Part shown: in pieces, positions 1 to 64,000 of the stretch | How positions within the stretch are numbered: position 1 is the stretch's first letter | How the letters are laid out: each line of letters opens with the position of its first letter | IMG/VR virus record: IMGVR_UViG_3300010413_000002 | Span: 1 to 64,000 of that record | DNA: 64,000 nucleotides | Reading direction: 5' to 3' (one strand) | Source: a virus | Taxonomy: Duplodnaviria > Heunggongvirae > Uroviricota > Caudoviricetes | The notes under the pieces: generated by a model | The model's database searches: none | What the model saw: the letters and a program-made list of their open reading frames with translations, nothing else | Told to the model about the DNA's origin: nothing | Translations under genes and position numbers: made by a program

Positions 1-473
1 GGAGCATGATGTGTAATAACAACACATCTTTTATGTTTGTATTTATCTAATTGCCATTGTAGATTTTTTTTAGACATCAGATGTTGAATATAAGTATCTT
101 CTGCTTTAAGAATTTTTTCTTTACATTGAATGTAGCTATAGTCATTCATATATCTTTCAGCTATAACTTTATTTTCTTCTATATCTTTATTACCATATTT
201 GAAATCTGTCCAAAGTGTTGTTGCAAAGAAAACGTATCGTTCATATTCTTTAATATAAACATATCCGTCTTTCTTAAATTTATTATTTCCATAATAATAA
301 TGATTTCCAGTACATCCAAAATATTTTGAATTACCTTTAATCTCATCAAGATACCTTTGTCCCATATCTCCACAATATAAAGTTAAATCAGCCTCTTTTG
401 GCGTTTCTTTTAATGGCGAATATGTACATTGTTTAAATTCACTATGAACGTCGCTTATTACATGTAATTTCAT
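1..473 (-). CDS. Calcineurin-like metallophosphoesterase. Partial: start codon at 473, open frame runs off the window start.
   Basis: Hand translation of the minus strand from the ATG at 473 gives MKLHVISDVHSEF...LYCGDMG...GNHYYYG...ITHHAP with no stop through position 1. The DxH, GDxxD and GNH(E/D) phosphoesterase motifs are present. It is absent from the ORF track because no stop lies in the window. It overlaps the stop of 442-1221 by about 30 nt. Confidence 0.6.
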   Translation of the reverse strand, partial: MKLHVISDVHSEFKQCTYSPLKETPKEADLTLYCGDMGQRYLDEIKGNSKYFGCTGNHYYYGNNKFKKDGYVYIKEYERYVFFATTLWTDFKYGNKDIEENKVIAERYMNDYSYIQCKEKILKAEDTYIQHLMSKKNLQWQLDKYKHKRCVVITHHA

Positions 474-1221
474 AATTCCTCTTTTTATATTGAATATGTT
501 CTTTAAGAATTTTTTGCCAACGTTTTGGTTTTTTTCCTAATTCCCATCTTGGATCTAAAACTAAATCATCATATAAATCTAATATTTCTTTTTTAACTTC
601 TTTGATAGCTTCATTTTCATCTTTATCCCAACAAACTATACCTAATTCTTTTAAGGAAACACTGCATTCTTTACCATTAGAATTTAATTCTATCGTTACA
701 ACAAAAGGTTTTTTTAAAATATAATTTTCTTCATCTAATGAAGATATTTTTCTAAAAATTTTTATACATCCATTGTTCATTATTAAAAATTTAAAACTTG
801 AAAATTCTTTTTCTTTATTTCTTTTTTTAAAAACATATCTATTTTTTTTATGATTGAATTCGTCTATTTTCCATTTGTTTGCATCAATTTCAAAACTTTC
901 TATATAGTAATTAGGTAAAATAATTTTTTTTACTTCTTCGTCTTTTAATTTATTTTCTTTTTTAGGTTCTTTTAAAAATTCTTTTATTGAGACCTCTCTA
1001 CAAATTACTGGACAATCATCGAAAATTCCGAAAAATGGCATTGCCCAATGTTGACATATATATGTAAATCCATATTTTAATCTATCGTAATTAAAGAGTA
1101 TATCATGAGGATAAAAACCTAATCTTTTAAATTTATTTTTTATTTTATTGAATTTTCTTTTACTGATATTTTTTGGTAATTTAATATATTTACATCTAAA
1201 ATCCTTTTTTGTTAATATCAT
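442..1221 (-). CDS. Hypothetical protein; member 1 of a three-member paralog family (N-terminus MI-TKKDF).
   Basis: 259-aa ORF. Its ATG overlaps the Rnl2 stop (ATGA overlap at 1218-1221). It shares an N-terminal ~80-aa domain with 26748-27218 and 31212-31799 (MIxxTKKDF..., LPKN-S-K-FNKIKNKF, (V/I)S(I/V)(K/E)(E/D)FL). Confidence 0.6.
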   Translation of the reverse strand: MILTKKDFRCKYIKLPKNISKRKFNKIKNKFKRLGFYPHDILFNYDRLKYGFTYICQHWAMPFFGIFDDCPVICREVSIKEFLKEPKKENKLKDEEVKKIILPNYYIESFEIDANKWKIDEFNHKKNRYVFKKRNKEKEFSSFKFLIMNNGCIKIFRKISSLDEENYILKKPFVVTIELNSNGKECSVSLKELGIVCWDKDENEAIKEVKKEILDLYDDLVLDPRWELGKKPKRWQKILKEHIQYKKRNYEITCNKRRS

Positions 1222-2198
1222 TCTCTTTCCTTAAATGTATCAAAGAACAAATCTTTTATAAGTTCTACTGATTTTTTGTTAATAATTTTTGTAATTCTGC
1301 TTTTCTCTTCGTTGCTTACTGATTTTATATCTATTTTATCATCTTTTGCATCATTTAGCAAGTCTTTTACAAACCTTCCTAAGAATATGCCGAAGTCTTT
1401 TTTGGTATATTGTTCTTTAGAAAATACAGCATCAAACCTGTTTTCGGTAATATAGCTTGATAAATTAGATATTAGTTCATTAGCTTCTTGGCTTAATTCT
1501 TTAAGTTTAATTTTAATTTTTTTGCCTTTTTCTGAAAACTTTTTATTTTTATTTTTGATTATTACTCTGCTTCCACCATTAGTAGTATAGTCCCCTTCAA
1601 AAGGTTTGATAACTGTTCCTTCACAAGTATTATTCTCAACAATTGGCAATCCATTCAATAAAGGAATCATACTATCAAAATCATTTGGATACTCCAAAAC
1701 TTCCTCTAAAGTTCCTATTTTTAAAGGTTCTAAGTAAGGAATTTTAAATTCTTTGAAGATTTCAATTGCTTCTTTATAAGCTATAAATTTATCATCTATT
1801 TTTAAATCAAAAAATACAACGTTTATATATTTGCTATATTGTATTCCTTTTTGGACTCTTAATTCTAAAGTCTCATTATTCCAAAGACCTCCGTATATTT
1901 CTCCATATATTATGATTGGTTTTTTGTATTTTTCATATATTTGTTTTATGTTGTCTTCGTATTTAGGAAGAACATTATGAGAATTATAAAAACTTCCTCG
2001 TATAAAAGAGGAACGGTTTCCATAATCAAAACCTTCTTCATCATAATAAAGCAAGATGTTAGCTCCGTGTACTTTTTCAGTGGCACACCACTTTTCTTCT
2101 TTTGGAACTAAATATTCAGCTTGGCATAATAAACTCTTGTTAGATATTTGTTTTATACTTGAATATTCTTTAAATTTTTCTTTTTTCATTTTTTCCAA
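1218..2198 (-). CDS. ATP-dependent RNA ligase, T4 Rnl2 family.
   Basis: Motif I KVHGAN (ATEKVHGANILLYY), motif IV EGTVIKP, motif V RVIIKNKNKKFSEKGK and N-terminal KEYSS all match T4 Rnl2 (EKIHGTN, EGYVLKP, RVAIKCKNSKFSEKKK). Confidence 0.85.
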   Translation of the reverse strand: MEKMKKEKFKEYSSIKQISNKSLLCQAEYLVPKEEKWCATEKVHGANILLYYDEEGFDYGNRSSFIRGSFYNSHNVLPKYEDNIKQIYEKYKKPIIIYGEIYGGLWNNETLELRVQKGIQYSKYINVVFFDLKIDDKFIAYKEAIEIFKEFKIPYLEPLKIGTLEEVLEYPNDFDSMIPLLNGLPIVENNTCEGTVIKPFEGDYTTNGGSRVIIKNKNKKFSEKGKKIKIKLKELSQEANELISNLSSYITENRFDAVFSKEQYTKKDFGIFLGRFVKDLLNDAKDDKIDIKSVSNEEKSRITKIINKKSVELIKDLFFDTFKERE

Positions 2199-2463
2199 AT
2201 AATGTTTGATATTCTTTTTCTAGTTTATTATCACAATAATTAAAATCAAAATTTTTCCAATTAGGTTTAATTCTAAAACGAATTATTTCTTTAGTTTTAG
2301 TTATTATAAAATAAAATATATTACCAACTTTTAAATATTTTCGTTGTCCCTTTTTGAATTCTTTAAATTTAACTCAGCAATTGTTGGCAAGTGTTCATCA
2401 TTATAATCATATACTGAAACATAAACTTTTTCGTCTTTTTTATCTATTTGTTCAATACAACAT

Positions 2464-2901
2464 TCAAGTTTCATTCTTTAATAGATTTGGATTTAATTCA
2501 AAATTTCCAATAATCTTCATATCAAGACAACCGTGGAAATTTTTATATTCGTTTTGGTTTCTCAATAAAAATTTAGCACCAACATCATCCCAAATTACTA
2601 CATATCGCTTTTTAGTATTATTTGGTTCATCAAAAACTTCAATAACATCTTTTTCAAAAATAACTTTTTTATTATTGTCTAATACTCCAGTGCTTTGAAT
2701 TAAAATAATGTTTTTTCCATCTGCTCTATAGTTAGTTGGGTCTCCATCTTTTAAATGTTTATCTAAAAAAACTCTATGAAAGTTCTCGTCAGAAAATTTT
2801 CTAAATAAATTTATAACACTATAAATCTTTTTTTCAGATTTTATAATAGCTCTATAATCAAATCTATCGTACATAAATCTCCTAATCAATAAAACTAGCA
2901 T
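2464..2901 (-). CDS. Hypothetical protein.
   Basis: 145-aa ORF in the co-directional gene chain, overlapping the ssb start. Confidence 0.5.
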   Translation of the reverse strand: MLVLLIRRFMYDRFDYRAIIKSEKKIYSVINLFRKFSDENFHRVFLDKHLKDGDPTNYRADGKNIILIQSTGVLDNNKKVIFEKDVIEVFDEPNNTKKRYVVIWDDVGAKFLLRNQNEYKNFHGCLDMKIIGNFELNPNLLKNET

Positions 2902-3301
2902 CAGAAAAGCTGTCTTTTACTGTTTCTACTGTAGTTTTGTTATAGTTATTTGTATTGTTATCTTTGCTGTCCAATAGTTTTAAAGTACAATTAAATCCTT
3001 GTAAAATAACTTCTGTTATATATTGTTCTATACCTTGATTATTTGTCCATTTTCTTGTCTTTAGCGAACCCTCAACATAGAGTTTTGAACCTTTATGAAT
3101 ATAGTTTTTAACTATATTTACTAATGAACCAAATACTACAACCTTATGCCAATCTGTTTTATTTTGTCTTATTCCTTGTTTGTCTTTATAGGCTTCTGTT
3201 GTTGCTAAAGAAAAAAAAGCAACTTCGTTTCCATTTTTTGTAGTTTTTATATCTGGTTCTTTACCAACATTTCCTACTAAAATTACCTTATTAACGCTCA
3301 T
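2882..3301 (-). CDS. ssb: Single-stranded DNA-binding protein (OB fold).
   Basis: MSVNKVILVGNVGKEPDIKTT...WHKVVVFG...LYVEGSLKTRKWT are classic SSB N-terminal motifs. Confidence 0.85.
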   Translation of the reverse strand: MSVNKVILVGNVGKEPDIKTTKNGNEVAFFSLATTEAYKDKQGIRQNKTDWHKVVVFGSLVNIVKNYIHKGSKLYVEGSLKTRKWTNNQGIEQYITEVILQGFNCTLKLLDSKDNNTNNYNKTTVETVKDSFSDASFID

Positions 3302-3467
3302 TTGTTTCCTTTTTATTATTAATATTATATAAGTAATTATCTACTCCTCTTTCTTCTCTGTTTCTTGCTAATTGTTTATTTGCAAAAGTTGTAATACCAA
3401 TAATTACTCCTATTATAATAAGAACTATTGATAATTCAATAAAACTAAATCCTTTATTCGTCTTCAT
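3291..3467 (-). CDS. Prepilin-type (type IV pilin / pseudopilin-like) small protein.
   Basis: The internal start gives MKTNKG|FSFIELSIVLIIIGVI: a short basic leader, G|F cleavage site, Glu at +5 and a hydrophobic helix. The track ORF 3291-3527 carries an implausible K-rich extension that overlaps the upstream gene. Confidence 0.55.
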   Translation of the reverse strand: MKTNKGFSFIELSIVLIIIGVIIGITTFANKQLARNREERGVDNYLYNINNKKETNER

Positions 3468-4245
3468 CTTCCTCATAGTCTTCTTCTTCGTCATCTTCAT
3501 CTTCCTCCTCTTGATTATTTGTTTCATTAAAATTCGCTATAGTGCTTATTTTTAAATCTTTTTTATTACAACCTAACTCTTCAATCATTTCATCAAAAGT
3601 CAAATCGCAATATTCATCTTCCCAGTCAGCTATAAAGTATAACCTATCAGTTTCTTTAATTTTTCCGAAAAGAACTGGGTCTCTCATATCTTCTTTTTCT
3701 TCTGAAGACATTTCTTTAACGTCTTCTTGATCTTCGTTCCAATAATGATATATAACAAAATCGTCAAAAAAATCTTTTACTTTATTTAATTTTTCTATAA
3801 CTTCATCAGGAATAATTCTTGTGTAATCTTCTAAGTCAGTATCTGAAATGTGTCCTTTTCTTATTTTGTGTTTATATTTATCTAAATATTTTTGTTCAAT
3901 AAAATACGTAATACCTTTACTTCTAATTAATAATTCTTTTCCTAGAATTATAGATTTATTCATAATCTTCTTTCCTAAAGAAATTTGTCCATTAGCTATA
4001 GCTTTATCAAAAGCTTTTTCTATTTTTCTTAAATTAGTTTCTAATTTAATCTTTTCTAAAGTTGAAAATTTTTCTTTGATATATTTAAAATAGAATTTAG
4101 GTCTTATTAAACCTTTTTTCTTTTCAATTTTTACTCCAAAATTTTCATCATTATGAACCGCAATAAAACGAGTAGCTTCAATATCTGAAGTGGTACTTGT
4201 TAATGATCCAGCGGTAGAAGGTTCTATAAAAAATGTTCCTGGCAT
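3454..4245 (-). CDS. Hypothetical protein with a poly-acidic C-terminus.
   Basis: 263-aa ORF ending EEEDEDDEEEDYEEDEDE. Confidence 0.5.
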   Translation of the reverse strand: MPGTFFIEPSTAGSLTSTTSDIEATRFIAVHNDENFGVKIEKKKGLIRPKFYFKYIKEKFSTLEKIKLETNLRKIEKAFDKAIANGQISLGKKIMNKSIILGKELLIRSKGITYFIEQKYLDKYKHKIRKGHISDTDLEDYTRIIPDEVIEKLNKVKDFFDDFVIYHYWNEDQEDVKEMSSEEKEDMRDPVLFGKIKETDRLYFIADWEDEYCDLTFDEMIEELGCNKKDLKISTIANFNETNNQEEEDEDDEEEDYEEDEDE

Positions 4246-4253
4246 ATTTTTCC

Positions 4254-4646
4254 TTATTTTTTCTTAGTTTTTACTTCTTCGTGAAGTAAATCGATTATAG
4301 TTAAAATTTCTTCAGTTTCCATTTCTTTCTTATCTAAATCTTCTGAAGTGAATTTTTCCATTAATTGTTCACTTATTTTATCTAGAATATCTTGAATTGG
4401 AATAAGTTTAGTTGTTACTTTTTGTTCTTTAGATAAGGTTTTCCAAAGATTGTAGTTTTTAGGAGTAAAATCAATTGTTAAGTCATCATCATTTTTTGTT
4501 ATACAAATAGGCTTCATTTCTTCTAAGAGATGAGAAGGAATTAAACTTAATAAATCACGATATACTTTAACAAATTCCTCTAGTCTTTCTTTACGAGGTT
4601 GGTTTATTTTTTCTAACGCTTTACAAATTTTCTTTATTTTATCCAT
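4254..4646 (-). CDS. Hypothetical protein.
   Basis: 130-aa ORF in the gene chain. Confidence 0.5.
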   Translation of the reverse strand: MDKIKKICKALEKINQPRKERLEEFVKVYRDLLSLIPSHLLEEMKPICITKNDDDLTIDFTPKNYNLWKTLSKEQKVTTKLIPIQDILDKISEQLMEKFTSEDLDKKEMETEEILTIIDLLHEEVKTKKK

Positions 4647-4685
4647 TTTTTTCTTTATTATTAATAATTAATTTAATAATAATTT

Positions 4686-5144
4686 TTATTTAGAATTAGT
4701 CAAGTAAAAATCATATCCTCTTACTTGCGGTCTTGGAATTTCTATATTAAAGAATTCTTCTGCCCAAATTATAAGTTTTGTTAAATAGTCTACTGTTTCT
4801 CCTTTACTTCCAGATATATCTGAAAGACTTTTAACTCGTGTACTATATGTTTTATCTATAGAATTGTAATTTATTTCTGTAAAGCCAATAACCTCTCTTA
4901 AATCATAATCTAATTTATCAGCGTTAATAATATTACCTTGTTCTTCCATCGCTTGTTTTATGGTAGGTAAAACGACTCCATAATAATAAGCTCTTTGTCT
5001 AATTGTCGGAGATGTTTTATGTGTTTTTACGTGAATATAGAAATCTTTGTTATTCTTTTTTAATTCAGCTATATAGTCTTTAAAAAATTGCCAAATAACT
5101 TTCCAATTATCTTTATTATCTTGCTTGAAAAAGAATTTACTCAT
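4686..5144 (-). CDS. Hypothetical protein.
   Basis: 152-aa ORF. Confidence 0.5.
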   Translation of the reverse strand: MSKFFFKQDNKDNWKVIWQFFKDYIAELKKNNKDFYIHVKTHKTSPTIRQRAYYYGVVLPTIKQAMEEQGNIINADKLDYDLREVIGFTEINYNSIDKTYSTRVKSLSDISGSKGETVDYLTKLIIWAEEFFNIEIPRPQVRGYDFYLTNSK

Positions 5145-5535
5145 AATCTTGTGAAAAAATAATATCTTTAATGGCTTCGACTTGATTTAAAGTTAAAAAA
5201 ACAGATTCATATCTATCTCCTTCTTCAAATGAAAAAACTACTTCAGCTAAATCATTAGCTGGCATTTGTAAATAATAAAAGTTATCTCTGTTTAATAGGG
5301 TTTTTTTAATTCTCTCTTCATATTCTTTTTCAACTATTTTACATTTGTATCTTAATTTATTTAATTGTTTTCTATCTTTTTCTTGTGCTTCTTGAATAGA
5401 AGTGATTTTTAATAGTTCATTAAATTCTTGTTTTTCTATTATTTTTTCTTTATCTTTTTTTAAATATGAAATTAAATATATTATTAAGCATATACTTATA
5501 ATAAATATAAAAAATTTAATTATCTTCCCTTTCAT
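5137..5535 (-). CDS. Hypothetical membrane-anchored protein.
   Basis: 132-aa ORF with an N-terminal hydrophobic helix. Confidence 0.5.
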   Translation of the reverse strand: MKGKIIKFFIFIISICLIIYLISYLKKDKEKIIEKQEFNELLKITSIQEAQEKDRKQLNKLRYKCKIVEKEYEERIKKTLLNRDNFYYLQMPANDLAEVVFSFEEGDRYESVFLTLNQVEAIKDIIFSQDYE

Positions 5536-5578
5536 AATTATATATATTTAATGAGGGATATTGCAATCCCTCTAAAGT

Positions 5579-6406
5579 TTACTCCTTAATCATCATAAGA
5601 TTTTGATTTCCTAAAACGTGAGTTGGTAATACCCCGTCCCACTTTTGTATCCATTCTTGTTGAACTTCTAATTTCTTTTTTTCAACTAAAGCTGGGTTGT
5701 TTTTTAACGCCATTCCTCTTACTCTATCTTGTTCAGCTTTTAATTTTGCTATTTCAAGTTTAGCTTTTTCCTCTCTGACTTCATTTTCTCTTTGCTGAGC
5801 TTTTTGAGTTTGTTTTATTTTTTCGTTTATACTTTCAACAACCGACTCTGGAAATCTTATATTTCCTAAATAAGATATTTTTTCAATAATTATTCCCAAA
5901 GGTTTCATTTGTTCTCTGACTTCATTTTCGACAGCATCTAACAACTCAGTTTTATTTTCGTTAATTTCTTGGACTTCCATTTTTGAAGCTTTAGAAACAA
6001 TAGTATCTCTAACAATATTTCTTAAATATTTATCAGTAATCTCTCCAATTCCTTCTCTGTATTTTTGAAAAAGTAAATTTATTTTATCTTTTTCTAAAGA
6101 ATAACTTATACCAATATCCACATTGCAAGGCATTCCTTGTTTAGATTGAAAAGAAATACTTTCATCGTTTTTACTACCTTCTGTTGAACCTAAAGTCCAA
6201 TTATAAGTTTGAGTAAAAGTTGGAAATAAATACAATTCTTCATTTATTCCAATCCAATATCTTCCAACTCCTAATTCTTCAGTTTCAACTCCTTTTGAGT
6301 TTCCTAATAAATTAACTTTAACACCAACATATCCAGCAGGAACTTTAGAGCAAGCTGAAATACTTAATGCTAATAATGAACAAGCTAAAATTTTTTTCAT
6401 TTTCAT
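5579..6406 (-). CDS. SPFH / band-7 (prohibitin/HflK-like) domain lipoprotein.
   Basis: Signal peptide with lipobox LSISAC. SPFH-like core and a C-terminal coiled coil (QKAQQRENEVREEKAKLEIAKLKAEQ). Confidence 0.65.
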   Translation of the reverse strand: MKMKKILACSLLALSISACSKVPAGYVGVKVNLLGNSKGVETEELGVGRYWIGINEELYLFPTFTQTYNWTLGSTEGSKNDESISFQSKQGMPCNVDIGISYSLEKDKINLLFQKYREGIGEITDKYLRNIVRDTIVSKASKMEVQEINENKTELLDAVENEVREQMKPLGIIIEKISYLGNIRFPESVVESINEKIKQTQKAQQRENEVREEKAKLEIAKLKAEQDRVRGMALKNNPALVEKKKLEVQQEWIQKWDGVLPTHVLGNQNLMMIKE

Positions 6407-6410
6407 AATT

Positions 6411-6638
6411 TTATATTTTTTTTATTAATAAACTAGTTAAGAAATAATATATTGGACAAACAATAGCCACAAATATTATTATTGCAAATATAACCAAAAT
6501 ATTACTCTCTGATGAAAGTAAATTAGGACATACTTGAAATCCTATAAAAGTGTTAAATATAAACAATAAGACTAATAATATAGTTTTATAAAATTTTTTA
6601 ATTTTTTTCATTTTTTTCTTTTTAATTAATAAATTCAT
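6411..6638 (-). CDS. Small two-helix membrane protein; possible partner of the SPFH protein.
   Basis: 75 aa, two hydrophobic segments, immediately upstream of the SPFH gene in the same orientation. Confidence 0.4.
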   Translation of the reverse strand: MNLLIKKKKMKKIKKFYKTILLVLLFIFNTFIGFQVCPNLLSSESNILVIFAIIIFVAIVCPIYYFLTSLLIKKI

Positions 6639-6667
6639 TATAGATTCTAAACTTTAAAAGTCAAACA

Positions 6668-7990
6668 TTAAATTAGATTTTTTCTTATAAAACTTAATAA
6701 ATCTTCTTTGTTGTTTTCAACTTTATCATCAAGAACTGCATTAAATAATTCTTGTAGAATAAATCCTATAATTTTATGTCCTTTTTTTAATCCAATAAGT
6801 TTCATTATATCGTTTCCATTAATATTTAAATCTTTTACAGAAAATGCTGGAATATAGTTTTTTACTTCATTTATTCTTTTTAAAATTGTTTTCCAGTAGC
6901 TTAATTTCTTTAACCTTTTCTTTCTGTTTGCTTTTCTATCAGCTATTTTTAATCTAAGAATATCCTTATAATTAACATTGTCATTTTCTAATGCTACTAA
7001 CCATCTTCTTATAGCTTTGTCTTTACTTGTTGGCATTATGTGCCACATATGAAGCTTTATAATATTGCATACTTTGTCTATAAATTCATTACTGAATTTT
7101 AAATTTAATAAAGTTTGTTTTGCATAACTACAACTATATTTTTCGTGATTATGAAATATTAATTTATCGTTTTTTATTTGAAACTTACTTTTGCCTACAT
7201 CGTGTAGCAATCCCGCCATTTTTACTATAGGATATTTACTAGAAATATAAGAACAAGTATCTAAACAATGTTCATAAACTGTTTCATTATGATGTTCTCC
7301 GCCATCTAAATACTTAATCTTTTTTAAACAAGGAAAAACAGTTCCAAGAATTCCTGTTTTATCTAAATAAATACAAAATTGCTTTAAGTTCTTGATGGAT
7401 TTTATTATTTCTTTATTTATTCTTTCTTTAGGAATCGACTTTATTCTTTTTTTAGAACCGCTTTTTTTCAAAAGTTCTTTTAAACTAGAGTCTTCTATTT
7501 CAAAATTTAGAATTGAAGCAAATCTAAAAGCTCTTAATATTCTTACTGGATCTTCTTTTATTCTTTCAGAAGGTTTTCCTACAAATTTGATTAGTTTATG
7601 CTGTATATGACTTTGTCCTCCAAAATAATCAAAATATTCATCCTTGAAAGGATCATAAGCTATTGCATTTATTGTAAAATCTCTTCGACTACAATCTTCT
7701 TTTAGTGTTTCAACGTAATTACAAACTGGTTTTCCTATAATATCGTATCTTTCTCCTCGAAAAGTTGCGACTTCAATTCCATCTACGAGCATCACTTTAA
7801 ATTGTTCTCCTACGTGAGAAAGTTTTCTATCTTTGAATATTTGTTTTATTTTGTTTGGTTTTGCGTTTGTAACAATATCATAATCTTTTGGTTCTAAACC
7901 AAGAAGTTTGTCTCTGGTGCAACCGCCTATGAAAAAAGCTTGATAACCTTTGTTTTGAAGTATTTTTATGATTTCAAGTTCTTTTTTCAT
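6668..7990 (-). CDS. cca: CCA-adding enzyme (tRNA nucleotidyltransferase) with C-terminal HD domain.
   Basis: FFIGGCTRDKLLGLEPKDYDIVT (pol-beta nucleotidyltransferase head, GGxxRDxLLGxxxxDxDxxT) and LLHDVGK (HD motif). Confidence 0.8.
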   Translation of the reverse strand: MKKELEIIKILQNKGYQAFFIGGCTRDKLLGLEPKDYDIVTNAKPNKIKQIFKDRKLSHVGEQFKVMLVDGIEVATFRGERYDIIGKPVCNYVETLKEDCSRRDFTINAIAYDPFKDEYFDYFGGQSHIQHKLIKFVGKPSERIKEDPVRILRAFRFASILNFEIEDSSLKELLKKSGSKKRIKSIPKERINKEIIKSIKNLKQFCIYLDKTGILGTVFPCLKKIKYLDGGEHHNETVYEHCLDTCSYISSKYPIVKMAGLLHDVGKSKFQIKNDKLIFHNHEKYSCSYAKQTLLNLKFSNEFIDKVCNIIKLHMWHIMPTSKDKAIRRWLVALENDNVNYKDILRLKIADRKANRKKRLKKLSYWKTILKRINEVKNYIPAFSVKDLNINGNDIMKLIGLKKGHKIIGFILQELFNAVLDDKVENNKEDLLSFIRKNLI

Positions 7991-9117
7991 TCCTCATTAA
8001 TATCGTTAACAACTAAAAACCATATAAATCCTCCACTTATTAATATTAAAGCTATAATTTCTAATATTTTAAAGTTTCCTTTGATTTCGTTTTTTAAATA
8101 CTCAAACTCCTTCATTTCTTTTCTTTCAAAATATTGATTAGTTGCTTTTTTTATTATATCAATTATTTCTAAATTTATTTTTTTATGTTGAATTAAGTTT
8201 TCACGAAGTTCTATAAAAACTCTATTATTTTTAGACCATCCAAATGAATAAACCCAAAGAATATCAGCTTTTTCATTAGTTCCAATAATTATTATAACAT
8301 CATTCTTTTTTCCTCCAACCCATTTAGCTTCTAATATTCTAGTAAAATCTTGCGAATTATCAGTTAAAACTAATACTGAATTCAATTGTTTCTGCTTACC
8401 TACTTCTCCTAGAAATTTTGAATATTCATAATTGAACTTCTTATAGTCTAAATTAGGCAAGTTTTTTCCAATTAAAATAACTCTATCTAAATATTGATAA
8501 TCATATATATTTAAAGGATAGTTTGGTATTTTATATTTTTCTGATTTTATTAATTCTTTAGAAAACAAAGAATGCTTTGCTCCAAGAATATAATTTTTAT
8601 ATTCATGTTTGCGGGAGACTGGATCGTCTATTTGAACTTTAGTAAATCTTGGAGGTTCATTCTTTCCTTGTTTATCAATTCTATCAATTTCAAAATTACC
8701 AAAATCATGATAAACCATATAAAACTTTTCCCAAGGATAAGTAAAGCAAGTATGACAACAAGTATCATAACAAGTACTACAATTTTTTCCATCTTCATTG
8801 CAATTACAATCATGTGGATTGCAACTATAACAATCACAACTATAATCGTTTCTACACCTAGAAAAATCATCATCATAAACGCAGATTTCTTTCTCAGCAA
8901 CTTTTCTAATAACTAATCCATTTAGAATTTCAGTATCTTTAAGAATACTATGAATATTATATTTATATATACCAAAGATAATTCCTATCATCAAAACAGA
9001 ATAACAAAAAAATTCTAAAAAGTGAATTTGTCTCTTATAAATTTTTTTTATTATAAGAGGAAGTATAATTGCAAATATAATTATAATTATCAATAACATT
9101 TCAACAATGAATATCAA
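7987..9117 (-). CDS. Membrane protein with a Cys-rich extracytoplasmic domain.
   Basis: N- and C-terminal transmembrane helices. Cys cluster CDCYSCNPHDCNCNEDGKNCSTCYDTCCHTC. Confidence 0.5.
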   Translation of the reverse strand: MIFIVEMLLIIIIIFAIILPLIIKKIYKRQIHFLEFFCYSVLMIGIIFGIYKYNIHSILKDTEILNGLVIRKVAEKEICVYDDDFSRCRNDYSCDCYSCNPHDCNCNEDGKNCSTCYDTCCHTCFTYPWEKFYMVYHDFGNFEIDRIDKQGKNEPPRFTKVQIDDPVSRKHEYKNYILGAKHSLFSKELIKSEKYKIPNYPLNIYDYQYLDRVILIGKNLPNLDYKKFNYEYSKFLGEVGKQKQLNSVLVLTDNSQDFTRILEAKWVGGKKNDVIIIIGTNEKADILWVYSFGWSKNNRVFIELRENLIQHKKINLEIIDIIKKATNQYFERKEMKEFEYLKNEIKGNFKILEIIALILISGGFIWFLVVNDINEE

Positions 9118-9652
9118 CTACTACTGCATAATAAGTATATAAATAATCTTTTGGTATTTCGTAATTTTCAGTACTTATATTATAAATATCACAAACACTA
9201 CAAAATCTTTCAGCAACAAACTCTTGATAAAGTTCAGAAAATTCATTAAGATGTTTTGTTATTTCCGAAAAAGGTCTTATATATTTCTTAACTTGTTTAA
9301 TACAATCACTAAGAGGCATTATATCATATTCTTTATTCATTAAAGAAGAATCAACTTCTACTTTTAAAGGGTTATTTCCTTTTGCTCCCAAATCTTCCCA
9401 AATCTTTTGTATTTCTTTTTTGTTTTCATACATAGTTGTATAAGAAATTTTTTTATTTTCATCTGCAAATTTTTTTTCACAAATTTTTAAAAACTCGCCT
9501 TTGTATTCAGAAAGAACACAGGAATACATACCTCCTATTCTATAATAAGGAGTCCAAACAGTTCCTTTATGTTTTTCTAAAAACTTCTCTACAATATCTT
9601 GAGCTTCTTCTTTTGAATTAGCTTTTGTTAATAATATTATTCCTTTATTCAT
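9101..9652 (-). CDS. Hypothetical protein.
   Basis: 183-aa ORF. Confidence 0.5.
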   Translation of the reverse strand: MNKGIILLTKANSKEEAQDIVEKFLEKHKGTVWTPYYRIGGMYSCVLSEYKGEFLKICEKKFADENKKISYTTMYENKKEIQKIWEDLGAKGNNPLKVEVDSSLMNKEYDIMPLSDCIKQVKKYIRPFSEITKHLNEFSELYQEFVAERFCSVCDIYNISTENYEIPKDYLYTYYAVVVDIHC

Positions 9653-10187
9653 TATTTCTTTTGTTTTTATTTTTATAAATAATTTTTTCTTGAATTTTAC
9701 CAGCAGTCCAACAGTTTATTTTAATACAAACTTCAACTGCCTCTCTAGGAGATTTATTTAAATACAATGCTGTTTTAGCTTCTCTAAATCCAGCACCATT
9801 ACTGTCAAATTCTCCTTCTTTTATTTCATAAATATCTAAATTATTCCATATATGATATAACTTTTCTTGATAATAAAAAAAATAATTATTTTCTAAAATT
9901 TTATCATCTTTGAATGTTTTTGAAAATTCTGAAATAATCCATTTTCTAAATTCCACAAAAAATCTTAATATATCCAATCTTTTATTTCCTTCTGGTTTTC
10001 TATTTTGACAAAATAATTCAAACTGATTAGATTCAGAACAAGAACCAGTACTACAAAAAATTATATTATTTACTTCAAATAATTTTTGAAAATTTTCATC
10101 TTTTGCACCACTATTTCCATAAAAGCCTCCGCTATCAGTAGCTATTTCTATTCTATCTTTATAATTTTTTACTGCTAATACAGTCAT
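9645..10187 (-). CDS. Hypothetical protein; possible Ntn-hydrolase (HslV/proteasome-like) fold.
   Basis: The N-terminus MTVLAVKNYKDRIEIATDSGG resembles the Thr1 N-terminus of proteasome beta / HslV. A later NGAGFREAKTALYL resembles the GSGxxxAxxA motif. Confidence 0.35.
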   Translation of the reverse strand: MTVLAVKNYKDRIEIATDSGGFYGNSGAKDENFQKLFEVNNIIFCSTGSCSESNQFELFCQNRKPEGNKRLDILRFFVEFRKWIISEFSKTFKDDKILENNYFFYYQEKLYHIWNNLDIYEIKEGEFDSNGAGFREAKTALYLNKSPREAVEVCIKINCWTAGKIQEKIIYKNKNKRNNE

Positions 10188-10204
10188 TATCTCTCCTTTT
10201 TATT

Positions 10205-10744
10205 TTATTCTAATTTTAATGGTTCATCTATTTTACTATCAAAAACTTCTTTAGTCTTTGTATTTATAACTATTGCATAAGGCTCAAGTTTTTCTTTGGT
10301 AAACCCAAATATTTTTAGGAATATTCCTTTTGGAACAGAATCGATCATTGTTTCAAAAGAGCGTTTTCTATCTAAAAGCATTTTTTGGCTTTTTTCAAAA
10401 TCATCTCTTCCTGCTTCTATTGTCCTTTGAATAGTTGAATAGAGTTCAGTTGATAGTTTATGATTATCTTCAGTAATTAATACTATTTTAGCTTTTAATC
10501 CTTCTTCTCCATATCTTCCAGTCATTGAAGCCTCTATTATCTCTTGTAGGTCTTTTTTGTACATTTTTGGAATTTGTACTGATTCCATTACTTTATTGGT
10601 AAAAGATGAGTATAAATTTTGATTCTGTTCGTAAGCGTATTTAATTCCTTTTAAAGAATTATTTCCATAATTATAAACTCCTATAAGATATATAGCTATT
10701 ATTGCTAATATAATTGCTATTCCAGTTAAAATATATTTTAGCAT
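10205..10744 (-). CDS. Hypothetical membrane-anchored protein.
   Basis: 179 aa, N-terminal transmembrane helix. Confidence 0.5.
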   Translation of the reverse strand: MLKYILTGIAIILAIIAIYLIGVYNYGNNSLKGIKYAYEQNQNLYSSFTNKVMESVQIPKMYKKDLQEIIEASMTGRYGEEGLKAKIVLITEDNHKLSTELYSTIQRTIEAGRDDFEKSQKMLLDRKRSFETMIDSVPKGIFLKIFGFTKEKLEPYAIVINTKTKEVFDSKIDEPLKLE

Positions 10745-10771
10745 TTTAGTCTCCTTTTAATAATTAATAAT

Positions 10772-11155
10772 TTATAAATTTTCTTTTGCTTCTTCATATC
10801 CTTCCCAATTATCTACACCAGCACACTCTAAAGCATTCAAAAAATCACTATCACGTTGTAAATTACGATTTTTTTCTTTTAGTTCTTTTAATTCATCTTC
10901 TATTATCTCATTAACTTGCTGATTTAAATAAACTTCATAAGCTTTAATAATTTCAGATTTTTTTGTATTTAATTTAGAAACTCCATTGTTTGTAATATGA
11001 CAGTATAATTCTGGCAAACCATCCATAAGATTATAGTAGTCAGCTAATTCACAAATTATTTTCTTCTTATTTAAAGAACCGTCTTTGTTTTCAACTATTT
11101 CTTTCCAATATTTGTTATAAATTTCTTCTTTCGTTAATTCTTTTTCTTCAGACAT
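10772..11155 (-). CDS. Hypothetical protein.
   Basis: 127-aa ORF. Confidence 0.5.
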   Translation of the reverse strand: MSEEKELTKEEIYNKYWKEIVENKDGSLNKKKIICELADYYNLMDGLPELYCHITNNGVSKLNTKKSEIIKAYEVYLNQQVNEIIEDELKELKEKNRNLQRDSDFLNALECAGVDNWEGYEEAKENL

Positions 11156-11180
11156 TTAGTTTTCCTTTTTTTTGTTAATA

Positions 11181-11693
11181 TTAATCTATTTTATTTTCTA
11201 ATGGTGGAAGTTTAGCTCCGTTTGAAATTTCTATTTCTTTCATTTTATCATAATCTTCTTGAGATATTTCTTCATAAGAAACGCTTGCTAACTTTTTAGA
11301 AAGCTCCCCAGATATTAAAGCCTCTACTTTTTTTAAGTTAAGTTTTTTCTTTGAAAGTTCTTCTTCTTTTTCTTTAATTTCATTAGAAAGTTTTTGAACA
11401 AGATTTCCAAAATAATTTTCAAGCTCTTGAATTGATGAAGGAAATAATTTTAAATCATTAGTACCACTATAAATTTTGTTTTCTATGTCAATTACATTAG
11501 ACCAAGAATTACGTTTATATTGCAAAAATTCTATATAAGTTGAACTTCCTTCGTTTAATAAATCTATGACAATACAATATGTCATTTTAATATTATTATC
11601 GTCTTCTTCTACCATCTTAACTACATCACCTTTTTTCAAAGATGTTATTTTTAAAATTTTAGCTTCAGATTGTATTAAAGTTTTAGTCTTCAT
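11181..11693 (-). CDS. Hypothetical protein.
   Basis: 170-aa ORF. Confidence 0.5.
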   Translation of the reverse strand: MKTKTLIQSEAKILKITSLKKGDVVKMVEEDDNNIKMTYCIVIDLLNEGSSTYIEFLQYKRNSWSNVIDIENKIYSGTNDLKLFPSSIQELENYFGNLVQKLSNEIKEKEEELSKKKLNLKKVEALISGELSKKLASVSYEEISQEDYDKMKEIEISNGAKLPPLENKID

Positions 11694-11735
11694 TTCATCT
11701 CCTTTTTTTAATAATTCTATATTATAAGTATTTAA

Positions 11736-11930
11736 TTAATTTTCAATACTTTTCTTATTTTTTTCAAAACTATGAAACTTATCACAATTTCCACAATATT
11801 TGAGATTGACATCGTTTTCGTCATAAGAAGTCATTCCGCATTTCTTACATTTTATGGCTTTTGTGAGAACTAAATAGTTTTTGTCTATGTAGATGATATA
11901 ATCATCATTTTCTTCAAGTATTACTTTCAT
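11736..11930 (-). CDS. Small zinc-ribbon protein.
   Basis: CKKCG...CGNC pairs. Confidence 0.45.
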   Translation of the reverse strand: MKVILEENDDYIIYIDKNYLVLTKAIKCKKCGMTSYDENDVNLKYCGNCDKFHSFEKNKKSIEN

Positions 11931-11932
11931 TT

Positions 11933-12295
11933 TTAATAAACTGTTGTTACTTTTCCGTTTTTAATAATAAATTCCTTATTGTCGCTTTTAACGTTATTAA
12001 CTCCATCAATAATAGCTTTTTCAACACCTTGTATTTCCAATATTTCTTTTTTTATTTTTGCAATTTTAACATTTGTAAATCTTTCCATATATCTAACAAT
12101 ACAATGGTCTGTTAGATAGTTTTTATCCTTTAAATTTATAAGTGTCTGTTCCAATTTTTTTTGTTGCTCTGACAATATTCGTATTTCTTCCGCTGTTTTT
12201 TTATGAATATCTTTTTTTTCAATTAAAAGCTTTTTAATTTCTCGTATTTGTTTTCGTAATTGTTTTAATTTTTCTGTGTGTAATTTTTTCATCAA
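11933..12295 (-). CDS. Hypothetical protein.
   Basis: 120-aa ORF. Confidence 0.5.
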   Translation of the reverse strand: MMKKLHTEKLKQLRKQIREIKKLLIEKKDIHKKTAEEIRILSEQQKKLEQTLINLKDKNYLTDHCIVRYMERFTNVKIAKIKKEILEIQGVEKAIIDGVNNVKSDNKEFIIKNGKVTTVY

Positions 12296-12385
12296 TTAGT
12301 TTTTCAGTTAACGCTTTGATTTCAACATCTATTATAAAATCAACCTTTTCAAATATATTAACAGCCATTTTATTTTTTTATTATT

Positions 12386-12667
12386 TTATAATTTTTCAAT
12401 ATAATTAACTACAATTCTATTACACTTCTCGGTTAATTTATCACTATCAAAAATTCTATCTATATATTTTTTAGGTAAATTTAAATGTTGATAACAACCA
12501 TCAGCAAAAATAGATTTAATAGCTTCTTCTTTTTTTCTTTCAAACAATTCCGCATAAGCAGGTTCTGTATATTCTTGTAAACCTGTATGATCTGTAGTAT
12601 AATCTAATCCATCATCATCTACTTCTTGTAATTTTACAAATTCTTTAATTAGTTGTTTCAATTTCAT
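12386..12667 (-). CDS. Hypothetical protein.
   Basis: 93-aa ORF. Confidence 0.45.
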   Translation of the reverse strand: MKLKQLIKEFVKLQEVDDDGLDYTTDHTGLQEYTEPAYAELFERKKEEAIKSIFADGCYQHLNLPKKYIDRIFDSDKLTEKCNRIVVNYIEKL

Positions 12668-13034
12668 TGTTTAAATAATTTTTTAAATTTTCTTCAGTTA
12701 AATCTTTTAAATCAATTTTTTTGTTATGAATTGAAATAGTTGTAATGTTTCTATCTAATAGATTAGCTTGTTTTTTTAATTCTTCAAGTGAAATATTATT
12801 ATCAACTGATGTAAAAAATTCTTCTTCTTTTCCATTGTTGTTATAACTAAAAATAACCGATGTTTTTTTAATTTCTTCAATCGATTTTTTATTTATTTTT
12901 AGTTCAAATCCTGCAATAGTAATAGATTTAACGTTGTTTTCTATTAAGTTTTCTAAAACAGAAAGCAATTTGTCTTCTTTTGGTATTTCATAAAGACCTT
13001 TTTTTCCGTTTTTATAAGATACGTTATATTTCAT
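12645..13034 (-). CDS. Hypothetical protein.
   Basis: 129-aa ORF. Confidence 0.45.
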   Translation of the reverse strand: MKYNVSYKNGKKGLYEIPKEDKLLSVLENLIENNVKSITIAGFELKINKKSIEEIKKTSVIFSYNNNGKEEEFFTSVDNNISLEELKKQANLLDRNITTISIHNKKIDLKDLTEENLKNYLNNEIETTN

Positions 13035-13065
13035 AAGTCCTCCATTTTTATTAATAAAATAAATT

Positions 13066-13623
13066 TTATAATTTTAATGTGTGGTTTTTAAAATTTATCA
13101 AAGCATTTAAATCTTTTTCTTTAAAAGTTATTAATTTATCAACCAATCCTTTTTTACATTTTTTTATAAAAGTAGATAGCTTTTCTTTTCCATCCATTAT
13201 AAAATTGTATTCATTATTGCATAAAATATTTTTATGATTAGATATTCTAACTGCAAAAAATATTTTTCCTTCGCTGTAATATTCGAAATATTTGCTAAAT
13301 TTCTTTGACAATTTCATAGTCTGTTCTATTTCTATTCCTTTTATACTTTTTAATTCATTTATTAAAGCGGTCATCTTTTTTTCAAATCTTTTATGCAAAC
13401 AATAAATAATGCTTAATTGTTTTTCTATAGAAATAAGTGAATATTCACTTTTTTTATTATTCTCTGCTTTTATAAATTTATCTTTTTCTCCAAATTTCTG
13501 TATTATTTTATTAGTAAATTTATCAGAAAAAATATAACCAACATTGTTATTTGAATACAAAGCGTATCTATTAAAGCTATTTTCTATTTCTTTTACAAAT
13601 TCATCATCTCTTAATATAAACAT
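13066..13623 (-). CDS. Hypothetical protein.
   Basis: 185-aa ORF. Confidence 0.5.
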   Translation of the reverse strand: MFILRDDEFVKEIENSFNRYALYSNNNVGYIFSDKFTNKIIQKFGEKDKFIKAENNKKSEYSLISIEKQLSIIYCLHKRFEKKMTALINELKSIKGIEIEQTMKLSKKFSKYFEYYSEGKIFFAVRISNHKNILCNNEYNFIMDGKEKLSTFIKKCKKGLVDKLITFKEKDLNALINFKNHTLKL

Positions 13624-13635
13624 TTTTTTTATTTG

Positions 13636-14034
13636 TTATTTTTTTGTATCCATAATATCAAAAATCATATTAGAATTTTCGTTTTTATCTTTTTTTGCAT
13701 TATTAGCCATACCAATAATAATATTTACAAAATCATCATTAGTTTTATTAAATATTTGACTTAAATAACCAACTACAAGACCTAAAGAACATGCAACAGA
13801 ATAAGCAGTTTGATTTTTTTGTTTATATAAAAATTTTACAGTTTTTCCAGCTAAATTCATTGCTTTTAAATATTGTTCTTTACTTTCTTTTTCTTGTTCA
13901 GTATTGACTTCGATTGTTTTAAGAAAAAGTTCTTTACTTTTTTTTAACATTTCGTCAAATTTTTTATCAAACTCTTTATTACTTAACATCTTCTTGTTCC
14001 TTATTATTAGTATCTTCATCAAAAATTTTATCAA
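13636..14034 (-). CDS. Hypothetical protein.
   Basis: 132-aa ORF. Confidence 0.45.
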   Translation of the reverse strand: MIKFLMKILIIRNKKMLSNKEFDKKFDEMLKKSKELFLKTIEVNTEQEKESKEQYLKAMNLAGKTVKFLYKQKNQTAYSVACSLGLVVGYLSQIFNKTNDDFVNIIIGMANNAKKDKNENSNMIFDIMDTKK

Positions 14035-14923
14035 TTATTGTAAATAACCACGGGGTTGTTGGTTCAAATTCTGGATGTTTTTCTGTTTTTTCTCTTAAAA
14101 TTGCAATCAACTCCTCAAAATAAGCTACATCTACACCAGTTAGTTGCTCTTCAAGAACAGAAGTGTTATTCAAATCTAATAATGATATTTGATAACACAT
14201 TTTAAAATATTCTCCTGCACTAATATTCCAACCTCTCTTAATAAACTTTCGACTTCTAATTACCGAAGTAATTGGATAAAGACTTCCACCATATTTTAGT
14301 TGTTTAGAAAGAAGCGATTCAAGAGCTTCTTTTTTTGTAATTAATTTATTTTTACTGTAATCATAATAATTAGTCGCATGAACAAAGTCATAATTCTTAT
14401 GTATTTCATCTGGCGTTCCGTAAAATCTTATTACAATTTGTATTTTGTCAGTTAAAGTTATTGCATTAGGACTAATAAAAGATACTTCAAATTTTTCCTT
14501 TTCTTTTTCTTTTTCTTCTTCTTCTTTTTCTTCAATTTTTTCATTACGCCAAAATCCTTTGTTTGGTATAAAAATTTTAACTCTATTTTTATCTAAATTT
14601 TCTAAAGCAATTGATACTTGTGTTTTTTGTCCAGTTATATTTTCATATTCATTCTCAAGGCTATCTATAGCTCCATCTAAAATTCTTAAATCTTTACAGT
14701 TAGTTTTTTCAACATAATATTGAGAAATAGCTTTTACGGCTTCTTTAGTTCTAAAATAAATATCAAAATCATTAACTTTTTCTTTCAAAAGCATTGAAGC
14801 TATAGAGCCTCCCGTAACTATTGTATTTTTAATAGCTAATTCCTTTACATTAGTATCGTCTATAGAATCTATCCATTTTTCTATTTTTTTATTTAAAATT
14901 TTTTTAATTGTTTTAATTTGCAT
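13979..14923 (-). CDS. Pol-beta-superfamily nucleotidyltransferase-fold protein (function unknown).
   Basis: TGGSIASMLLKEKVNDFDIYF fits the G[GS]-x(9-13)-D-x-[DE] minimal nucleotidyltransferase signature. 314 aa, with a poly-E/K linker. Confidence 0.4.
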   Translation of the reverse strand: MQIKTIKKILNKKIEKWIDSIDDTNVKELAIKNTIVTGGSIASMLLKEKVNDFDIYFRTKEAVKAISQYYVEKTNCKDLRILDGAIDSLENEYENITGQKTQVSIALENLDKNRVKIFIPNKGFWRNEKIEEKEEEEKEKEKEKFEVSFISPNAITLTDKIQIVIRFYGTPDEIHKNYDFVHATNYYDYSKNKLITKKEALESLLSKQLKYGGSLYPITSVIRSRKFIKRGWNISAGEYFKMCYQISLLDLNNTSVLEEQLTGVDVAYFEELIAILREKTEKHPEFEPTTPWLFTIIDKIFDEDTNNKEQEDVK

Positions 14924-15290
14924 TTTCCTCCTTTATACAACTTTCAACTAACAAAAGCATACGTGCTTTAAACGATTCGTTAGCTTTTAGTTTTTGAACG
15001 CTTCTTGTTATTACAGAATCGGCTTGCGATACAACTGTTTGAGAAATTTTTTTTATTACTTGTTTTTTAAGTTCTTCTTTAAACTCTTTTTGAGATAAAG
15101 CAGTTGAAATTATATTTTCAAATAAATTATTAATTTCAGAACTATGATTTTCCAAACATTTTTTATATATTTCATATAAAGGATTATTATAAGTTTCAGA
15201 AGTAATTTCAATTATACCTTTTTGCATATGAGTAAGAATTACTTTCATAATCTGTTCTTCTAATAAATCGATTTTATCTTTATTTGACAT
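14913..15290 (-). CDS. Hypothetical protein.
   Basis: 125-aa ORF. Confidence 0.45.
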   Translation of the reverse strand: MSNKDKIDLLEEQIMKVILTHMQKGIIEITSETYNNPLYEIYKKCLENHSSEINNLFENIISTALSQKEFKEELKKQVIKKISQTVVSQADSVITRSVQKLKANESFKARMLLLVESCIKEENAN

Positions 15291-15312
15291 ATTTATTTTT
15301 TCCTTTTATTTA

Positions 15313-15741
15313 TTAGCATCTAAATGGTAAAAATTCTTTATCTTCTTCTAATTTTTCTTTTATATATTTAAGTTTTGAATTCATTTTATTTTCAATCTCT
15401 AGTATATTTTTATAATTTAATTGTAATACTTTTGTATTCTTTTTAGTATATTTAGAATTAATATCTTCCATTGCTTTTCTTGAATTTAATATTAAAGCAT
15501 ATCTTAATAAACCACACCACCAACCTTCTTTGGTTTTACGTCTATCAATTAAATATTTATCATCTTCATTTATTATAACAAATTTATTTGTATTTTCTTT
15601 AGCTATTTCAAGATTTTCATTTCTTAATTCCATATATTCATTATATTCACGTTCTTTCATGTAAATATCAAAAGCTTTAAATTCTATACGTGAATTTTGA
15701 CATTCTATAGATTCTATTAATTCTTCTGCTCCTTGACCCAT
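15313..15741 (-). CDS. Hypothetical protein; first gene of the leftward block.
   Basis: 142-aa ORF next to the divergent control region. Confidence 0.5.
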   Translation of the reverse strand: MGQGAEELIESIECQNSRIEFKAFDIYMKEREYNEYMELRNENLEIAKENTNKFVIINEDDKYLIDRRKTKEGWWCGLLRYALILNSRKAMEDINSKYTKKNTKVLQLNYKNILEIENKMNSKLKYIKEKLEEDKEFLPFRC

Positions 15742-16095
15742 TTAAATTTATTTTGTTTTTAACTTTTTTTACTATAACACTACAAATTAAAAAGTCAAGA
15801 ACTTTTCATAAAAAAATTTTTTCTATAATAAAAAAGTGTATCAAAATGAAACAATATTTCAAATTTATTTTGAAAAAAACACTTGAATTAAATAATAATT
15901 TTATATATATATCGTTTAGGGAAGTTATACAAGTTTAGGGAAGTAAACAATTATAAGTATCACATCAAAATTAATTAAATTATAAATAAAAAAATACAAG
16001 AAGAAATAACTGGTATTTTAACAAACGATGTTTACGAATGGAAAAAAAGGAATTCAAAGATTTATAGAAAAATTATTAAATAAAAAGGAGGACTT
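15742..16095. promoter_or_regulatory. Divergent control region between the leftward block and the rightward replication block.
   Basis: 354 nt non-coding. Leftward promoter (TTGACT-16-TATAGT on the minus strand, about 15765-15796). Two direct copies of TTTAGGGAAGT (15916-15926, 15935-15945). Strong RBS AAGGAGG before 16096. Confidence 0.55.
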
Positions 16096-16899
16096 ATGAA
16101 ATATACATTTGAAGGTTTTTCACAGAAAAAAGCTATTGAAAATAAATTAGATTTTAAAGATCTTGCTATACTTAGATTTATAACTGATTTTTATCCAAAT
16201 ATGACGAAAAAAATTATTGATAATAAAGAATATGTTTGGATAAGTTATAAATATATTTTACAAGAAATTCCATTATTATATTTAAGCAAGAGATCTCTTT
16301 TTAATAGACTTACTGCATTAGAAAATAAAGGGTTTTTAGAAAGAAAATGTATAAAGAATAACGAAGGAACTTTTTCTTATATAAGATTAACTGAAAAAAT
16401 GGCAATTTTAATTAGTGAGGGTATGAAAAAAGCTTCTGACCGTATGAACTTAGATTCCGACGAGGGTCAGAATCTTATTTCCGACGGTGGTCAGAAGTTT
16501 ACTTCCGACCAAAATAATCCTTCTATTAAAATAAATTCTTCTATTAAAAATATCTTTTTAAAAGAAATATATATAAAGAAAGAAGAAAATGAAAAAAACT
16601 TTGAAGAATTTTGGAAAAATTATATCCCAATTAAATGCAATGATAGAATAGTTGGAAAAGGCAGTAAAAAAGAAGCGTATAAAGCATACAGTAAAAGTCT
16701 TAAAAAAGATACTCACAAAAACATCATAACTGGTTTAGAAGCTTATTTAAAGCATTGCGAAGAAAACAATCAATTTACAGCAGCCGTAACAACATTCTTA
16801 AATAAAGAATATTGGAAAAATGAATATGGAAACTTTATTAATGCAAGACAAAAAACTTACCAAAATTCAAATAATAATAATGAAAGGGAAATACTATGA
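16096..16899 (+). CDS. Phage replisome organizer / DnaD-like replication initiator (N-terminal winged-helix domain).
   Basis: N-terminus FEGFSQKKAIENKLDFKDLAILRFITDFYPNM...RLTALENKGFLER resembles phage replisome-organizer N-terminal domains. Followed directly by a helicase loader and DnaB. Confidence 0.6.
   Translation: MKYTFEGFSQKKAIENKLDFKDLAILRFITDFYPNMTKKIIDNKEYVWISYKYILQEIPLLYLSKRSLFNRLTALENKGFLERKCIKNNEGTFSYIRLTEKMAILISEGMKKASDRMNLDSDEGQNLISDGGQKFTSDQNNPSIKINSSIKNIFLKEIYIKKEENEKNFEEFWKNYIPIKCNDRIVGKGSKKEAYKAYSKSLKKDTHKNIITGLEAYLKHCEENNQFTAAVTTFLNKEYWKNEYGNFINARQKTYQNSNNNNEREIL
16455..16510. repeat. Candidate origin iterons embedded in the initiator gene.
   Basis: TTCCGACGAGGGTCAGAA (16455-16472), TTCCGACGGTGGTCAGAA (16479-16496) and TTCCGACC (16503-16510), with a 24-nt period. 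The segment is GC-rich in an AT-rich gene. Confidence 0.4.
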
Positions 16900-17540
16900 T
16901 TACGCTTAAAAGAAGAAACAGATTTGATAATATAACTTTTGATAACTTTGTTATAGACGAAAGTAATAAAGAAATTGTTGACTATTTAAAAGATTATTGC
17001 AATAACATTGAAAAGAAAATAGAACTCTGCGAAAATGTGATAATAAGCGGAACTGTAGGAACGGGAAAAACAATGTTAGCAAAGATTTTACAACAAAACT
17101 TACAAAAAAAAGAAATAACTGAAATAGTAGAAGAAGAGTCTTTTAATGGAACTGATTATGAAATTACTGAAAACAAACGAGTTAGAAAATTAAATATTAG
17201 ATATGTTTGTTGTAAAGACTTAATTGAAGAACTTCGTAAACATTTTTCTTCAGAGAATAAACAAAAAGTTCTTTGTTATCATGAAGCCGATATTTTAATT
17301 GTTGATGAAGTCGGAGTACAATACAATACAGACAATGAAAGAACAACTTTATATGATTTATTTGACTTCCGTTGGCAGAATTATAAACCTACAATTATTA
17401 TTTCAAACAATGAATTAATTCAGAAAGACAAAAATAGAGCGTTAGGTTTAAACAAAATATTAGGCTCAAGAATTTTAGATAGACTTAATAGTGGAACTAC
17501 AAGGTATTTTTATATCAATTCTAAATCAAAAAGAAGGTAA
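16896..17540 (+). CDS. DnaC/IstB-like AAA+ helicase loader.
   Basis: Walker A GTVGTGKTMLA and Walker B ILIVDEVG. Overlaps the initiator stop. Confidence 0.8.
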   Translation: MITLKRRNRFDNITFDNFVIDESNKEIVDYLKDYCNNIEKKIELCENVIISGTVGTGKTMLAKILQQNLQKKEITEIVEEESFNGTDYEITENKRVRKLNIRYVCCKDLIEELRKHFSSENKQKVLCYHEADILIVDEVGVQYNTDNERTTLYDLFDFRWQNYKPTIIISNNELIQKDKNRALGLNKILGSRILDRLNSGTTRYFYINSKSKRR

Positions 17541-18956
17541 ATGGAAGAAAAAGATAACGAAATTCACAACTTATACAACATAGAAGCAGAACAAACTGTT
17601 TTAGGGGTAATTATTTTAAATAATGAATACTTTGATTCTATAAATGAAATAATTAAAAAAGAATCGTTTTATGAGCCAATTCATTCGGTAATCTATGAAC
17701 ATATAGTTTATGTCTTAAAAGAAAAGAAAACAGTATTAGATTCCATAACTTTAAAGATATTTTTTAATACTAATGAGACATTAAAATCTATTGGCGGAGA
17801 TAAATACCTTTCGATTCTTTTAAGTATGGGAGCAGGAATTGTAGATATTAAAGATTATGCTAAGCTTATTAATGATTTATATAGAAAAAGACGGTTAATT
17901 TTACTTGGAGAAAAAATTGTTAATAGTATTTATAAAAATTCAAAAATCTCTGCTGATAAAATTATAGAAGATACAGAAAATTCTATTGAAAATATACAAA
18001 AAGAAACAGAAATAAAACTAAATATCAAAGAAGATATAAAAATAGCTAATGAAGAAATTTATGAAATAGGACTTGCATTAAAAGATCCAAATTATTTTAA
18101 TAAAGATTTAATAAAAACTGGTTTTAAAGATTTTGATAATAAATTCAATGGATTAAAAAAAGGAGAATTGGTTATATTAGCTGCTAGACCTTCTATGGGT
18201 AAATCAAGTTTGTCATTACAAATAGCATTAAATTTTATACAACAAGATAAAAATGTTATATTTTTTAGTTTGGAAATGTCAGAAAAAGAATTACAAACAA
18301 AAATATTTGCAAACATCAGTAGAATTAATTCAGAAAAAATAGAAAAAAGACAATTAAGCGAAGAAGAGTTTGAAACAATTTTTCTAAAAAGCGATGAATT
18401 TTTAAAGGATAAAAATTTTTTTATAGATGATACTTGTGCTGTTAATTGTAATTATATAGAAAAAATTTCAAGAAGAATTCAACGACTAAAAGGAGAGATT
18501 GATTTAATAATTGTTGACTATTTACAAATAATGGATTATCCAAAAGAAAATGAAGTTAAAGAATTAGGTTCTATCGTAGTTAGTTTAAAAAATATTTCTA
18601 AAAAGTTCAATTGTGCAATTTTATGTTTATCTCAATTAAATAGAAGTGTTGAATTGAGAGAAGATAAAAGACCATTTCTGAATGATTTAAGAGGTTCTGG
18701 CAATATTGAAGAAACAGCTAATATGGTTATTTTTTGTTATAGAAATTCTTATTATTTACAAAAAGAACTTAGTAAATTTGATATTTATGATATAAGTACC
18801 GAGTTTGAAAGAAAAGAAACTATGGCAAGATATGATTTAGTAAAAAATGATTTAGAACTTTTAGTAAGAAAAAATCGAAGAGGACAAACTGGTGATTGTA
18901 TGCTTTATTTTGATCCTAGATTTTCTTTAATAAGAGATAAAATTAGCTTGACTTAA
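17541..18956 (+). CDS. dnaB: Replicative DNA helicase, DnaB family.
   Basis: N-terminal EAEQTVLG signature, Walker A AARPSMGKSSLSL, IIVDYLQIM. Confidence 0.9.
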   Translation: MEEKDNEIHNLYNIEAEQTVLGVIILNNEYFDSINEIIKKESFYEPIHSVIYEHIVYVLKEKKTVLDSITLKIFFNTNETLKSIGGDKYLSILLSMGAGIVDIKDYAKLINDLYRKRRLILLGEKIVNSIYKNSKISADKIIEDTENSIENIQKETEIKLNIKEDIKIANEEIYEIGLALKDPNYFNKDLIKTGFKDFDNKFNGLKKGELVILAARPSMGKSSLSLQIALNFIQQDKNVIFFSLEMSEKELQTKIFANISRINSEKIEKRQLSEEEFETIFLKSDEFLKDKNFFIDDTCAVNCNYIEKISRRIQRLKGEIDLIIVDYLQIMDYPKENEVKELGSIVVSLKNISKKFNCAILCLSQLNRSVELREDKRPFLNDLRGSGNIEETANMVIFCYRNSYYLQKELSKFDIYDISTEFERKETMARYDLVKNDLELLVRKNRRGQTGDCMLYFDPRFSLIRDKISLT

Positions 18957-19010
18957 AACGAGAAGTTAGTAAACTAGACTTAGTTATTAAGTAAAGAAAA
19001 CAATTTAAAA

Positions 19011-19421
19011 ATGGAGATTAATTTAGTTTTAAAAAAAATTTCTCACAAACATCCAGAAAAATATGAAGTCTATAGCGGTTTCGAATTAGTAGGTTGTATT
19101 GAATTAAGACATGGTAAGTTAAAGGTTTATTTTCCAAGTAAAAAAGGAAAGAAAATTTATGAACATTTTTTTGGATGCGGTAAAGGAGAATTTGAAGACG
19201 AAGAAGAAAAAAGAGAATATTTAAGTATATGTAAACAAGAAATAGCTAAATCTTTAAAAAAAGATTATATTTTAAATAAACAAGTAAGTCTATCAATTTC
19301 AAAAGGTGTCTTAGAAGATGTTGATTTAGCTTTAGAGATAGAAAATAAATTTTATTCTTTGCTTGACGAAGTAATTGAAGATATGCAATTTTTTATAAAT
19401 AAAAAAACTGAAAAGAAATGA
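19011..19421 (+). CDS. Hypothetical protein.
   Basis: 136-aa ORF. Confidence 0.5.
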   Translation: MEINLVLKKISHKHPEKYEVYSGFELVGCIELRHGKLKVYFPSKKGKKIYEHFFGCGKGEFEDEEEKREYLSICKQEIAKSLKKDYILNKQVSLSISKGVLEDVDLALEIENKFYSLLDEVIEDMQFFINKKTEKK

Positions 19422-19861
19422 TTTCAAAAGAACAAAGAAAAATATCAGAAGAATATATAAAAAGATTAAGAAAAAATAGTGAATTCTTAACTAAATTGCA
19501 TTCTAAATACAAAGAAGAAATTAATTATTGCAAAATAATAAACGAAGCAAAAGAAAAAATGAAAAATAATTATTTAAAAGTATTAGATTATAGCAAGATT
19601 ATAACAGTAGATTTATCACAAACTCTTGATATATTTTTAGCGACTTCTGAAGATTTAAAAGGATTATATGTTTGCGATAGAGATATTGTAGAATTATTTA
19701 AAGAAATTCCAAATGTAATAAAAGTCATTTATAAAGCTTCTAAAGGTATGGATGTTAAAGTTCAACAAGCTCCATTTGATATTGGAAGAAATAGAGTTGA
19801 AGGAATTAATAATATCAAATATATAGTTAAAGAGATAAATAACAAAGATATTAAGGAGTAG
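19418..19861 (+). CDS. Hypothetical protein; paralog of 20490-20816.
   Basis: Shares FLATSEDLKGL..RDI...KEIPNVIK.IYKA with 20490-20816. Confidence 0.5.
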   Translation: MISKEQRKISEEYIKRLRKNSEFLTKLHSKYKEEINYCKIINEAKEKMKNNYLKVLDYSKIITVDLSQTLDIFLATSEDLKGLYVCDRDIVELFKEIPNVIKVIYKASKGMDVKVQQAPFDIGRNRVEGINNIKYIVKEINNKDIKE

Positions 19862-20137
19862 AAATGAAAATCTATAGAGTTGGATATAATTCTTTTTACA
19901 AAGAACAAGAAGTACAGACATATTTAGGTTATTATAAAGAAAAAAATGTAAACATAAATTAATTTGTTCTATTAATAAAAAAAAGGATGGAAATTACAAT
20001 GCTTGAGTTAGATGAAATAATTTATACTGTTAAAGATATAAAAACTGGTATTGTTGGAGTTTCTTATATTAGTGAAAAATTAGCTAAAATTGATTTATTG
20101 AGAAAATTAAAATTATTAAAACTAATATAGCGATAAT

Positions 20138-20506
20138 ATGATTAGAAAAGAAATACAAAAAATAATTGATAATATTTATAAATTTGAAATAATAGATAAA
20201 AACTTATCATTTGGAATTGATTTGGAATTTATTAATGATAGTGAGAACAAAGAACGATTATTGATAAAATTTGAAAATTTAGGTTTATTTGATAGAAGAA
20301 TAAAAATATTATTTTGGAAAGAAAAAGAATTTAGTTATTATCCTAGAGAAAGTTTAAAAATAATAAAACCATTAAGAGAAGAAAAAAGAATATTGTTTAA
20401 AGTTATTTCAAAAATTTTGAAACAATTTAATAAAGAAAAAAAAGAAAGAGAAATTCTTTTAGAAAGCGAGTGTTTAAATATTTTTAGATTTGAAAAGAAG
20501 AAATAA
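20138..20506 (+). CDS. Hypothetical protein.
   Basis: 122-aa ORF. Confidence 0.45.
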   Translation: MIRKEIQKIIDNIYKFEIIDKNLSFGIDLEFINDSENKERLLIKFENLGLFDRRIKILFWKEKEFSYYPRESLKIIKPLREEKRILFKVISKILKQFNKEKKEREILLESECLNIFRFEKKK

Positions 20507-20816
20507 AAAAAGAATGAAAGAAACAATTACATTGAAAAATTTAGAAAAAAAAATATCATATAATAAATCAGAAATAGTAAAAGTTAATTTATTTAGAGTG
20601 TTTGATACTTTTTTTGCTACTTCAGAACAATTAAAGGGATTAAATGTGGCACATCGTGATATATTTATTTTTATAAAGGAAATACCAAACGTAATAAAAA
20701 ATATTTATAAAGCTAAATATAATAAAGATTTTATAGTAAAACAACTTTTAAATGACGATATTGGAGATAAAAAATTAGATGGTATTTTTAGTATAAAATA
20801 TATAATAACAGAATAA
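20490..20816 (+). CDS. Hypothetical protein; paralog of 19418-19861.
   Basis: FFATSEQLKGLNVAHRDIFIFIKEIPNVIKNIYKA. Confidence 0.5.
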   Translation: MKRRNKKRMKETITLKNLEKKISYNKSEIVKVNLFRVFDTFFATSEQLKGLNVAHRDIFIFIKEIPNVIKNIYKAKYNKDFIVKQLLNDDIGDKKLDGIFSIKYIITE

Positions 20817-20825
20817 AATACGCTA

Positions 20826-21122
20826 ATGTTTTTTTATAAAATTTGTTTTAGATTGAAATACGGATTTAATTATAATGATAGTTTTCTTTTAGATCACGCT
20901 TTTATTAATTGGGCAAATAAAGTAGTAAAGTACTATTTAATTAATAAGATTAAAATAAAAGATATAAAAGATGAAGACGTAAAAGATTATCAAGAGATGT
21001 TAGATTTAATTGATAACTTATATGAAAACTATACTCAATCTAATGAAACTATGGTAAAGAAGTATAAGAAGTTTTGCAAGCTTTTCACAAAGCATTCGAT
21101 AGGACTATGGGTAAACTTATAG
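20826..21122 (+). CDS. Hypothetical protein.
   Basis: 98-aa ORF. Confidence 0.4.
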   Translation: MFFYKICFRLKYGFNYNDSFLLDHAFINWANKVVKYYLINKIKIKDIKDEDVKDYQEMLDLIDNLYENYTQSNETMVKKYKKFCKLFTKHSIGLWVNL

Positions 21123-21793
21123 CATTTAATCCAAATGATATTGTTGGAAAGAAAATTAATAATTTAACTATACTAAAATATATAGGAAAACAACCTTCTA
21201 AAAAATATTATTTTGCTGATTGGGACGGACATAGACTTTATCATAAATACAAAGTAAAGTGTGATTGCGGAGAACTTAGTATCGTAAGAAGACAAACATT
21301 AATTAAAAAAAATGCTGTTAATAGTTGTATTCATTGTAAATGCAAGAATTATAATTCTAAAATGCCAAAAACTTATAAAGTTTGGTCTTCTTTAAAAGAG
21401 AAAACTAATTCTAAAAAAAATAACTATTGTACTATTAACGGTATCAAAGTTTGTAATAGATGGTTAAAATTTGAAAATTTTCTTGAAGATATGGGAGAAA
21501 AACCAGAATATAAAATTCTTTTAAGAATTGATAAAAAAAAGAACTTTTGTAAATCTAATTGCAAATGGGGAACTTATAAAGATTCTGTTAAAAGACAATC
21601 AAATACAAATTTAGTTTCAATTAATGGAATAACGAAAAGTTTAAAGGGATGGTTTAGATATTTCAAATTCACAGAAAATCAATATGACTATTATATAGAC
21701 AAAAGAACTAAAAAAAAATCTTTAAAAAAATTTTTAAAATTAAAAGATACGGATACTGTAATTGAGCATTATAAAATAAAAGCTAAAACTTAA
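21107..21793 (+). CDS. HNH-family endonuclease (phage free-standing / homing endonuclease type).
   Basis: KVWSSLKEKT...NGIKVCNRWLKFENFLEDMGEKPE...LRIDKKKNFCKSNCKWGT matches the actinophage HNH consensus (YxxWxxM...GGRGIxVCxxWxxFxxFxxDMGxxP...LDRID...NCRWAT). Internal start chosen at 21107. Confidence 0.5.
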   Translation: MGKLIAFNPNDIVGKKINNLTILKYIGKQPSKKYYFADWDGHRLYHKYKVKCDCGELSIVRRQTLIKKNAVNSCIHCKCKNYNSKMPKTYKVWSSLKEKTNSKKNNYCTINGIKVCNRWLKFENFLEDMGEKPEYKILLRIDKKKNFCKSNCKWGTYKDSVKRQSNTNLVSINGITKSLKGWFRYFKFTENQYDYYIDKRTKKKSLKKFLKLKDTDTVIEHYKIKAKT

Positions 21794-21795
21794 AA

Positions 21796-22296
21796 ATGGA
21801 TAATCTTTTAGATCAATTAATACAAAAATGGGCTTGTCGACACAGAAGTCAAGCTTCTGGAAAGAAAGCTCAATGCGGACATCATATTATTACAAGAGCT
21901 AATCTTCTAACCCGTTGGGATATTAGAAATATAATGCCATTAACATTTCGAGAGCATTACGATATTCATAGTAATGGATTAGATTATAGAACTCCAACTC
22001 AAAAAGAATATTGTTTAAAGTTTGCCAATTCCTCTTTAGTTGATTATTTAGTTAAAAACCAATTAACTGAACAAGAATTCAAAGAACAAAAATTAGAAGA
22101 ATTATGCAAAGAGCTAAACATTTCAAATCCAAAAGAATATGCTATTAAAGAAATAACAAAAAATACTAAAAAGAAACTTGCTCAGACAGAATATAAAAAG
22201 AAAGCTCAAAATAAAGCACAAGAGCTTTGGCGTAAAAGACAAAAAGAATTCTATCAAAAGAAGAAAGCCTATCTAAAAAAAATCAAAAAAAGTTGA
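21796..22296 (+). CDS. HNH endonuclease.
   Basis: QCGHHIITRANLLTRWDIRNIMPLTFREHYDIH carries the H-H-N...H HNH core. Confidence 0.65.
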   Translation: MDNLLDQLIQKWACRHRSQASGKKAQCGHHIITRANLLTRWDIRNIMPLTFREHYDIHSNGLDYRTPTQKEYCLKFANSSLVDYLVKNQLTEQEFKEQKLEELCKELNISNPKEYAIKEITKNTKKKLAQTEYKKKAQNKAQELWRKRQKEFYQKKKAYLKKIKKS

Positions 22297-22343
22297 AATT
22301 TTCTTGACTATTTGCAAAATAAAATTATAGTTATAAAAAATAA

Positions 22344-22877
22344 TTGAATTGCAAGATGAAACTTAAAATAAGGGAATTTGTAAAAACAATAGGGGGAAAT
22401 GCAAATAAATTTGAAATCGATGGAAGTTTTATAAAATATAAAAGTTTACGTATATATATAACTACTCAACTAGAAATAGATACTCAAATTGACAAAAAGA
22501 TAAGTGGCTACCAAGAAGTACCTCGTTATAGATCTTTTTATCTTAACGAAGAAGAACACAAATTTTTAAGTGAAAAATTTAAGTTAAAAGTACAAGAAAT
22601 GGAAAAAATAAGAAAAGAAGAAGTAAAAAAGTCAGAACAAGAAATAATAGATTTATTTGAACAAAGGAGAAATATGAAAGTAGATTTTGAAAGAATGAAA
22701 AGTAATTTATCTTACTCATTAGATAAAACAAATGACATAACAGATAAAGCTTACGACGAAAATCTTAACGGATTTAATATTGATTTATTAAACGAAAAAG
22801 AAATTAAATCGTTAGCACAAGAGTATTTAGCTATTTATGAACTTTTATCAATGATAACGTGTTTGGAGGAGAAATGA
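22344..22877 (+). CDS. Hypothetical protein.
   Basis: 177-aa ORF. Confidence 0.45.
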   Translation: MNCKMKLKIREFVKTIGGNANKFEIDGSFIKYKSLRIYITTQLEIDTQIDKKISGYQEVPRYRSFYLNEEEHKFLSEKFKLKVQEMEKIRKEEVKKSEQEIIDLFEQRRNMKVDFERMKSNLSYSLDKTNDITDKAYDENLNGFNIDLLNEKEIKSLAQEYLAIYELLSMITCLEEK

Positions 22878-23362
22878 CAGTTATTACATATAAAAATGGA
22901 ATTTTGGCTTCTGATACGTTGGCAACAAATAATTCATATGATCATTCATTAAAACAACAAAAAATTTATATTGTTAAAAATGAAGTTTATGCTTTTACAG
23001 GAACAGTAAATAGAATGAATGAATATTTAGATTTTATAAAAGGAAAAATAAAAATTCTTACTTCTTGGGAGAAGAATGATATTGAAGGTATATGTATAAA
23101 TTTAAAAACTAAAAAAAAGTATCAGTTTCAAATTTGCGGAAATTATGTTTCTAAAATTGAATTTATAGATGATTTTGTTGCTTTTGGTTGGGGTAGACAA
23201 TATGCAAAAGGAGCTATGGAAATGGGAGCTGATGCTATAACAGCGATAGAAGTTGCTTGTAAATATACGATTTGTCAGTCTCCAATATATTATATTGATA
23301 TAAATGAAGAAAAACCAACAATTAAATTATACAAAAATGATAGATACAAGAGAAATTACTAG
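22874..23362 (+). CDS. HslV / proteasome-beta-like Ntn hydrolase (putative peptidase).
   Basis: RBS GGAGGAGAA then MTVITYKNGILASDTLAT (compare proteasome/HslV T-T-I-V-x-V-x-x-x-G-V-V-L-A-A-D-T-R-A-T). FGWGRQYAKGAMEMGADAITAIE resembles the GSGxxYAxxAxxA motif. Size about 163 aa. Confidence 0.5.
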   Translation: MTVITYKNGILASDTLATNNSYDHSLKQQKIYIVKNEVYAFTGTVNRMNEYLDFIKGKIKILTSWEKNDIEGICINLKTKKKYQFQICGNYVSKIEFIDDFVAFGWGRQYAKGAMEMGADAITAIEVACKYTICQSPIYYIDINEEKPTIKLYKNDRYKRNY

Positions 23363-23499
23363 GCTTGAGGTTATAGATCATAGAAAAAACGCCAAAGAAC
23401 AAGGAAGAGTTTATGTGGTTAAAGATGTAAAAATTACTTTTTCATTACAAGACAAAGATTTAACTTTAAAAATTTTTATTAATAACAGGGAAGAAAAAA

Positions 23500-24456
23500 A
23501 TGGAAAATAAAATAAAAGAACTAAAAAAGTTTTTAGATTTGGTAAATATAGTAAGACCAAAAAAAAATTTAGCAGTACCACAAGTAAATTTAGCCAAATA
23601 TCACAAAGGAAAATTAATTTATAATAATTTAGATTGTCAAATAGAATATAAATTAGAAGAAAAACTCTTTAAAAAAGATTGTTTAATAAATTTAAGTTAT
23701 TTATCTTTTTATTTAAAGAATTATCTTTTTTTAGATATTGATAATATTAAACAAGATGAAGCATTTTTCTTAAAATATAAAAGCTATTTTACATTTAAAA
23801 AATATAAAGAGAAAAATAGCTATGAAATAGAAGACTTACAAAGTATTATAAAATATACAATACCGTTTATTTCAAAAGATAAATCTAGGTATTATTTAAC
23901 TGGAATTTATTTCGATAAAAACAATTTAGTGGCTACAAATGGACACATCTTAATAAAATATCAATCTGATTGCAAATTTAATGATTCTTTTATTTTATCT
24001 ACTGAAATATGTAAAATTTTAACCAATCTAAAAGACGATATAAGTTTTTATTATAATAAAGATACTGTTTGTCAAAAAGTTATGTTTAAAAACGATAAAG
24101 TAAAAATTATTTCTAAGATAATAGATGGGGAATATCCAAATTATAATAATGTAATAAAACCTTGTTTGGAATATAAAAAGAAGTTATTTATTGAAGTTGA
24201 TGATTATAAGTTTATGAATTTAATGTCCATGATTAATTTTAATAAAAATAGTATAAAAATCAAAGGTAAAGAGTATATATTTAAAATTAATCATAAAATG
24301 AAAGGTTTGTTTAATGGAAAATATATAAAAAATATAATTGATATAGCTAAAAAATATAAGTATAAAGAAGTAAATTTTGCTTCTAACCAAGAATATCATC
24401 CTTTATTAGCAAAGGTAGATAATTGTACTTTATTGATAATGCCATTAAGAAACTAA
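23500..24456 (+). CDS. DNA polymerase sliding clamp (DnaN-like, short phage form).
   Basis: RYYLTGIYFDKNNLVATNGHILIKY matches the DnaN motif RYxLNGVLxE...LVATDGHRLA. Confidence 0.6.
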   Translation: MENKIKELKKFLDLVNIVRPKKNLAVPQVNLAKYHKGKLIYNNLDCQIEYKLEEKLFKKDCLINLSYLSFYLKNYLFLDIDNIKQDEAFFLKYKSYFTFKKYKEKNSYEIEDLQSIIKYTIPFISKDKSRYYLTGIYFDKNNLVATNGHILIKYQSDCKFNDSFILSTEICKILTNLKDDISFYYNKDTVCQKVMFKNDKVKIISKIIDGEYPNYNNVIKPCLEYKKKLFIEVDDYKFMNLMSMINFNKNSIKIKGKEYIFKINHKMKGLFNGKYIKNIIDIAKKYKYKEVNFASNQEYHPLLAKVDNCTLLIMPLRN

Positions 24457-24464
24457 AGGAGAAT

Positions 24465-24878
24465 ATGTTTAGTTTTAAAAAAAAGGAAGAAATTAAGGAA
24501 AGCAAAGCTGAAGAAGTTAAGCAAGAAGAAATTGCCTTAGATATTAGAGAAGAAATAAAAAAAATTGGAAATAATGTAGATAAGTTTATATTTAAGCGAA
24601 AACTTAATTCTTTTGGTCGTTCAGATTATGAATTTGAATATAAAAATTTATCTATTAGCTATTATCTTGATATTTTGTCAATATCAAAAATTTATTTAAT
24701 TAATAAAAATTGGAAAAAGGAAAAAAAATTATATCTATATCCATTACAGTTATCAAAAAAAGAAGAAGAATTTTTAGATGAGAAATTTTTAGAAAGAGCT
24801 AAACAAGAGAAAAAAAAAGAAGAAACAAGATTATTAGAAGAAGAAACTAAACTATTAAGAAAAGTTAAATTTGATTAA
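24465..24878 (+). CDS. Hypothetical charged coiled-coil protein.
   Basis: RBS AAGGAGAAT before the ATG at 24465. Confidence 0.45.
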   Translation: MFSFKKKEEIKESKAEEVKQEEIALDIREEIKKIGNNVDKFIFKRKLNSFGRSDYEFEYKNLSISYYLDILSISKIYLINKNWKKEKKLYLYPLQLSKKEEEFLDEKFLERAKQEKKKEETRLLEEETKLLRKVKFD

Positions 24879-26758
24879 TGATAATTTTTCGAAAATACCA
24901 ACAAAAATGTATAAATAAAGCAACAAGAGCTTTAATAGAGAGAGGAAATACAATAGGAGTAGCACCCACTGGAGCTGGAAAGACAATAATTATGTCTGGA
25001 ATAGTAAACAATCTCTTGATATTAAAAAAAGTTTCTAAAGTTTTATTTTTATGTCATAGACAAGAAATTAATCAGCAAAATTTTGAAAAGTTTATTAGAG
25101 TAACAGGTGTAACACCAACTCTTTTTATAAGTGCGTTTAAAAGCATCAAAAGAAAGATTGTTTTTGGAATGGTGCAAACGGTTTATAGGTCTTACGATAA
25201 ACTTCCAGCTTTTGATATGATAGTTGTAGACGAAGGACATCATTCTTGTGCAGAAAGTTATGATACAATAATTGAAGACCAAAAAAGAAAAAATCCTAAT
25301 TTAATAGTTCTTTTAATTACTGCAACGCCAAACAGGGGAGATAGACAAGGATTAATAAAGTATGTAGATAATGTTGCATTTCAAGTTTTTATTAAAGATT
25401 TAATAAAACAAGGCTTTTTGGTTAAACCAACGCCAATTTCAATTCCTCTTAATACCTTTGAAAATCGACATCATTTAGCAAAAGAAGAGAATTATGATTT
25501 TGTAAATCGAATTCTTTATAAGAAAATGCAAAAACATGAAGTTTTTAAGAGAAAGACTATAATATTCTGTAGAGATTTTAATCAAGTTGATAGCGTTAAA
25601 GACTATTTAGAAAAGATAGGAATAGAAACCGTTACAATTAGTTCAGAATTAAATGCTTATGATAGAAGCGAAAATCTTAGAAAGTTTGAAGAAAATGAAG
25701 TTGATATTATTTTAAATGTAGATGTATTAACGGAAGGTTATGATTATCCTCCTGCTGATTGTATAATCGTTTTACGAGCTGTAGGAAACAAGTCTTTGTA
25801 TATGCAAATGGTAGGAAGAGGTCTTAGAACTGTAGATCCAATAGAATATCCTAATGTATTTAAAAAAGATTGTCTATTATTAGATTTCGCTAGGAATCTT
25901 GAAGTTTATACTGATTTGGAACAAGAAGTTGATTTAATAGGACTCCAAAAAGAAGGTATGAATATAATGGATATTTTCAATGAGCCTCAAGAAAAAACTG
26001 AAATAACTTTAAAAGAAGTAGAAAAATCAATGCTTTTTAGCGAAGAAAGAAGAAATCTTTTTGAAAAATATAATGTCTTTTGGGAGTTTTTTGATAGTGA
26101 TATGGGATTTGTAAGTGGTTGTTGTGGTTATAAAAGTTCAATTTTTGTTGTAAATAATAATATATTTTACCAAGAAGACAAAAGAGAAAATAGCCGATTT
26201 CTTCTTATAAAAGATACGATTAATCTTGACAAATTAATTAATGATTGTATGATGGGAGAAGAAGAAAACAAAAAAAGAATAAATGAGCCAATAAATAAAG
26301 CTCAAATTAATATTCTTTTTGGAAAGTACAATATTGCAAGTTGCTCTAGCTATAGAGCGTCAGTGATGATAAATTTTGAGTTTAATAAGAAACAATTTGT
26401 TGAATTATTAAAAGGAATACAAATGAAATATAATTGGAGTAAAGAAAAAGCTACAAAATATTTAACTGATAATGAAATAACTTATAATGAATTAAAGAAT
26501 ATTTTAGATTCTGCTGAAGAAATATTTAAAAATTCAGATGAAAAAAGTTTCGTTAATAAAAATGCTCCTATAACATACTCTCTTAATTGTTTTAAAGGTT
26601 GGTTAAAAGAAAAATTAGAAGTTTGTAAGTTTTCTGATAAAATAAAAAAAACAAGTAACAATTATGGTAAAACCATAGCAAGTTCTGATTTTATAGTTTG
26701 TAGAAATATACTTTGGGAATTTGGAAAATTAATAAAAAAGGATAAAAATGATAATTAA
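24878..26758 (+). CDS. Superfamily-2 DExH-box helicase.
   Basis: Motif I VAPTGAGKT, motif II IVVDEGHHS, motif III ITATPNR, motif VI QMVGRGLR. Confidence 0.8.
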   Translation: MIIFRKYQQKCINKATRALIERGNTIGVAPTGAGKTIIMSGIVNNLLILKKVSKVLFLCHRQEINQQNFEKFIRVTGVTPTLFISAFKSIKRKIVFGMVQTVYRSYDKLPAFDMIVVDEGHHSCAESYDTIIEDQKRKNPNLIVLLITATPNRGDRQGLIKYVDNVAFQVFIKDLIKQGFLVKPTPISIPLNTFENRHHLAKEENYDFVNRILYKKMQKHEVFKRKTIIFCRDFNQVDSVKDYLEKIGIETVTISSELNAYDRSENLRKFEENEVDIILNVDVLTEGYDYPPADCIIVLRAVGNKSLYMQMVGRGLRTVDPIEYPNVFKKDCLLLDFARNLEVYTDLEQEVDLIGLQKEGMNIMDIFNEPQEKTEITLKEVEKSMLFSEERRNLFEKYNVFWEFFDSDMGFVSGCCGYKSSIFVVNNNIFYQEDKRENSRFLLIKDTINLDKLINDCMMGEEENKKRINEPINKAQINILFGKYNIASCSSYRASVMINFEFNKKQFVELLKGIQMKYNWSKEKATKYLTDNEITYNELKNILDSAEEIFKNSDEKSFVNKNAPITYSLNCFKGWLKEKLEVCKFSDKIKKTSNNYGKTIASSDFIVCRNILWEFGKLIKKDKNDN

Positions 26759-27218
26759 GACAAAAAAAGATTTTAAAGGAAAATGTATAGAATTACCAAA
26801 AAACTTAAGTGAGAAAATTTTTAATAAAATTAAAAATAAGTTTGATAAGCTTGCTTTACACTTTTCAAGTAATTATATATTTGGAGACCAAGAACACTGT
26901 CCATATATATGCTATTTATATGACGAAGCAAGTAATTATCTTAAAACTGATAATGTTCCTTATGGAGAAGAAATTTCAATAGAAGATTTTTTGAATGAAG
27001 AAGAAAATAGATGTTTGGTTGCTTATTCTTATTCAACTACTAGTATTAGTGGTTTCGGAAATATAGAAATGACACAAAATTCTAACGAACTTTATATAAA
27101 TAAAGAAACTATTGATCAATGGAGAGAAATTATTAAGGAAAAATTAAAAGAAAAGAATTTAGAAGTAGAAAAAGATAATATAATAATAATTAATCGAATG
27201 AAAATGGAAATAATTTGA
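26748..27218 (+). CDS. Hypothetical protein; paralog family member 2.
   Basis: MIIKTKKDFKGKCIELPKNLSEKIFNKIKNKFDKL...EISIEDFLNEEE. Overlaps the helicase stop. Confidence 0.55.
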   Translation: MIIKTKKDFKGKCIELPKNLSEKIFNKIKNKFDKLALHFSSNYIFGDQEHCPYICYLYDEASNYLKTDNVPYGEEISIEDFLNEEENRCLVAYSYSTTSISGFGNIEMTQNSNELYINKETIDQWREIIKEKLKEKNLEVEKDNIIIINRMKMEII

Positions 27219-27277
27219 TTGATATTTAAATAATGCTAATATTTTTTATTAAATAAAAGATTAAGAAAGGAGAATAA

Positions 27278-27580
27278 ATGTTTGGCGGAATGACTTGTAG
27301 TGAGCGTTGGCAATTAATGCAATTACAGTTTAAAGTAGGAGCAATGATTGCTCTTCAAGCAAATTTATATGACAAAATTTTGCCAAAAGAAAATCATTCT
27401 AAACTTTTAAAAGAAAGCACAAAAAGAATAGAGAAAATGGTTTTAAAAGAAAGAGAAGATATAAAAAATCTAAAAAAATTAGCAGAAGAAGAAAGAGAAA
27501 GTAATGAGGATTTTTTTAAAGTTTTTGGTTTGGATAAAAATGGAAAAAAGATTAAGAAAAATAAGGAGGAAAATGTTTAA
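27278..27580 (+). CDS. Hypothetical protein.
   Basis: 100-aa ORF with RBS AAGGAG. Confidence 0.45.
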   Translation: MFGGMTCSERWQLMQLQFKVGAMIALQANLYDKILPKENHSKLLKESTKRIEKMVLKEREDIKNLKKLAEEERESNEDFFKVFGLDKNGKKIKKNKEENV

Positions 27581-27974
27581 AATTTTTTTAAGAAAAAAGT
27601 CGCTTTCTTTACCACCTCCGCCATCAATGCCTAAAGCAAAAGAAGAAATAAGGCATGATTGTGAAAAAGATGGGCATTTATATGAAATTCTTGAAAAAGT
27701 TTACTATATTGATGATGCAACTACTGAAGTTCCAAAGCCAACTAGAACAGGACGTTTTTATTTAGAATGCTCTAATTGTAAAAAAAGATTAAAGTTAGAA
27801 GGAACTTGGATTTGTGTAGATTATCTTTGGGAAAACAATATAATAAGTAATGAAAATTGGAGAGAATTAAGAAAAAAAATTAGCGATTATTTAGATGAAA
27901 AATGGAATGATTATAAAAAATCTTTAAAAAAACCTAAAAGAGGTAGACCAAAAAAGAAAAAAGGAGACAAATGA
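27573..27974 (+). CDS. Hypothetical Cys-containing protein with an AT-hook-like basic tail.
   Basis: RBS AAGGAGGAAA then ATG at 27573. C..H / CSNC..C pairs. KRGRPKKKKG tail. Confidence 0.45.
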   Translation: MFKIFLRKKSLSLPPPPSMPKAKEEIRHDCEKDGHLYEILEKVYYIDDATTEVPKPTRTGRFYLECSNCKKRLKLEGTWICVDYLWENNIISNENWRELRKKISDYLDEKWNDYKKSLKKPKRGRPKKKKGDK

Positions 27975-28402
27975 AAGATTTTAAGTTGTGTTATATTGAA
28001 GGAAATTTTGCTTATTTTACTACGCAAGATTTAGATAAGCAAACTGGAGATGATTGGAACGATGCTCCTTATGATCTCAATGCTGGAGAACCATATACTC
28101 CAACTATTTATTATCCCTCTGGAAAAAAAGATCCTAGAGATTGGACAAATGGAAAACCAAATTGGGAAATTAAAAAATTAGTTTGGGAAGGAGATTTTGA
28201 CGAAGCGAAAAATATTTATATGGAAGATATAAATTGTATTTATTGTGTAGATGATATAAATAACAAAAAAGTTCCTTGGTTAGAATATCAAGGATATTCT
28301 AATGAAGATCTTGAGATTAAAATATGGGCAGGATGTTCAATTAAAGAGTTTAAAAAATTAATTAAAAAAGGCGGTGGAAAAATTTATGTGGAGGAAAAAT
28401 GA
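27971..28402 (+). CDS. Hypothetical protein.
   Basis: 143-aa ORF. Confidence 0.45.
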   Translation: MKDFKLCYIEGNFAYFTTQDLDKQTGDDWNDAPYDLNAGEPYTPTIYYPSGKKDPRDWTNGKPNWEIKKLVWEGDFDEAKNIYMEDINCIYCVDDINNKKVPWLEYQGYSNEDLEIKIWAGCSIKEFKKLIKKGGGKIYVEEK

Positions 28403-30966
28403 AAACTAAATTAAATATAGTATATGTCTTAGTAGGACCAACATCTTGTGGAAAAAGTTATTTTTGTAACGAAATGAAACAAAAGCTTACTAAACAAGGA
28501 TTAAGAACCGTTATCTTATCTTCTGATGAAGAAAGAAGAAATACATTTGGCGAAAATCTCCATAAATACAATAAACAAATGCTTCAGTCAAGCGAAAAAG
28601 CATTTAATATCTTATATTATAAATTGGAACAATTAATGAAATATCCTAATAGACCTCATTTTATATTTGTTGATACTACAGGTTTATCAGAAGATTTTAG
28701 AAACGATATTATCAATATAGTAAAAAAGACAAATTATAACCTTGGTCTTATTGTATTTACATATAAAGAAAAGTCTGAATACTATAAACACATCTCAGAA
28801 GAAGACTTAGAAAAAGGTAAACATATTATAGATAGACATATAACAAGATTAAAGAAAGACGTATTTAAAACACTTTCTAAGAAAAAATATAATTTTTGTC
28901 ATAATATAACTGAAAAAGATTTTTCAAATATAAAGTTTGAAATTGAAGATTTAGACTTATATAAATCAACCTTTTTAACAGATAAGGAAAATTATCTTGT
29001 TATAAGCGACATTCATGGACATTTTGATGAATTTAAGAAATTATTAGAATTGAACGAAATCAAAATAGAAAAAGACAGGATAGCTTCCTCCCCCTATAGC
29101 AAAATAATAATAAATGGGGATACAATAGATAAAGGTAAGCAAAGCAAAGAAGTCTTAAAGTTTCTTTTAAACAACAAAGAACATTTTAGGTTTGTCATAG
29201 GAAATCACGAAAATTTTATATATAAGTATCTAAAAGGAGAAATAGATATTAATAAGTTGAATAAGGAAATTTTAAAACAGTTTTCTTCAGCGGAGCAATA
29301 TAAAGACGATAAAGAGTTTTTTTTATTGTTGGAAGAATATATAAATTTATGCGTTCCTTTCTTACAGAACAGTTATTTTATAGTAAATCATGCTCCTTGC
29401 AAAAATAAGTATTTAGGATTGCTAAACTTTAAGTCTTTAAAGAAACAAAGAAACTACTTTATAAACGATAGAGAAAAAGCTTTAGAAGAATTAAGGTTTG
29501 TACAAGAACAAAGTCGAGGTAACTACCCACTTCATATATTCGGGCATATTGCAGTTAAGAAAGTTTCAAAAATAAAGAATGAGATTTTTACAGATACTGG
29601 TGCTGGAAATAATCAAAAATTAACTGCTTTAGAATTATCTTACAAAGAATTTAAGGACTCATATTATACAAAAAACATATCGGTCGATTGCGAAGGAGAA
29701 CCCAAACAAGAAGGTTTAGAAATAGAAAAAAAGAAAGAAGTAGATTTTGACCTATTAGAACCAAAAGAAAGAGGAAGAATTTATTGGGCAATAGATAACA
29801 AAGTTCAATTCATATCAGGTACAATGCCTCCTTCTGCTTCAAGTGATGAATATGGATTAGAAAGTTTAGAAACTGCTATATCCTACTTCGAAAGTAAAGA
29901 CTACAAATTAGAAGATTTAGTATTCCAACCAAAGTATATGGGATCAAGATGTACGCTTTATCTAAATAGAGACATTGAAAAGTGTATGATGACTTCAAGA
30001 AAGGGCTATAGGATTAGGCGTTTATATGATAAAAACGGAGAAGAGATTACTGATTTTGTTGAAATATATAACAAATTTTTAGCAAAACCAAAACTAAAGA
30101 AACTATTAGAAGACGAAACAATAGAAACTATTGTTTTAGATGGCGAACTAATGCCTTGGTATGCTCTAGGAAGAAATCTAATAGAAAACACCTATGAAAA
30201 AGTTGCTGATTGCATAGAAAATGAACTAGAACTTTTAAAGGAAACTAATTTTGAAGAAGCTTTAAGTAAAGTTGATAAAGCATACAAAGATTTTAATTTT
30301 GAAGAACGACATAAAAACGAAAAAGCTAAAGATTTAGAAGCTGAAATAGGATACACTATCTATAAAACTTTTTTAAATTATAAGAATAGCAATTTTGCTC
30401 CTTTAAAAGATGTTGAAAGTAATTTAAAAGAATTTAAAAATCAAATAAGCCTATATGGCTCTAAAGAGGAAATAGATTATAAACCTTTTGATATGCTTAA
30501 AATTATTTACAAAGACGGAACTGAAAAAGTTAAAAATCCAAAAAAGGATAGTTCGCATGATGTTTTTTGGAAAGTAAATAGTAATGGATGCCAAAAATTC
30601 TCCAAAATAGAAGAATTAAAAGAATGGTATGAAATTATAACTAAAGATTTAAAATTAGAGGGCTGTGTGATTAAACCAGAGTTCTTAAAAGATGATTGTA
30701 TACCTTATATGAAAGTTCGTAATCCTAGGTACTTAAAATTAATCTACGGATATGATTATGATGATAAGGATAACTTAGAATATCTAATTAGAAACAAAAG
30801 AACAAAAAAGAAATGTCAAGTTGCAATAGAACAATTTAAATTGGGGCTAAAGTTGTTAAATTTCAAGGTAGACGAAATTACTAAAGAAAACGAGGACTAT
30901 AAACAAACTGTTGCCAAAATAATCTTTGAGGAAAAGAAAGAGACTGAAATTGACCCAAGATTGTAA
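28399..30966 (+). CDS. Trifunctional Pnkp-like RNA-repair enzyme: 5'-OH polynucleotide kinase, metallophosphoesterase (2',3'-phosphatase) and C-terminal ligase-like domain.
   Basis: P-loop VYVLVGPTSCGKSYF at the N-terminus. Central calcineurin-type motifs ISDIHGH, INGDTIDKG, IGNHE. C-terminal region with KYMGSR (candidate KxxG adenylyltransferase motif I). 855 aa, the same domain order and size as bacterial Pnkp. Confidence 0.7.
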   Translation: MKTKLNIVYVLVGPTSCGKSYFCNEMKQKLTKQGLRTVILSSDEERRNTFGENLHKYNKQMLQSSEKAFNILYYKLEQLMKYPNRPHFIFVDTTGLSEDFRNDIINIVKKTNYNLGLIVFTYKEKSEYYKHISEEDLEKGKHIIDRHITRLKKDVFKTLSKKKYNFCHNITEKDFSNIKFEIEDLDLYKSTFLTDKENYLVISDIHGHFDEFKKLLELNEIKIEKDRIASSPYSKIIINGDTIDKGKQSKEVLKFLLNNKEHFRFVIGNHENFIYKYLKGEIDINKLNKEILKQFSSAEQYKDDKEFFLLLEEYINLCVPFLQNSYFIVNHAPCKNKYLGLLNFKSLKKQRNYFINDREKALEELRFVQEQSRGNYPLHIFGHIAVKKVSKIKNEIFTDTGAGNNQKLTALELSYKEFKDSYYTKNISVDCEGEPKQEGLEIEKKKEVDFDLLEPKERGRIYWAIDNKVQFISGTMPPSASSDEYGLESLETAISYFESKDYKLEDLVFQPKYMGSRCTLYLNRDIEKCMMTSRKGYRIRRLYDKNGEEITDFVEIYNKFLAKPKLKKLLEDETIETIVLDGELMPWYALGRNLIENTYEKVADCIENELELLKETNFEEALSKVDKAYKDFNFEERHKNEKAKDLEAEIGYTIYKTFLNYKNSNFAPLKDVESNLKEFKNQISLYGSKEEIDYKPFDMLKIIYKDGTEKVKNPKKDSSHDVFWKVNSNGCQKFSKIEELKEWYEIITKDLKLEGCVIKPEFLKDDCIPYMKVRNPRYLKLIYGYDYDDKDNLEYLIRNKRTKKKCQVAIEQFKLGLKLLNFKVDEITKENEDYKQTVAKIIFEEKKETEIDPRL

Positions 30967-30981
30967 AAAACGAGAAGAAAA

Positions 30982-31194
30982 ATGACAAAAAATTTAAAAT
31001 CAGAGACAATACAAGTGAACAATAATATTTATATAAATGGAGAACTGATAAAATTGCCTAAAAAGATAAAAAGGAATAGTCAGACTATTATAAACGAAAA
31101 TGGTAGAATTTATATTAATGGCTATAAATATTGCCCTATAAAAAAAGAGTTTAAATTTTCTGTAATAGGATTTATAAAAACAATATTATTTTAA
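30982..31194 (+). CDS. Hypothetical small protein.
   Basis: 70-aa ORF. Confidence 0.4.
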   Translation: MTKNLKSETIQVNNNIYINGELIKLPKKIKRNSQTIINENGRIYINGYKYCPIKKEFKFSVIGFIKTILF

Positions 31195-31211
31195 TTAAAT
31201 AAAGGAAAAAA

Positions 31212-31799
31212 ATGATAATTAAAACAAAAAAGGATTTTGATCCGTTTTTTTTAGAAATAACTCCAAAATTAACTGCAAAAAAATACGTAGAAGTTTGTAA
31301 TAAATTTAAAGCAATGGACTTTTGGTATGAACCAAGAAATGGTTTAAAAGAATTAGAAGGAAAAATAGGTCAATGTTATTTATATATAAACGCTACTGGA
31401 CATATATTTTCTGATTATAAATTAGATAAGGAAGGATTAAAACCATTAGAAATAATTTCAGTTGAAGACTTTTTAAGAGAGGAAGATTATCCTACAATTA
31501 TTCCTTCTGAAGAAAAATATGGAGGGATTTTCTATAAGGACAAAAGATATGATGAAACACCAAAAGGCATACAGCAACTAGTAGATGATTTTTCTAAAAA
31601 TAATCAAGGTGTTGTATTTCCAAAAGAAGATGAAAGGACATATGGTACAAAAAATAAAAAAAGTTTATTGCCAAATCCAAAAAATATAGAAGAAGAAGTA
31701 TACGGTACTCCAAGGTATAATGATGTTCTTATTGAAGAAAATAGAGTTTTAATTAAACAAATATGCGAATATTTAAGAGAAAAGGAGAATGATGATTAG
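31212..31799 (+). CDS. Hypothetical protein; paralog family member 3.
   Basis: MIIKTKKDFDPFF...CNKFKA...IISVEDFLREED. Confidence 0.55.
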   Translation: MIIKTKKDFDPFFLEITPKLTAKKYVEVCNKFKAMDFWYEPRNGLKELEGKIGQCYLYINATGHIFSDYKLDKEGLKPLEIISVEDFLREEDYPTIIPSEEKYGGIFYKDKRYDETPKGIQQLVDDFSKNNQGVVFPKEDERTYGTKNKKSLLPNPKNIEEEVYGTPRYNDVLIEENRVLIKQICEYLREKENDD

Positions 31800-32202
31800 G
31801 GATAAAATAAAATTATTTTTAGCTGAAATATTATTTTTCTTATTATTAACAAATAAAACATATAGTTTTAATAGTTTTGAAGAATGTAAACAACATGTTG
31901 TAGAAAATAAAATTATTCGTACGGAATTTATAAATTTTATAGAAAAAATAAAAAATGATTTTAAACCAAAAGGAAAAAATTGGTATAAAATAGATAAAGT
32001 TGGATGGAAAAATGATATAAATTATAACGTGACTGGTTATATACAAGGATATTATCTTGACGTCTGGTGTATTTCTTTTAAAGAAAATGAATATTTAGAA
32101 AAAAATTTAACTCCATTTTTAGAGAAGAAGTTTGGAGTAATCGCTAAGAAAAAATGGCTAGAAGATCATAAAAATGCAGAAAATGAATTATTAAACAATT
32201 AA
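31789..32202 (+). CDS. Hypothetical secreted or membrane protein.
   Basis: 137 aa with an N-terminal hydrophobic segment. Confidence 0.45.
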   Translation: MMIRDKIKLFLAEILFFLLLTNKTYSFNSFEECKQHVVENKIIRTEFINFIEKIKNDFKPKGKNWYKIDKVGWKNDINYNVTGYIQGYYLDVWCISFKENEYLEKNLTPFLEKKFGVIAKKKWLEDHKNAENELLNN

Positions 32203-32213
32203 TTTTAATTAGA

Positions 32214-33542
32214 ATGTATAAAACCTTACAACCAACAAAAATAAAACAAAAAAGTGAGAAATGGCTTGAACTTAAAAGAACAAAAATAGGTTCATCTGAA
32301 ATATATGGACTTGTAAAAAACTATATTAAGCCTCAAGAATTAGAAAGTTTAGGCATAAATAGTGCAGAATTTACAGAAAAGCCGTATACTACAGCTTGGG
32401 AACTTTATCATAAATTTACTAATCCTAATTATGTAGGAAGGTCTTTAAGTTGGGAACTTGCTGAATATGGAAATTCAATGGAAAAGTTTGCTTTTAAATG
32501 GTTAAAAAAAGGTAATTTCAAATATCAGAACTCTATTTTCACACAAGGGAATGTTTATGCTAATGATAACGACATAAGAATAGCTAGCTTAGATATAGAA
32601 GGCGAAACCGATTCTAAAGAAATAATTAAAGACGCTAATGGAAACTATATTGCTCTAGGAGAAGATAAAAACTTTATAATAGAAGTAAAAGCAATGTCAA
32701 AGTTTAAAGCTTCTAAAAATCAAATTTTAACTGAAGGAGTAGATTGGAAATACATATTGCAATTACAATGGCAACTTTGGTGTAGAAATATAAATTGGGG
32801 TGCTATATTGGTTTTTGAATTATTAAATGATACTCAAGCCAACAGAGGTTATGTTATAAGATGTGGAGAAACACTAAACAAAAAAGATTATGAATATATA
32901 GATAATGCAACTCAAAAGAGAATTTTTTTCTATAAGAGACTACCTCAATATGAAAAAATATTTGAATTAGCTTTAGAAAGATTTATGAATGATGTTAAGT
33001 TTAAGAACGAACCTAAATTTGTCTCAACAGAAAATAAAGCTTTTTGGATTCAACAACTTATGAGAAGAGATGATTTTATGAACTCTAAAAGATTTGATTT
33101 TAAGAAAAATACATTATCTTTTAATGCAGAAGACAAATCAATCAATATATTAGACGGAACATTTGAAGGATTAGAATTATTCAAAAAAGATAAAATAATA
33201 GTCTTTGGAAGCAAAAACAACAATAAAAGATTCAATATTAAATCTATTTCAGACAATAAGATTATAGTTAAAGAGAAGATAGAAGATGAATTTAATGTTA
33301 AAAATATTGAATTATGTAAGAAGCTAAGCATTTTTCTTAATGAAAACTTTACTAAGTTTTTTAAGCAGTATAAAAAGAAAAAGAAAGAAACTGAAAAATA
33401 TGAATACTTAAAGAACGAATTGGAACAGCGTTTATATTCAGAAGGGAAACTAGTAGTAAATAGTAGATATGGCAAGATTTCTTACGGAGCAACTGGCAGG
33501 ATAACTGTAAAATTAGAAGAAGAGGAGAAGAAAAATGTTTAA
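32214..33542 (+). CDS. YqaJ-like viral recombinase-domain exonuclease (lambda Exo / PD-(D/E)xK family) with C-terminal extension.
   Basis: WLELKRTKIGSSEIYGLV (compare YqaJ R-x-G-x-I-T-A-S), SLDIEGE...IIEVKAM (D...E-x-K) and YILQLQWQLW (the conserved Q-x-Q motif). Confidence 0.65.
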   Translation: MYKTLQPTKIKQKSEKWLELKRTKIGSSEIYGLVKNYIKPQELESLGINSAEFTEKPYTTAWELYHKFTNPNYVGRSLSWELAEYGNSMEKFAFKWLKKGNFKYQNSIFTQGNVYANDNDIRIASLDIEGETDSKEIIKDANGNYIALGEDKNFIIEVKAMSKFKASKNQILTEGVDWKYILQLQWQLWCRNINWGAILVFELLNDTQANRGYVIRCGETLNKKDYEYIDNATQKRIFFYKRLPQYEKIFELALERFMNDVKFKNEPKFVSTENKAFWIQQLMRRDDFMNSKRFDFKKNTLSFNAEDKSINILDGTFEGLELFKKDKIIVFGSKNNNKRFNIKSISDNKIIVKEKIEDEFNVKNIELCKKLSIFLNENFTKFFKQYKKKKKETEKYEYLKNELEQRLYSEGKLVVNSRYGKISYGATGRITVKLEEEEKKNV

Positions 33543-34113
33543 GCGGTTTAAGAAAGACCCATCTCAATCACAAATAAGAGACCAAATTAAATACATAGCT
33601 GGTTATTATTGTAGATTTCAGTTATTTTTAGAAGGACGTTTTGATTATAATCATACTTTTTGTTTTATATATCCTAAACAAAAAAAAGAAAATCAACACA
33701 ACGCAAAGGATTTTGAAGCAAAAATGTTAATTAAAATATACAACAAAGAAAAAAATGTATGTTTATATATTCGTAAAGAAGATGTTTTTGACGATTTGAA
33801 ATATATTCGCAAAAGAATAGAAAATACTTCAGTTGAAGATGAATATGATGAAATGATTAAAATGGATTTATACCACAAAGAGAAAAGTTTTATTGAAAAT
33901 CTATATGAATTTATAGATTTATCAGAAGAAGAACAAAAATTATTATATAAAACATTTAAACCAAAAATTTTAGAATTTGAAGAAAAATGTAAACAAGAAA
34001 GAATAGAAGAAAATAGAAGATATGAAGAAGAACAAAAAATTGAAAAACTCAAACAAAAAGAATTAGAAAACAATCTATTAAACTCAATAAAATTTAAAGG
34101 AAAAAAATGTTAA
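33535..34113 (+). CDS. Hypothetical protein.
   Basis: 192-aa ORF. Confidence 0.45.
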   Translation: MFKRFKKDPSQSQIRDQIKYIAGYYCRFQLFLEGRFDYNHTFCFIYPKQKKENQHNAKDFEAKMLIKIYNKEKNVCLYIRKEDVFDDLKYIRKRIENTSVEDEYDEMIKMDLYHKEKSFIENLYEFIDLSEEEQKLLYKTFKPKILEFEEKCKQERIEENRRYEEEQKIEKLKQKELENNLLNSIKFKGKKC

Positions 34114-34346
34114 AGTTTTTTAAAAGACTATTTTGTGAACATGATTATAGAATAGTTCAAATGTATAAAGGAAAATGGGTTGTCGATAGAGAATATTGTT
34201 TTTATAATTTGCTTTATTGTAGAAAATGTGGAAAAACTAAGATAAAATATTGGGGATTTTATCCTAAACATCATGGCTTATATACTCATATACAACAAAT
34301 GGCAAATGCTTTTGAAAATTTTGTTAAAAAGGAGGAAAAATGTTAA
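34107..34346 (+). CDS. Small zinc-ribbon protein.
   Basis: CEHD...CRKCG. Confidence 0.4.
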   Translation: MLKFFKRLFCEHDYRIVQMYKGKWVVDREYCFYNLLYCRKCGKTKIKYWGFYPKHHGLYTHIQQMANAFENFVKKEEKC

Positions 34347-35734
34347 AAGAACTACAAGATATAGTTTCAAAACCAAAAGAGCTTGAAAAGCTATTAAAAA
34401 GATTTGATATAAAAATTAGCAATCGAAATTCGTTAGCTAAAATTCGAGATGGTTTCTCTAAAATAGATAGCTACATAAGAAATAAAGCAGATTTAGAAAC
34501 AGCAGTTTTGTCTTTGTGTGGATCTTTCCAAAAACTAGAAGGATTAGGAATAGATTTAAACGAATCGGATTCTTTCTTTGTTTCTGGATACAAGAATGAA
34601 TTAAAAGCTGATTATGAATATACAGCATTACTGAGAGCTGCTGCTAAAAATGGCTTTTTAGCTTTGACTGATATTATTTTTGTCAAAAAAGAAGAAAAAT
34701 TTGCTACTTTTAGAGATACAACTACTAAAGACAGTCTTGTTAAAATAGATTATAGAGACGAAGGATTACCAAAGTACGTTACTTTAGATACGATAGAAGA
34801 TTATAAATTTTTCTTTTGTTTGCTTACTTTGAAAGATAATGAAAAACCTTATGAAATTGTGCATCAAAAAGAGTTAAAATTATTTCCAGAAGAAGTGTTT
34901 ACTATTAAAAGCAAGACAAAAACTCAAGATACTTATGATATTAAAAGATATAATCCAAAAACTCAAAGAAAAGAAGTTGTAGATCAAGGAAAATCAGTTT
35001 GGAATGAATTTACTCGTCAAATGATAGAAAAAACACTTATAAAACAATGTTTTAGATTGTTAAAAGACGTTTTACCTTGGGTTAAGAAGTTCTATGAATT
35101 TGAAGAAGAATCTAACGAGTATGAAGTAGGAGAATCAAACAAAACTGAAGGTTTAAAAGACAAAGTTCCAAATCTAGTTGTAAAAAACGCAGATTTAAAC
35201 AATCCTACCGAAGAACAAATAAGAGAGGCACAGCAAATTCAAGAAGAATACAAAAATAGTCCTATAATGAAAGAAACATACACAACCGAAATTAAGAACG
35301 GTTTAGACATATGTAAAACGTTAAAAGACTATCAATCCTTCATAGATACCTTCATAATCAAAATTTTATCCCTAGACGAAGATAAGGAGCTTTTAAAAAC
35401 TATAAAAGCAAAAGAAGATGAATTATCTCTTCAAAAAATAGAAAATCATCAAAAACAAAAAGAAGAAGAGCAAAAAAAAGAACTTCCTAAGAACATCAAT
35501 ATAGCAAAAGGAGTTCCAAAAGATTTTAATAAAGATAATTTAGATAAAAACAGAACTGAAATATTTGATAAGCTTAAAGCTGATTTAGAAAGTTGTGAAA
35601 CTATTGATGAATTAAGACAATGTTTTGAAAATCATAAATTCCAAGAAGATTTTGCTAAATTAGACAAAGACAGAAAAGATTTAATCGTAAATTCAAAAAA
35701 TTACTTAAAAGAACAATTGATGGAGAAAAAATGA
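34340..35734 (+). CDS. RecT-family single-strand annealing protein.
   Basis: AVLSLCGSFQKLEGLGIDLN...FFVSGYKN and ALLRAAAKNGF resemble the RecT core. It lies downstream of the YqaJ-like exonuclease, as in RecET / Red modules. Confidence 0.55.
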   Translation: MLKELQDIVSKPKELEKLLKRFDIKISNRNSLAKIRDGFSKIDSYIRNKADLETAVLSLCGSFQKLEGLGIDLNESDSFFVSGYKNELKADYEYTALLRAAAKNGFLALTDIIFVKKEEKFATFRDTTTKDSLVKIDYRDEGLPKYVTLDTIEDYKFFFCLLTLKDNEKPYEIVHQKELKLFPEEVFTIKSKTKTQDTYDIKRYNPKTQRKEVVDQGKSVWNEFTRQMIEKTLIKQCFRLLKDVLPWVKKFYEFEEESNEYEVGESNKTEGLKDKVPNLVVKNADLNNPTEEQIREAQQIQEEYKNSPIMKETYTTEIKNGLDICKTLKDYQSFIDTFIIKILSLDEDKELLKTIKAKEDELSLQKIENHQKQKEEEQKKELPKNINIAKGVPKDFNKDNLDKNRTEIFDKLKADLESCETIDELRQCFENHKFQEDFAKLDKDRKDLIVNSKNYLKEQLMEKK

Positions 35735-35919
35735 AAAAATATTATGCAAGATATAAAAATGGTTTAGCTATTGATTGGTGGGTAATTTATAGAAAAAGAA
35801 AATATTGGTTTGATAAAAAAGTAAGTAAATTTTTTAGTTCTCCTGCAACACGTTCAAGAGAAGTTTTTAAAGAAATAGTAGAACCAGAATTAGAAAGATT
35901 AGAAAAGGAGGAAAAATGA
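35731..35919 (+). CDS. Hypothetical small protein.
   Basis: 62-aa ORF. Confidence 0.35.
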   Translation: MKKYYARYKNGLAIDWWVIYRKRKYWFDKKVSKFFSSPATRSREVFKEIVEPELERLEKEEK

Positions 35920-36206
35920 ATAAAGAAAACAATTTAGAAGAACATAAAGAAAAAATAGAGTTTATTAACGCAAAAACAAAGGAAATTATTGATTCAGTTC
36001 CTTTAAATGAATACTTTAATATAATTTTGTTGTCAATAGCTACTTCTTTAGTTGAGATTGCAATTAGAGCATATATAGATTTAGAAGACAAAGAAGAAGA
36101 TTCTATAAGAAAACTAATAGCTGAAAATTTTTATAATTGTATAATGAAAAAACAACCAACAAATACAACTGGAAACATATTTGATCTTACTAATATTATT
36201 AACTAA
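35916..36206 (+). CDS. Hypothetical protein.
   Basis: 96-aa ORF. Confidence 0.4.
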   Translation: MNKENNLEEHKEKIEFINAKTKEIIDSVPLNEYFNIILLSIATSLVEIAIRAYIDLEDKEEDSIRKLIAENFYNCIMKKQPTNTTGNIFDLTNIIN

Positions 36207-36217
36207 AAAAGATATTA

Positions 36218-36463
36218 ATGTTATTGGCAGAAAACCTAAGATTTCATGCTTTTATAGAAATGGTTGAAGGAAATTGTCCTAAATGTTATGGAAAACTAAA
36301 ACAATGTGGCTATGGTACTTTTGAAGATCTGACTTATGTTTGTTTGAAATGCGAAACTCCATACAAACTAAAATTAATTAAATTAAGAGATAAAGATATT
36401 GACAAAAAAGCTTTAGCTAATTTTATTAAAGAAAATCGAAAAGAAAAAGATGAAAGAAGTTAA
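36218..36463 (+). CDS. Small zinc-ribbon protein.
   Basis: CPKC...CLKC. Confidence 0.4.
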   Translation: MLLAENLRFHAFIEMVEGNCPKCYGKLKQCGYGTFEDLTYVCLKCETPYKLKLIKLRDKDIDKKALANFIKENRKEKDERS

Positions 36464-36908
36464 AGGAATGAAAATTTGTTCTACTAAAAATTGTATTCAT
36501 AAAGGAAAACAGCAACTAAAAAGTAATTTTTATACAAACAATAAAAATTCAGACAAATTATGTGTTCAATGTAAGGATTGCCATAGGGCAAGACTTGAAA
36601 GAAAAGTAAAAAACGATCCGAATTATTGGAAAAATCGTTATAAAAAATATGAAAATTATAATAGAGAATATAAAAGTACTGGAGAATTTAAAGAACGGCG
36701 TAAAACACTTAGAAAAACCAATGAATACAAAGAACGACGTAGTAAATATAGAAGAGGACGATATAAAAACGACGAAGAATATAGAACTAATTGTTTAAAG
36801 ATATGTAAAAAAAGATACATAGAGAAACAAAATAATATGTGTGATGACTTATTTAATGATTTTTTAATTAATATAGAAGAACGAAATGAAACATATACAA
36901 ACTCTTAA
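36450..36908 (+). CDS. Zinc-finger basic protein; paralog family with 40027-40461 and 53297-53599.
   Basis: C-x4-C...FY...CVQC then a K/R/Y-rich tail with EYKxRRxxxRK repeats. Confidence 0.45.
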   Translation: MKEVKGMKICSTKNCIHKGKQQLKSNFYTNNKNSDKLCVQCKDCHRARLERKVKNDPNYWKNRYKKYENYNREYKSTGEFKERRKTLRKTNEYKERRSKYRRGRYKNDEEYRTNCLKICKKRYIEKQNNMCDDLFNDFLINIEERNETYTNS

Positions 36909-37092
36909 AGTAGAGTACGACAAAGAAGAAGATATAACAATCAAGCTCTTCACTAAAAGACAAATGAAAGAATATGTGAAGCTACAAGATAAATCTGACG
37001 CTAGCGAAGATTTTATGGTTGGATCAAGTTTAGAGGAAAGAGGAATTAAAGGTCTTTTTTTTGAAAAAAGCTTAAAACGCCCTATTTATTAA
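36886..37092 (+). CDS. Hypothetical small protein.
   Basis: 68-aa ORF. Confidence 0.35.
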   Translation: MKHIQTLKVEYDKEEDITIKLFTKRQMKEYVKLQDKSDASEDFMVGSSLEERGIKGLFFEKSLKRPIY

Positions 37093-37355
37093 ATTTCTAA
37101 AAAACTTCCCTTTTAAATTTTAATATATATAATATATCTTATGGCAATTTAAACGTTGTATATAATAGATGATATGGACACGGGAGCATTACCCGTCTCT
37201 TCCACCAATTGATTATAAGGGGGAGAAATAGATTTGACATACATTCAAAGATACAATCTTTGCTCAGAGTGATTTCTGTGAAAGTCAAAAAAATAACTGG
37301 AGAAGAAATTCTTTTAGCCGCCTAAAAATTCAAAATTTTAAGACGGAACGGTTTG

Positions 37356-37388
37356 GGAGAGCCGTTTTACCAAACTCTCCTTTGTTTT
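37356..37388. terminator. Bidirectional rho-independent terminator between convergent blocks.
   Basis: GGAGAG-ccgttttaccaaa-CTCTCC stem-loop followed by TTTGTTTT. It sits at the stop of the minus-strand tdk and downstream of the plus block. Confidence 0.5.
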
Positions 37389-38208
37389 AAATCTCATTAA
37401 ACCAATTGTATTTTTCTTTTTTGCTTTTCTTTTTAATTTCTTCTTTAGCAAAAGTTTTTGATCTTCTTCTGTTTTTCTTTATTTCTTTTAAAACGTCTTC
37501 AATCTTTTTTTTATCATGATAATTTGAAAATAATTGCTTTTTCTTACTTTTCTTTTTTTTGAAATTTTTCCATTTAATTTTATTATAATCTATATCTTCA
37601 TTACAATAATCATGATGTTTTTCACAAACTGCTTTATATTTATCTCCATCGCCAACAACAACCAAATTTTTGTTTTTAATGATTCTGCCAGTGCAAGTTC
37701 CTTTTTCGCAACAGCCTTCAACACTGCATTCAGCAGTTAGATAAGTAATATTTTTACTTTTAATCAATCCATCTCCTATTAATTTCTTTGTTATTGGGAA
37801 ATATTCATTCTTGAAGTCTCTATCTAAACCAGCTAAAAATATTTCTATTCCTTGATTACTAAAAACTTTAATCATTTTAATAAATCCTTCAACTTCTTTT
37901 TTATTATTAATTCCAAAAAATTGGAGTTCATCTATAGCAATGGCTTTTATGCCTTTGTTTTCTTTAATGATTTTTTCTATATCTTTATAATTTTTAACAG
38001 AATAAGCTTCTGTTTCTTTTCCTGTCCTTGATAATACTTTGTTTTTGCCATATCTGTCATCATCAAAGGTGTGCTTAAAACATATAGCCTTTTTTTTATT
38101 TTTTTTACAAAGCTCAATGTATTCTACAACTGCATTTGATTTGCCAGCATACATTGATCCTGTATATAATTTTACTCTTTTTATAGAGGTTTTTGTCTTT
38201 TTTTCCAT
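37387..38208 (-). CDS. tdk: Thymidine kinase with C-terminal Zn ribbon and Lys-rich tail.
   Basis: LYTGSMYAGKSNAVVEYIE (P-loop), IDELQFF, C..C / CEKHH zinc ribbon. Confidence 0.85.
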   Translation of the reverse strand: MEKKTKTSIKRVKLYTGSMYAGKSNAVVEYIELCKKNKKKAICFKHTFDDDRYGKNKVLSRTGKETEAYSVKNYKDIEKIIKENKGIKAIAIDELQFFGINNKKEVEGFIKMIKVFSNQGIEIFLAGLDRDFKNEYFPITKKLIGDGLIKSKNITYLTAECSVEGCCEKGTCTGRIIKNKNLVVVGDGDKYKAVCEKHHDYCNEDIDYNKIKWKNFKKKKSKKKQLFSNYHDKKKIEDVLKEIKKNRRRSKTFAKEEIKKKSKKEKYNWFNEI

Positions 38209-38302
38209 AACTTTCTTTTTTTAATTAAATTTAATAAATTCTTTACAAAACTGATTTTGCTTATTACAATGTATAATATCATAATAATAAAACAAAAACA
38301 AG

Positions 38303-38617
38303 ATGTTTAACGAACTTAATTTAGAAGAATTTAAAGAAATAATAAAATCTGATAAACCTATACTAATAGATTTTTATGGAAAACATTGTCCTCAATGTAA
38401 AATAATTGCTCCAATCTTAGAAGAATTATCAAGTAAAATGAAAGATAAACTAGGTTTTTACAAGTTTGATATTAATCAAGATTTAGAAGTAGCGAAAGAA
38501 TATAATATTCAAAGCCTTCCAACTATAATTATTTTTAAGGAAGGTAAAACTTTAAACGTTAGAACTGGAAGCGGTTCTAAAAAGATTATTCAAGATTGGA
38601 TTAATGAAAAAATTTAG
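38303..38617 (+). CDS. Thioredoxin-fold protein (CPQC active site).
   Basis: FYGKHCPQCKIIAP. 104 aa. Confidence 0.7.
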   Translation: MFNELNLEEFKEIIKSDKPILIDFYGKHCPQCKIIAPILEELSSKMKDKLGFYKFDINQDLEVAKEYNIQSLPTIIIFKEGKTLNVRTGSGSKKIIQDWINEKI

Positions 38618-39068
38618 TATTTTATTATTAAGTATATTTTTGATTGCAACTTGTCCAATAAATGAATTTAAAGTTGTTAAAGTTATAGATGGAGATACTT
38701 TTGATATAGAAGAGATTGGACGAATTAGATTAATTGGAGTTGACGCATATGATTCACGTAGTACAAGAATGATTAGAAAGCAATCAGAGAGAACTGGGTA
38801 TAACCAAAAGAAAATTAAACAACTTGGAGTTAAAGCTACTGAATTTGCAAAAATTATTCTATTTGGAAAATGTGTAATTTTAAAAAAAGATTATAAAGAT
38901 ACAGGTAGTTTTAAAAGAAAATTAAGACAAGTAGAAGTTGAAAATAAAGATTTTGGAGAATTGCTACTAAAACGAGAATTAGGAAACGCTTATTGTGGAG
39001 ACCAAAAAGTTGCAATGTTTCAATATTACAACCAATTAAGTAAATTTAAGTGCAAAAATAAGAAGTGA
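38604..39068 (+). CDS. Secreted thermonuclease (staphylococcal-nuclease-like).
   Basis: Signal peptide. VIDGDTFDIEEIGRIRLIGVDAYDSRS matches the SNase motif V-x-DGDT...R-L-x-G-I-D-A-P-E. Confidence 0.75.
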   Translation: MKKFSILLLSIFLIATCPINEFKVVKVIDGDTFDIEEIGRIRLIGVDAYDSRSTRMIRKQSERTGYNQKKIKQLGVKATEFAKIILFGKCVILKKDYKDTGSFKRKLRQVEVENKDFGELLLKRELGNAYCGDQKVAMFQYYNQLSKFKCKNKK

Positions 39069-39257
39069 TACTAAAAGTATAAATCTCTATACAACCTATA
39101 GTAATTATAAAAAATGTTAAAAAAACACCAAAAAATACTTAAAAGTAATAAAAATTTTATCCTCAAAGTGTAGTTTTTTTGGCAAAATACTTCCCTAAAA
39201 ATTAAGAAAAAATTAAAATCATATACATAATGTATTTGTTTAATAAAAGATAATCTA

Positions 39258-40052
39258 ATGAACAAAAAATTTTTATCGATTTTATCTGAATATATTCCAA
39301 CTTCAAAAACTGGAACTCAATTTGAAAGCGAATTGAGAAAAATGAATATTTCAAGACAAGAATTAGCACATCTTTTTGGAGTGCCTGTTAATACAATTGC
39401 AAGAAAATTTAATAAAAACAGTCAGCATTATAAAAAGAAACAAAAAAAAGTTATAGAAGAATGGGCTTTGTATGGTATAAAATGTGCTATTAATGATATA
39501 GAAAAAAGAGCTGAAGAAGTTAAAAAAAGAAAAGTAGAAGAAGCTAAACAGCTTGTAACATACGCAAAAGGAGAGCTTACGAATAGAGATATAATTATGG
39601 CTGAAAAGAGAGTTGATATTTTACAAGCGATAGAGGTTTATGGTGCTAATATCAAGAAAATTTCTAAATCAGTAAACTTACATCCAACAACGATTTTAAA
39701 ACATATTTTAAGCGATGAAGAATTAAAAAATGAATTTGAGATAAGAGGAGAATTTGATATTTTAGATCAAATGAAAATCTTGAAAGATATTGCCAAAAAT
39801 AAAGAATCTAGTGATAAAGATAGAATTAGTGCAGCAAAAGAGGTTATAAAAAACACTAAATCAAAACTTTTAGATAAAAATAATGAAAATTTCAATAATA
39901 AACCAATTGGACCAAATAATTTTTTCATTAAACAATTTCCTAAAAAAAATAAAGTAAAGGAGATAACTCCAACTAGAGATAATATTATTGAAGATGAGGA
40001 AGGAAACGAATTTGTAATTATAGATAATGACGAACACGATAAAAAAATTTAA
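39258..40052 (+). CDS. HTH DNA-binding protein (function unknown).
   Basis: ELAHLFGVPVNTIARKF helix-turn-helix. Confidence 0.45.
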   Translation: MNKKFLSILSEYIPTSKTGTQFESELRKMNISRQELAHLFGVPVNTIARKFNKNSQHYKKKQKKVIEEWALYGIKCAINDIEKRAEEVKKRKVEEAKQLVTYAKGELTNRDIIMAEKRVDILQAIEVYGANIKKISKSVNLHPTTILKHILSDEELKNEFEIRGEFDILDQMKILKDIAKNKESSDKDRISAAKEVIKNTKSKLLDKNNENFNNKPIGPNNFFIKQFPKKNKVKEITPTRDNIIEDEEGNEFVIIDNDEHDKKI

Positions 40053-40461
40053 GAGATGTATTATTTGCGGCAAAGAAAAACCACTTTCTGAATTTTATAA
40101 ACAACATAATTATTTTAAAGGACGAGTAAAACCTACACTTAAATACAATAAAAAATGTAAAAGATGTTTTATTGATAAATTTAGAAATCCTTGGGTTGAA
40201 AAAAATAAAGAATTGCAAAAAATTTATAGAAAAAATTATTATTTAAAAAAAACTGGCAAATTCGATAAAATTGATAAAAGTGAATACAAAGGCAGAATTT
40301 GTGAAAGATCGCATAGAATTGTTAACCATTTAAAACGAGAAAAGAATAAAAAGATGATAAATGATTTTCAAACTAATGCTCGTCTTTTAAAAAATGAAGA
40401 TAAAGCAAAAATAGATGCAAAATATCAAGAAATAGTTGATATTTTGACACCTAAGAATTAA
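40027..40461 (+). CDS. Zinc-finger basic protein (paralog family C).
   Basis: CIICGKEKPLSEFY...CKRC...W..KNKELQKIYRKNYY. Confidence 0.45.
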   Translation: MTNTIKKFKRCIICGKEKPLSEFYKQHNYFKGRVKPTLKYNKKCKRCFIDKFRNPWVEKNKELQKIYRKNYYLKKTGKFDKIDKSEYKGRICERSHRIVNHLKREKNKKMINDFQTNARLLKNEDKAKIDAKYQEIVDILTPKN

Positions 40462-40787
40462 AATTTTAGATTATTTTTTAGGATAAAATATCCTATCATT
40501 AGAAAAAACATGTTGGCTCAGTTTTTTATAGGTTTATATATTAAGATTAATTCAATTAATCTTTGTAAAGTAAAAATGTATTTTTATTTAAATGTAAAAA
40601 TGATATTTAAGATTTTTTTTCATATATTTTATTTTTATTAAATTAATACAACTTTCAAATTTAAGATTAGCATTTTTATTTTTAAATGTCAAGCGTTTTT
40701 GAATATTTTTTTGATGATTGTTGTAAATTTATATGTCACAAAAGAATAATTCTATAATATATTAAATATAGTTTTGTTTTTTTTATT

Positions 40788-40955
40788 AATTAATAACTAT
40801 TTCGTCTACTCTTCAATTTATTAATCAAATATTGTTTTTTTATTTTAAACCTCCAATATTCTTTTTCTTCTTTCTCTATTTCTTCAACGTATTTTTTATA
40901 AATTTCCTCCATTGCTTTTTTTGAGGTTAGTTTTTTAATTTCGTTTTGTTTTTCC
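40788..40955 (-). CDS. Small hypothetical protein (55 aa, below the track cutoff).
   Basis: Hand-translated MEKQNEIKKLTSKKAMEEIYKKYVEEIEKEEKEYWRF...; co-directional, 14 nt after the stop of 40969-41217. Confidence 0.3.
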
Positions 40956-40968
40956 ATTTTTTTTTAAT

Positions 40969-41217
40969 TTATGTATCGTCATTGTCTTCCTCCATTGGGA
41001 AAATGGTTTTATAACTTGCTTTCATCACTTCACATATATGTGAAACGTCTATTGTATATGGTTTATCTATTTTAATATCTCCATAGTAAACAGGAAAAAC
41101 AAACATTTCATTGTCTTGAATTTTTAACACCAAATGCCAACCAATATCACACAAATACACTCTATCTCCTGCCTTAATTTCTAATTCATTCCATTTTATA
41201 ATTTCTTCTTTACTCAT
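40969..41217 (-). CDS. Hypothetical protein.
   Basis: 82-aa ORF. Confidence 0.45.
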   Translation of the reverse strand: MSKEEIIKWNELEIKAGDRVYLCDIGWHLVLKIQDNEMFVFPVYYGDIKIDKPYTIDVSHICEVMKASYKTIFPMEEDNDDT

Positions 41218-41638
41218 CTTTGTACTCCTTTATGTTGTGAATATTACCTATAACTTTAATACAAAGTTGTCCTTTTTCATTAGTTCCAACTCTGTGTAAA
41301 AAATTACTATCCATTTTTTCTCTGCAATTTATCCAACAAAAATGGTCTTTATCTAATTCTATTTTAACAAGTTTATCATTTTCAAAAGGCAATATTCCTT
41401 TATCCCTTTCCCAAACTCTTTTGCCCTCAATATCATAATGACCAGTCCATTTATCAGGTTTTTTTATTATTTCTATAAGATTGTTTCTTATATCGAAAAC
41501 ACTTAAATCTAAATCATTGGGAAGAATATAATGTTTATTTTTTAGTTTTATATAATAGCCGTAAACAAAACGTTTTATTTTGCTATTTTTGAATTTTATT
41601 ATTCCTCTTGCAATAAAGCTGTTCATTTCATTTTTCAT
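41210..41638 (-). CDS. Hypothetical protein.
   Basis: 142-aa ORF. Confidence 0.5.
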   Translation of the reverse strand: MKNEMNSFIARGIIKFKNSKIKRFVYGYYIKLKNKHYILPNDLDLSVFDIRNNLIEIIKKPDKWTGHYDIEGKRVWERDKGILPFENDKLVKIELDKDHFCWINCREKMDSNFLHRVGTNEKGQLCIKVIGNIHNIKEYKDE

Positions 41639-41922
41639 TTTTGTTTTTGGTTGGTTAAAAATAATAATTTATAAGCATTATTTTTATTTAATTCAACTTC
41701 TTTATTATTATAAAATAATCTTGTCTCTCTAATAACTTCCCATTTTTTATTTTCGTATAATTTATTAATATCAATTGTAAATTTTATATTCTTAAATGTA
41801 AATTTAATCATTCTAACAATTTGATACTTTCCAGAAGTATAATCGTAAAAATCAACAAAATATTGTTCTTCTTCTTTTTTAAACTTTTTAATATTTTTTT
41901 GTATAAAACTTATTAACTTCAT
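41635..41922 (-). CDS. Hypothetical protein.
   Basis: 95-aa ORF. Confidence 0.45.
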   Translation of the reverse strand: MKLISFIQKNIKKFKKEEEQYFVDFYDYTSGKYQIVRMIKFTFKNIKFTIDINKLYENKKWEVIRETRLFYNNKEVELNKNNAYKLLFLTNQKQK

Positions 41923-41994
41923 TTTTCATTTTTCATCTTTATTCAGTTTCACGAAAAAATCGTGCAACTCATTTTTACTTAACTTGACCACTAG

Positions 41995-42420
41995 TTAAAC
42001 AACAAAAACCCCATTGCCTAACTCTTGAAATGGTTGCGGTTCTCGGTTGGTTTCCTTGTAAACGTGAGCCGACCATTGTTTTAAGGCTTCAAGGATTAGA
42101 TTATAGTATTTGTCTCTTTCTGTGTTAGATTTAAACTCTTTTTTAGCTATATACAAATCCATCATCGCACAGATTTTTTTCCCATTTGAACAACATTCTC
42201 CTCTTAAACCTATCCATTTTCCATACTTTTTCACATTTACAGCAAAAAGTTCTGCACATTTGAAACTTTTTATTGTGATACTATTACTTGCCTTAAAAGT
42301 AGGATAATCTTTAAAAAAAGGTCTAATTTCTTGTTGCCACCAGCTCTTATTTTGTTCTATGATTTGAAACGCTAAAGCCTTCTCGAATTTAACCAATTGA
42401 AATTTAAGATTTTGTTTCAT
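41995..42420 (-). CDS. Hypothetical protein (3' end locally GC-richer).
   Basis: 141-aa ORF. Confidence 0.45.
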   Translation of the reverse strand: MKQNLKFQLVKFEKALAFQIIEQNKSWWQQEIRPFFKDYPTFKASNSITIKSFKCAELFAVNVKKYGKWIGLRGECCSNGKKICAMMDLYIAKKEFKSNTERDKYYNLILEALKQWSAHVYKETNREPQPFQELGNGVFVV

Positions 42421-42595
42421 TTTTATCTTTATTGTTTGATTCTTTCAAATTATTTATAAAATTAATCATATGGTCTGCACATCTTGTAAATCCTTTACAT
42501 AACCCTTTAGATTCTCCTTCACTATAGTCAATTAATCCTTCGTGAGGTTCTTTTACTTTTTCTAATTCTTTTAAAATTTTTTCTTTTAAATCCAT
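42404..42595 (-). CDS. Hypothetical small protein.
   Basis: 63-aa ORF. Confidence 0.35.
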   Translation of the reverse strand: MDLKEKILKELEKVKEPHEGLIDYSEGESKGLCKGFTRCADHMINFINNLKESNNKDKNETKS

Positions 42596-42839
42596 TTTTA
42601 CCTTCCTTTTTTTGTTAATAAATTATTTAATCTTCATATTCAGTCCATTCATCTTTTCTTGATTTTTCTAATAATTCTTTATATTTCATAAGCTCTTGTT
42701 TTGTATGATTTAACTCTTGTTTTAATTCTATAATTTTATTTTTTGCTTTTTTTAAAGCTTCTCTCAAAATTTTTTCTTGCGACATACTTTTCCTAAATTA
42801 TTCCATAATGTTTTTTATGCATTATTTTTTTATTATTGT

Positions 42840-43118
42840 TTAATATTCAACATTACTTAGTTTTATACTTTTGCACTTTTTGCATTTATAAACCGCTACT
42901 TTTTTTGTGGGTGATTGTAAATAACAATCTAATTTGTATTCGTGAAAATGTGGCGGAAAAAATCCATAACTATAAAAAAATACTAATAAAAACGAAGAAA
43001 TTATATTAATACCAAAAAAAGTTATAGTATCATATCTAAAAATTGCTCTTAAAACTATATTGACAATCCAAATTAACAAAAATATAATACTTGTTATTTT
43101 TTTACTTTTTTCAGCCAT
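42840..43118 (-). CDS. Small membrane protein with C-terminal Cys pair.
   Basis: Two transmembrane segments plus CKKCKS. Confidence 0.4.
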   Translation of the reverse strand: MAEKSKKITSIIFLLIWIVNIVLRAIFRYDTITFFGINIISSFLLVFFYSYGFFPPHFHEYKLDCYLQSPTKKVAVYKCKKCKSIKLSNVEY

Positions 43119-43137
43119 CTCCTTCCTCCTTTATTTA

Positions 43138-43524
43138 TTATCTCATAAACTTTATTAAATTCTTAATAGTATCAATAAAATTTTTCTTCTTTTCTTTATC
43201 TTTTACATCTTGCAAAAGTCTACTTATAATTAAAATTTCTTTGTTTAAATCATCGTAATCAATGTTTTCAATAATGTTAGAATTATTGTTTTCATTGTTA
43301 TTATCTAAACCATCAAAAAAGTATATAATAGGAACTTTTAAAATTTTTGAAAGTTTGTAAAGCTTTCCAGCAGAGATTCTATTCTCTCCCTTTTCATACT
43401 TTTGTATTTGTTGAAAAGTAATTTTCATTAATTTTCCTACTTTTTGTTGGGATAAGCCCAAATTAATTCTTCTTAATTTTAACTTTTTTCCAACATGAAT
43501 GTCAATGTTTGTTACTCTTTTCAT
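43138..43524 (-). CDS. XRE-family (Cro/CI-type) HTH transcriptional regulator.
   Basis: LKLRRINLGLSQQKVGKLMKITFQQIQKYEKGENRISAGKLYKLSKIL. Confidence 0.75.
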   Translation of the reverse strand: MKRVTNIDIHVGKKLKLRRINLGLSQQKVGKLMKITFQQIQKYEKGENRISAGKLYKLSKILKVPIIYFFDGLDNNNENNNSNIIENIDYDDLNKEILIISRLLQDVKDKEKKKNFIDTIKNLIKFMR

Positions 43525-43614
43525 AATTCCTTTTTTTAATTAATATTTAATAATCCCGTATTTTGTTTTTTCTATATTTATTCTAAATTTGAATAACATT
43601 TCATAAATCATTGT

Positions 43615-44907
43615 TTATTTATTAATAACTTTTTTGAATTTGTCTATCATAATATCAATAGTTTTTTCCCAAGTAAACAATTTAGATCTTTCTAATCCCT
43701 TTTTAATTAACTCATTTCTTAATCTTTTGTTATAATATAAACCTTCATAAGCTTTTAACAAATCATTTTTCTTTTTTGGATTAATTAAAATTCCTGCATT
43801 TCCAACTACTTCTGGTAAGGAAGAAGTGTTTGAACTTATGACTGGAGTTCCGCATTTCATAGCTTCTAGTGGAGGAAGTCCAAAGCCTTCATATAAACTC
43901 GGATAAACGAAAAACATAGAGCCACTATATAATGGAGCTAAATCTTCATCGTCTACATATCCAATTTTAATTATTTTGTTTTTGTGTTTATTTAAATTTT
44001 TAATCTCTTTGTTTAATAGAACAATAAATTTTTCCCAATGAGAGCCTCCTAATATGAAGTATAAATCATCTATTTTGTTCTTTTTTATAAACTCAACAAA
44101 ACATTTAATTGCATGTATTAAGTTTTTTCTTGGTTCTAATGTACATAAACTAAAGATATATTTAGATTTTTTTGGTATATTATACTTTTTTAAAACTTTG
44201 TTTATTTTTCTTTTATTTTTACAATAATAAAAATTGTTTGATGTTGCAAGAGGTATTGTTATTATCTTGTTCTTATCAACTTTTTTATTATATTTTAATA
44301 AATCTTTTTTTGTAAAGTCTGAAATAGTAAAGATATTACTATCTTTATTTAAAGAGTTATAAGTATTCTCAAACCAACCACCTTGTCTTTTTTTGTAAGA
44401 ATAATCTTTTAAAACTAAAGGGATTATATCATGAATCATAATATAACTTTTAATACTTTTTTCTTTTTTAATGAAAGTTGGTATTTTATAAATAGTTGAA
44501 ATATAGTCTGTAATTTTGTAAGATTTTAATGTATCTTTTTTTATGATTATCTTTAATAATTTTAAAGAAATAGAAATTAATAATTTAATAAGATTTAAAA
44601 TATTTTTAGTTAAAAAATCTCTTTTTCTTCTTAATTGCTTCAATTTATTAATTAAAGAAAGTAGTTTTTTTTCTAAATATTTTGATTCATTAAAAAATTT
44701 TAAGTTTTTAAAACAATTTTCTTTTCTAAAAGTGTCGATTAAATACATTAAGTCTTCTTCAATATAGCAAATTACATTAATATCTTTTCTTTTAAGAAGT
44801 TCTAATAAGATATTTCTACATACAAAGTATATTCCACTTCTATAACTATTATTTAATAATCCTTGTGCGAGTAATGTTGTATCATATAAAATATTTTTCT
44901 TTTTCAT
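43615..44907 (-). CDS. Glycosyltransferase, family GT1 (GT4-like).
   Basis: C-terminal EGFGLPPLEAMKCGTPVISSNTSSLPEVVGNAG signature (E-x7-E motif region). Confidence 0.75.
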   Translation of the reverse strand: MKKKNILYDTTLLAQGLLNNSYRSGIYFVCRNILLELLKRKDINVICYIEEDLMYLIDTFRKENCFKNLKFFNESKYLEKKLLSLINKLKQLRRKRDFLTKNILNLIKLLISISLKLLKIIIKKDTLKSYKITDYISTIYKIPTFIKKEKSIKSYIMIHDIIPLVLKDYSYKKRQGGWFENTYNSLNKDSNIFTISDFTKKDLLKYNKKVDKNKIITIPLATSNNFYYCKNKRKINKVLKKYNIPKKSKYIFSLCTLEPRKNLIHAIKCFVEFIKKNKIDDLYFILGGSHWEKFIVLLNKEIKNLNKHKNKIIKIGYVDDEDLAPLYSGSMFFVYPSLYEGFGLPPLEAMKCGTPVISSNTSSLPEVVGNAGILINPKKKNDLLKAYEGLYYNKRLRNELIKKGLERSKLFTWEKTIDIMIDKFKKVINK

Positions 44908-44918
44908 TTATTTCATTT

Positions 44919-45131
44919 TTATTTAATAAAATATCCATTTAAACATAAATTTTCAAATTTAAAACTATTAATTTTTATCCATTCTTTTGTTTTTTTAAAT
45001 GAATCATTTCCAAATTCTTTTTTCATACTTTCGACAGAGAATTTTTCGTCGCAACTTAAAACTTCATAGAAGTCATACTCATCTTTACAAATTTTAATAT
45101 TACAATTGTTTTCTTTATAAATTTTAAACAT
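44919..45131 (-). CDS. Hypothetical small protein.
   Basis: 70-aa ORF. Confidence 0.35.
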   Translation of the reverse strand: MFKIYKENNCNIKICKDEYDFYEVLSCDEKFSVESMKKEFGNDSFKKTKEWIKINSFKFENLCLNGYFIK

Positions 45132-45278
45132 CTTTCTCCTTTTTGTTTTTAATAAAAAAAATTTTTTGCATTTTTTTCTTCTTTTTTTATCTCTAGTATA
45201 GATTGGGTATCTTTTTTATCAATTTCGTTAATCTCCATTGAAATTTGACCCCTTAAAATTGATTTTTTAATCATATAT

Positions 45279-45842
45279 TTAAATATTGTTTTGTAAATAT
45301 TCTAAAATATCTAAAAATTCGCTTGTTTTCAACATGTTTTTTTGATTGTTTTCAAAAATATAAGCCTTTAAAAAATTAATTGCTTTATTTTTTGTTAAAG
45401 GAGCTTCTTTTTTATACTGAAATTTATCTTTTCTATCTTTATATTCTAAAATTTTGCTACTATAACAAGAGGCTTTATGAAAAATTTTATTAAAATATTC
45501 TCTAGCTTTTAAGAATCCTTCTTTTTTTCCAATATTTTCTATATATTCTACACTTTTTAAATATCTTTGTAAATATCTAAATTCAATCTTTCTTTTCATT
45601 AAAGATGGGTAATTATATTTAATTTCTTTAAATAATTTAGAAATTTTTACTAAATTATAATAAAGTTCGACTTCTTCTTGTTCTAAATCTTCTTTATAAT
45701 GTTTTGCTATATTTATCCATTTATAATTTTTATATTTTTTACTATCGCATTCGCCTGTATATCTTATTATCATATATTGAATACGCTCATAAAAATCTTT
45801 TTTCGCTTCTTCTTCTAATTGTTTCTTACTTTTTCTTCCCAT
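45279..45842 (-). CDS. Hypothetical protein.
   Basis: 187-aa ORF downstream of a perfect-consensus promoter. Confidence 0.5.
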   Translation of the reverse strand: MGRKSKKQLEEEAKKDFYERIQYMIIRYTGECDSKKYKNYKWINIAKHYKEDLEQEEVELYYNLVKISKLFKEIKYNYPSLMKRKIEFRYLQRYLKSVEYIENIGKKEGFLKAREYFNKIFHKASCYSSKILEYKDRKDKFQYKKEAPLTKNKAINFLKAYIFENNQKNMLKTSEFLDILEYLQNNI

Positions 45843-45892
45843 TTTAATCTATTATGAATTATTCTTTATTTTATAAAAAGAATTATAACTTA

Positions 45893-45941
45893 AAGAAAAT
45901 AATTGTCAAGTAAAATCCGACAGAAAAATATTTTTTAAAAA
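45893..45941 (-). promoter_or_regulatory. Leftward sigma70-type promoter (TTGACA-16-TATAAT) plus conserved upstream cassette.
   Basis: Minus-strand TTGACA at + coordinates 45915-45920 and TATAAT at 45893-45898. The 35-nt block 45907-45941 is identical to 49159-49193. Confidence 0.55.
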
Positions 45942-45967
45942 AAAGTAAGTTATACACAAAAAAAACT

Positions 45968-46101
45968 TGACAATTAAAAATGTTTAATATATAATTATAT
46001 TAGATTACAAATTGTGGCTCAGTTTTAATCTATACAACTTTAATCTCCGAAAGAGATTTTTTTTCATAGAGGATCGATATTTATTATTGATCCTTTTTTT
46101 G
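45968..46101 (+). ncRNA. Candidate ~100-nt small RNA: promoter, two hairpins and an intrinsic terminator.
   Basis: TTGACA (45968-45973), 17-nt spacer, TATAAT (45991-45996). Hairpin AATCTC-CGAAA-GAGATT. Terminator AGGATCGAT-atttatt-ATTGATCCT plus a T7 run ending about 46101. No ORF. Confidence 0.45.
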
Positions 46102-46114
46102 TTTTTGCAAAAAA

Positions 46115-46285
46115 ATAAGAGGAGATTTTAATTCCCCTCTATTATCGTCACACTATCCCGTACGAACCAATTTACATTGGTATTCAAGGATAGATAGTTA
46201 ATTTTGCTATCTATCCACTATCACTACTACTATCTAATGCAATTGCATTAATACTAATATATAATATCTTTTTAAAAAGTCAAGA
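46115..46285 (-). ncRNA. Candidate minus-strand small RNA convergent with the plus-strand sRNA.
   Basis: Leftward promoter (TTGACT-16/17-TATATT on the minus strand, about 46250-46285). 10-bp perfect hairpin GGATAGATAG-9nt-CTATCTATCC (46189-46217). Minus-strand terminator AGAGGGG-aattaaaat-CTCCTCT plus a U-run (about 46115-46148). Confidence 0.4.
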
Positions 46286-46474
46286 AAAATTTGAGTTTTT
46301 AAAAAACCATATTAAAAATATTATAATAATTGCAAAAATCATATTTCCTCCTTATAGAGTGAGAATAGTAGTAGTGCATAAAAAAATAACACTCTCACTC
46401 CAAAAAACTAGATTTTTATTAAATTAGTTTCTATTTAATTATAGCTAATAAAAATAAAAAATCAAGATGTTTTC

Positions 46475-46759
46475 TTAATTTTTGCAAATATTAGTATAAG
46501 ACTTTATTGATTCTTCTCTTAGTTCGTTTTGTAATTTTTTTATTATTTTTTTAATTTTTTTCATTGGAAGAAGTTTGTTTGGATTTTTATTTTCTTTTCC
46601 AATTAAATATCCTTTTATAAAAATCAAAATTTCATCCGATTCATACAACGATAAATACGGAATAATATATTTGTTTTTACAAATTTCTTCTATCTCTTTT
46701 TTGTTTAAAGTTTTCATAGTGATAATATTGGTTGATAAAAAAGTAATTTTTACTACCAA
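46475..46759 (-). CDS. Hypothetical protein.
   Basis: 94-aa ORF. Confidence 0.4.
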   Translation of the reverse strand: MVVKITFLSTNIITMKTLNKKEIEEICKNKYIIPYLSLYESDEILIFIKGYLIGKENKNPNKLLPMKKIKKIIKKLQNELREESIKSYTNICKN

Positions 46760-46993
46760 TATTTATTATATTGAGAATTTTATTTAAAATCAATAAAAGA
46801 AGAATTTATCTTTTGTTTTTTCTTTTTAAATGTTCCTTAAAAAAGTCTACCGCAGTTCTAAAAAAATGACTTCTTGAAGAGAAATTATTTTTTTCTTTTA
46901 AAGAATCAATTTCTTTTATTTCTTCTTTAGAAGCTCTTAAATATAATTGTTCTGTTTTTGGATTTTCAATTTTTACTCGTCCCAATTTGCCTC

Positions 46994-47209
46994 CTAATTA
47001 TTGTTTTTTTCTATTTCTTGAGCTAGCTTTCTAAAATATTCTTTTGCTTTTTCAAGATATAATGCTAGTAGTGTGTAATTTTTAGAGTTTTTTTGCTTTA
47101 TTCCGTAAGCCATCTCTTGAGAAAGTTTTTGTACTTTATTAAGTTGAATATAACCTTTCAAATAATTTTGACTATTTTTGTTTATTATTTTTTTAGTTTT
47201 TTTATCCAT
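46994..47209 (-). CDS. Hypothetical small protein.
   Basis: 71 aa. The TTTAGGGAAGT motif lies about 35 nt upstream of its start. Confidence 0.4.
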   Translation of the reverse strand: MDKKTKKIINKNSQNYLKGYIQLNKVQKLSQEMAYGIKQKNSKNYTLLALYLEKAKEYFRKLAQEIEKNNN

Positions 47210-47287
47210 CTTTTCTATGTTTTTTGTTAGTAAAATACTTCCCTAAAATTTTTCAATATTCTATAATTTAATTATATAAAATTGTTT

Positions 47288-47524
47288 TTACATTGTAAAT
47301 ATTGACATAAATAAATACTTCCAAACGGCAAAGTTTAAACCAATAAGAAGTATTGAAAAACTTAATGAAATCAAAGCGCAATCATATTTTCTTTTTTTAA
47401 ATCTATAAAAAGCTTCAGAACTTAACATTATTAAAAAATACATAAAAACTATACCCATGGTAAGCATTCCAATCTTTTCTCCAAATGTATTAAGTAATAA
47501 TGAATCTGTTTTAGTTGTTAGCAT
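47288..47524 (-). CDS. Small membrane protein.
   Basis: 78 aa, two hydrophobic helices. Confidence 0.4.
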   Translation of the reverse strand: MLTTKTDSLLLNTFGEKIGMLTMGIVFMYFLIMLSSEAFYRFKKRKYDCALISLSFSILLIGLNFAVWKYLFMSIFTM

Positions 47525-47792
47525 TAATCTCCTTGTTTACATTTAAAGCATAAGCAATAGCTTTTTTTGCTTTGGTTAAAAACCTTTCTCTTTCTTCCGA
47601 ATCTTCGAAACAACCTTTCATTTGGTCTCTAAATTGTTTAGAGAAAATTGTATTTCCTTCAAAATCATTAACTCTAAAATAACCATAACGTAATCTTATA
47701 TAACCTACGTTTCTATCTTTGTAAAAAGCATCGTATTGTTCTGGACAAGCATCACAAGTTTTTTCTAATTTTATCTCGTTAGATTTTATCAT
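47511..47792 (-). CDS. Hypothetical protein.
   Basis: 93-aa ORF. Confidence 0.45.
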   Translation of the reverse strand: MIKSNEIKLEKTCDACPEQYDAFYKDRNVGYIRLRYGYFRVNDFEGNTIFSKQFRDQMKGCFEDSEERERFLTKAKKAIAYALNVNKEINANN

Positions 47793-48133
47793 TGTTTTTC
47801 CTTTAATATTTTAATTATATTTTTAATATTATTTTTTTCTTCTTGTAATTGCTTACTTATATCGTTTAAGTGATTAATTAGAAGTTCTTTTGCATTTTTC
47901 TTAGACTCGAGAATTTTTTTAAATGTCACACATAAACCTATATTTTCATTATCAAAATTAAATCTAAAAAATTGGTCATCTTTATTCATTTCACATTGTG
48001 AAACTTTAACTGAATTATATTCGTCTAAACCAGTAACGTATAAACTAGCTAATTTGCCATATTCTTTTAATTTATCCTTTTTCATTGATTTTTCCTTACT
48101 TAATTCTTTGTATAACAATAACTTTTTGTTCAT
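47789..48133 (-). CDS. Hypothetical protein.
   Basis: 114-aa ORF. Confidence 0.45.
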   Translation of the reverse strand: MNKKLLLYKELSKEKSMKKDKLKEYGKLASLYVTGLDEYNSVKVSQCEMNKDDQFFRFNFDNENIGLCVTFKKILESKKNAKELLINHLNDISKQLQEEKNNIKNIIKILKEKQ

Positions 48134-48815
48134 TCGTTAATTTGTAATTATGAAAATCAGAATAATCTATTTTAAAGTGATGACATATCATTTTTAATAT
48201 TAGCATTCCATAATCACAATATTCGTATTCATAACTATCTTTTATATTTTGATAAAGTTTATCATTTATTAGCCATACCCAAGCTAGCATGTGATTAATA
48301 GACCTTTCTGCCGATATTCCTCTTTTATTTAAGGCTTTGTTAAAGGCAAATGGCATATAATCTTTTATTTCTTTTAAAGGATTAGTAAGTTTTTTCCATT
48401 TTTCTTTTCCTAATTCTATATCTTTTATGTATTCTTCTTTAAAAATGTCCATTTTCTTTATATTTTTAAAAGATAAATACAGTATTAAATCGTCTTTTTG
48501 CCAACCAAATATATTTTCACATTTTTCGATATGGTCAATTATTTCTTCTTGTTTTCTTATAATTTTTGGAGCTGGCAACTTTTTAAGTTTAATGAATTTT
48601 TTTGTTTCTTTTTCATCTAAATATCTTTCTAAATCAGAAAATGAAACTTCTTTGTATACTGGTTCTCCTTTAATACAATTACATCCGCTATCAAAATATA
48701 ATTTATCGTCTTTTACGAAATATCCTAATGGATAATCACAAATACTACATCTTCCCGTTTCAAAAAATCCGTGTCTTTTAATTGCTTCTAATAAAGTTTC
48801 TATATTTTTTTTCAT
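48096..48815 (-). CDS. Hypothetical protein with N-terminal Cys cluster.
   Basis: 239 aa; CSICDYP...CNC. Confidence 0.5.
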   Translation of the reverse strand: MKKNIETLLEAIKRHGFFETGRCSICDYPLGYFVKDDKLYFDSGCNCIKGEPVYKEVSFSDLERYLDEKETKKFIKLKKLPAPKIIRKQEEIIDHIEKCENIFGWQKDDLILYLSFKNIKKMDIFKEEYIKDIELGKEKWKKLTNPLKEIKDYMPFAFNKALNKRGISAERSINHMLAWVWLINDKLYQNIKDSYEYEYCDYGMLILKMICHHFKIDYSDFHNYKLTNEQKVIVIQRIK

Positions 48816-48824
48816 TAATCCTCC

Positions 48825-49019
48825 TTAAAAAAATAAAATTATATGCACAATAGCAGAAACTACCATTATAATCTCTGAAAAAATCAATAATTTCCTATTT
48901 AACAAAATAATAGAAATAATTGTCATTCCTAAACCAATTAAGAACATATAGATACTAACTTCATTAGTATATAAAAAGTTTGCTAAAGTTTCTATCATAG
49001 AATTATTCTTTATTTCCAA
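48825..49019 (-). CDS. Small membrane protein.
   Basis: 64 aa hydrophobic. Downstream of promoter cassette copy B. Confidence 0.4.
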   Translation of the reverse strand: MEIKNNSMIETLANFLYTNEVSIYMFLIGLGMTIISIILLNRKLLIFSEIIMVVSAIVHIILFF

Positions 49020-49924
49020 AAATAATATGTAGTTTACTCATTGTTTTTTAAGTTTGTTAAAAGAATAATAGCAATAAAAATCTAGTATAAAAATATATCT
49101 CAATAATTTAATTAATCATAAAATTGCTATTACTCTTAAACTATACTATACAATATAAAAAATAATTGTCAAGTAAAATCCGACAGAAAAATAATTATTG
49201 GATTTTTCTTGTTTTTTAAAAAATTTTTTGTTATTCTTCTTTTGATTATTTTAGTTAATTATCTAAATATAGTAGCTTTTGTTTCTTGCACGTCTTATAA
49301 TTTCCATATTTGACTCCTTCAAAAGCTACTACTCTTCATAAAAAAATAAGATATTTTCACAGAAAAAATGTTAGTTATGACTTCCGTAATTTAAAAAATA
49401 TAGTAATATTAGAATAGAAATAATTATTTTCTTAGAGAAACTGGCTCGCCTGCAAAGCACAGAGAGAAAAAGAATCCAGCTACAACAGCTATTCTTTTGG
49501 TGTCGACATATAAGAGCCATAAGATAACATAAAAAAACTTATATGCCGACAAATGTTGAATGAGTAATTCTTTATTTTTATAAAAGATATTTTCTTTAAA
49601 GTCAAGCAAAAAATAAAAAAGCTCTTGAAAGAACATATTTGGCAATATCTCTTCTCTCAAAAGCCTTTTTTTCAGGACTTGATTATATACAACAGAGTCA
49701 TATATAACTTAATTATAAGTAATACTTTTTTAAAAGTCAAGAAATATTGAATATTTTTAAAAACTTAGGCTCTATTCCCGCTCTTGCTAAGGAGATAAAG
49801 CCTATATAAAAAATTTCAACAAACAAAATTGCAATGTATCATTCCTCTAATAAAAAGCATTTTTGTTTGCTATATAAATTATAGTATAAAGATTTTTAAT
49901 TGTCAAGAAAAATCATAAAAATAC

Positions 49925-49953
49925 TTGACACTTTCAAAAAAGTATTGTATAAT
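49925..49953 (+). promoter_or_regulatory. Perfect-consensus sigma70 promoter (TTGACA-17-TATAAT) firing rightward into a non-coding region.
   Basis: TTGACA 49925-49930, 17-nt spacer, TATAAT 49948-49953. Back-to-back with a leftward TTGACA-17-TATAAT promoter at about 49870-49898. Confidence 0.6.
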
Positions 49954-49959
49954 ATTATA

Positions 49960-50420
49960 AGTATAATAAGTAGCTCAGGGAAAGAGTTCTTGGTAGACAA
50001 GAGGGTCATAGGTTAAAGTCCTATCTTACTTATACTAGAAAGATAGATTAAAGATAGCCTTGAAGATTTTAAGAGTCAATCAGCGTTCAGTACAAACGCA
50101 TATCTTTCGCAGAATGGTACAAAGAGTTTAATAATTGAACACATTGGGTTAAAAATTACTACATTAAGCAAGAGATAACTACTCAGTAATTAAGTAGTAT
50201 TTGTTAGTAAATTTCACTAATTCTTTGTACCAAAAAAACTAGAGAGTAGCCAAAATGCTATATCCAAAAAGGAAACACAAGTATTAAAGGTAGTTGTAAA
50301 AAAAGTTTGATAAATAATGCAAAAACTACATTGTGAAGAAAATATTGCTTAAAGGTATCCTAAATCATTTAGTGCAAACTCGGCAGTATATTCCCTCTCT
50401 AGTTAAAAAACTAGACAATA
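49960..50420 (+). ncRNA. Candidate structured non-coding RNA (~450 nt) downstream of the consensus promoter.
   Basis: No ORF of 60 aa or more on either strand across 49661-50448. Long-range complementarity AAACTAGAGAG (about 50237) with CTCTCTAGTT (about 50398). Local hairpins ACTACT-cagtaatta-AGTAGT and TCTAGTT-aaaaa-AACTAGA. Confidence 0.35.
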
Positions 50421-50448
50421 AAGAAAAAATTATTTAAAATAAAATTTT

Positions 50449-50895
50449 CTACGCTATCTTTTTAATAAACCTCTTATGTTTCCAATATCCCTCATGCCTA
50501 TCATTAATATAGCTCAATAGATTGCTTCCATCTCCGTCTCTATAATAGATTATATCTCTACCAAACACCGCAACAAAACACTTCAATTCATTATAAGACA
50601 AAGAAGATACGTACTCTAAAGGAATTATATTTATTGTTGGCAAGTTGTTATTTCTCGCAAAGTCGTAAAAGAATTTCAACATTCTAAAATCAAGCCTCTT
50701 TCCATAAAGCATAGCCTCATCTACCATTTCTTCAATAACAAACACTATTCCTCTAAGAATAAAAGACAAATACGCACCGTTTTTATTTCTATGATTCCTT
50801 ATAGAATAGCATAAACTCTCCGCATAACAATTACTAACTATATTATTAGCTCTTCTATAAGCATTTAATTGTATTTTAATTTCCCTATCTTTCAT
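50449..50895 (-). CDS. Hypothetical protein.
   Basis: 148-aa ORF. Leftward promoter TTGACA-17-TAGTAT at about 50900-50930. Confidence 0.5.
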   Translation of the reverse strand: MKDREIKIQLNAYRRANNIVSNCYAESLCYSIRNHRNKNGAYLSFILRGIVFVIEEMVDEAMLYGKRLDFRMLKFFYDFARNNNLPTINIIPLEYVSSLSYNELKCFVAVFGRDIIYYRDGDGSNLLSYINDRHEGYWKHKRFIKKIA

Positions 50896-51386
50896 AGTTT
50901 AATACTACCAACAAAACATTAATTTGTCAAGCAAAATCAAACAGAAAAAACCTTAAACAAAGGAAGGAAAGATAAAAAAGTTGTGAGTATAGTAAAAGGT
51001 TTATGTAAAAAGCTAAAAATTGTAGTAATAGCTACATTTCGGTAGTGAGTATTGTTCTTCTTTTAATTTTTAATCAAAGTCTTTATTAATAGGATTCTTT
51101 GCATTGTATACAAGATTTAAAAAACTACAAAATTGTAGTAGAACGTTATCTAAAATAGAGAAAAGTTATGTGTTGAGGTTGTATAGGTTGATGAATAAAA
51201 GGTTTGCGTGATTTTTTTAGTTACTAACTTTTTGGGTGGTTTTTGGGGTTTTTTCAAAATTTGAATAGGTGTAATAAAAATATTACACTAAAATGAAAAA
51301 AATCTTTTTATTTTCAAAAAAATTGCAAGTTTTCTCGTTAAAAGTGTGTATTTTTCTAAAAATCTTCATTTTTCTAAATCCTTTAT

Positions 51387-51638
51387 TTATAGGCATCGAG
51401 GCAACTTCTCTCACTACGAAAACACCCCAAAAAAAGACAAAAAAATATCCTGTATTTTTTCTCAAAACACAAGATTAAATTGCATATTACTATACTTAAA
51501 TGTATTATATTTGATACTTTATATTTGATAATTTTAGATTAAAGCCTAAAAAAGGCTTACAACTTTAGCCAAAAATAGCTAAAATCGTAAACCCCTATGA
51601 ATAAAGGAACGAGGCAACTTCTCTCACTACGAAAACAC
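51387..51638. repeat. Perfect 29-nt direct repeat pair (CGAGGCAACTTCTCTCACTACGAAAACAC) separated by 194 nt.
   Basis: Copies at 51387-51415 and 51610-51638. Each is preceded by CCTTTATTTATAGG or its near reverse complement CCTATGAATAAAGG. Only spurious overlapping mini-ORFs lie here. Confidence 0.5.
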
Positions 51639-51645
51639 TTTATTT

Positions 51646-52335
51646 TTAATGTCTATCTTCATAAAAGTATCTAACTTGATATTGATTACCTTCTCCTAAT
51701 ATTCTGTTTTTACTGGTTTCTTTTATTAAAGATGCTAAATTGTTTAAATATTCTCTTGCTTCTCTTTTGTATTTCTCGCCTATTTCGTAAGCTAATTGAC
51801 GTTGTATGCTTTCATCTTCTAATTCCTTACTATCTTTATAGTAAGCTATGGTGTTTATATATAGAATATTGTTGGTTTTTCCCCAATATTTAAGAAATTC
51901 TTTTGGGTCTGGCGTATTCTCTCCAAATATTGTTATTTTAAGTTTGTTTTCTCCAAATGTTTTAGTTTTTTCAAAAAAGTCTTTTGTTAGCTCTATAGCC
52001 TTTTGATAATCAGTAAAATCAGTGCTTTTCAAACAAGGTATGTTTTGTTTATCGTATCTGCAATATAAATAAAAATTGTTTATAAACTTTATTTCTGTTG
52101 TAAACCTCATAAAATTATGTCCATTTTCTCCTTTTGTTATTTTTAAAAAGGAAATTTGCGGTTCTCCTAATCCGAAATAATAGTATTTAAAAGCTTCTTC
52201 CTTTTCTTTGTTGCTTTGATTTGTTGATGCTTTTTGGTATTGTTTTTTTATTTCGGCAATACTAATTGATTCAGCTAAACATTGAGTTGAAAGAATTGTA
52301 AGTGTTGTTGTTAAGATTGCTAATTTATTGTACAT
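51646..52335 (-). CDS. Secreted hypothetical protein.
   Basis: Signal peptide MYNKLAILTTTLTILSTQCLA. 229 aa. Confidence 0.5.
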   Translation of the reverse strand: MYNKLAILTTTLTILSTQCLAESISIAEIKKQYQKASTNQSNKEKEEAFKYYYFGLGEPQISFLKITKGENGHNFMRFTTEIKFINNFYLYCRYDKQNIPCLKSTDFTDYQKAIELTKDFFEKTKTFGENKLKITIFGENTPDPKEFLKYWGKTNNILYINTIAYYKDSKELEDESIQRQLAYEIGEKYKREAREYLNNLASLIKETSKNRILGEGNQYQVRYFYEDRH

Positions 52336-52549
52336 ATTTACCTCCTTTTATGTCAATAATTACCTCTTCTTGAGGTGTAAATTGAGTCTTACTATCTAAG
52401 TAAGAATTGTAGATAATTGTTAAAAATCCCATAATTATAATAAATGTTATTATTAATATTAAATCTTTTAGCATCTTGCCTCCTTTTTTATTAAAAAAAC
52501 AACTAACAATTGAAAAACGTAGATACCTATAAATAAAGAAACCAGTCAA
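52325..52549 (-). CDS. Small membrane protein.
   Basis: 74 aa, one transmembrane segment. Confidence 0.35.
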   Translation of the reverse strand: MTGFFIYRYLRFSIVSCFFNKKGGKMLKDLILIITFIIIMGFLTIIYNSYLDSKTQFTPQEEVIIDIKGGKYVQ

Positions 52550-52606
52550 CTTGCTTCACAGGGAAAATACAAATAATTTTCCTTATTTAAAAATACACTA
52601 CAACTT

Positions 52607-52924
52607 TTAGTTAATACCCCTTTTTTCTATTATAAATTCCCTAAAATTTTGCCAATTTTCATTTTGTATTCTCTCTTTTTCTATTGTCAATTCCTTAATG
52701 TCTTCTATTGTAGAGTTATAGATTTTTGTTTGATGGCAATTGTATATTGAAAGAAGAAGTGCTATTAAACCTATTGTTTTTCCAAGATTTTTTTCGCATA
52801 GCGTTATTGATAAGGTTTTCTTGATTAAGTCAAACCAAAATTTAAAGCCTATTTTTAATACCAATCTTGTCTCTTTGGTTAGCAATACAGCCAAAAATAT
52901 GGATATAATTAAAAATTTATTCAT
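52607..52924 (-). CDS. Small membrane or secreted protein.
   Basis: 105 aa, N-terminal hydrophobic segment. Confidence 0.4.
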   Translation of the reverse strand: MNKFLIISIFLAVLLTKETRLVLKIGFKFWFDLIKKTLSITLCEKNLGKTIGLIALLLSIYNCHQTKIYNSTIEDIKELTIEKERIQNENWQNFREFIIEKRGIN

Positions 52925-53121
52925 TGTAGTCCTCCTTCAATATTTAGTTGTCCGTCCACGATAAGTTTATCTCTTATTCGTTTCATTGCAAGTTCTTCTC
53001 TCTTGTTTGCTTTTTGTCTCTCAATTGAGATAATTTGCTCTTCTCTCATTTCAATTTTATAAAGACAAAAAAGTGAAATTGATAATGCCGTAATTGAAAT
53101 CATAAAATTTAACTTGTTCAT
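52921..53121 (-). CDS. Small membrane-anchored protein.
   Basis: 66 aa. Confidence 0.35.
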   Translation of the reverse strand: MNKLNFMISITALSISLFCLYKIEMREEQIISIERQKANKREELAMKRIRDKLIVDGQLNIEGGLQ

Positions 53122-53296
53122 ACTAAAGTTTTTTTGTTATACATAAATAAATAAAATAAAAGAAGAAAACTATCAAGCCTATGTCTAAAAATAAGATTAT
53201 ATTTTTTATAATTTCTGTCATTTTTCTCCTTTTTAATTTAAAGGCTATTTTTAAAGCCGTACGTTAATAATTTAATAAAAGATTATACATTTCAAC

Positions 53297-53599
53297 TCAA
53301 GCAGTAATTTTGTTAATCTCCGTTGATTTTTGTAAGACGTTTTTTCTCTCCCTACGTTTTTTGTTATATTTTATACTTGCTTTTCTCCTTATCTCTTTCC
53401 CTTTTGGAGTTTTTGCATAATTTTTTGCGTACTCTTTTGCTCTTTTTTTATTTTTTGGTTTTTTATACCAATTTTTTTTGTAAATGCTTTGCTTACATTT
53501 TTTGCAATTTAGTTCTTCATTATCAAAAGCCTTGTTTATTAAATCTTTTTTGTAAAATTTGTCTCTACCTAATTTTTTCTTACATCTGTCACATTTCAT
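53297..53599 (-). CDS. Zinc-finger basic protein (paralog family C).
   Basis: MKCDRCKKKLGRDKFY...CKKCKQSIYKKNWY, then a Lys-rich tail. Confidence 0.45.
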   Translation of the reverse strand: MKCDRCKKKLGRDKFYKKDLINKAFDNEELNCKKCKQSIYKKNWYKKPKNKKRAKEYAKNYAKTPKGKEIRRKASIKYNKKRRERKNVLQKSTEINKITA

Positions 53600-53725
53600 A
53601 ATTCTCCTTTATTTTTTGGTTTCAAATTAAATTGCCCTATCCCATACACTCCCATGAAACTTGCTCTATCGCCATCAAGTTTAGGACAACCTAATTTGAG
53701 TTTCTACTATTGCAATAGTATTCGT

Positions 53726-54001
53726 TTAATCTTCTATTTCTTTATATAGTTTAATAGCGTCTTGTATTTTTTTCATTTTCATATCATAAAGCCCGCAAGC
53801 ATATATATATAATTCTCTATAATTCTTAACAGATGAAATCATTTTTATACCTCCGTAATTATTAATCTGTAAAACTAAATTAGCACCATATAAATATAAT
53901 TCTCCTTTTTTGGTTTTTTTATTATATTGTTTTTTGCAACCTTTATATCTATTCCCAAAAATTTCTTTAAAAAAATATTCTGCTTCATCTTTCCAAACCA
54001 T
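53726..54001 (-). CDS. Hypothetical protein.
   Basis: 91-aa ORF. Confidence 0.4.
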   Translation of the reverse strand: MVWKDEAEYFFKEIFGNRYKGCKKQYNKKTKKGELYLYGANLVLQINNYGGIKMISSVKNYRELYIYACGLYDMKMKKIQDAIKLYKEIED

Positions 54002-54039
54002 TTTTAACCTCCTTGAAATTTAATTTTTTATTAATATTT

Positions 54040-54288
54040 CTAATCTTCTTCGTCTTTATAATAAAATTCATCAATTCCATTTTCATTACAAAATTTTAAA
54101 AGTTTTTTAGCTTGTTTTAACGCCTTATATCTTGTTAGTTTATAATCCTCTGTATTTATTAATTGTTCAAGCAAGTAAGTATTAAAAACATTATCTTCCA
54201 ATTCATAAGAACGTTCTAAAGCTGTACTTAAAGCTTTTGAAATTCCGTCAATATGAAAAATTCTGTGTATAAGTCCTATTTTAAACAT
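54040..54288 (-). CDS. Hypothetical protein; shares a C-terminal motif with 54630-55064.
   Basis: LKQAKKLLKFCNENGIDEFYYKDEED compared with EIKKLLKFCKNNKIDVFYYK. Confidence 0.4.
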   Translation of the reverse strand: MFKIGLIHRIFHIDGISKALSTALERSYELEDNVFNTYLLEQLINTEDYKLTRYKALKQAKKLLKFCNENGIDEFYYKDEED

Positions 54289-54551
54289 ATGTCTCCTTTT
54301 ATTTGTTTAAGTTCTTTAATCGTAATATTCCCGTGTTTTTTTAATACTTGTCTTAATTCTAACAATTCATAAATCCGACCTTCGTTATATTGTATCTTAT
54401 CGGCTCTATACATCTCTAAGCCAGTTATATGACTACTGATTGTTTCGTTATCGGTTGACTTCCAATTAATTTTATAAAGTCTATTGCCGTCTTTGTCAAA
54501 TAGCCTTATCGTATTGTTGTAAATTGGTATTTCACTCTTTTTTGCATACAT
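54276..54551 (-). CDS. Hypothetical protein.
   Basis: 91-aa ORF. Confidence 0.4.
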   Translation of the reverse strand: MYAKKSEIPIYNNTIRLFDKDGNRLYKINWKSTDNETISSHITGLEMYRADKIQYNEGRIYELLELRQVLKKHGNITIKELKQIKGDICLK

Positions 54552-54629
54552 TGTAAACCTTTTTTGTTATAACGGACTTGTCTTAATCAGTCCGCCGTCC
54601 CCGTTCGCCCATCTTAGATGGGATTCTTG

Positions 54630-55064
54630 TTATTTATAATAAAACACATCAATTTTGTTGTTCTTGCAAAACTTTAAAAGTTTTTTTATTTCTTTAAGGT
54701 TTTTATCGTTAAGTTTTATTTTCCCGTTATTTTTTGCTATTTCTTCTAAATGATAAATTGAACATGAAAAATCAGTATAAAACCAAAGAATATCAGAGAG
54801 TTTTTTAACTAAACTTTTTGTAATTCCTTTCATGCAACAAATTCTACGCATATCTATTATTTTAAATGCACTTTTTTTTGTTGGAAAACGATTTTTATTG
54901 TAAATTCTTACACAGCCTTCAATAAAACTATCCATTGTTGGTTTATCGTCTTCAAAATCAATTAAAGTTTCCAAAGTGTCTCGTACGCCCTGTTCGTATT
55001 CGCATAAATCATCTCTGTCTTGATAAAGTTTCAATAAGTCTTTTTCGTTTTTTATATCTTTCAT
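54630..55064 (-). CDS. Hypothetical protein (paralog of 54040-54288 at its C-terminus).
   Basis: 144-aa ORF. Confidence 0.45.
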   Translation of the reverse strand: MKDIKNEKDLLKLYQDRDDLCEYEQGVRDTLETLIDFEDDKPTMDSFIEGCVRIYNKNRFPTKKSAFKIIDMRRICCMKGITKSLVKKLSDILWFYTDFSCSIYHLEEIAKNNGKIKLNDKNLKEIKKLLKFCKNNKIDVFYYK

Positions 55065-55074
55065 TTCAAACCTC

Positions 55075-55578
55075 CTATTCTTCTATCCATTTAAAAAACT
55101 TTGTAAATAGCGGGATCCAATGAGCCTCATAAAAATCATAATTTCCACCAGCTATAAACAAATAATATTCGTCTCTAAATTCAAGCAAGCCGATTCCTAT
55201 GTCTGCGAGTTCATCAATTCTTTCGTTGTATATTTCTGATGACCAGCTTCCACCTTTAATATGAAAAACAGCACTCCATATCGGATAATTTTCATCTTGT
55301 CTTTCTTCAAGATAAATATCAAAATCTTCAATTAAATTACTTTCTTCACTTTCTCTTAAGTTCTCTAAAGTTGGATATTTCTTGTAGTCAGAATTGTTTA
55401 TTAAAAATTCTTTGTAGTAAAATTTGTCAGATGGTTGAATTATATTAATAGTATCTTTATAACCACTTAATTCTTGCAAATCTTTCAACATTTCAAAGTC
55501 AGTTTCAGCAAATTCTCTGTCAAAATAATAATTTGCTAAGTCTCTTTTGCCTTCTATGATTAGTTGATTTTTAGTCAT
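55075..55578 (-). CDS. Hypothetical acidic protein.
   Basis: 167-aa ORF. Confidence 0.45.
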   Translation of the reverse strand: MTKNQLIIEGKRDLANYYFDREFAETDFEMLKDLQELSGYKDTINIIQPSDKFYYKEFLINNSDYKKYPTLENLRESEESNLIEDFDIYLEERQDENYPIWSAVFHIKGGSWSSEIYNERIDELADIGIGLLEFRDEYYLFIAGGNYDFYEAHWIPLFTKFFKWIEE

Positions 55579-55592
55579 TTTGTACCTCCGTT

Positions 55593-55997
55593 TTAATATA
55601 CATAATAAGTTTCTTCGTTATATTCTACTTCTAAATAATCATCTTTCATCAATTCCGCCCATTCGTCCCAATCAATGCAAGAGGCAAGAGGACTGTTTTT
55701 TTCAATATATCCAAATTCATAAGCTTTTTCTTCTGCATATTTATCAAAATAATTTTCGTGGACTATGATTTGTCCGTATTCAAAACTATCTCCGTTTGAG
55801 TCCTCGCATTGCTCTTTAAAACTTTCTAATTGTTTTAATTCTCTTTTTTCGTCTTCGCTTAAAAGTTTGTGTTCTTTTGCGTTTTTTAATGCGTTTATTC
55901 TTTCTTGAATATCGCGTGAATCTATAACGTCTTGAGTCAAACTTATCTCGAAACATTCAGTTGAATTTAATAATTCTTGTGCTTCTTCTTTATTCAT
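55593..55997 (-). CDS. Hypothetical acidic protein.
   Basis: 134-aa ORF. Confidence 0.45.
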   Translation of the reverse strand: MNKEEAQELLNSTECFEISLTQDVIDSRDIQERINALKNAKEHKLLSEDEKRELKQLESFKEQCEDSNGDSFEYGQIIVHENYFDKYAEEKAYEFGYIEKNSPLASCIDWDEWAELMKDDYLEVEYNEETYYVY

Positions 55998-56012
55998 ATT
56001 GTCCCTTTACTA

Positions 56013-56204
56013 TTAATATTTAATTTCTTCAAAATTCATTTCATTGTAAGTTTCTCCACATTTTCTACAAACAAATAATTCATTGTTTACTTCTGGCACT
56101 TCGTCACATTGATACTCTAAAATCCCGTTTTCGTTAAGTTCCCAAACTTCGTATGAGTCTGTATTTCTAATGAATTCCGTGCTTCCGCATTTACATTTTT
56201 TCAT
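56013..56204 (-). CDS. Small zinc-ribbon protein.
   Basis: CKCGS...CRKCG. Confidence 0.4.
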   Translation of the reverse strand: MKKCKCGSTEFIRNTDSYEVWELNENGILEYQCDEVPEVNNELFVCRKCGETYNEMNFEEIKY

Positions 56205-56404
56205 AAAATCCTTTTTTTATTAACCTATTATTATAATATACTATAAGAATTAATTGTCAAGAAAAATCGTATTATTTTTTAAAATATTTTTGATTTTTAA
56301 AATATCTTTTAACAAAGTTAAACGTAAGTTCTCCTTAGTTAATCTTGAATAAAGACTTAATAAAAATTCAGCTTTGTTTCTCAAAAGAATTATTTGTGTA
56401 TTAC

Positions 56405-56557
56405 TTAATCTTCCCATTGAATACCTCTTCTGTTGTTGATTAGGTTTACTTCTTCGTTTATGTCTTCGCTGTAGTCAGATACTTTGTCCAAGTAATCGTC
56501 TTGAATTTCTTGTGAATTATATTCATCAAGAAAATTTTGTAGTGGTAGTGAGTTCAT
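56405..56557 (-). CDS. Small acidic hypothetical protein (50 aa, below the track cutoff).
   Basis: Hand translation MNSLPLQNFLDEYNSQEIQDDYLDKVSDYSEDINEEVNLINNRRGIQWED. Promoter cassette copy E lies upstream at 56583-56627. Confidence 0.3.
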   Translation of the reverse strand: MNSLPLQNFLDEYNSQEIQDDYLDKVSDYSEDINEEVNLINNRRGIQWED

Positions 56558-57377
56558 AATTTCCCTTTATTATTGTATTAATTATAATATAAACCATAAG
56601 AATTAATTGTCAAGAAAAATCGTACAAGGGGGGGTCTTTTTTAAAAAATAAAGTTGGGAAATTTTGAGCCGTACCCAACCCCCCATTCTATTCCCACAAT
56701 TTTTTTGCTTGAAAAATAAAACTTATACGTTAAGCTTTGAAAGAAAATCTTGTGATAAACAAGAATGCGTATACTTAACTTAAATATTATAATTTTAATA
56801 AATTCTTAAAAGAAAAAATTAAAACAGAAAACATTAATTGATAATATTTATAATAAATTTCATTTGTTTATTAACAATACAAAAGAGCCAGTTATTTCAA
56901 ATAGTGATATAATGGAGATTTATAAAGTAATTAAACAAATAGATGATTGTAATGAATTACTTGCTTATTAAGAGAGAAAAAATATGAGTATAACTAGTTT
57001 TTTAATTTTTTCAAGTTTTATATTTTTGTTAGATCCAGTATCAATTATTATACTAATACCTTTATATTTTTGTTTATTTTAATAATGGAAAAGTTTTATA
57101 TATTTCAGTTATATTTTTTAAAACAAAAACACCCCAACAAAGACCTTTGCCCTATTCAACAATAAATAAAGCTTCTTTTTGTCTATTGCTTTTTCCGCCA
57201 AGTGAGCAAGTATTACTAAAGCCTTTTAATATATCGCCTTCAAAGATTAAATTTCCTTACTTATATCTTTCGAGAAATCTGTCTCCTCCGTACTCGTACT
57301 CAATAATTTCATTGGATTTTCAATGCACCAAGACAAGGCATCAAATGAATTTTTAAATGTTTTTGTCATTTTTTATT

Positions 57378-57896
57378 TTATTTATTAAAATTTTTATCTT
57401 CAAAAAGAAACCAATGTCCTTTATCTTTGGCTATGTCCCAATTGCATTCTTCTCCTTCTTCTGTTTCCCTATCTGTACTCCAGATATCGCAAACACTTGT
57501 CCAATTAAAACAAACTCCAATATAATCTTTATAGTCTAATTGTTTTAAGTCTTCTTTTATTGCAAGAAAATGAAAACGTTCTTTTTCTATTGGATACTTA
57601 TTTATCCAATCATCTATTGCTTTGCAGAGTTTATTAAAGTTTTCTTTTTTTATGATTGTGTAATCAAAAGTGCAAGCTAGTAAAATTTTCTCAAAGCTTT
57701 TTAATCTTTTATCATCTACTAATTTCCAAAGAGGTTGATAGTTTTCTAAGCGTAAATCAAACCAACTTTCTACATTGAAATATTCTTTGACTAAAGCGTT
57801 CCAAATTACTGGAGCTGAGAAATGAGAGTTTTGATACTCTTTTATTTCTTCAATTTCTCCCTTTTTCGGAACTCCGTACATTGTAGTCCAACTCAT
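57378..57896 (-). CDS. Hypothetical protein.
   Basis: 172 aa. Leftward promoter at about 57925-57960. Confidence 0.5.
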   Translation of the reverse strand: MSWTTMYGVPKKGEIEEIKEYQNSHFSAPVIWNALVKEYFNVESWFDLRLENYQPLWKLVDDKRLKSFEKILLACTFDYTIIKKENFNKLCKAIDDWINKYPIEKERFHFLAIKEDLKQLDYKDYIGVCFNWTSVCDIWSTDRETEEGEECNWDIAKDKGHWFLFEDKNFNK

Positions 57897-58074
57897 GAAC
57901 TTTTTTTAATTATTAATCTAATTATAGTATAAACCATTAAAGAATTTTTGTCAAATAAAATTTGAAAAATAATGTTTTTATTTGTTGATTATTTCAGTCT
58001 TTATAGAAGCTTAAAATATTATAGAAAATATTGTTTTTTCTTGAAAAATAAAAATCTAAAGTTATAATAACTTT

Positions 58075-58335
58075 ATGGCATGTTTTTTTAATAAATATAT
58101 AACTATACACATTTTCTGTTCATTTAAAATAGAAAATCAAAAAAGATTTGAAACAGTTGCAATTAAACAAACTGAATATATTGATATATCTAAAACAAGA
58201 AAGGAATTAGAAAAGCTTTATAAATCAAAAAAAGTTAAAGATATACGAATATTATCAATAAAATGTTTTTTTGAAAATAAATTTAAATATTTTTTAAAAA
58301 AATTTAAAATAAGAAAAAATGAAAAAATTATTTGA
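58075..58335 (+). CDS. Hypothetical protein.
   Basis: 86 aa. Plus promoter TTGAAA-16-TATAAT at about 58040-58068. Confidence 0.35.
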   Translation: MACFFNKYITIHIFCSFKIENQKRFETVAIKQTEYIDISKTRKELEKLYKSKKVKDIRILSIKCFFENKFKYFLKKFKIRKNEKII

Positions 58336-58558
58336 TAATGTATATGTGCTATTAATTTTAATAGTTTTAATTACACCTTTAACTGGTATGGGAATTGCTT
58401 TTTTGATATATGATAGCGGAAAAACCGTTTGTAAAAGGCAAAGTAGAGTGCAAGGAGTTGAATTTTATAAATATGATAATTTTACTGGCGTATGTCTAGT
58501 AAAATATAAAGGTAAGGTAATAGATATTGATAAGATTGTTTATAATGTTAATGAGTAG
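58319..58558 (+). CDS. Small membrane protein.
   Basis: 79 aa, one transmembrane segment. Confidence 0.4.
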   Translation: MKKLFDNVYVLLILIVLITPLTGMGIAFLIYDSGKTVCKRQSRVQGVEFYKYDNFTGVCLVKYKGKVIDIDKIVYNVNE

Positions 58559-58793
58559 TATATGAATAACAAACATAGAAAAAAAACAAAAAAAGAAGTT
58601 ATTAAGACTACAAAGAATTATATAGAAAATCTTTTTCCAAACCTCATACTATAGCTCAAGCATATGATGAAACTGATGAAGAATTTAAAAAAAGATTAGA
58701 AACACTTATAAAAGACAATAATATAACAAACCTTAATCAAATCAATGTTGTTGGCAAGATTGTGTTTTATAATAATTAATTTAAAGTTAATTT

Positions 58794-59150
58794 ATGACTA
58801 AATATATAATAGGAGAATTTAAAATAGCTGGAAACCTCCAAATTAACGAAGATGAAGTAGTTAAAGATTGGTTAAAACGTCCTCATTTATGGTGGATTGA
58901 GCAATGGGTTGATTATAAAACTGATTTGAAAAAATTTAGACTAATAAGATATAGACAAATAAATAGTGCATGTACAGATCTAAAAGTAAGTATTGATAAC
59001 GAAACAACAAAAAGATTAATAGATAGATTGAGTTTAAAGGAATTAGAAAGCGGTGTTTTTAGATATGCTTCTGAATGGTGTCTTCCTATTAGATATACTA
59101 TTATTAGAGAATATAATCGTAACAAAAATAAAAGACTATATAGTATTTAA
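58794..59150 (+). CDS. Hypothetical protein.
   Basis: 118-aa ORF. Confidence 0.45.
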   Translation: MTKYIIGEFKIAGNLQINEDEVVKDWLKRPHLWWIEQWVDYKTDLKKFRLIRYRQINSACTDLKVSIDNETTKRLIDRLSLKELESGVFRYASEWCLPIRYTIIREYNRNKNKRLYSI

Positions 59151-59164
59151 TTTAGAATATTATA

Positions 59165-59572
59165 TTATTCATAGATTAAAATAGATACTTTTGCCGTTAT
59201 GCTTACAATATAGTTTTCTATTTCAGCGTTGACGATAAGTCCTTCAAAGGAATATCTTTCTTTATTTATAACAAAACTTCCATTTATTTCTTTTTTGTGT
59301 TTAGTAATTTCCATAAAATCTTTATAAGACATTTCGAACTCTATAAGAGTTTCGTCTAAGAAGATTAAATTTTTAGCCTTTGGAATATTGCTAGTATGTG
59401 ATATATCTATTATCTTTATCTCTTTGGGAGAATATATCTGAAATCCATTTATTTCTAATTTATCAATTTTTCCTGTTTTTTTATCTTTGTGAATTACAAT
59501 AGGAGATCCGTTATACTTATACTTTTCGTTTTCTGTAGTTTCTGATTCTGTAAAAAGAAAATATGGAGGCAT
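59165..59572 (-). CDS. Hypothetical protein.
   Basis: 135-aa ORF. Confidence 0.45.
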   Translation of the reverse strand: MPPYFLFTESETTENEKYKYNGSPIVIHKDKKTGKIDKLEINGFQIYSPKEIKIIDISHTSNIPKAKNLIFLDETLIEFEMSYKDFMEITKHKKEINGSFVINKERYSFEGLIVNAEIENYIVSITAKVSILIYE

Positions 59573-59655
59573 AATCTAATTAATATTTTTTAGAAAATCT
59601 ATTCTTCTCATTTTTTATTGTTTTTTAAGTTTATTTAACTTTTCTTTTAATAATT

Positions 59656-60138
59656 TTAATTCTTTTTGTTTTTTTTTATTTGTTTATTTATGCGTTCTTT
59701 TTCGTAATTAGCATTCTCTACTATAAATCCTTTTATGCTTTTATTATCAATAATATAAGGATATTCATCAGCATCATCAATATCGACATCAGAAAAAACT
59801 GCATTTAATAATTCTACTTGTTCTGGATAGTATTTTTCCTCTATTCTATGAAATTCGGCATTTGCAACGCTTTGCAACTTATTATTTGGTAATCGCAATA
59901 AGACAAGATGACTGCTATATGCTCCCATATATTTTCTCACTTGAACAACTTTTCCTATTAAATAATAAAATTTATTTTTTTCTTTGTTGTAAAATCCGCC
60001 TGTAAGTACATACGAATTTTTATCACTAAGTCTCCATTTTGTTGTATCGCTGTAACCTATTCTATGATAATAACTTTTTTCCTTTATTGTTTCAATTAAA
60101 AAATCTTTAATATCTTTATAACTTATTTTTTTATCCAT
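59656..60138 (-). CDS. Hypothetical protein.
   Basis: 160-aa ORF. Confidence 0.45.
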   Translation of the reverse strand: MDKKISYKDIKDFLIETIKEKSYYHRIGYSDTTKWRLSDKNSYVLTGGFYNKEKNKFYYLIGKVVQVRKYMGAYSSHLVLLRLPNNKLQSVANAEFHRIEEKYYPEQVELLNAVFSDVDIDDADEYPYIIDNKSIKGFIVENANYEKERINKQIKKNKKN

Positions 60139-60184
60139 ATTTCTTTTATTTTTTTATTCTACTGTAATAAAAATATTACACTTA

Positions 60185-60421
60185 TTAAGTTTTTTTCTTT
60201 TTAGTTTTTATACCGTATCCAGTTAATAAACACAATATAACTAAGATAGCAAGTGGAAGCCATATAGGACTAAAAATCCATAACCAATTTATATTAAAAA
60301 TTTTAAATAATTTCAAAAAAATAAGCAAGACTGTACATCCTACACAAAATCTATGAGTAGAAAATTTAATTATTCCTAAATTAAATGTTATTTTATTTTT
60401 TTCAATTTTAATTATTTTCAT
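60185..60421 (-). CDS. Small membrane protein.
   Basis: 78 aa, two transmembrane segments. The 18-nt palindrome lies 4 nt beyond its stop. Confidence 0.4.
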   Translation of the reverse strand: MKIIKIEKNKITFNLGIIKFSTHRFCVGCTVLLIFLKLFKIFNINWLWIFSPIWLPLAILVILCLLTGYGIKTKKKKT

Positions 60422-60451
60422 ATAAATCTATTAAGCCCATTGTTCATTATA

Positions 60452-60844
60452 TTATTCTTTTAAAGAAATTCTTGGTTTTTCGCCTATTGAATAATTAATT
60501 CTAAATAGAGGTATTTTTTCTTTTATACGTTCTTCATTATGGTCAAAACAGTAATAAATCATTTTTCTTGATTGAAGTAAGTCTAAATAATCAATAACAT
60601 TTCCATCTGTATTAATGTCATATCCTCCTTTTCCAAGCCAATATAAAGGTCTTTCTGGAAATGTTGGCATTGGCATTGGTTTTATATATTTTTTAAAAAA
60701 TTCGTCTGATTGTTTCTTTTTTAACTCTTTAATTTCTTTTTCTAGTTCCCTTACTCTTTTTTTTAGATTTTTTTTAGGAGTTTTTTCTTCTTCTAATTCT
60801 TTTATAATTTGCCTTAAATTATCTATTAGTTCTTTATTTTTCAT
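60452..60844 (-). CDS. Hypothetical protein.
   Basis: 130-aa ORF. Confidence 0.45.
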   Translation of the reverse strand: MKNKELIDNLRQIIKELEEEKTPKKNLKKRVRELEKEIKELKKKQSDEFFKKYIKPMPMPTFPERPLYWLGKGGYDINTDGNVIDYLDLLQSRKMIYYCFDHNEERIKEKIPLFRINYSIGEKPRISLKE

Positions 60845-61042
60845 ATTTCCCTTTTTTATTAATAATTTTATATCCTTTAATAAAACAACTTATTCTAAAT
60901 ATAATATCTATAATAATAGTAATTACAAAGCTAATAGTATTTCCATTAAACAATCCTTCAAAAAAAGATTGTCCTACAATTCCTATTCCATTTATTATTG
61001 AATTCATAAATAAACATAAAAAGAAAAAATCTAACTTTGTTA

Positions 61043-61363
61043 TTACTTTATTTTAATTTTGTTGATAATTTTGTTATTTTGTATTTCTAAATATTTTTCT
61101 TCTTTTTTTTCTAGCTCTTTCGCTATCTTTTTGAATTCCTTAATGAAAAGTTTATGTTCTTTTTCTGACAAATCAATACTTTTTAATCTGTGATACCCAA
61201 AGAATAATGGCTTTAGATAGATAGTGATTGCTAATGAAGACTTTTTAGTTGGAAAGTATTCGTAAAAATACAAGACAACATTTTTATAATGAAGTCCATT
61301 AAATTTCTTTATTGGTTTGAATTTATGTTTATTATCTATAATTTTTTGTAATTTTTCTTTCAT
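61043..61363 (-). CDS. Hypothetical protein.
   Basis: 106-aa ORF. Confidence 0.45.
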   Translation of the reverse strand: MKEKLQKIIDNKHKFKPIKKFNGLHYKNVVLYFYEYFPTKKSSLAITIYLKPLFFGYHRLKSIDLSEKEHKLFIKEFKKIAKELEKKEEKYLEIQNNKIINKIKIK

Positions 61364-61374
61364 ATCTTTACTTT

Positions 61375-61653
61375 TTAAGATTGTTCATTAATTTTTTCTT
61401 CCCACATTAGTTCATAGATATATTCCATAAACTTTTTAAAAGATTGTTTTTTTTGTTCTTCAAATCCAGTTGCTTCATCTATCATCTTTTCTAAAGGATT
61501 TTTAGCAAAACTTCCAAAATCTACACAATCTTTATTTTTTTCTAAAAACTCATCTTTTAATTCTTCAAATTCTTCTATTCTGTTATTTATTAAATAATTT
61601 ATATAAGAGGCTGTAAAAGCTTTATTTAATTCTTCATTTTCTGTTTTTTTCAT
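61375..61653 (-). CDS. Hypothetical acidic protein.
   Basis: 92-aa ORF. Confidence 0.45.
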   Translation of the reverse strand: MKKTENEELNKAFTASYINYLINNRIEEFEELKDEFLEKNKDCVDFGSFAKNPLEKMIDEATGFEEQKKQSFKKFMEYIYELMWEEKINEQS

Positions 61654-61871
61654 ATTTTTACCTTATATACTTAAAAATTAATACTAAAACTAATACAATA
61701 AACGCTATATAGCAAATAAATCCAATTTTAGTTTTAATTTTTTTTAATGATTTATTAATTTTTGATTTATTGTTAGTAATTTGTGGTCTTTCCATTTTAT
61801 GATTTTTATTTTAATTTTTTTTAATTATAATATATATTTTATAATTTTCAATATTTTTTTAAAAAAAATAT

Positions 61872-61899
61872 TTGACTTTTATATTTTTTGTTCTATAGT
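61872..61899 (+). promoter_or_regulatory. Sigma70-type promoter (TTGACT-16-TATAGT) upstream of the tRNA-like cluster.
   Basis: TTGACT 61872-61877 and TATAGT 61894-61899, about 100 nt upstream of the first tRNA-like element. Confidence 0.45.
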
Positions 61900-62005
61900 T
61901 TATTCAATGGCAAAAGAAATTCCTATAAAAAAAATAATTTAGGTTTATTGATTATTTCTCGCCATGAAAATAAATAGACAAAAAAAGTTCCTATATATTA
62001 GGAAA

Positions 62006-62107
62006 ACAGGGGTACGATGGTTCAAATCCATCCGCTATCTTAAGATGGCGTGGCAGAGTGGTTATGCACCTGTGTGTATTACTTTTCGTCTATTAAAAAA
62101 ACACAGG
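62006..62107 (+). tRNA. tRNA-like element alpha with apparent permuted order. The 3' half (anticodon-stem 3' strand, variable loop, T-arm, acceptor 3' strand) lies upstream of its matching 5' half (acceptor 5' strand, D-arm, anticodon-stem 5' strand).
   Basis: 3' half 62006-62040: ACAGG-GGTAC-GATGG-TTCAAAT-CCATC-CGCTATC-T. TAA linker. 5' half 62044-62073: GATGGCG-TG-GCAG-AGTGGTT-ATGC-A-CCTGT. The acceptor strands GATGGCG and CGCTATC pair 7/7 (one G-U). CCTGT pairs with ACAGG. The extended stem 62069-62075 with 62101-62107 encloses a 25-nt loop. Confidence 0.4.
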
Positions 62108-62132
62108 AAGTTCCTATTTTAATGCTCGATAA

Positions 62133-62240
62133 GCAGGAGGTCGTAGGTTCGAGTCCTACCTTCCGCATTTGCGGTTGTAGCTCAGTTGGTAGAGCGCCTT
62201 TATGTACTTCCCGTTTTTATTAATGATAAAGGCAGTTCCT
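62133..62240 (+). tRNA. tRNA-like element beta. A canonical tRNA 3' half (62133-62167) is followed by a canonical 5' half (62171-62201), but the halves do not pair well with each other. Possibly a degenerate, split or trans-paired tRNA.
   Basis: 3' half GCAGG-AGGTC-GTAGG-TTCGAGT-CCTAC-CTTCCGC-A. 5' half GCGGTTG-TA-GCTC-AGTTGGTA-GAGC-G-CCTTT. Acceptor complementarity is only 5/7. An 8-bp stem GCCTTTAT / ATAAAGGC encloses a 22-nt loop. Confidence 0.3.
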
Positions 62241-62288
62241 ATAAATCGTTTCACAAAAGATTACTGCCCATCAAAACAAAGGAAAATT

Positions 62289-64000
62289 ATGAAAACTTTA
62301 AAATTATTTAATGCTGTTATATCAAAAGAAAATAAGACAGTAAAACCTTTTATTTCAACAAAAGGATATATTATTGAATCTAATGCTATGTGGGCAGTGA
62401 ATGATATTATAAAATTTTATGACGAACAAAGTCTAACAGGAAACGATTTAAACAAAACTTTTCATAAATCTTGGCAAAAAATAAAAGAAAGCACAAGATT
62501 TGAATTGTTTTTAGAACAAATACAACATTATATTTCTACCTATGGAAGTAATTTTAAAGATGAAATATATATTCCTAATGAAGTTTTGAACGTTCCAAAT
62601 TTAAAAATTATATTTAAAGTAATAAAAGCATACACAAAAGAAGAATTGATAGAAAAATGTCTATTTTTATTAAAGTCTGGTATAGCTTTAAAAGAAGAAA
62701 CAATAAATGATGTTCTTTCTATATTAGTTGATGAATTAAAATATGAATTTACAGGCAAAGAGGGAATAAAAAATAAAGAAGCTATTATAAAAATTGCTGA
62801 TTTATATAATGTACTTCCTCAGGATACAATGGAATTTTTCAGATATATTATATATCGTTCTACTGGACAATCTCTTTTAATTAAGAGTAATGACTTAATA
62901 GAAGCTATTAAGGACTCAAATTACAATCCTACAGCTCAATTTAATAAATTTGGACTAAAGAGACTATCGGAGATATTTAATAGGTTTAAACCTTTGTTTT
63001 TGGCGTTTAAAAAACATTGTCCATCGACAATAAATAAAATCGCTAAACTTTCAAAGAAATTTCATAAAGCTTTGGTACAAAACCCATTAAACAATGTAAC
63101 AAACAAATTGTTAAATTTAGAAGATTTACATTGGTTGGATAATGCTACAATTTATGCTTTATTTAAAGCTTTATCAGCTTGTTATTCAAGAAAAAATGGA
63201 CAAGATAGTTTTATTTATAAGATAAGAAATGGAAAATCTTGGGTAAAAGAAAACAAAATAAACACCGAAATTTGTGAGAAAAACTTTAAAAGTTTATTAG
63301 ATTATTTAAAAAGAAGAGTAAATTTAAAAGATAAAAAATTCTATTTGCCGAAAGACATTAAATTTGCTTTGCCAACTTCTGAAAAGATGTTTGTTGGTAA
63401 TATACCAGTTGGAAGTAAATTTTATGGAGAAAAACTAGCAGTAGGTATTTATTGGGAAGATAAATGGGGAGCAAGAGACTTAGATTTATCAGGAATTAAT
63501 ATTGATGGTAAAGTAGGTTGGAATTCGTCTTACAATCAAGGAATTGGTAGTTTAATGTATTCTGGAGATATAACTTCAGCACCAAATGGAGCTGTTGAAT
63601 ATTTATATGCTAATGAAGGATTAAATGAGCCAACTTTAGTTAAAAACAATGTTTATAATGGCAAAAATGATTGTGGATATAAAATTATAGTAGGAAAAGG
63701 AGATGAGATCACAAAAGACTACATGATGAATCCTAATAACTTATTTATGGAAGCAAAATGTAATTCTGTTCAAGTGCAAACAATTTTAGGAATTTTCTTA
63801 CCAGAAGAAAAAGGTCAATCTTTTGTGTTGTTAAACTTTGGTGCTGGACATATTAGAGTTTCTGGAAATTCTGAAATATCTAATATTGCCACAAAAGCTT
63901 TATTGCAACAATATAAAGATTTTATTTCTTTAAATGTAATATTGCCAAAACTTGGAGCAAAAATAGTAGAGGAATCAGAAGAGGCTGACTATGATTTAAG
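62289..64000 (+). CDS. Large hypothetical protein, partial (more than 570 aa; open frame runs off the window end).
   Basis: RBS AAAGGAAAA then ATG at 62289. Hand translation MKTLKLFNAVISKENKTVKPF... reached the window end with no stop. No plus-strand ORFs are listed here in the track, as expected for an unterminated frame. No recognisable motif. Confidence 0.5.
   Translation, partial: MKTLKLFNAVISKENKTVKPFISTKGYIIESNAMWAVNDIIKFYDEQSLTGNDLNKTFHKSWQKIKESTRFELFLEQIQHYISTYGSNFKDEIYIPNEVLNVPNLKIIFKVIKAYTKEELIEKCLFLLKSGIALKEETINDVLSILVDELKYEFTGKEGIKNKEAIIKIADLYNVLPQDTMEFFRYIIYRSTGQSLLIKSNDLIEAIKDSNYNPTAQFNKFGLKRLSEIFNRFKPLFLAFKKHCPSTINKIAKLSKKFHKALVQNPLNNVTNKLLNLEDLHWLDNATIYALFKALSACYSRKNGQDSFIYKIRNGKSWVKENKINTEICEKNFKSLLDYLKRRVNLKDKKFYLPKDIKFALPTSEKMFVGNIPVGSKFYGEKLAVGIYWEDKWGARDLDLSGINIDGKVGWNSSYNQGIGSLMYSGDITSAPNGAVEYLYANEGLNEPTLVKNNVYNGKNDCGYKIIVGKGDEITKDYMMNPNNLFMEAKCNSVQVQTILGIFLPEEKGQSFVLLNFGAGHIRVSGNSEISNIATKALLQQYKDFISLNVILPKLGAKIVEESEEADYDL

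Follow-up and report, generated by a model that had tools for sequence, protein, structure and literature searches.

Overlapping genes for a divergent Rnl2-type RNA ligase, a two-domain protein with a predicted antitoxin-like fold and a metallophosphoesterase at the edge of a phage contig

The window analysed here, that is, the whole stretch of 64,000 nucleotides of DNA from an uncultivated phage, begins at positions 1-2198 with the three genes that close a long leftward gene string of the early or replication type. All three lie on the minus strand: an Rnl2-family ATP-dependent RNA ligase at 1218..2189, a two-domain protein of 259 amino acids (hereafter p259) at 442..1221, and a calcineurin-like metallophosphoesterase, of which the window edge leaves the first 157 codons, at 1..473. 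The ligase has 323 amino acids if it starts from the ATG at 2189 and 326 if it starts from the TTG at 2198; the ATG is favoured, since MKKEKF at this position aligns with MKDEKF, the first residues of a 53%-identical homologue on another contig, L009. Direct reading of the sequence places the stop codon of the ligase and the start codon of p259 in a shared ATGA (1218..1221), close upstream of which AAGGAAAGAG is found. The p259 frame ends at 442 and thus overlaps by 32 nt (442..473) with the phosphoesterase, whose ATG is at 473; AAGAGGA precedes this overlap. Since the three genes overlap, they share a transcript and are probably translationally coupled. The three frames and their common orientation, both overlaps, and the assignment of ligase and phosphoesterase had been proposed in the original prediction, and frames, motifs and profile matches agree with all of them. 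It was also right that the phosphoesterase is missing from the list of open reading frames, in which those running off the source go unlisted.

Upstream of the ligase on the same strand, family matches identify a YopX-family gene (2464-2901) and an SSB gene (2882-3301), the latter being the upstream synteny anchor. The YopX gene and the ligase are bridged by a small gene in two frames (2170..2474, minus strand), in which three-frame translation finds a 47-aa ORF (2331-2474) and an open stretch of about 53 codons ending at 2170; a one-base shift near a AAAAAGGG run joins both pieces, and no homologue was seen in the related loci. At the G+C content of this phage, 24.5%, scans for promoters and terminators were uninformative. 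An ARAGORN scan of the window yielded no tRNA gene, and the surroundings of the ligase contain none. At the DNA level, cultured phages match over 60-70 bp only, within an unrelated gene.

What kind of ligase is encoded at this locus? The protein matches Pfam RNA_ligase (3.5e-17) and T4_Rnl2_C (1.2e-10), the Rnl2-specific C-terminal domain, for which it scores 42 bits against a cutoff of 27, and it matches PHROG 548 at 2e-51. Against TIGR02307 it covers the full length of the model with 132.7 bits, below the cutoff of 197.15, and a score under this equivalog cutoff marks a divergent member of the Rnl2 group. The alignment with T4 Rnl2 (gp24.1; PDB 2hvq, 4e-23) spans the proteins from end to end, and both have the same layout, in which a nucleotidyltransferase domain is followed by the Rnl2-specific C-terminal domain. 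Motifs I, IV and V, which had been called intact, all align with the T4 enzyme: motif I (K.HG.N), which contains the adenylylated lysine, reads EKVHGAN opposite EKIHGTN, motif IV (EG.V.K) reads EGTVIKP opposite EGYVLKP, and motif V (.K.K) reads IIKNKNKKF opposite AIKCKNSKF. These features identify a bona fide, divergent Rnl2-type RNA ligase, which shares less than 30% identity with every cultured-phage Rnl2 and whose gene neighbourhood is not the same as that of T4 Rnl2. Phage RNA ligases are thought to reverse the attacks of host RNases, and, to our knowledge, the natural role and the partners of Rnl2 are still unclear even for T4.

The phosphoesterase frame (473-1) runs through 157 codons with no stop and contains SDVHS, CGDMG, TGNHY and ITHHA, with the metal motifs D8-H10, G35-D36, G56-N57-H58 and H154/H155 inside the window. 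The remaining GH and G.H motifs, present in full-length relatives of 223 and 237 aa, lie past the window edge and past the end of a 1338-bp Logan contig of a second assembly (L001, SRR14699974). This contig, the sole result of an exact-protein look-up, lengthens the phosphoesterase to 185 codons with no stop, and the full length is expected to be about 225-240 aa. No leftward extension carrying the fragment was found in IMG/VR or in JGI metagenome contigs, and no 100%-identical full-length protein in the protein database; the window start is probably the end of the 122,666-bp source contig. The product matches PHROG 1649 'metallo-phosphoesterase' at 1.4e-14; the 157-codon fragment reaches 20 bits against Metallophos_2, where the cutoff is 27, and a full-length relative, P0003, has precomputed matches to PF00149 and PF12850. 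The best NCBIfam matches of the relatives are acc_ester, YfcE and the 3',5'-cAMP phosphodiesterase CpdA, all weak and far below the cutoffs, and members of the family are named 'Icc-related phosphoesterase' at JGI. By contrast, a Pnkp encoded elsewhere in the window matches bacter_Pnkp, PrpE and ApaH, and P0003 has no significant similarity to the phosphatase domain of this Pnkp (best E 0.7). The family seems to lean to the Icc/CpdA/acc_ester type, not to the Pnkp/PrpE/lambda-phosphatase type; its best solved relative, 6unc (2e-6), covers the first motifs only.

The phosphoesterase is a stand-alone member of a family widespread in large phages. In 121Q (460/461), XbC2 (89/90) and fHe-Yen9-04 (g082/g084), the family member is located directly, or one small gene, after a DNA ligase, and in the Brevundimonas phage Kikimora it is found inside a tRNA array. 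Rak2-like jumbo phages resemble the present locus in that the same family (~34% identity over the full length) lies downstream of a polynucleotide ligase, but their ligase is a T4 gp30-type DNA ligase, not Rnl2, and there is no 259-aa-like gene there; the pair itself is uncharacterised.

p259 is previously undescribed. It has no match in Pfam, NCBIfam or PADLOC and no tblastn match among 50,697 records of cultured phages, and its sole full-length homologue is P0002 (216 aa, 40% identity), encoded in the related phage contig L002. The protein is a fusion of a rare, lineage-specific N-domain (aa 1-88; 958..1221, minus strand) with a C-domain that belongs to a large uncharacterised family (aa 147-245; 487..783, minus strand). 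Between them lies a lysine-rich linker or insert (aa 89-146; 784..957, minus strand) which is predicted to be disordered: in an AlphaFold2 model of p259 with a mean pLDDT of 73.8, the pLDDT is below 50 across residues 98-142, and the linker stretch is mostly missing from P0002.

The signature of the N-domain is M.IKTKKDFKGKYI.LPKN.SKKKF.KIK.KF..LG, a variable stretch, and EISIK(E/D)FL.E. Two further copies are encoded on the plus strand of the window, one in a 156-aa protein (26748..27218; BLASTP 4e-12) three genes upstream of Pnkp, and the other downstream of Pnkp in a 195-aa protein (31212..31799; HMM 1e-24), with a single gene, a 70-aa ORF (30982-31194), in between. Thus, of the original designation of p259 as a 'family-1 paralog', the multi-copy family is retained by virtue of the N-domain, while the paralogy is limited to the first ~88 residues. 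At least three kinds of C-terminal region, unrelated to one another, follow the N-domain in fusions, and a module with the pattern 'ALxWCxxNPMKEIxY...WKNIxEYR' is a frequent fusion partner. No fold or sequence match of the N-domain to any known nucleic-acid-binding domain was found. The idea that its copies constitute a repeated DNA cassette was rejected, as the upstream DNA is conserved no further than the ribosome-binding site. Genes with this domain adjoin Rnl2 in the window and Hen1 in L002 and are two genes from Pnkp, and in L009 a domain usually seen in fusion with the N-domain is encoded on its own and stops 2 nt before Rnl2. A strong link between N-domain genes and repair genes was also discarded after comparison of seven contexts: the association was defined post hoc, and permutation gave P = 0.07 for adjacent genes and 0.05 for those within two positions.

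The C-domain has the signature Y.LKKP..V.IE....E.IG.I.EL.IY.FG....EAI..LK.EI.DLYD.L......LGK.P..WK.IL. An exhaustive search returned 226 matches. PHD_like (PF12910) is weakly matched by 15 of 36 C-domain relatives (best E 3e-3, none above the Pfam threshold), and a profile match to PDB 3k6q reaches 1.3e-3. The predicted fold of the family best matches PHD_like/HicB-type antitoxins, and it is by this distant match of predicted folds that the C-domain shows the characteristic antitoxin fold; Foldseek gave nothing significant. In the three bacterial contexts compared, the C-domain gene is always the middle one of three tightly coupled genes, between an upstream gene and a downstream gene for a protein of 96-103 aa. 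The three downstream proteins are homologous to each other, and comparison with HicA, RelE and the models of Pfam, PDB and PADLOC gave no match for them; a HicA-like identity, which had been suggested by eye, was dropped as neither Pfam, PDB profiles nor PADLOC supported it. No homologue of this downstream partner is found in the window, and therefore p259 is an orphan; the gene downstream of p259 is the phosphoesterase, and a cognate toxin gene is not adjacent. Compared with the PHD_like antitoxin SWOL_0700 (PDB 3k6q; PF12910) and HicB (PDB 6g1n), p259 differs in that it has no match at the Pfam threshold and no recognised DNA-binding domain, in that its bacterial relatives are found in a cassette of three genes whose partner has no known toxin signature, and in that the phage copy has a phage-specific N-domain in place of a partner gene.

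Further genes for RNA repair are present in the window. A bacterial-type Pnkp (5' kinase, 2',3' phosphatase and ligase; 28399..30966, plus strand) matches Pfam AAA_33, Metallophos and PNKP_ligase, scores 181 bits against TIGR04075, below the cutoff, and has a ligase domain that matches PDB 4xru_B 'Rnl' at 1.5e-39. A CCA-adding tRNA nucleotidyltransferase (6668..7990, minus strand; PHROG 2244, 4e-71; Pfam PolyA_pol, tRNA_NucTran2_2 and HD) is part of the same leftward gene string as the ligase. The only kinase found is that inside Pnkp, and none is recognised in the cassette of ligase, p259 and phosphoesterase, in which p259 has no Pfam or NCBIfam match. In bacteria, ligation by Pnkp needs Hen1, and a Pnkp-Hen1 operon is the rule (PMC4411300). 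Neither tblastn with the Hen1 of L002 nor Pfam revealed a Hen1 in the window, and none is among the neighbours of Pnkp. Phage sets in which a ligase is joined by a kinase, a phosphoesterase and a CCA-adding enzyme have been described (PMC7824862). With its three-domain Pnkp the phage resembles bacterial Pnkp-Hen1, and it resembles bacterial Pnkp1-Rnl-Hen1 in that healing and sealing are on separate polypeptides there, as is proposed here for Pnkp and Rnl2, and in the match of the Pnkp ligase domain to its 'Rnl' (PMC4411300). It differs from both systems in that Hen1 is not found in the window, the separate ligase is Rnl2-type and not Pnkp-ligase-type, the Rnl2 and Pnkp genes are 27 kb apart on opposite strands, and the stand-alone phosphoesterase (1-473) is unrelated to the Pnkp phosphatase.

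Which of the three genes belong together is told by the relatives. In L004, the order is SSB, an 87-aa gene and a phosphoesterase 61% identical to that of the window, with neither a ligase nor a 259-aa gene. In L002, it is SSB, an 87-aa gene, P0002 and the phosphoesterase, again with no ligase, and the P0002 and phosphoesterase genes overlap by 11 nt. In these two contigs, the anchors are identical to those of the window at 61-63% for a 152-aa protein, 55-57% for SSB, and 61% or 33% for the phosphoesterase. Since both contigs keep the order of the 152-aa protein, SSB and phosphoesterase without a ligase, the phosphoesterase is a backbone gene. The gap between SSB and phosphoesterase has different contents in every relative, and the ligase and the 259-aa gene are accessory genes inserted independently into this variable gap; the adjacency of p259 is conserved only with the phosphoesterase, not with the ligase, of which the original prediction had suggested it to be a functional partner. 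The 53%-identical Rnl2 of L009 has other neighbours and no phosphoesterase nearby, and in three cultured phages no annotated phosphoesterase lies within 3 kb of Rnl2. The original prediction took ligase and phosphoesterase for a 'classic healing-and-sealing pairing', and this view is not borne out by these relatives, by the phosphoesterase type, which is not that of Pnkp or lambda phosphatase, or by a cassette with no 5' kinase. As far as gene order can tell, the relatives show three genes that arrived separately, and not a conserved RNA heal-and-seal unit.

How, then, can these genes be put together? Our best explanation, to which as a whole we give a probability of about 0.4, is an accessory mosaic combined with a dispersed RNA-repair kit and with p259 as a toxin-binding decoy. 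Rnl2 would be the sealing arm of this RNA-damage kit, Pnkp its healing arm and the source of kinase and 2',3' phosphatase, and the CCA-adding enzyme another member. A separate ligase would be understandable, as the ligase of Pnkp itself needs Hen1 in bacteria and the searches of the window revealed none. The distance and opposite strands of Pnkp and Rnl2 count against such a kit, and Hen1, which L002 has, could be encoded in the remaining half of the 122.7-kb source contig. p259 would most likely, and with low confidence, be an orphan antitoxin-like decoy, the C-domain of which may capture and inactivate a host toxin of the sort with which its bacterial relatives are paired, while the N-domain may serve several proteins of this lineage as a common module, perhaps in targeting or assembly. 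T4 Dmd is a phage-encoded antitoxin mimic, which neutralises a host RNase toxin without having a cognate toxin, in a phage that also has RNA repair enzymes; its likeness to the role proposed for p259 is one of concept only. It is to be noted, against the antitoxin, that the fold match is distant, that Foldseek gives nothing significant and Pfam no match for p259, and that the bacterial partner, matched by no HicA, RelE, Pfam, PDB or PADLOC model, is no more than a putative toxin; carriage of the three-gene cassette by the host is an assumption of the decoy. The phosphoesterase would trim nucleic-acid ends or degrade a nucleotide signal.

In one phage, Rnl2 thus occurs together with a bacterial-type Pnkp and a CCA-adding enzyme, and a protein with an antitoxin-like domain adjoins the ligase. 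Should p259 indeed inactivate a host toxin, one transcript would tie the blocking of toxins to the mending of RNA, and the uncharacterised bacterial three-gene cassette, to which at least 220 sequence clusters belong, would become a candidate defence system. Otherwise, the locus would be an ordinary accessory-gene mosaic and a caution against inferring function from a single adjacency. As a long shot, it might be imagined that the N-domain proteins, the fusion-partner module and the C-domain make up a modular, lineage-specific anti-ribotoxin set that travels with Rnl2, Pnkp and Hen1, in which p259 blocks an undescribed bacterial three-gene toxin cassette and Rnl2 plus Pnkp mend the RNA that has been cut; such a set would mean a new bacterial toxin-antitoxin-like family and a new class of phage counter-defence.

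Other readings have to be weighed against the mosaic with its decoy. p259 might be a nucleic-acid-binding or scaffolding accessory, of which the linker and the HicB-like fold (partially RNase H-like) bind RNA or DNA, or of which the N-domain recruits variable C-terminal modules to a common phage machine. The unrelated fusions of the N-domain, the long, disordered, lysine-rich linker and the loose clustering of the family around Rnl2, Pnkp and Hen1 would fit; but the N-domain resembles no known nucleic-acid-binding domain, lysine richness is expected at such a low G+C content and the clustering with repair genes is weak, which makes this reading distinctly unlikely. Also unlikely is the reading that the phosphoesterase has no role at RNA ends and instead breaks down a cyclic nucleotide or a similar nucleotide signal, or dephosphorylates proteins, the three genes being neighbours just because accessory genes accumulate here. 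Its best, though weak, NCBIfam matches, the name given to its family at JGI and the gap that changes from relative to relative are in line with it, and phage calcineurin-like phosphodiesterases have been proposed to counter nucleotide signalling (PMC7824862); on the other hand, those matches fall far under the family cutoffs, 6unc covers only the first motifs, and the DNA-ligase adjacency and the tRNA-array position in other phages point to nucleic acids.

Somewhat unlikely, too, is a true heal-and-seal cassette, in which 2',3'-cyclic or 3' phosphates are taken off by the phosphoesterase, the ends are sealed by Rnl2 and p259 serves either enzyme as a physical partner or specificity factor. The overlap and co-orientation of the three genes, the conserved overlapping pair in L002 and the closeness of N-domain genes, or in L009 of their associated domain, to Rnl2, Hen1 and Pnkp speak for it. 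Yet close relatives retain the phosphoesterase without a ligase, the Rnl2 of L009 and those of the three cultured phages keep other company, a 5' kinase and a phosphoesterase of the Pnkp/lambda-phosphatase clade are both wanting in the cassette, and the link of N-domain and repair genes is weak and post hoc. Even beside the preferred mosaic, the positions of the phosphoesterase family next to T4-type DNA ligases in Rak2-like phages and within the tRNA array of a Brevundimonas phage keep alive the idea of end-healing beside Rnl2.

The window has a G+C content of 24.5% and looks like a part of a large uncultivated phage. From 2198 to 1 on its minus strand lie three reading frames, each of which overlaps the next. 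The first encodes an Rnl2-type RNA ligase (1218-2198 if read from a TTG), although translation more likely starts at an ATG at 2189, since a 53%-identical homologue at another locus, L009, starts at the equivalent residue. The ligase matches Pfam RNA_ligase (3.5e-17), T4_Rnl2_C (1.2e-10), PHROG 548 (2e-51) and TIGR02307 (132.7 bits, under the cutoff of 197), and T4 Rnl2 aligns with it over the full length, motif I (EKVHGAN), motif IV (EGTVIKP) and motif V (IIKNKNKKF) being conserved. It is a new ligase of a known family, and a divergent one. Its TGA overlaps, as ATGA, the start of the second frame (442-1221, minus), preceded by a good Shine-Dalgarno sequence and encoding a 259-aa protein, p259. 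This in turn overlaps by 32 nt a third frame, opened by an ATG at 473 and running to position 1, with the D.H, GD, GNH and H motifs typical of calcineurin-like phosphoesterases and a match to PHROG 1649 (1.4e-14). Thus the intact ligase motifs, the ATGA overlap and the phosphoesterase running off the window edge, all described in the original prediction, were borne out by the alignment and by reading of the sequence.

Is the phosphoesterase gene intact? The fragment had no match in IMG/VR or JGI metagenome contigs, while p259 is on record from a 122,666-bp JGI contig, whose end is probably the start of the window. The sole return from an exact-protein index was a 1338-bp Logan contig from SRR14699974, L001, and no 100%-identical full-length phosphoesterase was found in the protein database. 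The leftward extension that had been proposed to obtain the full gene went, on L001, to codon 185 free of stops and did not reach the last ~40-55 codons. Relatives of 223 aa (on the related contig L002) and 237 aa (63% identical across the 185-aa extended query) both have the remaining GH.H motif, and the gene is probably intact, though that last part is unseen.

To which neighbor does the phosphoesterase belong? The window was compared with two related contigs sharing its backbone, L004 and L002/L003, in which a 152-aa protein is 61-63% and SSB 55-57% identical to the window counterparts. The order in L004 is SSB, an 87-aa gene and the phosphoesterase (61% identical to that of the window), and in L002/L003 it is SSB, an 87-aa gene, the 216-aa P0002 and the phosphoesterase (11-nt overlap; 33% identity for L002). 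P0002 is the sole full-length p259 homologue found, at 40% identity. The window has SSB, YopX, a small gene split over two frames, Rnl2, p259 and the phosphoesterase. A search for Rnl2 between SSB and the phosphoesterase gave no match in L002 or L004, the Rnl2 of L009 has quite different gene neighbors, and the annotations of three cultured phages show no phosphoesterase within 3 kb of Rnl2. Since the related contigs keep the phosphoesterase without Rnl2, and the neighbors of Rnl2 differ elsewhere, the phosphoesterase is a backbone gene and the Rnl2 and p259 genes are separate accessory insertions in a variable gap. The one adjacency that shows any conservation is that of the p259 gene and the phosphoesterase, not of the ligase with either. 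The claim that ligase and phosphoesterase form a healing-and-sealing operon was not supported: the operon is not conserved among relatives, and it comes without a kinase. In the same gap, the split small gene (2170-2474, minus) consists of a 47-aa ORF and an open stretch of ~53 codons in another frame, which would join via a one-base shift near a AAAAAGGG run, giving a frame with a 20-nt overlap with the ligase start; a sequencing error or programmed slippage might explain the split, or the gene might be a pseudogene. Farther on, 3454-4245 (minus) encodes a protein of 263 aa whose tail is acidic and which matches PHROG 10081 ('transposase') at 6.5e-27, and within the first 6 kb DNA similarity to cultured phages is confined to this gene (62 nt, 90% identity, Enterococcus phages).

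A true partnership of ligase and phosphoesterase may exist nevertheless, or the latter may be a signaling phosphodiesterase, the two being neighbors by chance. In NCBIfam its family matches acc_ester, YfcE and CpdA (a cAMP phosphodiesterase), all weakly, JGI labels members 'Icc-related', and the nearest solved structure, 6unc, aligns with the first motifs only. It is a common phage backbone enzyme, held by 188 cultured phage records at ~35% identity. In the Rak2-like jumbo phages 121Q, XbC2 and fHe-Yen9-04 a T4-type DNA ligase precedes it, with at most one small gene between them, and in Brevundimonas jumbo phage Kikimora it lies within a tRNA gene array; these contexts keep a role at nucleic-acid ends possible, without establishing it. 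In Synechococcus phage B23 it is surrounded by hypothetical genes, and in Rhizobium phage RHph_I46 its sole annotated neighbor is a putative GTP-binding protein.

The real healing enzyme of the phage is most likely Pnkp, a bacterial-type protein of 855 aa (28399-30966, plus) with kinase, metallophosphoesterase and ligase domains. It scores 181 bits against TIGR04075, under the cutoff, and for its ligase domain there is a match at 1.5e-39 to the 'Rnl' chain of the Pnkp1-Rnl-Hen1 complex. Unlike the stand-alone phosphoesterase family, its phosphatase domain matches bacter_Pnkp, PrpE and ApaH, and pairwise comparison of the two gave nothing significant (best E 0.7). In bacteria, Pnkp and Hen1 share a common operon, and the Pnkp ligase is blocked before Hen1 binding (PMC4411300). 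Genes surrounding the window Pnkp have no Hen1 domains, and tblastn of the L002 Hen1 against the window found no match. Healing would thus be the task of Pnkp, by its kinase and 2',3' phosphatase, with sealing possibly left to the separate Rnl2. A CCA-adding enzyme (6668-7990, minus) lies in the same leftward gene string as the ligase. Combinations of RNA ligases with kinases, phosphoesterases and CCA-adding enzymes have been described in large phages (PMC7824862), and therefore the arrangement proposed here is of an already known sort. The start of the CCA-adding enzyme is overlapped by a 376-aa protein (pair at 6668-9117, minus) of PHROG 2087 (1e-86; function not assigned there) with no Pfam match, and the two genes appear to be coupled.

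What, then, is p259? It has no match in Pfam, NCBIfam, PADLOC or cultured phages. Its AlphaFold2 model (mean pLDDT 73.8) predicts two domains and a disordered, lysine-rich joining stretch (residues 98-142 below 50). The N-domain (aa 1-88) has further copies in the window at 26748-27218 and 31212-31799 and two in L009; with a handful of further metagenomic proteins the total is ~12, and the C-terminal regions joined to it are of three or more unrelated kinds. In L002 (8005-9583), Hen1 (Hen1_N and a methyltransferase domain, 411 aa) is followed 2 nt on by the N-domain as a stand-alone 113-aa gene; no Pnkp lies within this 9.6-kb contig. One of these regions, often fused to the N-domain, is a second lineage-specific module of ~80-90 aa (ALxWCxxNPMKEIxY...WKNIxEYR), found in L009 at 4686-5105, 2646-3602 and 8001-9260 and occurring there by itself as well, in a 139-aa gene that stops 2 nt short of Rnl2; the sole window copy (57247-57369, minus) is truncated to 40 aa.

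Nearly all of the 226 matches from an exhaustive search are due to the C-domain (aa 147-245; pLDDT >90), most of them being proteins of 90-190 aa that carry it C-terminally. Fifteen of 36 C-domain relatives make weak contact with Pfam PHD_like, the family profile reaches 3k6q in PDB at 1.3e-3, and Foldseek gave nothing significant for the domain. Of the three genes, that of p259 is the novel element, in which a lineage-specific N-domain is fused to an orphan antitoxin-like domain. In all three bacterial contexts examined (L005 4673-5767; L011 2294-3804; L012 853-1954), the C-domain gene is the middle one of a tightly coupled trio, between an upstream gene of 113-236 aa and a downstream gene of 96-103 aa. 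The downstream proteins are mutually homologous, without a match in Pfam, PDB or PADLOC or a homologue found in the window, and none of the three cassette genes has a family annotation; the cassette could be a toxin-antitoxin-like or defence module not described so far. The favored reading, at low confidence, is that p259 is a decoy that binds a host toxin, its gene sharing a transcript with that of an RNA sealing enzyme; it may instead be a nucleic-acid-binding scaffold.

The tie of the N-domain to RNA repair is weak. Among seven N-domain genes with context, two directly adjoin Rnl2 or Hen1, one more lies two genes away from Pnkp (a 70-aa ORF, 30982-31194, intervenes), and the others are three to eight genes from the nearest Rnl2, Hen1 or Pnkp. 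Permutation within the three loci gave P = 0.07 when only adjacent genes were counted and P = 0.05 when those up to two positions away were included, under a criterion set after the fact, and it may also just be that accessory genes occupy plastic regions in common.

Other cargo of the window includes two HslV/proteasome-like peptidase genes (9645-10187, minus; 22859-23362, plus; PHROG 1040 at 4.5e-18, Pfam Proteasome weak), which are unusual in phages. A tRNA-like match at 62044-62167 (plus; Rfam 29.5 bits, gathering 29), not called by ARAGORN, may hold an intron, because it spans 124 nt. A permuted, two-piece tmRNA lies at 37102-37383 (plus); ARAGORN called no tmRNA over the window, and the Rfam scores (alpha_tmRNA 98.9 bits, tmRNA_permuted 101.4 bits) are both far past gathering. 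Such a phage-borne tmRNA may point to the host group and to translation rescue.

Follow-up and report, generated by a model that had tools for sequence, protein, structure and literature searches.

The closest described relatives of the proteins discussed here are gathered in the catalogue of proteasome-like homologues published by Fuchs, Alva and Lupas in 2021, which defined PPH as a viral proteasome-like family whose members are about 140 residues long, are carried by tailed phages or prophages and were described mainly from proteobacteria and their phages (PMC8665760). PPH occurs in the Caudovirales and was called 'the first true viral member'; among the groups catalogued, only PPH and RPC are missing helix H2. 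In addition, the catalogue lists AAH and CPH as group I homologues with phages among their carriers, and describes BPH as having a long, highly acidic pore loop after H2 and no known ATPase partner. All proteasome-like homologues have in common a conserved catalytic triad and oxyanion hole, formed by Thr1, Asp17, Lys33 and Gly47 (PMC8665760).

It is an overstatement, then, to say (as the preliminary description of this DNA did) that phage-encoded proteases of this kind are rarely described. Beyond the families of the 2021 catalogue, there is a dedicated phage protein family, PHROG 1040; the BFVD collection holds 42 viral structure clusters with this proteasome-like fold at E <= 1e-3, including proteins of Vibrio, Caulobacter, Serratia, Gordonia and jumbo phages; and the Salmonella jumbo phage pSal-SNUABM-04 carries two HslV genes and no HslU (PMC7823757). 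As for experiment, the only datum that we found in the literature on a phage protein placed in this family of proteases concerns gp116 of Erwinia phage RAY, and a full-text search found no biochemical characterisation of any PPH, CPH or AAH member. The two proteins analysed here add to known kinds, both groups having been catalogued in phages in 2021, and the outcome of our work is accordingly that they are filed in their correct families and the claim of rarity is corrected, with no new question opened. What we do find mildly interesting is that a PPH-type gene and a CPH/AAH-type gene should be found together in one phage of ~123 kb, and that a small sub-clade around the first of them has an altered active-site periphery.

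Two proteasome-like genes in one phage window

The window, by which we mean the whole 64 kb stretch of DNA that was analysed, makes up about half of a 122,666 bp contig; it is AT-rich (22-27% GC, against 24% for the phage genome as a whole) and carries phage-like genes. It contains exactly two proteasome-like genes, which we call ORF A and ORF B (Table 1), and a third copy was sought across the 64 kb and not found. They are separated by 12.7 kb and read from opposite strands, in different gene blocks. Both had been picked out beforehand as HslV-sized reading frames with a threonine following the initiator methionine, and both stand as such: in each, the threonine comes immediately after the methionine, with no propeptide. 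ORF A begins MTVITYKNGILASDTLAT and carries the later motif GWGRQYAKGAMEMGADA, and the corresponding stretches of ORF B are MTVLAVKNYKDRIEIATDSGG and NGAGFREAKTAL. The mechanical list of open reading frames started ORF A at GTG 22859, a start that we dropped in favour of ATG 22874 because of the position of the Shine-Dalgarno sequence, because this ATG overlaps the stop codon of the upstream reading frame (22344-22877) as ATGA, and because of the N-termini of the family, in which 145 of 150 representatives open with M-T or M-S where they align with ORF A residue 1.

Table 1. Positions of the two proteasome-like genes and associated features in the window
Feature	Position	Strand	Description
ORF A	22874-23362	+	162 aa; proteasome-like Ntn protein that fits the PPH type; HslV-like fold in reduced form, helix H2 absent
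ORF B	9645-10187	-	180 aa; proteasome-like Ntn protein, H1-H4 complete, BPH-like fold, relatives that point to CPH or possibly AAH
Shine-Dalgarno GGAGGAG	22865-22871	+	5' of the ORF A ATG; read directly from the sequence
Shine-Dalgarno AGGAG	10193-10197	-	5 bases before the ORF B ATG; read directly from the sequence
DnaC/IstB-type helicase loader	16896-17540		only AAA-like match among the window ORFs scanned

Are these truly proteasome-like proteins? The answer is yes. ORF A and ORF B are proteins of the proteasome-beta/HslV superfamily with the Ntn-hydrolase fold, as originally proposed, a conclusion on which profile comparisons, structure predictions and the conserved catalytic residues agree. 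The resemblance is far above chance whether it is judged by PHROG, by hhalign or by Foldseek. Both proteins match PHROG 1040, the 'peptidase HslV family' (E 1.3e-25 for ORF A and 4.5e-18 for ORF B), and while the two can hardly be aligned directly with each other (27% over 60 aa, E 0.005), comparison of the ORF A family profile with that of ORF B by hhalign gives a probability of 99.3% and an E value of 5e-20. The expected Pfam family, PF00227 (Proteasome), is indeed the best Pfam match of both, although the scores of 17.5 bits (ORF A) and 12.6 bits (ORF B) fall under its gathering threshold of 22.4 bits. We take these scores as a sign of divergence and not of non-membership, because many members of the ORF A family carry a precomputed PF00227 match or the JGI label 'ATP-dependent protease HslVU peptidase subunit'.

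The family around ORF A is a large one. A word-indexed homologue search returned ORF A itself only, and the family surfaced in an exhaustive search of representatives, in which HMMER found 447 representative clusters of a metagenome library at E <= 1e-3; phage proteasome-like proteins (PPH, together with phage-borne AAH and CPH) are widespread. Family members are mostly ~135-170 aa long, and their alignments begin at residue 1. Searched against the PDB, the ORF A family profile finds HslV (2e-10), BPH (3e-10) and 20S beta subunits (5.5e-10), and its alignment with HslV 5ji3 starts at M1-T2 and takes in the Asp, Lys, Gly and GSG positions, with ~20 additional residues in 5ji3 at the site of helix H2. 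The close homologues of ORF B number 13, at 31-69% identity. Two narrower PDB searches were set aside: phmmer with the single ORF A sequence gave chance matches only (an acyl-CoA dehydrogenase at E 0.31), and a narrow ORF B profile found designed helical repeat proteins only, spuriously, via an 'AALYLG..EAV' helix. Among cultured phage genomes, tblastn with ORF A found just two Vibrio phages, whose proteins are annotated 'nucleophile aminohydrolase', and tblastn with ORF B found no match; exact-sequence matching recovered ORF A from one 7 kb Logan contig only and ORF B from none. A PADLOC scan gave nothing useful.

The predicted structures carry the argument further. The AF2 models of ORF A (from an 87-sequence alignment; pLDDT 92.6) and ORF B (from 13 sequences; pLDDT 91.8, pTM 0.88) both have the alpha-beta-beta-alpha sandwich with an S1-S11 beta core, and their Foldseek matches in the PDB are almost exclusively BPH, 20S and HslV, with a probability of 1.00, so that the structural check set for the original call comes down in favour of the Ntn fold. 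ORF A matches BPH, 20S beta and HslV best (E ~1e-6, TM ~0.6), and for ORF B Thiobacillus BPH (5ovs) comes first (TM 0.82, rmsd 2.5 A, E 5e-11), with 20S beta subunits and HslV ranked after it. Where the two models part company is in their helices. ORF B has all four (H1 50-60, H2 70-88, H3 134-142 and H4 147-156), whereas ORF A has H1 (45-55), a loop without H2, H3 (108-116) and H4 (121-131), in a compact fold that also does without the C-terminal S12/H5 elements.

Active sites and placement among the described groups

The core catalytic residues of the proteasome-like family have counterparts in both proteins. The equivalents of proteasomal Thr1, Asp17, Lys33 and Gly47 are T2, D14, K30 and G43 in ORF A, and T2, D18, K35 and G48 in ORF B. 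Among 87 sequences of the ORF A family, residue 2 is Thr in 84 and Ser in 3, D14 and K30 are found in every one and G43 in 85; the glycines of the G-x-G motif are kept in all 87 (G105) and in 86 (G107). In the ORF B family, M-[TS]-V, D18, K35, G48 and G131/G133 are present in all sequences that cover the position (n=24, viral and cyanobacterial members included), G131-A-G133 being the G-x-G equivalent, and the nucleophile itself varies between Thr (9) and Ser (12). The G-x-G motif singled out in the preliminary description is therefore invariant or nearly so in both families. Since ORF A and its closest relatives keep the Thr1-, Asp17-, Lys33- and Gly47-equivalents, we think that the catalytic triad is under selection.

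The periphery of the active site is another matter. In the proteasome, Ser129, Asp166 and Ser169 (within the GSG and D-x-x-S-G-G motifs) are supporting active-site residues, and neither ORF A nor ORF B has the set. The GSG serine is absent from both: ORF A has Trp106 in its place, at a position that is Ser in 69 of the 87 family sequences and Trp in 3, and ORF B has A132, as Ala in 19 of the 24 sequences of its family. At the Asp166-equivalent ORF A has Thr132 (Asp in 64/87, Thr in 2/87), and at the Ser169-equivalent it has Gln135, a residue found in 2/87 of a family that otherwise uses Thr, Ser or Cys; ORF B has N158 and T161 at these two positions. The altered periphery is common to the nearest relatives of ORF A, which make up a small sub-clade (P0015-P0018). 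Because W106, T132 and Q135 replace the residues of the family, the active site of ORF A may, judging from these alignments, be weakened or retuned.

Which of the described groups do the two proteins belong to? By its match to the described traits of the group (size class, no H2, no propeptide and phage origin), ORF A fits the PPH type. Like PPH, it is phage-encoded and compact, with Thr straight after Met, and the contexts examined for other members of its family are phage-like. It differs in that its length is at the long end of the range, and in that its sub-clade carries other residues in place of the GSG Ser and at the Asp166- and Ser169-equivalents. Unlike that of most PPH sources, the host is probably not a proteobacterium, given the 24% GC of the phage.

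ORF B, by contrast with ORF A, is ruled out as a PPH member because its predicted model keeps H2. Its relatives come from several kinds of genome. The close clade of 13 sequences has so far been seen on metagenomic contigs only, of which those examined (L002-L006) bear phage genes; a scan of IMG/VR viral contigs found 27 loci, several of them in phages of 100-133 kb; and a scan with one genome per species found two Clostridia MAGs and eight cyanobacterial matches at 36-38% identity, most of the latter on contigs of 0.45-0.97 Mb. The cyanobacterial relatives sit in a cellular context that includes a GNAT, a secreted endonuclease and a putative nickel superoxide dismutase accompanied by its peptidase; the dismutase was called from an HCDGPCGVYDP motif. 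Some ORF B relatives contain an in-frame TAG, which might reflect stop-codon recoding. Set against the described traits of both groups, the fold and the relatives point to ORF B being a CPH-like, or possibly AAH-like, protein: its compact predicted fold with H1-H4 would fit either group, and so would its cyanobacterial, other bacterial and viral relatives.

Two better-known relatives offer a further comparison. BPH (PDB 5ovs and 5ovt) is the closest structural match of both predicted models, but the sequence identity is only ~15%, the loop that follows H2 in ORF B is short (residues ~89-100) where that of BPH is long, and ORF A has no helix H2 at all. With HslV (ClpQ), both proteins share the Thr1/Asp17/Lys33 arrangement, the G-x-G motif, the size class and an M-T-T/V-I start. 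They differ from it in the absence of the GSG Ser and, in the case of ORF A, of H2, and neither is HslV sensu stricto. HslV is the peptidase of the HslUV protease and works with the AAA+ unfoldase HslU, whose gene is usually its neighbour; the window has no HslU gene, the PF00227 scores are sub-threshold and an NCBIfam scan found no HslV match at E <= 1 (its sole match being archaeal proteasome beta, at 16 bits).

Gene neighbourhoods and possible roles

The two genes are found in quite different company. The ORF A block, on the plus strand, encodes a DnaC-like loader, a DnaB helicase, an HNH endonuclease, a sliding clamp, a helicase and a large phosphatase/kinase protein, and the ORF B block, on the minus strand, comprises a RecBCD-inhibitor-like gene, phrog_1383, phrog_15789, a Cys-rich membrane protein (phrog_2087), a CCA-adding enzyme and an Rnl2-like ligase. 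Elsewhere, members of the ORF A family adjoin PhoH, DnaB, primase or ParA/ParB genes, and relatives of ORF B adjoin genes for DNA polymerase III alpha, RNase T, NrdD, NrdG and dUTPase. The absence of an HslU-like ATPase near either gene, remarked on at the outset, holds throughout the 64 kb window: none of its seven ORFs of at least 400 aa (the size class of HslU), nor any of the other large ORFs tested, is an HslU- or Clp-type unfoldase. No HslU- or Clp-like protein was found in the related loci examined either. The window represents one more phage with two different proteasome-like types, and with no unfoldase in the part analysed.

We also looked for partners more generally: every ORF lying up to 5 kb from the gene was clustered across 45 related loci and the window, and this recovered only lineage-specific synteny, with nothing in common with the neighbours in the window. 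In the 10 kb to either side of the gene, none of the 45 related loci has another proteasome-like gene. Fuchs et al. similarly reported no co-occurring AAA+ protein, no contextual clue and limited clues to function (PMC8665760).

Our favoured explanation, which we consider likely, is that these are two separately evolved group I proteasome-like (HslV/BPH-related) Ntn hydrolases, ORF A of the PPH type and ORF B CPH- or AAH-like, that act by predicted Thr1 proteolysis. Each would be translated from its ATG with the help of a strong Shine-Dalgarno sequence and expressed alongside the surrounding replication and nucleotide-metabolism genes, a proposal that we make because ORF A and ORF B sit among such genes. 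Threonine is permitted as the penultimate residue in substrates of methionine aminopeptidase, so we propose that the host enzyme would cleave off Met1 and expose Thr as the N-terminal nucleophile. Peptide bonds would then be cut by the triad of Thr1, Asp17-equivalent and Lys33-equivalent, with the Gly47-equivalent providing the oxyanion hole. By analogy with HslV and BPH, both of which are homo-oligomers, each protein might assemble into homo-oligomeric rings or double rings through the H3 and H4 helices that it has kept, and its substrates might be unfolded proteins, peptides or a single specific target, cleaved without the help of a dedicated ATPase.

The foremost rival, which we regard as unlikely, holds that these are proteasome-like Ntn enzymes but not proteases, with Thr1 used for some other acyl transfer, whether as a connectase-like ligase or transpeptidase or as an amidase acting on a small molecule or modified protein. 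There is a precedent in connectase, a protein ligase of the same family (PMC8665760), and both the departures of ORF A and ORF B from the canonical Ser129/Asp166/Ser169 and the lack of an unfoldase partner in the window are in keeping with it. However, the helical insertion that connectase places between S3 and S4, over the active site, is absent from both models (as read from their secondary-structure strings), and the nearest structures are those of BPH, 20S beta and HslV.

A distinctly improbable alternative is that one or both proteins (ORF A the likelier) are catalytically dead or weakened binding subunits, which might serve as a decoy or poison by joining the host HslV/HslU assembly or capping it, or as a scaffold. 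The rarity of W106, T132 and Q135 in the ORF A family (3/87, 2/87 and 2/87, respectively) lends itself to this idea, as does the occurrence of HslV genes without HslU in phage pSal-SNUABM-04 (PMC7823757). It has to be weighed against the retention of the triad and the oxyanion-hole glycine in ORF A and its closest relatives, and also against the loss of H2, which changes the surface contacted by regulators in HslV and 20S and would, we infer, make docking to host HslU less likely.

Going beyond the favoured explanation of two separately evolved hydrolases, one might suppose that both are active, ATPase-independent proteases that destroy particular host proteins, such as defence or stress factors, in early or middle infection, the substitutions in ORF A reflecting a retuned specificity. 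We hold this to be very unlikely, but if true, it would furnish the first functional assignment for viral proteasome homologues. Finally, the suggestion that the two proteins combine into a single hetero-oligomeric phage 'mini-proteasome', built of separate A and B rings or of rings containing both, is scarcely credible: the two genes do share a genome, and both products keep H3 and H4, the ring-ring contact helices in homologues, but the genes are far apart on opposite strands in different blocks, related loci have a single copy within 10 kb on each side, each family is widespread independently of the other, and HslV and BPH assemble from one kind of subunit. The same separation in the genome, together with the membership of different subfamilies, the single copies and the want of a conserved neighbour, leaves the earlier notion of two paralogs making up a functional 'system' unsupported. 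The small PPH sub-clade to which ORF A belongs might, with its altered active-site periphery, serve as a useful biochemical contrast.

Gene blocks and the surroundings of the two proteasome-like genes

The layout of the window is marked by two reversals, the first at ~15700-16100 (~16 kb), where strand bias and the sign of the GC/AT skew turn from minus to plus, and the second at ~36900-41200 (37-41 kb), where gene orientation and skew sign return from plus to minus. Together, these flips indicate one divergent and one convergent gene-block junction in the window. The features that we consider here are collected in the table.

Genes of the window considered in this part, with strand and basis of annotation
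Feature	Position	Strand	Basis or remark
Rnl2-type RNA ligase	1218-2198	-	PF09414 and PF18043 matches
CCA-adding tRNA nucleotidyltransferase	6668-7990	-	phrog_2244
376-aa protein	7987-9117	-	phrog_2087, E 1e-86
Membrane-anchored protein	10205-10744	-	phrog_1383 (annotation 'virion structural protein'); directly upstream of ORF B
Protein whose C-terminal part matches 'host RecBCD nuclease inhibitor' families	10772-11155	-	PHROGs 4790 and 6234; directly upstream of ORF B
Small ORF flanking ORF A/sliding clamp	22344-22877	+	no family matches
Small ORF flanking ORF A/sliding clamp	24423-24878	+	no family matches
Protein of 855 aa	28399-30966	+	phosphatase and polynucleotide-kinase-like matches combined
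GT4 glycosyltransferase, 430 aa	43615-44907	-	also touches the Pfam model 'GT4-conflict', which covers family 4 glycosyltransferases of conflict systems

In the gene block of ORF B, the minus-strand proteasome-like Ntn gene, the phrog_2087 protein carries hydrophobic segments at both its N- and C-terminus and a Cys-rich stretch, CDCYSCNPHDCNCNEDGKNCSTCYDTCCHTC, and a Pfam search with it returned no match. Around ORF A, the PPH-type proteasome-like gene, the two small flanking ORFs have in common a weak N-terminal motif, IRE.(V/I)K.IG.N..KF (BLASTP E 0.001), and they may be distant paralogs. The first of them is translationally coupled to ORF A, its stop overlapping the ORF A start in an ATGA.

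Candidate RNA-repair genes

The Rnl2-type ligase, the CCA-adding enzyme and the 855-aa phosphatase/kinase-like protein are possible components of a tRNA/RNA-repair toolkit, and host anticodon nucleases could be the target that such a toolkit counteracts.

Relatives of ORF B in cells and in other viruses

The chromosomal surroundings of the ORF B homologues are conserved in the cyanobacterial MAG contigs (L009-L016; ~2100-5500 in L010): genes for a GNAT acetyltransferase, a signal-peptidase-like protein, a putative nickel superoxide dismutase (named from its motif HCDGPCGVYDP) and a secreted DNA/RNA endonuclease are followed by the proteasome-like gene. Given this setting, the homologues in cells may be connected with oxidative stress. 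A different feature marks four viral IMG/VR contigs from sample 3300045988 (L033-L036), where the ORF B-type gene contains one in-frame TAG, at ~10247-10249, that falls exactly on a nearly invariant Trp codon (EFSK*K versus EFSKWK); it stems either from a nonsense mutation (TGG to TAG) or from stop-codon recoding. Finally, in a 62 kb phage contig with an ORF B relative (L002), the DNA polymerase III alpha gene is apparently divided between two ORFs of 371 and 673 aa (11040-14994), with a Phage_endo_I-like gene between them.

Follow-up and report, generated by a model that had tools for sequence, protein, structure and literature searches.

Three open reading frames (ORFs) in one phage genome begin with much the same stretch of protein, and all of them lie close to genes for RNA or DNA enzymes. 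What is this shared stretch, and does it serve the enzymes beside it? The ORFs are found in 64,000 nucleotides of viral DNA (positions 1 to 64,000 of IMG/VR record IMGVR_UViG_3300010413_000002, from a source contig of 122.7 kb; hereafter, the window). The initial annotation took their repeated placement as a sign of an accessory, specificity or targeting module. The window genome has a GC content of 24.5%, and its proteins contain about 14% lysine.

Three long-diverged copies in the window

All three ORFs were confirmed at the coordinates first noted. Copy 1 (442-1221, minus strand) encodes 259 aa, with the shared N-terminal part, which we call domain A, at approximately residues 1-92 (946-1221). 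Copy 2 (26748-27218, plus strand) encodes 156 aa, with domain A at approximately residues 1-89 (26748-27014), and copy 3 (31212-31799, plus strand) encodes 195 aa, with domain A at approximately residues 1-96 (31212-31499). The common domain, previously put at about 80 aa, thus measures about 90 aa, and its similarity is reproduced by proper pairwise alignment with significant E-values (4e-10 to 2e-4) and by shuffling. In composition-adjusted pairwise BLASTP, copies 2 and 3 align with E=4e-10 (31/98 identical), copies 2 and 1 with E=6e-6, and copies 1 and 3, the weakest pair, with E=2e-4. Smith-Waterman z values, each from 2000 composition-preserving shuffles, are 12.8, 15.6 and 4.1 for these same pairs; the observed score was reached by none of the 2000 shuffles for the first two pairs and by 7 of 2000 for copies 1 and 3.

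Judged by these alignments, the three ORFs are true paralogs. Identity between the co-resident copies is 20-35%, with the domain of copy 3 the most divergent. Copy 1 is closer to the domain of a relative from outside the window (P0005, 49%) than to copy 2 or 3, copy 2 is closer to that of P0008 (47%) than to copy 1 or 3, and copy 3 ties at 32% to both P0016 and copy 2, so the window copies are old lineages that have been maintained separately. At the DNA level, the copies resemble one another over no more than the ribosome-binding site and the first 40-107 coding nucleotides, and flanking repeats are absent, so a recent duplication of a DNA cassette is ruled out.

HMMs built from the three copies and then from 16 sequences, run against the six-frame translation of the window, found exactly three copies of domain A and no fourth. 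Weak HMM hits had pointed to a degenerate fourth copy at 57250-57905 (minus strand), a candidate that we rejected: the ORF of 172 aa there has no relation to the family, and what the 40-aa ORF contains is not domain A but module B, a module that is fused to domain A in some relatives. This 40-aa ORF (57247-57369, minus strand), which matches the HMM of the module with E 7.6e-11, encodes the module's first half (FKNSFDALSWCIENPMK) as a free-standing and probably truncated copy.

A predicted alpha/beta fold in a small mosaic family

The conserved ends of domain A read IKTK(E/K)DFxGKYIxLPxNxSxKKFxKIKxKFxRLGF and EISI(K/E)DFLxEE, with a variable insert between them. The motifs quoted in the initial annotation are present, except that copy 3 lacks LPKN-S-K-FNKIKNKF and reads ITPKLTAKKYVEVCNKF instead, and that copy 1 ends in FLKEP rather than in EE. 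Invariant positions are mainly core hydrophobics, together with a few polar residues (T5, K6, D8, K12, S21, K31, S77 and E84). AF2 models of copies 1 and 2 share the topology beta-alpha-insert-beta-beta-beta-alpha, with block-mean pLDDT of about 80-93 across the conserved ends. As modelled, domain A is a compact alpha/beta fold, and it behaves as a portable module. We rejected a conserved basic helix as a sign of nucleic-acid binding because, among family members, the net charge over the N-terminal 40 residues lies anywhere between +1 and +12; with helix 1 not consistently basic, a simple nucleic-acid-binding reading is weakened.

The suspicion that domain A is no known domain and may represent a novel family held up, in that no described family was matched in the libraries or structure sets searched. 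Single-sequence, per-member searches of Pfam-A, PHROGs v4, NCBIfam and PADLOC at lax E-values gave nothing consistent: the top hits are scattered, each from a single member, with E of at least 0.002 and under curated cut-offs where these exist (Pfam, NCBIfam), and at most 3 of 15 members hit the same library family. Domain A has no structural match among solved structures, tblastn against the 50,697 phages of INPHARED gave no match to it, and megablast of the region gave none either; a look-up of the copy 2 protein likewise turned up no record. The best structural matches to the copy 2 model are two uncharacterised viral proteins in BFVD, A0A2I7RM49 (267 aa) and A0A2I7RIK1 (301 aa), with Foldseek probabilities of 1.00 and 0.99 over 86-106 aligned columns, at 16-23% identity and with E-values of only 7e-3 and 2e-2.

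Beyond the window, a search of 1.84 billion representative proteins placed the whole family at 16 proteins (E<=1e-3), and the relatives recovered independently in this way carry the same conserved end motifs. Domain A stands at the N-terminus of 13 proteins and lies internally in the other 3, and three independent contigs hold more than one copy (the window three, NODE_161 and L012 two each). It is fused to module B in 7 of the 12 relatives from outside the window and joined to zinc ribbons in some. The order of parts varies: P0008 has the architecture B-A-Zn, P0016 has X-A-B compared to X-B in a free-standing gene of L002, and a free-standing 170-aa gene matches the tail of P0011 with 53% identity. 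All fetched family contigs have a GC content of 24-31%, and they have genes in common with the window phage (e.g. Rnl2, 53% identical, and a protein of 185 aa, 84% identical). A pattern scan of viral contigs recovered a sole relative, L009, which is the same phage as P0008; scans of genome and metagenome contigs yielded no relative among the 600 candidates listed.

Past domain A, the window copies end in orfan regions that AF2 models poorly. The tail of copy 2 is short and has a single confident helix (aa 119-135); the 167-aa C-terminal region of copy 1 has no homolog except itself, and that of copy 3 is unique. By eye, the copy 1 region had seemed HicB-like; we dropped this candidate, as there is no Pfam or PDB hit and the AF2 model is of low confidence.

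Enzyme neighbours in the window and in relatives

Domain matches confirmed the three neighbouring enzymes. Directly upstream of copy 1, in the same operon, lies an Rnl2-type RNA ligase (1218-2198, minus strand; PF09414 3.6e-17, PF18043 (T4_Rnl2_C) 1e-10), and directly upstream of copy 2 an SF2 helicase (24878-26758, plus strand; ResIII + Helicase_C) with an unannotated C-terminal extension of about 300 aa. Upstream of copy 3 is a bacterial-type Pnkp (28399-30966, plus strand) with P-loop kinase, metallophosphatase and PNKP ligase-like adenylyltransferase domains. The overlaps described for the first two copies are real: the start of copy 1 overlaps the Rnl2 stop by 4 nt (ATGA) and that of copy 2 the helicase stop by 11 nt, which suggests translational coupling to these genes. 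The distance of about 250 nt from Pnkp to copy 3 also stood, at 246 nt, but the two genes are not adjacent: a 70-aa ORF (30982-31194, plus strand) with no family match fills the gap and ends 17 nt before copy 3. The copies lie within operons, with AAGGA-type ribosome-binding sites and start/stop overlaps. Promoter-like and terminator-like sites are not commoner than in shuffled sequence and so add nothing on operon limits. The best hits of the window's DnaB are only about 33% identical and spread over unrelated phages, and so give no pointer to the host.

The initial annotation proposed that the domain is recruited again and again beside RNA and DNA enzymes; this did not extend to the relatives with usable context. 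In three long related contigs, NODE_161 (two copies), the P0008 phage (35 kb) and L011 (63 kb), the immediate flanking genes have no recognisable nucleic-acid enzyme domain, so adjacency to such enzymes is not conserved there. Within the window, the copies sit in replication/repair operons in which most sizeable genes are nucleic-acid enzymes, and adjacency to such enzymes is therefore expected by chance.

A candidate docking module and its rivals

The explanation that we tentatively prefer, as plausible but by no means secure, is that domain A is the common docking or recognition module of a lineage-restricted modular family of early proteins. We infer docking from a conserved module with variable partners, whose invariant positions are mainly core hydrophobics with a few polar residues. 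The three ORFs are long-diverged paralogs of a rare, undescribed family in the gene pool of uncultured, very AT-rich phages. Domain A would bind one shared partner, protein or nucleic acid, of phage or host, and different activities or specificities would come from the parts attached to it, namely the divergent C-terminal regions and such fused modules as module B, zinc ribbons and unique tails; for the window copies, we assume that the C-terminal regions are effector domains. The copies would be co-expressed with the replication and RNA-repair operons, two of them seemingly coupled in translation to Rnl2 and the SF2 helicase, and yet would not be dedicated partners of either enzyme.

A first rival, which follows what the initial annotation proposed, makes each copy a dedicated accessory or specificity factor for its neighbour, copy 1 for Rnl2, copy 2 for the helicase and copy 3 for Pnkp. 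The stop-codon overlaps of copies 1 and 2 imply co-translation, and both NODE_161 members lie about 2.5 kb or less from Rnl2 (L002 4646-5602, 7108-8076 and 10001-11260). There, the 139-aa gene directly upstream of Rnl2 carries module B (E 7.5e-9), to which domain A is most often fused. The phage Pnkp, moreover, has no recognisable Hen1 beside it, which makes an unconventional partner conceivable. Against this stand the flanks of the three long contigs, which lack nucleic-acid-enzyme Pfam domains, the 70-aa ORF between Pnkp and copy 3, and the abundance of such enzymes at 16-36 kb of the window, which makes chance adjacency likely. The three supposed partners are, moreover, enzymes of unrelated classes, and yet what is conserved among the copies is the domain that they have in common. 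The accessory idea is thus weakly supported, and we regard dedicated pairing as improbable. Alternatively, the family could serve early host takeover or anti-defence, with domain A and module B as binding or sponge-like modules against host factors and with shuffling and multiple copies as marks of an arms race. Relatives do lie among strings of small, early-type ORFs with no annotation (L011, NODE_161), the family is small, fast-diverging and mosaic, and the window phage is rich in counter-defence-type functions (Rnl2, Pnkp and a CCA-adding enzyme) and carries a tmRNA. However, no PADLOC or Pfam anti-defence family is matched, and neither Pfam nor PDB profile searches supported a suspected likeness of module B to DUF2829/Tad2; we consider this reading, for which the evidence is contextual throughout, unlikely, if worth keeping in mind.

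The copies could also be selfish, free-standing genes of the homing-endonuclease type, strung along gene boundaries like "beads on a string", with domain A as a DNA-binding or nuclease module. Homing-endonuclease families of phage ICP1 are likewise multi-copy, lie 3' of conserved enzyme genes and shuffle their domains extensively (PMC8263062). Presence varies as well: no family member follows Rnl2 in NODE_161, although the two genomes, with Rnl2 at 53% identity, are too diverged to define an empty site. Yet GIY-YIG/T5orf172, HNH, LAGLIDADG and PD-(D/E)xK domains were found in none of the 16 members at lax thresholds (E<=0.1-1 for the three window proteins and 10 relatives), no conserved catalytic-type motif is evident besides the few polar residues, flanking DNA repeats and cassette-like DNA identity are lacking, and the co-resident copies are ancient, at 20-35% identity, rather than recently spread. 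We hold a homing origin to be very doubtful. An artefact, in which the similarity comes from K/I/N-rich composition or the ORFs are not genes, might be suspected from the low GC and high lysine contents and from the weak pairing of copies 1 and 3 (E=2e-4). It is refuted, with practically no probability left to it, by shuffle z values of up to 15.6, by the same end motifs in relatives drawn independently from 1.84 billion proteins, by ORFs of 156-259 aa with ribosome-binding sites in a stop-rich AT genome, and by a confident AF2 fold.

It is tempting to speculate further that domain A is a new fold and a shared adaptor, tethering effector tails to the Rnl2/helicase/Pnkp machinery or to a host defence component, and that with module B it forms a new accessory or anti-defence module system specific to AT-rich phages, possibly ones infecting alphaproteobacteria; this would be a long shot. 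Should docking prove to be the role of domain A, the set of modules shuffled among early, regulatory and counter-defence phage proteins would gain a new member, and the domain could indicate an unrecognised partner of the phage RNA-repair enzymes Rnl2 and Pnkp, whose accessory factors in phages are, to our knowledge, poorly known. At present, it is one among many small orphan domain families of uncultured phages, well delimited and hence suited to a Pfam or PHROG entry and to structure determination.

Archease with RtcB, and Hen1 with bacterial Pnkp, are small accessory partners of RNA-repair enzymes. As in those pairs, the gene of copy 1 is small and is transcribed together with that of its neighbour, here an RNA ligase, to which it is apparently coupled in translation. 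The domain A family, in contrast, has no homology to Archease or Hen1, its relatives do not keep the enzyme adjacency, and the same domain also follows a helicase. With the homing endonucleases of phages (T5orf172/GIY-YIG and HNH; PMC8263062) the family shares multi-copy paralogs per genome, a place beside conserved enzyme genes and shuffled domains. It differs from them in having no detected nuclease domain, in its old, divergent copies and in the lack of cassette boundaries at the DNA level.

The reuse of domain A may be akin to that of Bro-N/KilA-N-type domains, reportedly described by Iyer, Koonin and Aravind in 2002 as shuffled modules of DNA viruses and phages. These domains are also mentioned in PMC8263062. 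Domain A matches neither PF02498 nor PF04383, nor any other Pfam family or solved structure, and its family of 16 proteins is far smaller. In behaviour, however, the two appear alike: each is a small conserved module, often N-terminal, that has many fusion partners, occurs several times in a viral genome and lies in early or regulatory regions.

Three copies of an orphan domain

Three ORFs, c1 (442-1221, minus strand, 259 aa), c2 (26748-27218, plus strand, 156 aa) and c3 (31212-31799, plus strand, 195 aa), were found exactly where the initial annotation had placed three paralogs with a common N-terminal domain, hereafter domain A. Composition-adjusted pairwise BLASTP gave E = 4e-10 for c2/c3, 6e-6 for c2/c1 and 2e-4 for c1/c3. 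Because the window is AT-rich (24.5% GC) and its proteins contain ~14% lysine, we also compared Smith-Waterman scores with those from 2000 shuffles of one partner per pair. The z-scores were 12.8, 15.6 and 4.1, in the same order, and the observed score was attained by 0/2000, 0/2000 and 7/2000 shuffles. The E-values and z-scores bear out the shared domain. The likeness spans residues 1 to ~90, strongly conserved at both ends and variable in the middle; the motif proposed in the annotation needs amending for c3, which does not have the LPKN…FNKIKNKF string. The only matches in a six-frame translation of the window were c1, c2 and c3, whether the HMM was trained on these copies or, in a later version, on 16 members.

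Only 16 proteins passed E<=1e-3 in an exhaustive profile search of 1.84 billion cluster representatives: c1, c2 and c3, a single fragment and 12 relatives (E = 4e-10 to 2.5e-4). Together with the shuffle tests, these relatives exclude a compositional artefact. All of them keep the signature IKTK(E/K)DFxGKYIxLPxNxSxKKFxKIKxKFxRLGF … EISI(K/E)DFLxEE. Domain A was unrecognised in Pfam, PHROGs, NCBIfam and PADLOC, as single sequences and per member at lax thresholds, and neither a PDB sequence-profile search nor a tblastn search of 50,697 deposited phage genomes gave a match. The claim of a novel family stands: domain A defines an orphan family that is rare, modular and lineage-restricted.

The contigs that carry relatives have 24-31% GC and are phage-like (YopX, Rnl2, MazG, ERF, tail tape measure, TnpB). 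Some of their genes are common to the window phage, e.g., Rnl2 (53% identity) and an uncharacterised 185-aa protein (84%). The latter lies at 13066-13623 (minus strand) in the window and at 11322-11888 in the otherwise dissimilar 35-kb phage encoding the relative P0008. Sequencing run SRR14699974 holds the P0008 phage and an identical c1, which, with the likeness of the 185-aa protein, suggests recent horizontal exchange in a shared host or environment. Another contig, NODE_161 (~39 kb), encodes two TnpB proteins (IS605 OrfB/Cas12f-like; 12187-13374 and 19139-20266) a few genes downstream of the relative P0007.

In a domain tree, c1, c2 and c3 do not cluster together. The nearest domains are those of P0005 for c1 (49%) and P0008 for c2 (47%), while c3 is equally near P0016 and c2 (32% each). 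Identities between co-resident copies are 35% (c1-c2), 32% (c2-c3) and 20% (c1-c3). The copies are therefore old, separately maintained lineages rather than recent duplicates. More than one copy also occurs, independently, in NODE_161 (two) and in a further contig, L012 (two).

Modular architecture and predicted fold

Thirteen proteins have domain A at the N-terminus, and three (P0006, P0008 and P0016) have it internally. When domain A was masked and the relatives were compared, their sequences marked them as mosaics. A second module, B (…F…EAxxWxxxNPMKEIEY…R(Y/F)N, also in the form EAxxWCxxNPMKEIEY), is fused to A in 7/12 non-window relatives, with two copies in P0007, and matches nothing in Pfam or PDB. 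It also stands free or with other partners, in NODE_161 (6686-7105, a 139-aa gene directly upstream of that contig's Rnl2) and in the 63-kb contig that encodes P0016 (14022-14519); the window has a 40-aa stub (57247-57369, minus strand). Within P0016 (10001-10999), residues 1-104 and 216-301 match a free-standing 236-aa gene of NODE_161 (11295-12005) and domain A occupies residues 109-211 between them; the order is X-A-B in P0016 and X-B in the free-standing gene. From these matches, domain A looks like an insertion or swap within another protein. Over its tail, P0011 shares 53% identity with a 170-aa gene found separately, and the sequences of P0007, P0008 and P0010 contain CxxC…CxxC zinc-ribbon-like stretches. 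The C-terminal regions of c1, c2 and c3 match nothing.

An AlphaFold2 model of c2, made with a 15-sequence alignment, is confident in domain A (block-mean pLDDT 91, 93, 93, 87, 82, 79, 79 and 92 over residues 1-80). The predicted topology is a short helix, a beta strand, an alpha helix (22-34), a variable region, three beta strands and a short helix. An independent model of c1 reproduces this topology; its conserved ends are predicted with high confidence, the variable insert and C-terminal region with low confidence. Foldseek found nothing in PDB at E<1, and in BFVD two uncharacterised viral proteins with marginal E-values (7e-3 and 2e-2; prob 1.00 and 0.99). Within these two databases the predicted fold has no characterised relative; we do not claim it as a new fold.

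Genomic neighbourhood and RNA genes

Domain matches agree with the neighbours named initially: Rnl2 (RNA_ligase + T4_Rnl2_C; 1218-2198, minus strand), an SF2 helicase (24878-26758, plus strand) and a bacterial-type, three-domain Pnkp (kinase, metallophosphatase, PNKP_ligase; 28399-30966, plus strand). The start codon of c1 shares the sequence ATGA with the Rnl2 stop, and the c2 ATG lies 11 nt within the helicase gene. A second amendment to the annotation concerns c3, which is downstream of Pnkp with a 70-aa ORF (30982-31194, plus strand) intervening. The helicase has a ~300-aa C-terminal extension (residues ~330-626) with no Pfam match that directly precedes and overlaps c2. Each copy is preceded by an AAGGA-type ribosome-binding site, where inter-copy DNA similarity starts, to stop within 40-107 nt. 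DNA-level comparison revealed no flanking repeats around the copies, and promoter- or terminator-like sites are not enriched.

The window is a replication, recombination and nucleotide-metabolism region, encoding SSB, YopX, a beta-clamp-like protein, DnaB, a DnaC-like loader, YqaJ, a RecT-like protein, thymidine kinase, a GT4 glycosyltransferase and an SPFH protein. It also encodes a CCA-adding enzyme (6668-7990, minus strand; PolyA_pol head, tRNA_NucTran2_2 and HD), which with Rnl2 and Pnkp makes up a full tRNA-repair toolkit. There is no recognisable Hen1 beside Pnkp; the upstream ORFs (27504-27974 and 27971-28402) have no Pfam match. A strong candidate for a permuted, two-piece tmRNA at 37102-37383 (plus strand) matches RF01849 alpha_tmRNA over the full-length model (98.9 bits, gathering 50; E 8.7e-26) and RF04321 tmRNA_permuted (101.4 bits), with no ARAGORN call. 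The alpha-type tmRNA and the low GC content hint at a low-GC alphaproteobacterial host. A borderline Rfam tRNA match at 62044-62167 (plus strand; 29.5 bits, gathering score 29), unusually long at 124 nt and likewise without an ARAGORN call, may be intron-containing or spurious.

Possible roles of domain A

That each copy was recruited as an accessory of the adjacent nucleic-acid enzyme, as originally proposed, now seems rather improbable. The idea keeps some support, since start/stop overlaps would couple c1 and c2 translationally to the genes upstream of them, and in NODE_161 the two copies are no more than 2.5 kb from Rnl2, which itself adjoins a gene for a module B protein; but adjacency was not conserved in any long related contig. 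Moreover, nucleic-acid enzymes are the commonest sizeable genes in the window, so adjacency carries little weight alone. Recruitment is weakly supported at best. An anti-defence or host-takeover role would fit the genomic context and is slightly less doubtful, although searches including PADLOC (family) and Pfam and PDB (module B) gave no positive evidence. Least probable by some way are selfish genes resembling the homing endonucleases of ICP1, which are multi-copy, shuffled and found at gene boundaries (PMC8263062); the domain A family shares this pattern, but its members contain no nuclease domain and show no sign of recent spread.

The best fit, which we favour tentatively, is that domain A would be a common docking or recognition module joined to diverse tails, because it is conserved and portable, has variable partners, and is kept in several ancient copies per genome within early or replication-type gene blocks. 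Its invariant positions are mostly hydrophobic core with a few polar residues. The charge of its 'basic helix' is not conserved among members (+1 to +12), and we therefore leave the ligand as nucleic acid or protein.

Because uncultured phages commonly carry small orphan families, the finding has modest weight; this one nevertheless merits an entry of its own, structure determination and a screen for interactors. It adds a variant to the shuffled, multi-copy modules already familiar in phages. In DNA viruses, Bro-N/KilA-N-type modules are likewise conserved units attached to varied partners, and by analogy domain A may behave as they do.

Follow-up and report, generated by a model that had tools for sequence, protein, structure and literature searches.

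The 64,000-nt stretch of viral DNA analysed here (the window) encodes a Pnkp-like protein that, by its sequence and modelled fold, is probably a phage-borne Pnkp-type enzyme for both healing and sealing RNA ends. A first-pass annotation had proposed an 855-aa protein of this kind inside a mobile element, and the open reading frame lies exactly where it was placed, with every motif that had been quoted: GPTSCGKS (aa 13-20), DIHGH (204-208), GDTIDKG (240-246), GNHE (268-271) and KYMGS (512-516). The gene has a GGAGG ribosome-binding site, and its ATG shares bases with the TGA of the upstream ORF (ATGA); promoter and terminator scans around it gave no enrichment over shuffled sequences. The element itself is phage-like.

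The proposed architecture is borne out by several independent comparisons. Pfam matches to AAA_33 (2e-7, aa 9-124), Metallophos (3e-13, aa 200-386) and PNKP_ligase (2e-26, from aa 464), all far above chance, place kinase, metallophosphoesterase and ligase in the order of classical bacterial Pnkp, and the NCBIfam profile bacter_Pnkp (TIGR04075) matches with an E value of 3.5e-53 (181 bits). The AF2 model is confident (pLDDT 89.8) and has three folded domains. In Foldseek comparisons its C-terminal ligase superposes on 4xru Rnl with a TM of 0.86 (rmsd 3.0-3.2 Å), and the TM values for the CthPnkp ligase and phosphatase are ~0.6 and 0.69. The annotation was to be given up if the C-terminal third bore no similarity to ligase folds or if the kinase and phosphatase motifs were not conserved; both sequence and fold identify the C-terminal third as an RNA ligase, and the catalytic residues of the kinase and phosphatase are kept.

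Features of the window discussed in the text, with coordinates counted from its first nucleotide
Feature	Coordinates	Strand	Basis
Pnkp-like gene, 855 aa: kinase, phosphatase and ligase in a single polypeptide	28399..30966	+	ORF, Pfam, NCBIfam, PDB, AF2
Polynucleotide 5'-kinase domain, aa 1-175; P-loop K19/S20, general base D43, R46	28399..28923	+	Pfam AAA_33
Binuclear metallophosphoesterase domain (predicted 2',3'-phosphatase), aa 176-440	28924..29718	+	Pfam Metallophos 3e-13; alignment to 4j6o; Foldseek TM 0.69
ATP-dependent RNA ligase (adenylyltransferase) domain, aa 459-855	29773..30963	+	Pfam PNKP_ligase; 4xru_B; Foldseek
143-aa ORF, translationally coupled to Pnkp, at the place of Hen1 in relatives	27971..28402	+	Not Hen1-like
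Three-member paralog family, flanking both ligase genes	442..1221, 26748..27218, 31212..31799		
Rnl2-family RNA ligase, 326 aa; predicted second, independent sealing enzyme	1218..2198	-	Pfam, PHROG
CCA-adding enzyme (tRNA nucleotidyltransferase) with HD domain, 440 aa	6668..7990	-	Pfam, PHROG
Truncated ORF with metallophosphoesterase-like motifs (DVH, GD, GNH), weak	1..473	-	Translation, Pfam
Permuted (two-piece) tmRNA gene	37102..37383	+	Rfam RF01849 98.9 bits (gathering 50), RF04321 101.4 bits (gathering 47)
tRNA-shaped element with truncated anticodon loop	49964..50032	+	Rfam tRNA 33 bits (gathering 29); ARAGORN negative
Two tandem permuted tRNA-like (YrlA-type) modules	62008..62200	+	Rfam, by-eye reading, fold

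All catalytic residues known from C. thermocellum (Cth) Pnkp have counterparts in the viral protein, with lysine in place of one phosphatase arginine. The kinase domain matches the CthPnk structure (PDB 4gp6) with an E value of 1e-3, and the residues essential in the Cth kinase, K21, S22, D38 and R41 (PMC3902929), correspond to K19, S20, D43 and R46, all kept; 47 homologs show no variation at S41, S42, D43 and R46. Alignment of the second domain to 4j6o (CthPnkp phosphatase) pairs the essential residues D187, H189, D233, R237, N263, H264, H323, H376 and D392 (PMC3675462) with D204, H206, D241, K245, N269, H270, H331, H383 and D399. Eight of the nine are identical; the replacement of Arg237 by Lys245 is conservative, and the lysine is invariant in the clade. 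The protein has no match to the HAD superfamily, whose T4-type phosphatases carry a DxDxT motif; its phosphatase is of the calcineurin type.

The ligase domain scores 93.4 bits against Pfam PF16542 (PNKP_ligase, the Pnkp-type or Rnl4-like RNA ligases; cutoff 28.2) and aligns with the PDB Rnl chain 4xru_B over residues 459-855 (E 1.5e-39, 28% identity). Motif I (K512 in KYMGS), motif III (DGEL, 581-584), motif IV (EGCVIKP, 754-760) and motif V (KVRN, 772-775) are all invariant, and the C-terminus reads DPRL. An insertion module at about aa 596-740 corresponds, by sequence alignment and superposition, to the domain of Rnl that Hen1 unlocks, and its inhibitory role here is putative. Ligases of the Rnl type are auto-inhibited without Hen1, the insertion domain blocking the active site and Hen1-N unlocking it, and tRNA repair by the ligase depended on Hen1 in the two systems characterised (PMC4411300).

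The score of 181 bits falls short of the TIGR04075 equivalog cutoff of 750 bits, and Hen1-linked relatives in Paenibacillus and on viral contigs reach only 144-254 bits, so that the entire clade lies outside the classical Pnkp equivalog. The family is an uncharacterised sister clade of classical Pnkp with a ligase that, by alignment and model, resembles the stand-alone Rnl of Pnkp1-Rnl-Hen1. Full-length homologs number 220 at E<=1e-10 (34-39% identical); the clade is frequent in Paenibacillaceae and predicted phages, and the full three-domain protein occurs on several IMG/VR and metagenomic contigs at 31-39% identity. Databases label its members merely as 'metallophosphoesterase', and our literature search found no paper tying Pnkp/Hen1 to Paenibacillus-type proteins.

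The viral protein shares with C. thermocellum Pnkp the three-domain order in one polypeptide of ~860 aa, the conserved kinase K, S, D and R and, in its relatives, operon linkage to Hen1. It differs in the Arg237 to Lys change and in its ligase, to which the similarity is distant (E 8.5e-12, TM about 0.6), and it belongs to a phage without Hen1 in the visible 64 kb, whereas classical Pnkp is encoded on a bacterial chromosome. Its ligase is closest to CgiRnl of the Capnocytophaga gingivalis Pnkp1-Rnl-Hen1 system (4xru/4xrp), with a match that spans the whole Rnl and takes in both the insertion domain and the D-x-R-L end. In Capnocytophaga, however, ligation and healing are divided between two proteins, Rnl and a T4-like Pnkp1 that combines a kinase with a HAD phosphatase; the viral ligase shares its polypeptide with a kinase of the classical type and a phosphatase of the calcineurin type. 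T4 Pnkp and Rnl1 (and Rnl2) are likewise phage-encoded and counter the host anticodon nuclease PrrC, and the window also has an Rnl2 with a T4_Rnl2_C domain; T4 Pnkp, however, has a HAD-family phosphatase and no ligase domain, Rnl1 and Rnl2 belong to other ligase families, and no T4-type Pnkp is found here.

Relatives of the protein are closely associated with Hen1, a partner that combines an N-terminal ligase-activating domain with a 3'-terminal 2'-O-methyltransferase. It is present at 25 of 27 IMG/VR Pnkp loci and, as read from coordinates, ends <150 nt upstream of Pnkp at 19 of those; it is translationally coupled to Pnkp in Paenibacillus and adjoins it in all three of the nearest outgroups. 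The annotation had stated that Hen1 is missing here, and this is so throughout the visible 64 kb: searches of all six-frame ORFs of >=30 aa with three Hen1 proteins, a 28-sequence profile, and N-domain and methyltransferase profiles returned no Hen1, the top match being one of 13 bits to an off-strand 77-aa ORF, and the window has no PHROG methyltransferase match. The statement does not extend to the source contig as a whole, as ~58 kb of its 122,666 bp lies beyond the window. The only close relative of the protein (69% identity) is on an 11-kb contig, L004, where phmmer and three profiles also found no Hen1 and where the Pnkp neighbourhood is unrelated to that in the window. At a second, unrelated viral Pnkp locus (L022), no Hen1 is detectable within +-10 kb, and a 411-aa ORF beside this Pnkp was rejected as a divergent Hen1, having no Pfam support. 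In a crude neighbour-joining tree, built without support values, the Hen1-less pair of window and L004 holds a derived position, which suggests that Hen1 was secondarily lost or relocated in this lineage.

One explanation is that this is an ordinary Pnkp-Hen1 system, a Hen1-activated, methylating complex whose partner is encoded on the remaining ~58 kb of the contig or comes from the host, and we regard this as a serious possibility, if short of probable. The ligase domain argues for it. The Hen1-binding, auto-inhibitory insertion module is of full length, with a motif III-IV spacer of 169 aa versus 171-175 aa in the nearest Hen1-linked relatives, and changes at a normal relative rate (relative divergence 0.79, within the 0.64-0.97 range of Hen1-linked pairs); 48 of the 51 highly conserved ligase columns are retained. 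These values show no decay of the ligase or of the insertion module after Hen1 loss, and because the Hen1-binding domain is intact and normally conserved, a distal Hen1 is a live possibility. The window covers only around half the contig; Capnocytophaga hen1 lies well away from pnkp1-rnl (Wang, Selvadurai & Huang 2015, PMC4411300); and some viral loci (L024, L018, L020) have Hen1 about 6 kb from Pnkp or on the opposite strand. Against a distal partner, none is encoded within 28 kb upstream or 33 kb downstream of the gene or on L004, and none lies on the 122,666-bp contig among the 120 Hen1 clusters listed and 20 compositionally matched representatives (part of 1,934 and 519 matches).

The lineage may instead have discarded Hen1, its ligase sealing alone or with a new, unrelated activator, T4-style and without 2'-O-methylation; this seems to us possible but rather doubtful. 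Two sister sequences in unrelated neighbourhoods have both kept every ligase motif without Hen1, the L022 locus would fit the same pattern, and a lytic phage may gain little from lasting 'immunity' of its repaired RNA. However, this type of ligase is auto-inhibited without Hen1 (PMC4411300), and the inhibitory insertion module has been neither deleted nor relaxed. The small ORFs coupled upstream of Pnkp differ between the window and L004, and so provide no candidate replacement activator: the 143-aa ORF has no Pfam, PDB or Hen1-profile match and no homolog in L004 or any of 35 loci, and it and the other neighbours were rejected as substitutes for Hen1-N. The paralog family was likewise rejected as a conserved ligase accessory, being found nowhere outside the window. 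As the module that Hen1 unlocks has been retained, our judgement leans slightly towards a continuing need for an activator, either a Hen1 elsewhere on the phage or one from the host, and away from an autonomous ligase. Since the ligase needs Hen1 in both characterised systems and no Hen1 is visible here, self-sealing is hypothetical.

The window was also said to carry other RNA genes, and two of these are confirmed: the Rnl2 ligase and the CCA-adding enzyme. The former matches Pfam RNA_ligase (3.6e-17, 63.5 bits) and T4_Rnl2_C (1e-10, 42.2 bits), both past cutoffs, and phrog_548 'RNA ligase' (2.5e-50), and has motif I KVHG in its translation; the latter matches PolyA_pol (7e-29), tRNA_NucTran2_2, HD and PolyA_pol_RNAbd in Pfam and phrog_2244 (2.4e-70). 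The supposed second metallophosphoesterase has the motifs and a weak Metallophos_2 match (E 7e-4), but its ORF is truncated and its 20 bits are under the cutoff of 27. The element's 'own tRNA-like genes' are present as tRNA-like RNAs and a tmRNA recognised by Rfam, but ARAGORN found no tRNA gene in the window, and a canonical tRNA cluster was discarded. Each YrlA-type module has the order T-arm, acceptor-like hairpin, D-arm. The downstream one (62135..62200) scores 33.1 bits against Rfam YrlA, below the gathering threshold of 69 (local E 1.7e-5), and the upstream one was read by eye, with its T-arm and a 7-bp hairpin recovered in the fold. A 124-nt 'intron-containing tRNA' at 62044..62167 proved to be an artefact of an Rfam model bridging the two tandem modules, and the ORF downstream of these RNAs has no Pfam or PDB support as Ro60/TROVE.

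With a bona fide Rnl2, complete with its C-terminal domain, in the same window, only the healing half of the Pnkp-like protein might matter: Rnl2 would seal, and the Pnkp ligase domain would be a scaffold, bind RNA, or perform adenylyl transfer only. Jumbo-phage kinase and phosphatase genes do generally co-occur with stand-alone ATP-dependent ligases (PMC7824862). We nevertheless think this division of labour unlikely, as K512, DGEL, EGxVxKP and KVRN are all kept, which a purely structural role would not need, and Rnl2 is 26 kb distant on the opposite strand.

The location of the Pnkp-like gene speaks against a role in RNA repair: it is in a DNA replication and recombination block with DnaB, DnaC and clamp genes, flanked by an SNF2/ResIII helicase upstream and a YqaJ and RecT-like pair downstream, and is apart from the other RNA genes: those for Rnl2 and the CCA enzyme are on the opposite strand, at a distance of 20-27 kb. 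DNA with a 5'-OH is also a substrate for the T4 and Cth polynucleotide kinases, and the enzyme could conceivably tidy DNA termini bearing 5'-OH or 3'-phosphate groups on behalf of the recombination and replication proteins encoded next to it. The crystal structures of CthPnk were obtained with DNA oligonucleotides (PMC3902929). We consider DNA end-processing very improbable all the same, as the ligase domain is in an RNA-ligase family whose closest solved relative repairs tRNA (PMC4411300), relatives of the protein are linked to the RNA 2'-O-methyltransferase Hen1 (25/27 IMG/VR loci, the outgroups and Paenibacillus), and genes with such different functions are often found together in the early regions of large phages.

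The enzyme most likely repairs cleaved translation RNAs, and it may serve to counter host anticodon nucleases. The three intact modules are evident from sequence and fold, and the steps of repair are drawn from characterised systems. The kinase domain would phosphorylate the 5' end, and the phosphatase domain, of the CthPnkp kind that removes 2',3'-cyclic, 3'- and 2'-phosphates, would turn the 3' end into 3'-OH/2'-OH. The break would then be closed either by the Pnkp ligase domain itself, via Lys512-AMP, or by Rnl2, which is encoded separately; damaged 3' termini would be rebuilt by the CCA-adding enzyme, and the phage tmRNA would free ribosomes stalled on broken RNAs. With no Hen1 methyltransferase close by, repair may be T4-style, without the 'immunity' conferred by a 2'-O-methyl group. 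The gene probably descends from phage and bacterial Pnkp-Hen1 pairs, the Hen1 gene having left the neighbourhood in this lineage.

These genes were initially presented as a toolkit going beyond the T4 paradigm, but such a toolkit is not new. Phage ligases, kinases, phosphoesterases, CCA enzymes, RlaP and Ro60 with tRNA-like RNAs have already been reviewed (PMC7824862), PNKP with Hen1 was noted earlier for phage XacN1 (PMC5852040), and the full Pnkp-Hen1 pair is present on 25 predicted viral contigs in IMG/VR; as such toolkits have been described, the novelty here is moderate. The known phage-borne sets (XacN1 ORF197-199, Vibrio phage RYC VCPH_00184/185 and the 25 IMG/VR contigs) resemble the window in belonging to large phages and in having the same ligase family and other translation-repair genes. 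Unlike the window, XacN1 encodes a stand-alone kinase followed by Hen1 and Rnl, and RYC has Rnl plus Hen1 fused to a T4-type Pnkp1; Hen1 is adjacent or fused in all of these sets, whereas the window phage and the sister contig have none nearby. The window phage is large and AT-rich, and no close phage relative was found by IMG/VR scans with Pnkp, helicase and DnaB, by metagenome and GTDB scans, or by megablast against phages.

Host cutting of tRNAs and other translation RNAs shuts down infection, and RNA repair is the phage's counter-move. To our knowledge, T4 Pnkp/Rnl1 is the sole phage RNA-repair pathway that has been studied in depth. The large sister clade of Pnkp, in which a classical healing half is fused to an Rnl-type ligase, is widespread in predicted phages as Pnkp-Hen1 pairs, and at least one phage lineage retains a fully conserved enzyme without Hen1 nearby. 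This Hen1-less enzyme bears on the rule that Hen1 must unlock the ligase, which was established in just two bacterial systems. If its ligase is not autonomous, it would be one more phage copy of a known repair system. If it is, the enzyme would be the first Hen1-independent member of its ligase family and a compact one-protein tool for RNA healing and sealing, and phages would have taken a bacterial repair system and removed its 'immunity' step, 2'-O-methylation.

The 855-aa open reading frame proposed by the first-pass annotation is borne out, with a GGAGG ribosome-binding site upstream of its start and an ATG that overlaps the TGA of the 143-aa ORF before it. Pfam recognises its kinase, phosphatase and ligase domains (see table), the last with 93 bits against a cutoff of 28. 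The NCBIfam model bacter_Pnkp also matches (3.5e-53), yet its score of 181 bits falls well short of the curated cutoff, 750. Among PDB sequences, the last 397 residues align end to end with the "Rnl" chain of 4xru/4xrp (E 1.5e-39) and far more weakly with the ligase domain of C. thermocellum (Cth) Pnkp (8.5e-12). The central domain and the N-terminus find their matches in the CthPnkp phosphatase (4j6o) and CthPnk (4gp6), respectively. An AlphaFold2 model made from a 47-sequence alignment is confident (mean pLDDT 89.8). Its best Foldseek match in the PDB is CgiRnl, from the Pnkp1-Rnl-Hen1 complex of Capnocytophaga gingivalis (target-normalised TM 0.86, rmsd 3.0-3.2 Å, 28% identity); Pnkp-C/Hen1-N and CthPnkp ligase structures rank below it (TM about 0.6), and the CthPnkp phosphatase domain (TM 0.69) and lambda phosphatase appear further down. 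The three-domain Pnkp assignment thus stands, since the C-terminus is a ligase by both sequence and fold and the motifs are conserved.

Residue conservation was judged on two family alignments, of 15 and 47 members. Kinase residues S41, S42, D43 and R46 are invariant in both, and P-loop residues G13, G18 and K19 are invariant among the 15 and at least 90% conserved among the 47. The essential Cth kinase residues K21, S22, D38 and R41 (PMC3902929) correspond to K19, S20 (directly after K19 in the motif GPTSCGKS), D43 and R46. Alignment to 4j6o pairs the nine essential Cth phosphatase residues D187, H189, D233, R237, N263, H264, H323, H376 and D392 (PMC3675462) with D204, H206, D241, K245, N269, H270, H331, H383 and D399, respectively; the sole substitution is Arg to Lys (K245), and this Lys is invariant throughout the clade. 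In the ligase, the motif I lysine K512 (KYMGS), D581 and E583-L584 of DGEL, E754, G755, V757, K759 and P760 of EGxVxKP, and K772-V773-R774 of KVRN do not vary in either alignment, and G582 and N775 are invariant among the 15 and at least 90% conserved among the 47. The kinase and phosphatase domains almost certainly heal RNA ends, and the protein is built for sealing them.

A search of 5.8 billion proteins returned 220 homologs at E<=1e-10. Nearly all of the matches listed are full-length proteins of about 860 aa that share 34-39% identity with the window Pnkp; most come from Paenibacillus, Brevibacillus, Cohnella and metagenomes, and most are named just "metallophosphoesterase". The only close relative, P0002, is 69% identical and is encoded on an 11-kb phage-like ENA contig (the sister contig, L004). 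All eight relatives tested fall below the TIGR04075 cutoff of 750 (range 144-254 bits), so we regard the clade as a sister group of classical Pnkp. It pairs a classical-type healing half with a ligase nearer the stand-alone Rnl (Wang et al. 2015, PMC4411300). We found no paper on this clade, and the Paenibacillaceae-type proteins appear to make up a sister clade of Pnkp that has been neither named nor characterised. Hundreds of Paenibacillaceae chromosomal proteins of about 861 aa (P0005-P0120) carry only the "metallophosphoesterase" label in RefSeq and are Hen1-linked where checked.

Linkage to Hen1, the usual Pnkp partner, is the norm among these relatives. In Paenibacillus dendritiformis, an overlapping Hen1 gene (Hen1_N plus methyltransferase) precedes the Pnkp homolog. 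When the family alignment was used for a pattern scan of IMG/VR, full-length relatives turned up at 27 viral loci, the contigs measuring 24-530 kb. A Hen1 profile finds full-length Hen1 at 25 of these, and at 19 the coordinates place it on the same strand, ending <150 nt upstream of Pnkp; the two loci without Hen1 are L016, whose contig stops 186 nt upstream, and L022. P0003, P0039 and P0100, the three nearest outgroups of the window Pnkp, are all encoded on phage-like contigs that have Hen1 upstream, and the P0039 contig further encodes Ro60/TROVE, a PolyA_pol-family enzyme, RlaP, a second metallophosphoesterase and PhoH. The phage-like contig L033 (ENA ERZ23500128 scaffold_109) has at 136..16391 a dense RNA-repair island, in which Hen1, three-domain Pnkp and RlaP are accompanied by Ro60/TROVE, SNase, a PolyA_pol-family enzyme and a second metallophosphoesterase; PhoH is close by. 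In the isolated phage XacN1, kinase, Hen1 and Rnl are consecutive genes, and its PNKP and Hen1 have already been pointed out (PMC5852040). In Vibrio phage RYC (L002, AP014858.1, 5079..8296), a stand-alone Rnl annotated "hypothetical protein" has directly downstream of it a 717-aa protein annotated "polynucleotide kinase". By our reading, the latter is a fusion of an N-terminal complete Hen1 (ligase-activating domain and methyltransferase) to a C-terminal T4-type kinase and HAD phosphatase, and the locus would be a Pnkp1-Rnl-Hen1 system in two genes of an isolated phage. Pnkp/Rnl-Hen1 systems are therefore common in phages.

The first-pass annotation had reported no Hen1, and this holds within the visible 64 kb of the 122,666-bp contig. 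Neither three Hen1 proteins, nor a three-sequence profile, nor profiles built from 28 sequences (one each for the whole of Hen1, the N-domain and the methyltransferase domain) gave a significant match among all 831 six-frame window ORFs of >=30 aa; the top score, 13 bits, belonged to a 77-aa ORF read from the non-coding strand in an AT-rich region. When all 94 predicted window genes of >=72 aa were scanned against PHROG, no methyltransferase was found. No Hen1 was found on the sister contig L004. No Hen1 homolog recorded on a contig of 122,666 bp appeared among the 120 matches listed or among 20 compositionally matched representatives from an exhaustive profile search, these being part of all Hen1 matches. 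L022 (IMGVR_UViG_3300036770_007945, a 140-kb viral contig) encodes at 9935..12676 a 914-aa Pnkp relative adjoining a ribonucleotide reductase gene. Hen1 is not detectable within +-10 kb of this Pnkp, apparently making L022 a second, independent, locally Hen1-less lineage. In a crude neighbour-joining tree without support values, the window Pnkp and P0002 form a sister pair nested within Hen1-linked phage sequences and L022 is placed elsewhere; this suggests that Hen1 was secondarily lost or relocated, probably more than once.

According to published work, the insertion module of this ligase type keeps the pocket occluded, Hen1-N is what locks it open, and tRNA repair required all components (PMC4411300). 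Among 29 Hen1-linked sequences, 51 ligase-domain columns are >=90% conserved; the window Pnkp retains 48 of them (changes F599Y, S809A and E812Q), and the Hen1-linked sequences themselves differ at 0-6. Its insertion module has normal length, with a motif III-IV spacer of 169 aa versus 171-175 in near relatives. The ratio of insertion to core identity between the window Pnkp and P0002 is 0.79, compared with 0.64-0.97 for Hen1-linked pairs of comparable divergence. The module diverges at a typical relative rate, and the ligase shows neither decay nor re-engineering. A distal Hen1 is possible because the insertion module is normal, because hen1 lies far from the pnkp1-rnl operon in Capnocytophaga (PMC4411300), and because the window covers only part of its contig; we give a Hen1 encoded elsewhere, by phage or host, somewhat less than an even chance.

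That the ligase is autonomous or served by a new activator is a tentative reading, to which we give a somewhat lower chance. The 143-aa ORF coupled upstream of Pnkp was rejected as a replacement activator: it has no Pfam, PDB or Hen1 similarity, and no homolog on L004 or any fetched locus. Three paralogs share a ~90-aa N-terminal domain (MI[IL][KT]TKKDF...); the gene of paralog 1 is translationally coupled to that of Rnl2, and Pnkp lies between paralogs 2 and 3. This family matches no Pfam or PHROG entry and was likewise rejected as a candidate activator, being absent outside the window, without a homolog in any of 35 fetched loci. The separate Rnl2 proposed by the first-pass annotation is present, and sealing may in effect have been handed over to it, which we consider unlikely. 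These three estimates overlap and are not a strict partition.

Features of the window and of its Pnkp (nucleotide positions unless marked aa)
Feature	Position	Strand	Evidence or remark
Metallophosphoesterase-like ORF	1..473	-	truncated
Paralog 1	442..1221	-
Rnl2	1218..2198	-
SSB	2882..3301
CCA-adding enzyme	6668..7990	-	HD domain
Membrane protein	7987..9117		phrog_2087; family in 499 phage records, mostly large myoviruses
HslV-like peptidase	9645..10187	-	phrog_1040
Virion structural protein	10205..10744		PHROG
RecBCD-inhibitor-like protein	10772..11155
Replication initiator	16096..16899
DnaC-like loader	16896..17540
DnaB	17541..18956
HNH endonucleases	21074..22296
HslV-like peptidase	22859..23362	+	phrog_1040
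Sliding clamp	23500..24456
SNF2 helicase	24878..26758
Paralog 2	26748..27218	+
Pnkp	28399..30966	+	855 aa
AAA_33	aa 9-124		Pfam, 2e-7
Metallophos	aa 200-386		Pfam, 3e-13
PNKP_ligase	from aa 464		Pfam, 2e-26
Paralog 3	31212..31799	+
YqaJ/RecE-like exonuclease	32214..33542
RecT-like protein	34340..35734
Permuted two-piece tmRNA	37102..37383	+	Rfam alpha_tmRNA 98.9 bits, tmRNA_permuted 101.4 bits
Thymidine kinase	37387..38208
Thioredoxin	38303..38617
Glycosyltransferase	43615..44907
tRNA-shaped element, truncated anticodon loop (about 5 nt)	49964..50032	+	Rfam tRNA, 33 bits
Second tRNA-like module	about 62008..62075	+	by eye
YrlA-like tRNA mimic	62135..62200	+	Rfam YrlA 33 bits, below gathering score 69; local E 1.7e-5

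The window (25% GC) has no near-identical DNA in sequenced phages and contains no terminase, portal, capsid, integrase or conjugation genes; it is most likely the early and middle region of a large phage without a close sequenced relative. The CCA-adding enzyme was called correctly, and the "second metallophosphoesterase" reduces to a truncated ORF that resembles that family weakly. Two separate HslV-family peptidase-like genes (phrog_1040) occur in this one phage window.

The claimed "tRNA-like cluster" is partly right, because Rfam finds tRNA-like RNAs and a tmRNA while ARAGORN finds no tRNA or tmRNA in the window. The tmRNA scores well over the Rfam gathering scores and was missed by ARAGORN; by our reading its tag frame would end ...GCC GCC UAA (Ala-Ala-stop), and the match to the alpha-type model may be a clue to the host lineage. 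The tRNA-shaped element, whose acceptor, D and T arms are intact, is on the other strand from its neighbouring genes; it may serve as a decoy or processing signal, or be a degenerate tRNA. The YrlA-like mimic and the module just upstream form a tandem (62008..62200), each permuted, with T-arm, acceptor-like hairpin (7 bp in the upstream module) and D-arm in that order, flanked by repeats of GTTCCTAT at 61987, 62110 and 62235. An Rfam "tRNA with 59-nt insert" at 62044..62167 is an artefact of the model spanning both modules. YrlA RNAs are described from 22 phages, normally <=4 kb from Ro60 (PMC4201824). The window has no detectable TROVE/Ro60 protein, and for the large ORF just downstream of the modules (62290 to beyond 64000) neither Pfam nor PDB gives a match.

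Together with Rnl2, the CCA-adding enzyme, the tmRNA and the tRNA mimics, the window Pnkp would form a repair and rescue toolkit, as in large phages. Such toolkits have been catalogued and are interpreted as countering host nucleases that cleave tRNAs or other RNAs of translation (PMC7824862). The first-pass annotation was right about the Pnkp, Rnl2 and CCA enzyme; the toolkit that it described as going beyond the T4 paradigm is not new, as the general idea is already established. What goes beyond the literature is the uncharacterised Pnkp clade itself, and a lineage without a nearby Hen1 yet with a fully conserved, apparently Hen1-gated ligase. On the evidence of the 64 kb covered, the window Pnkp would offer a clean and testable exception to the rule of Hen1 gating.
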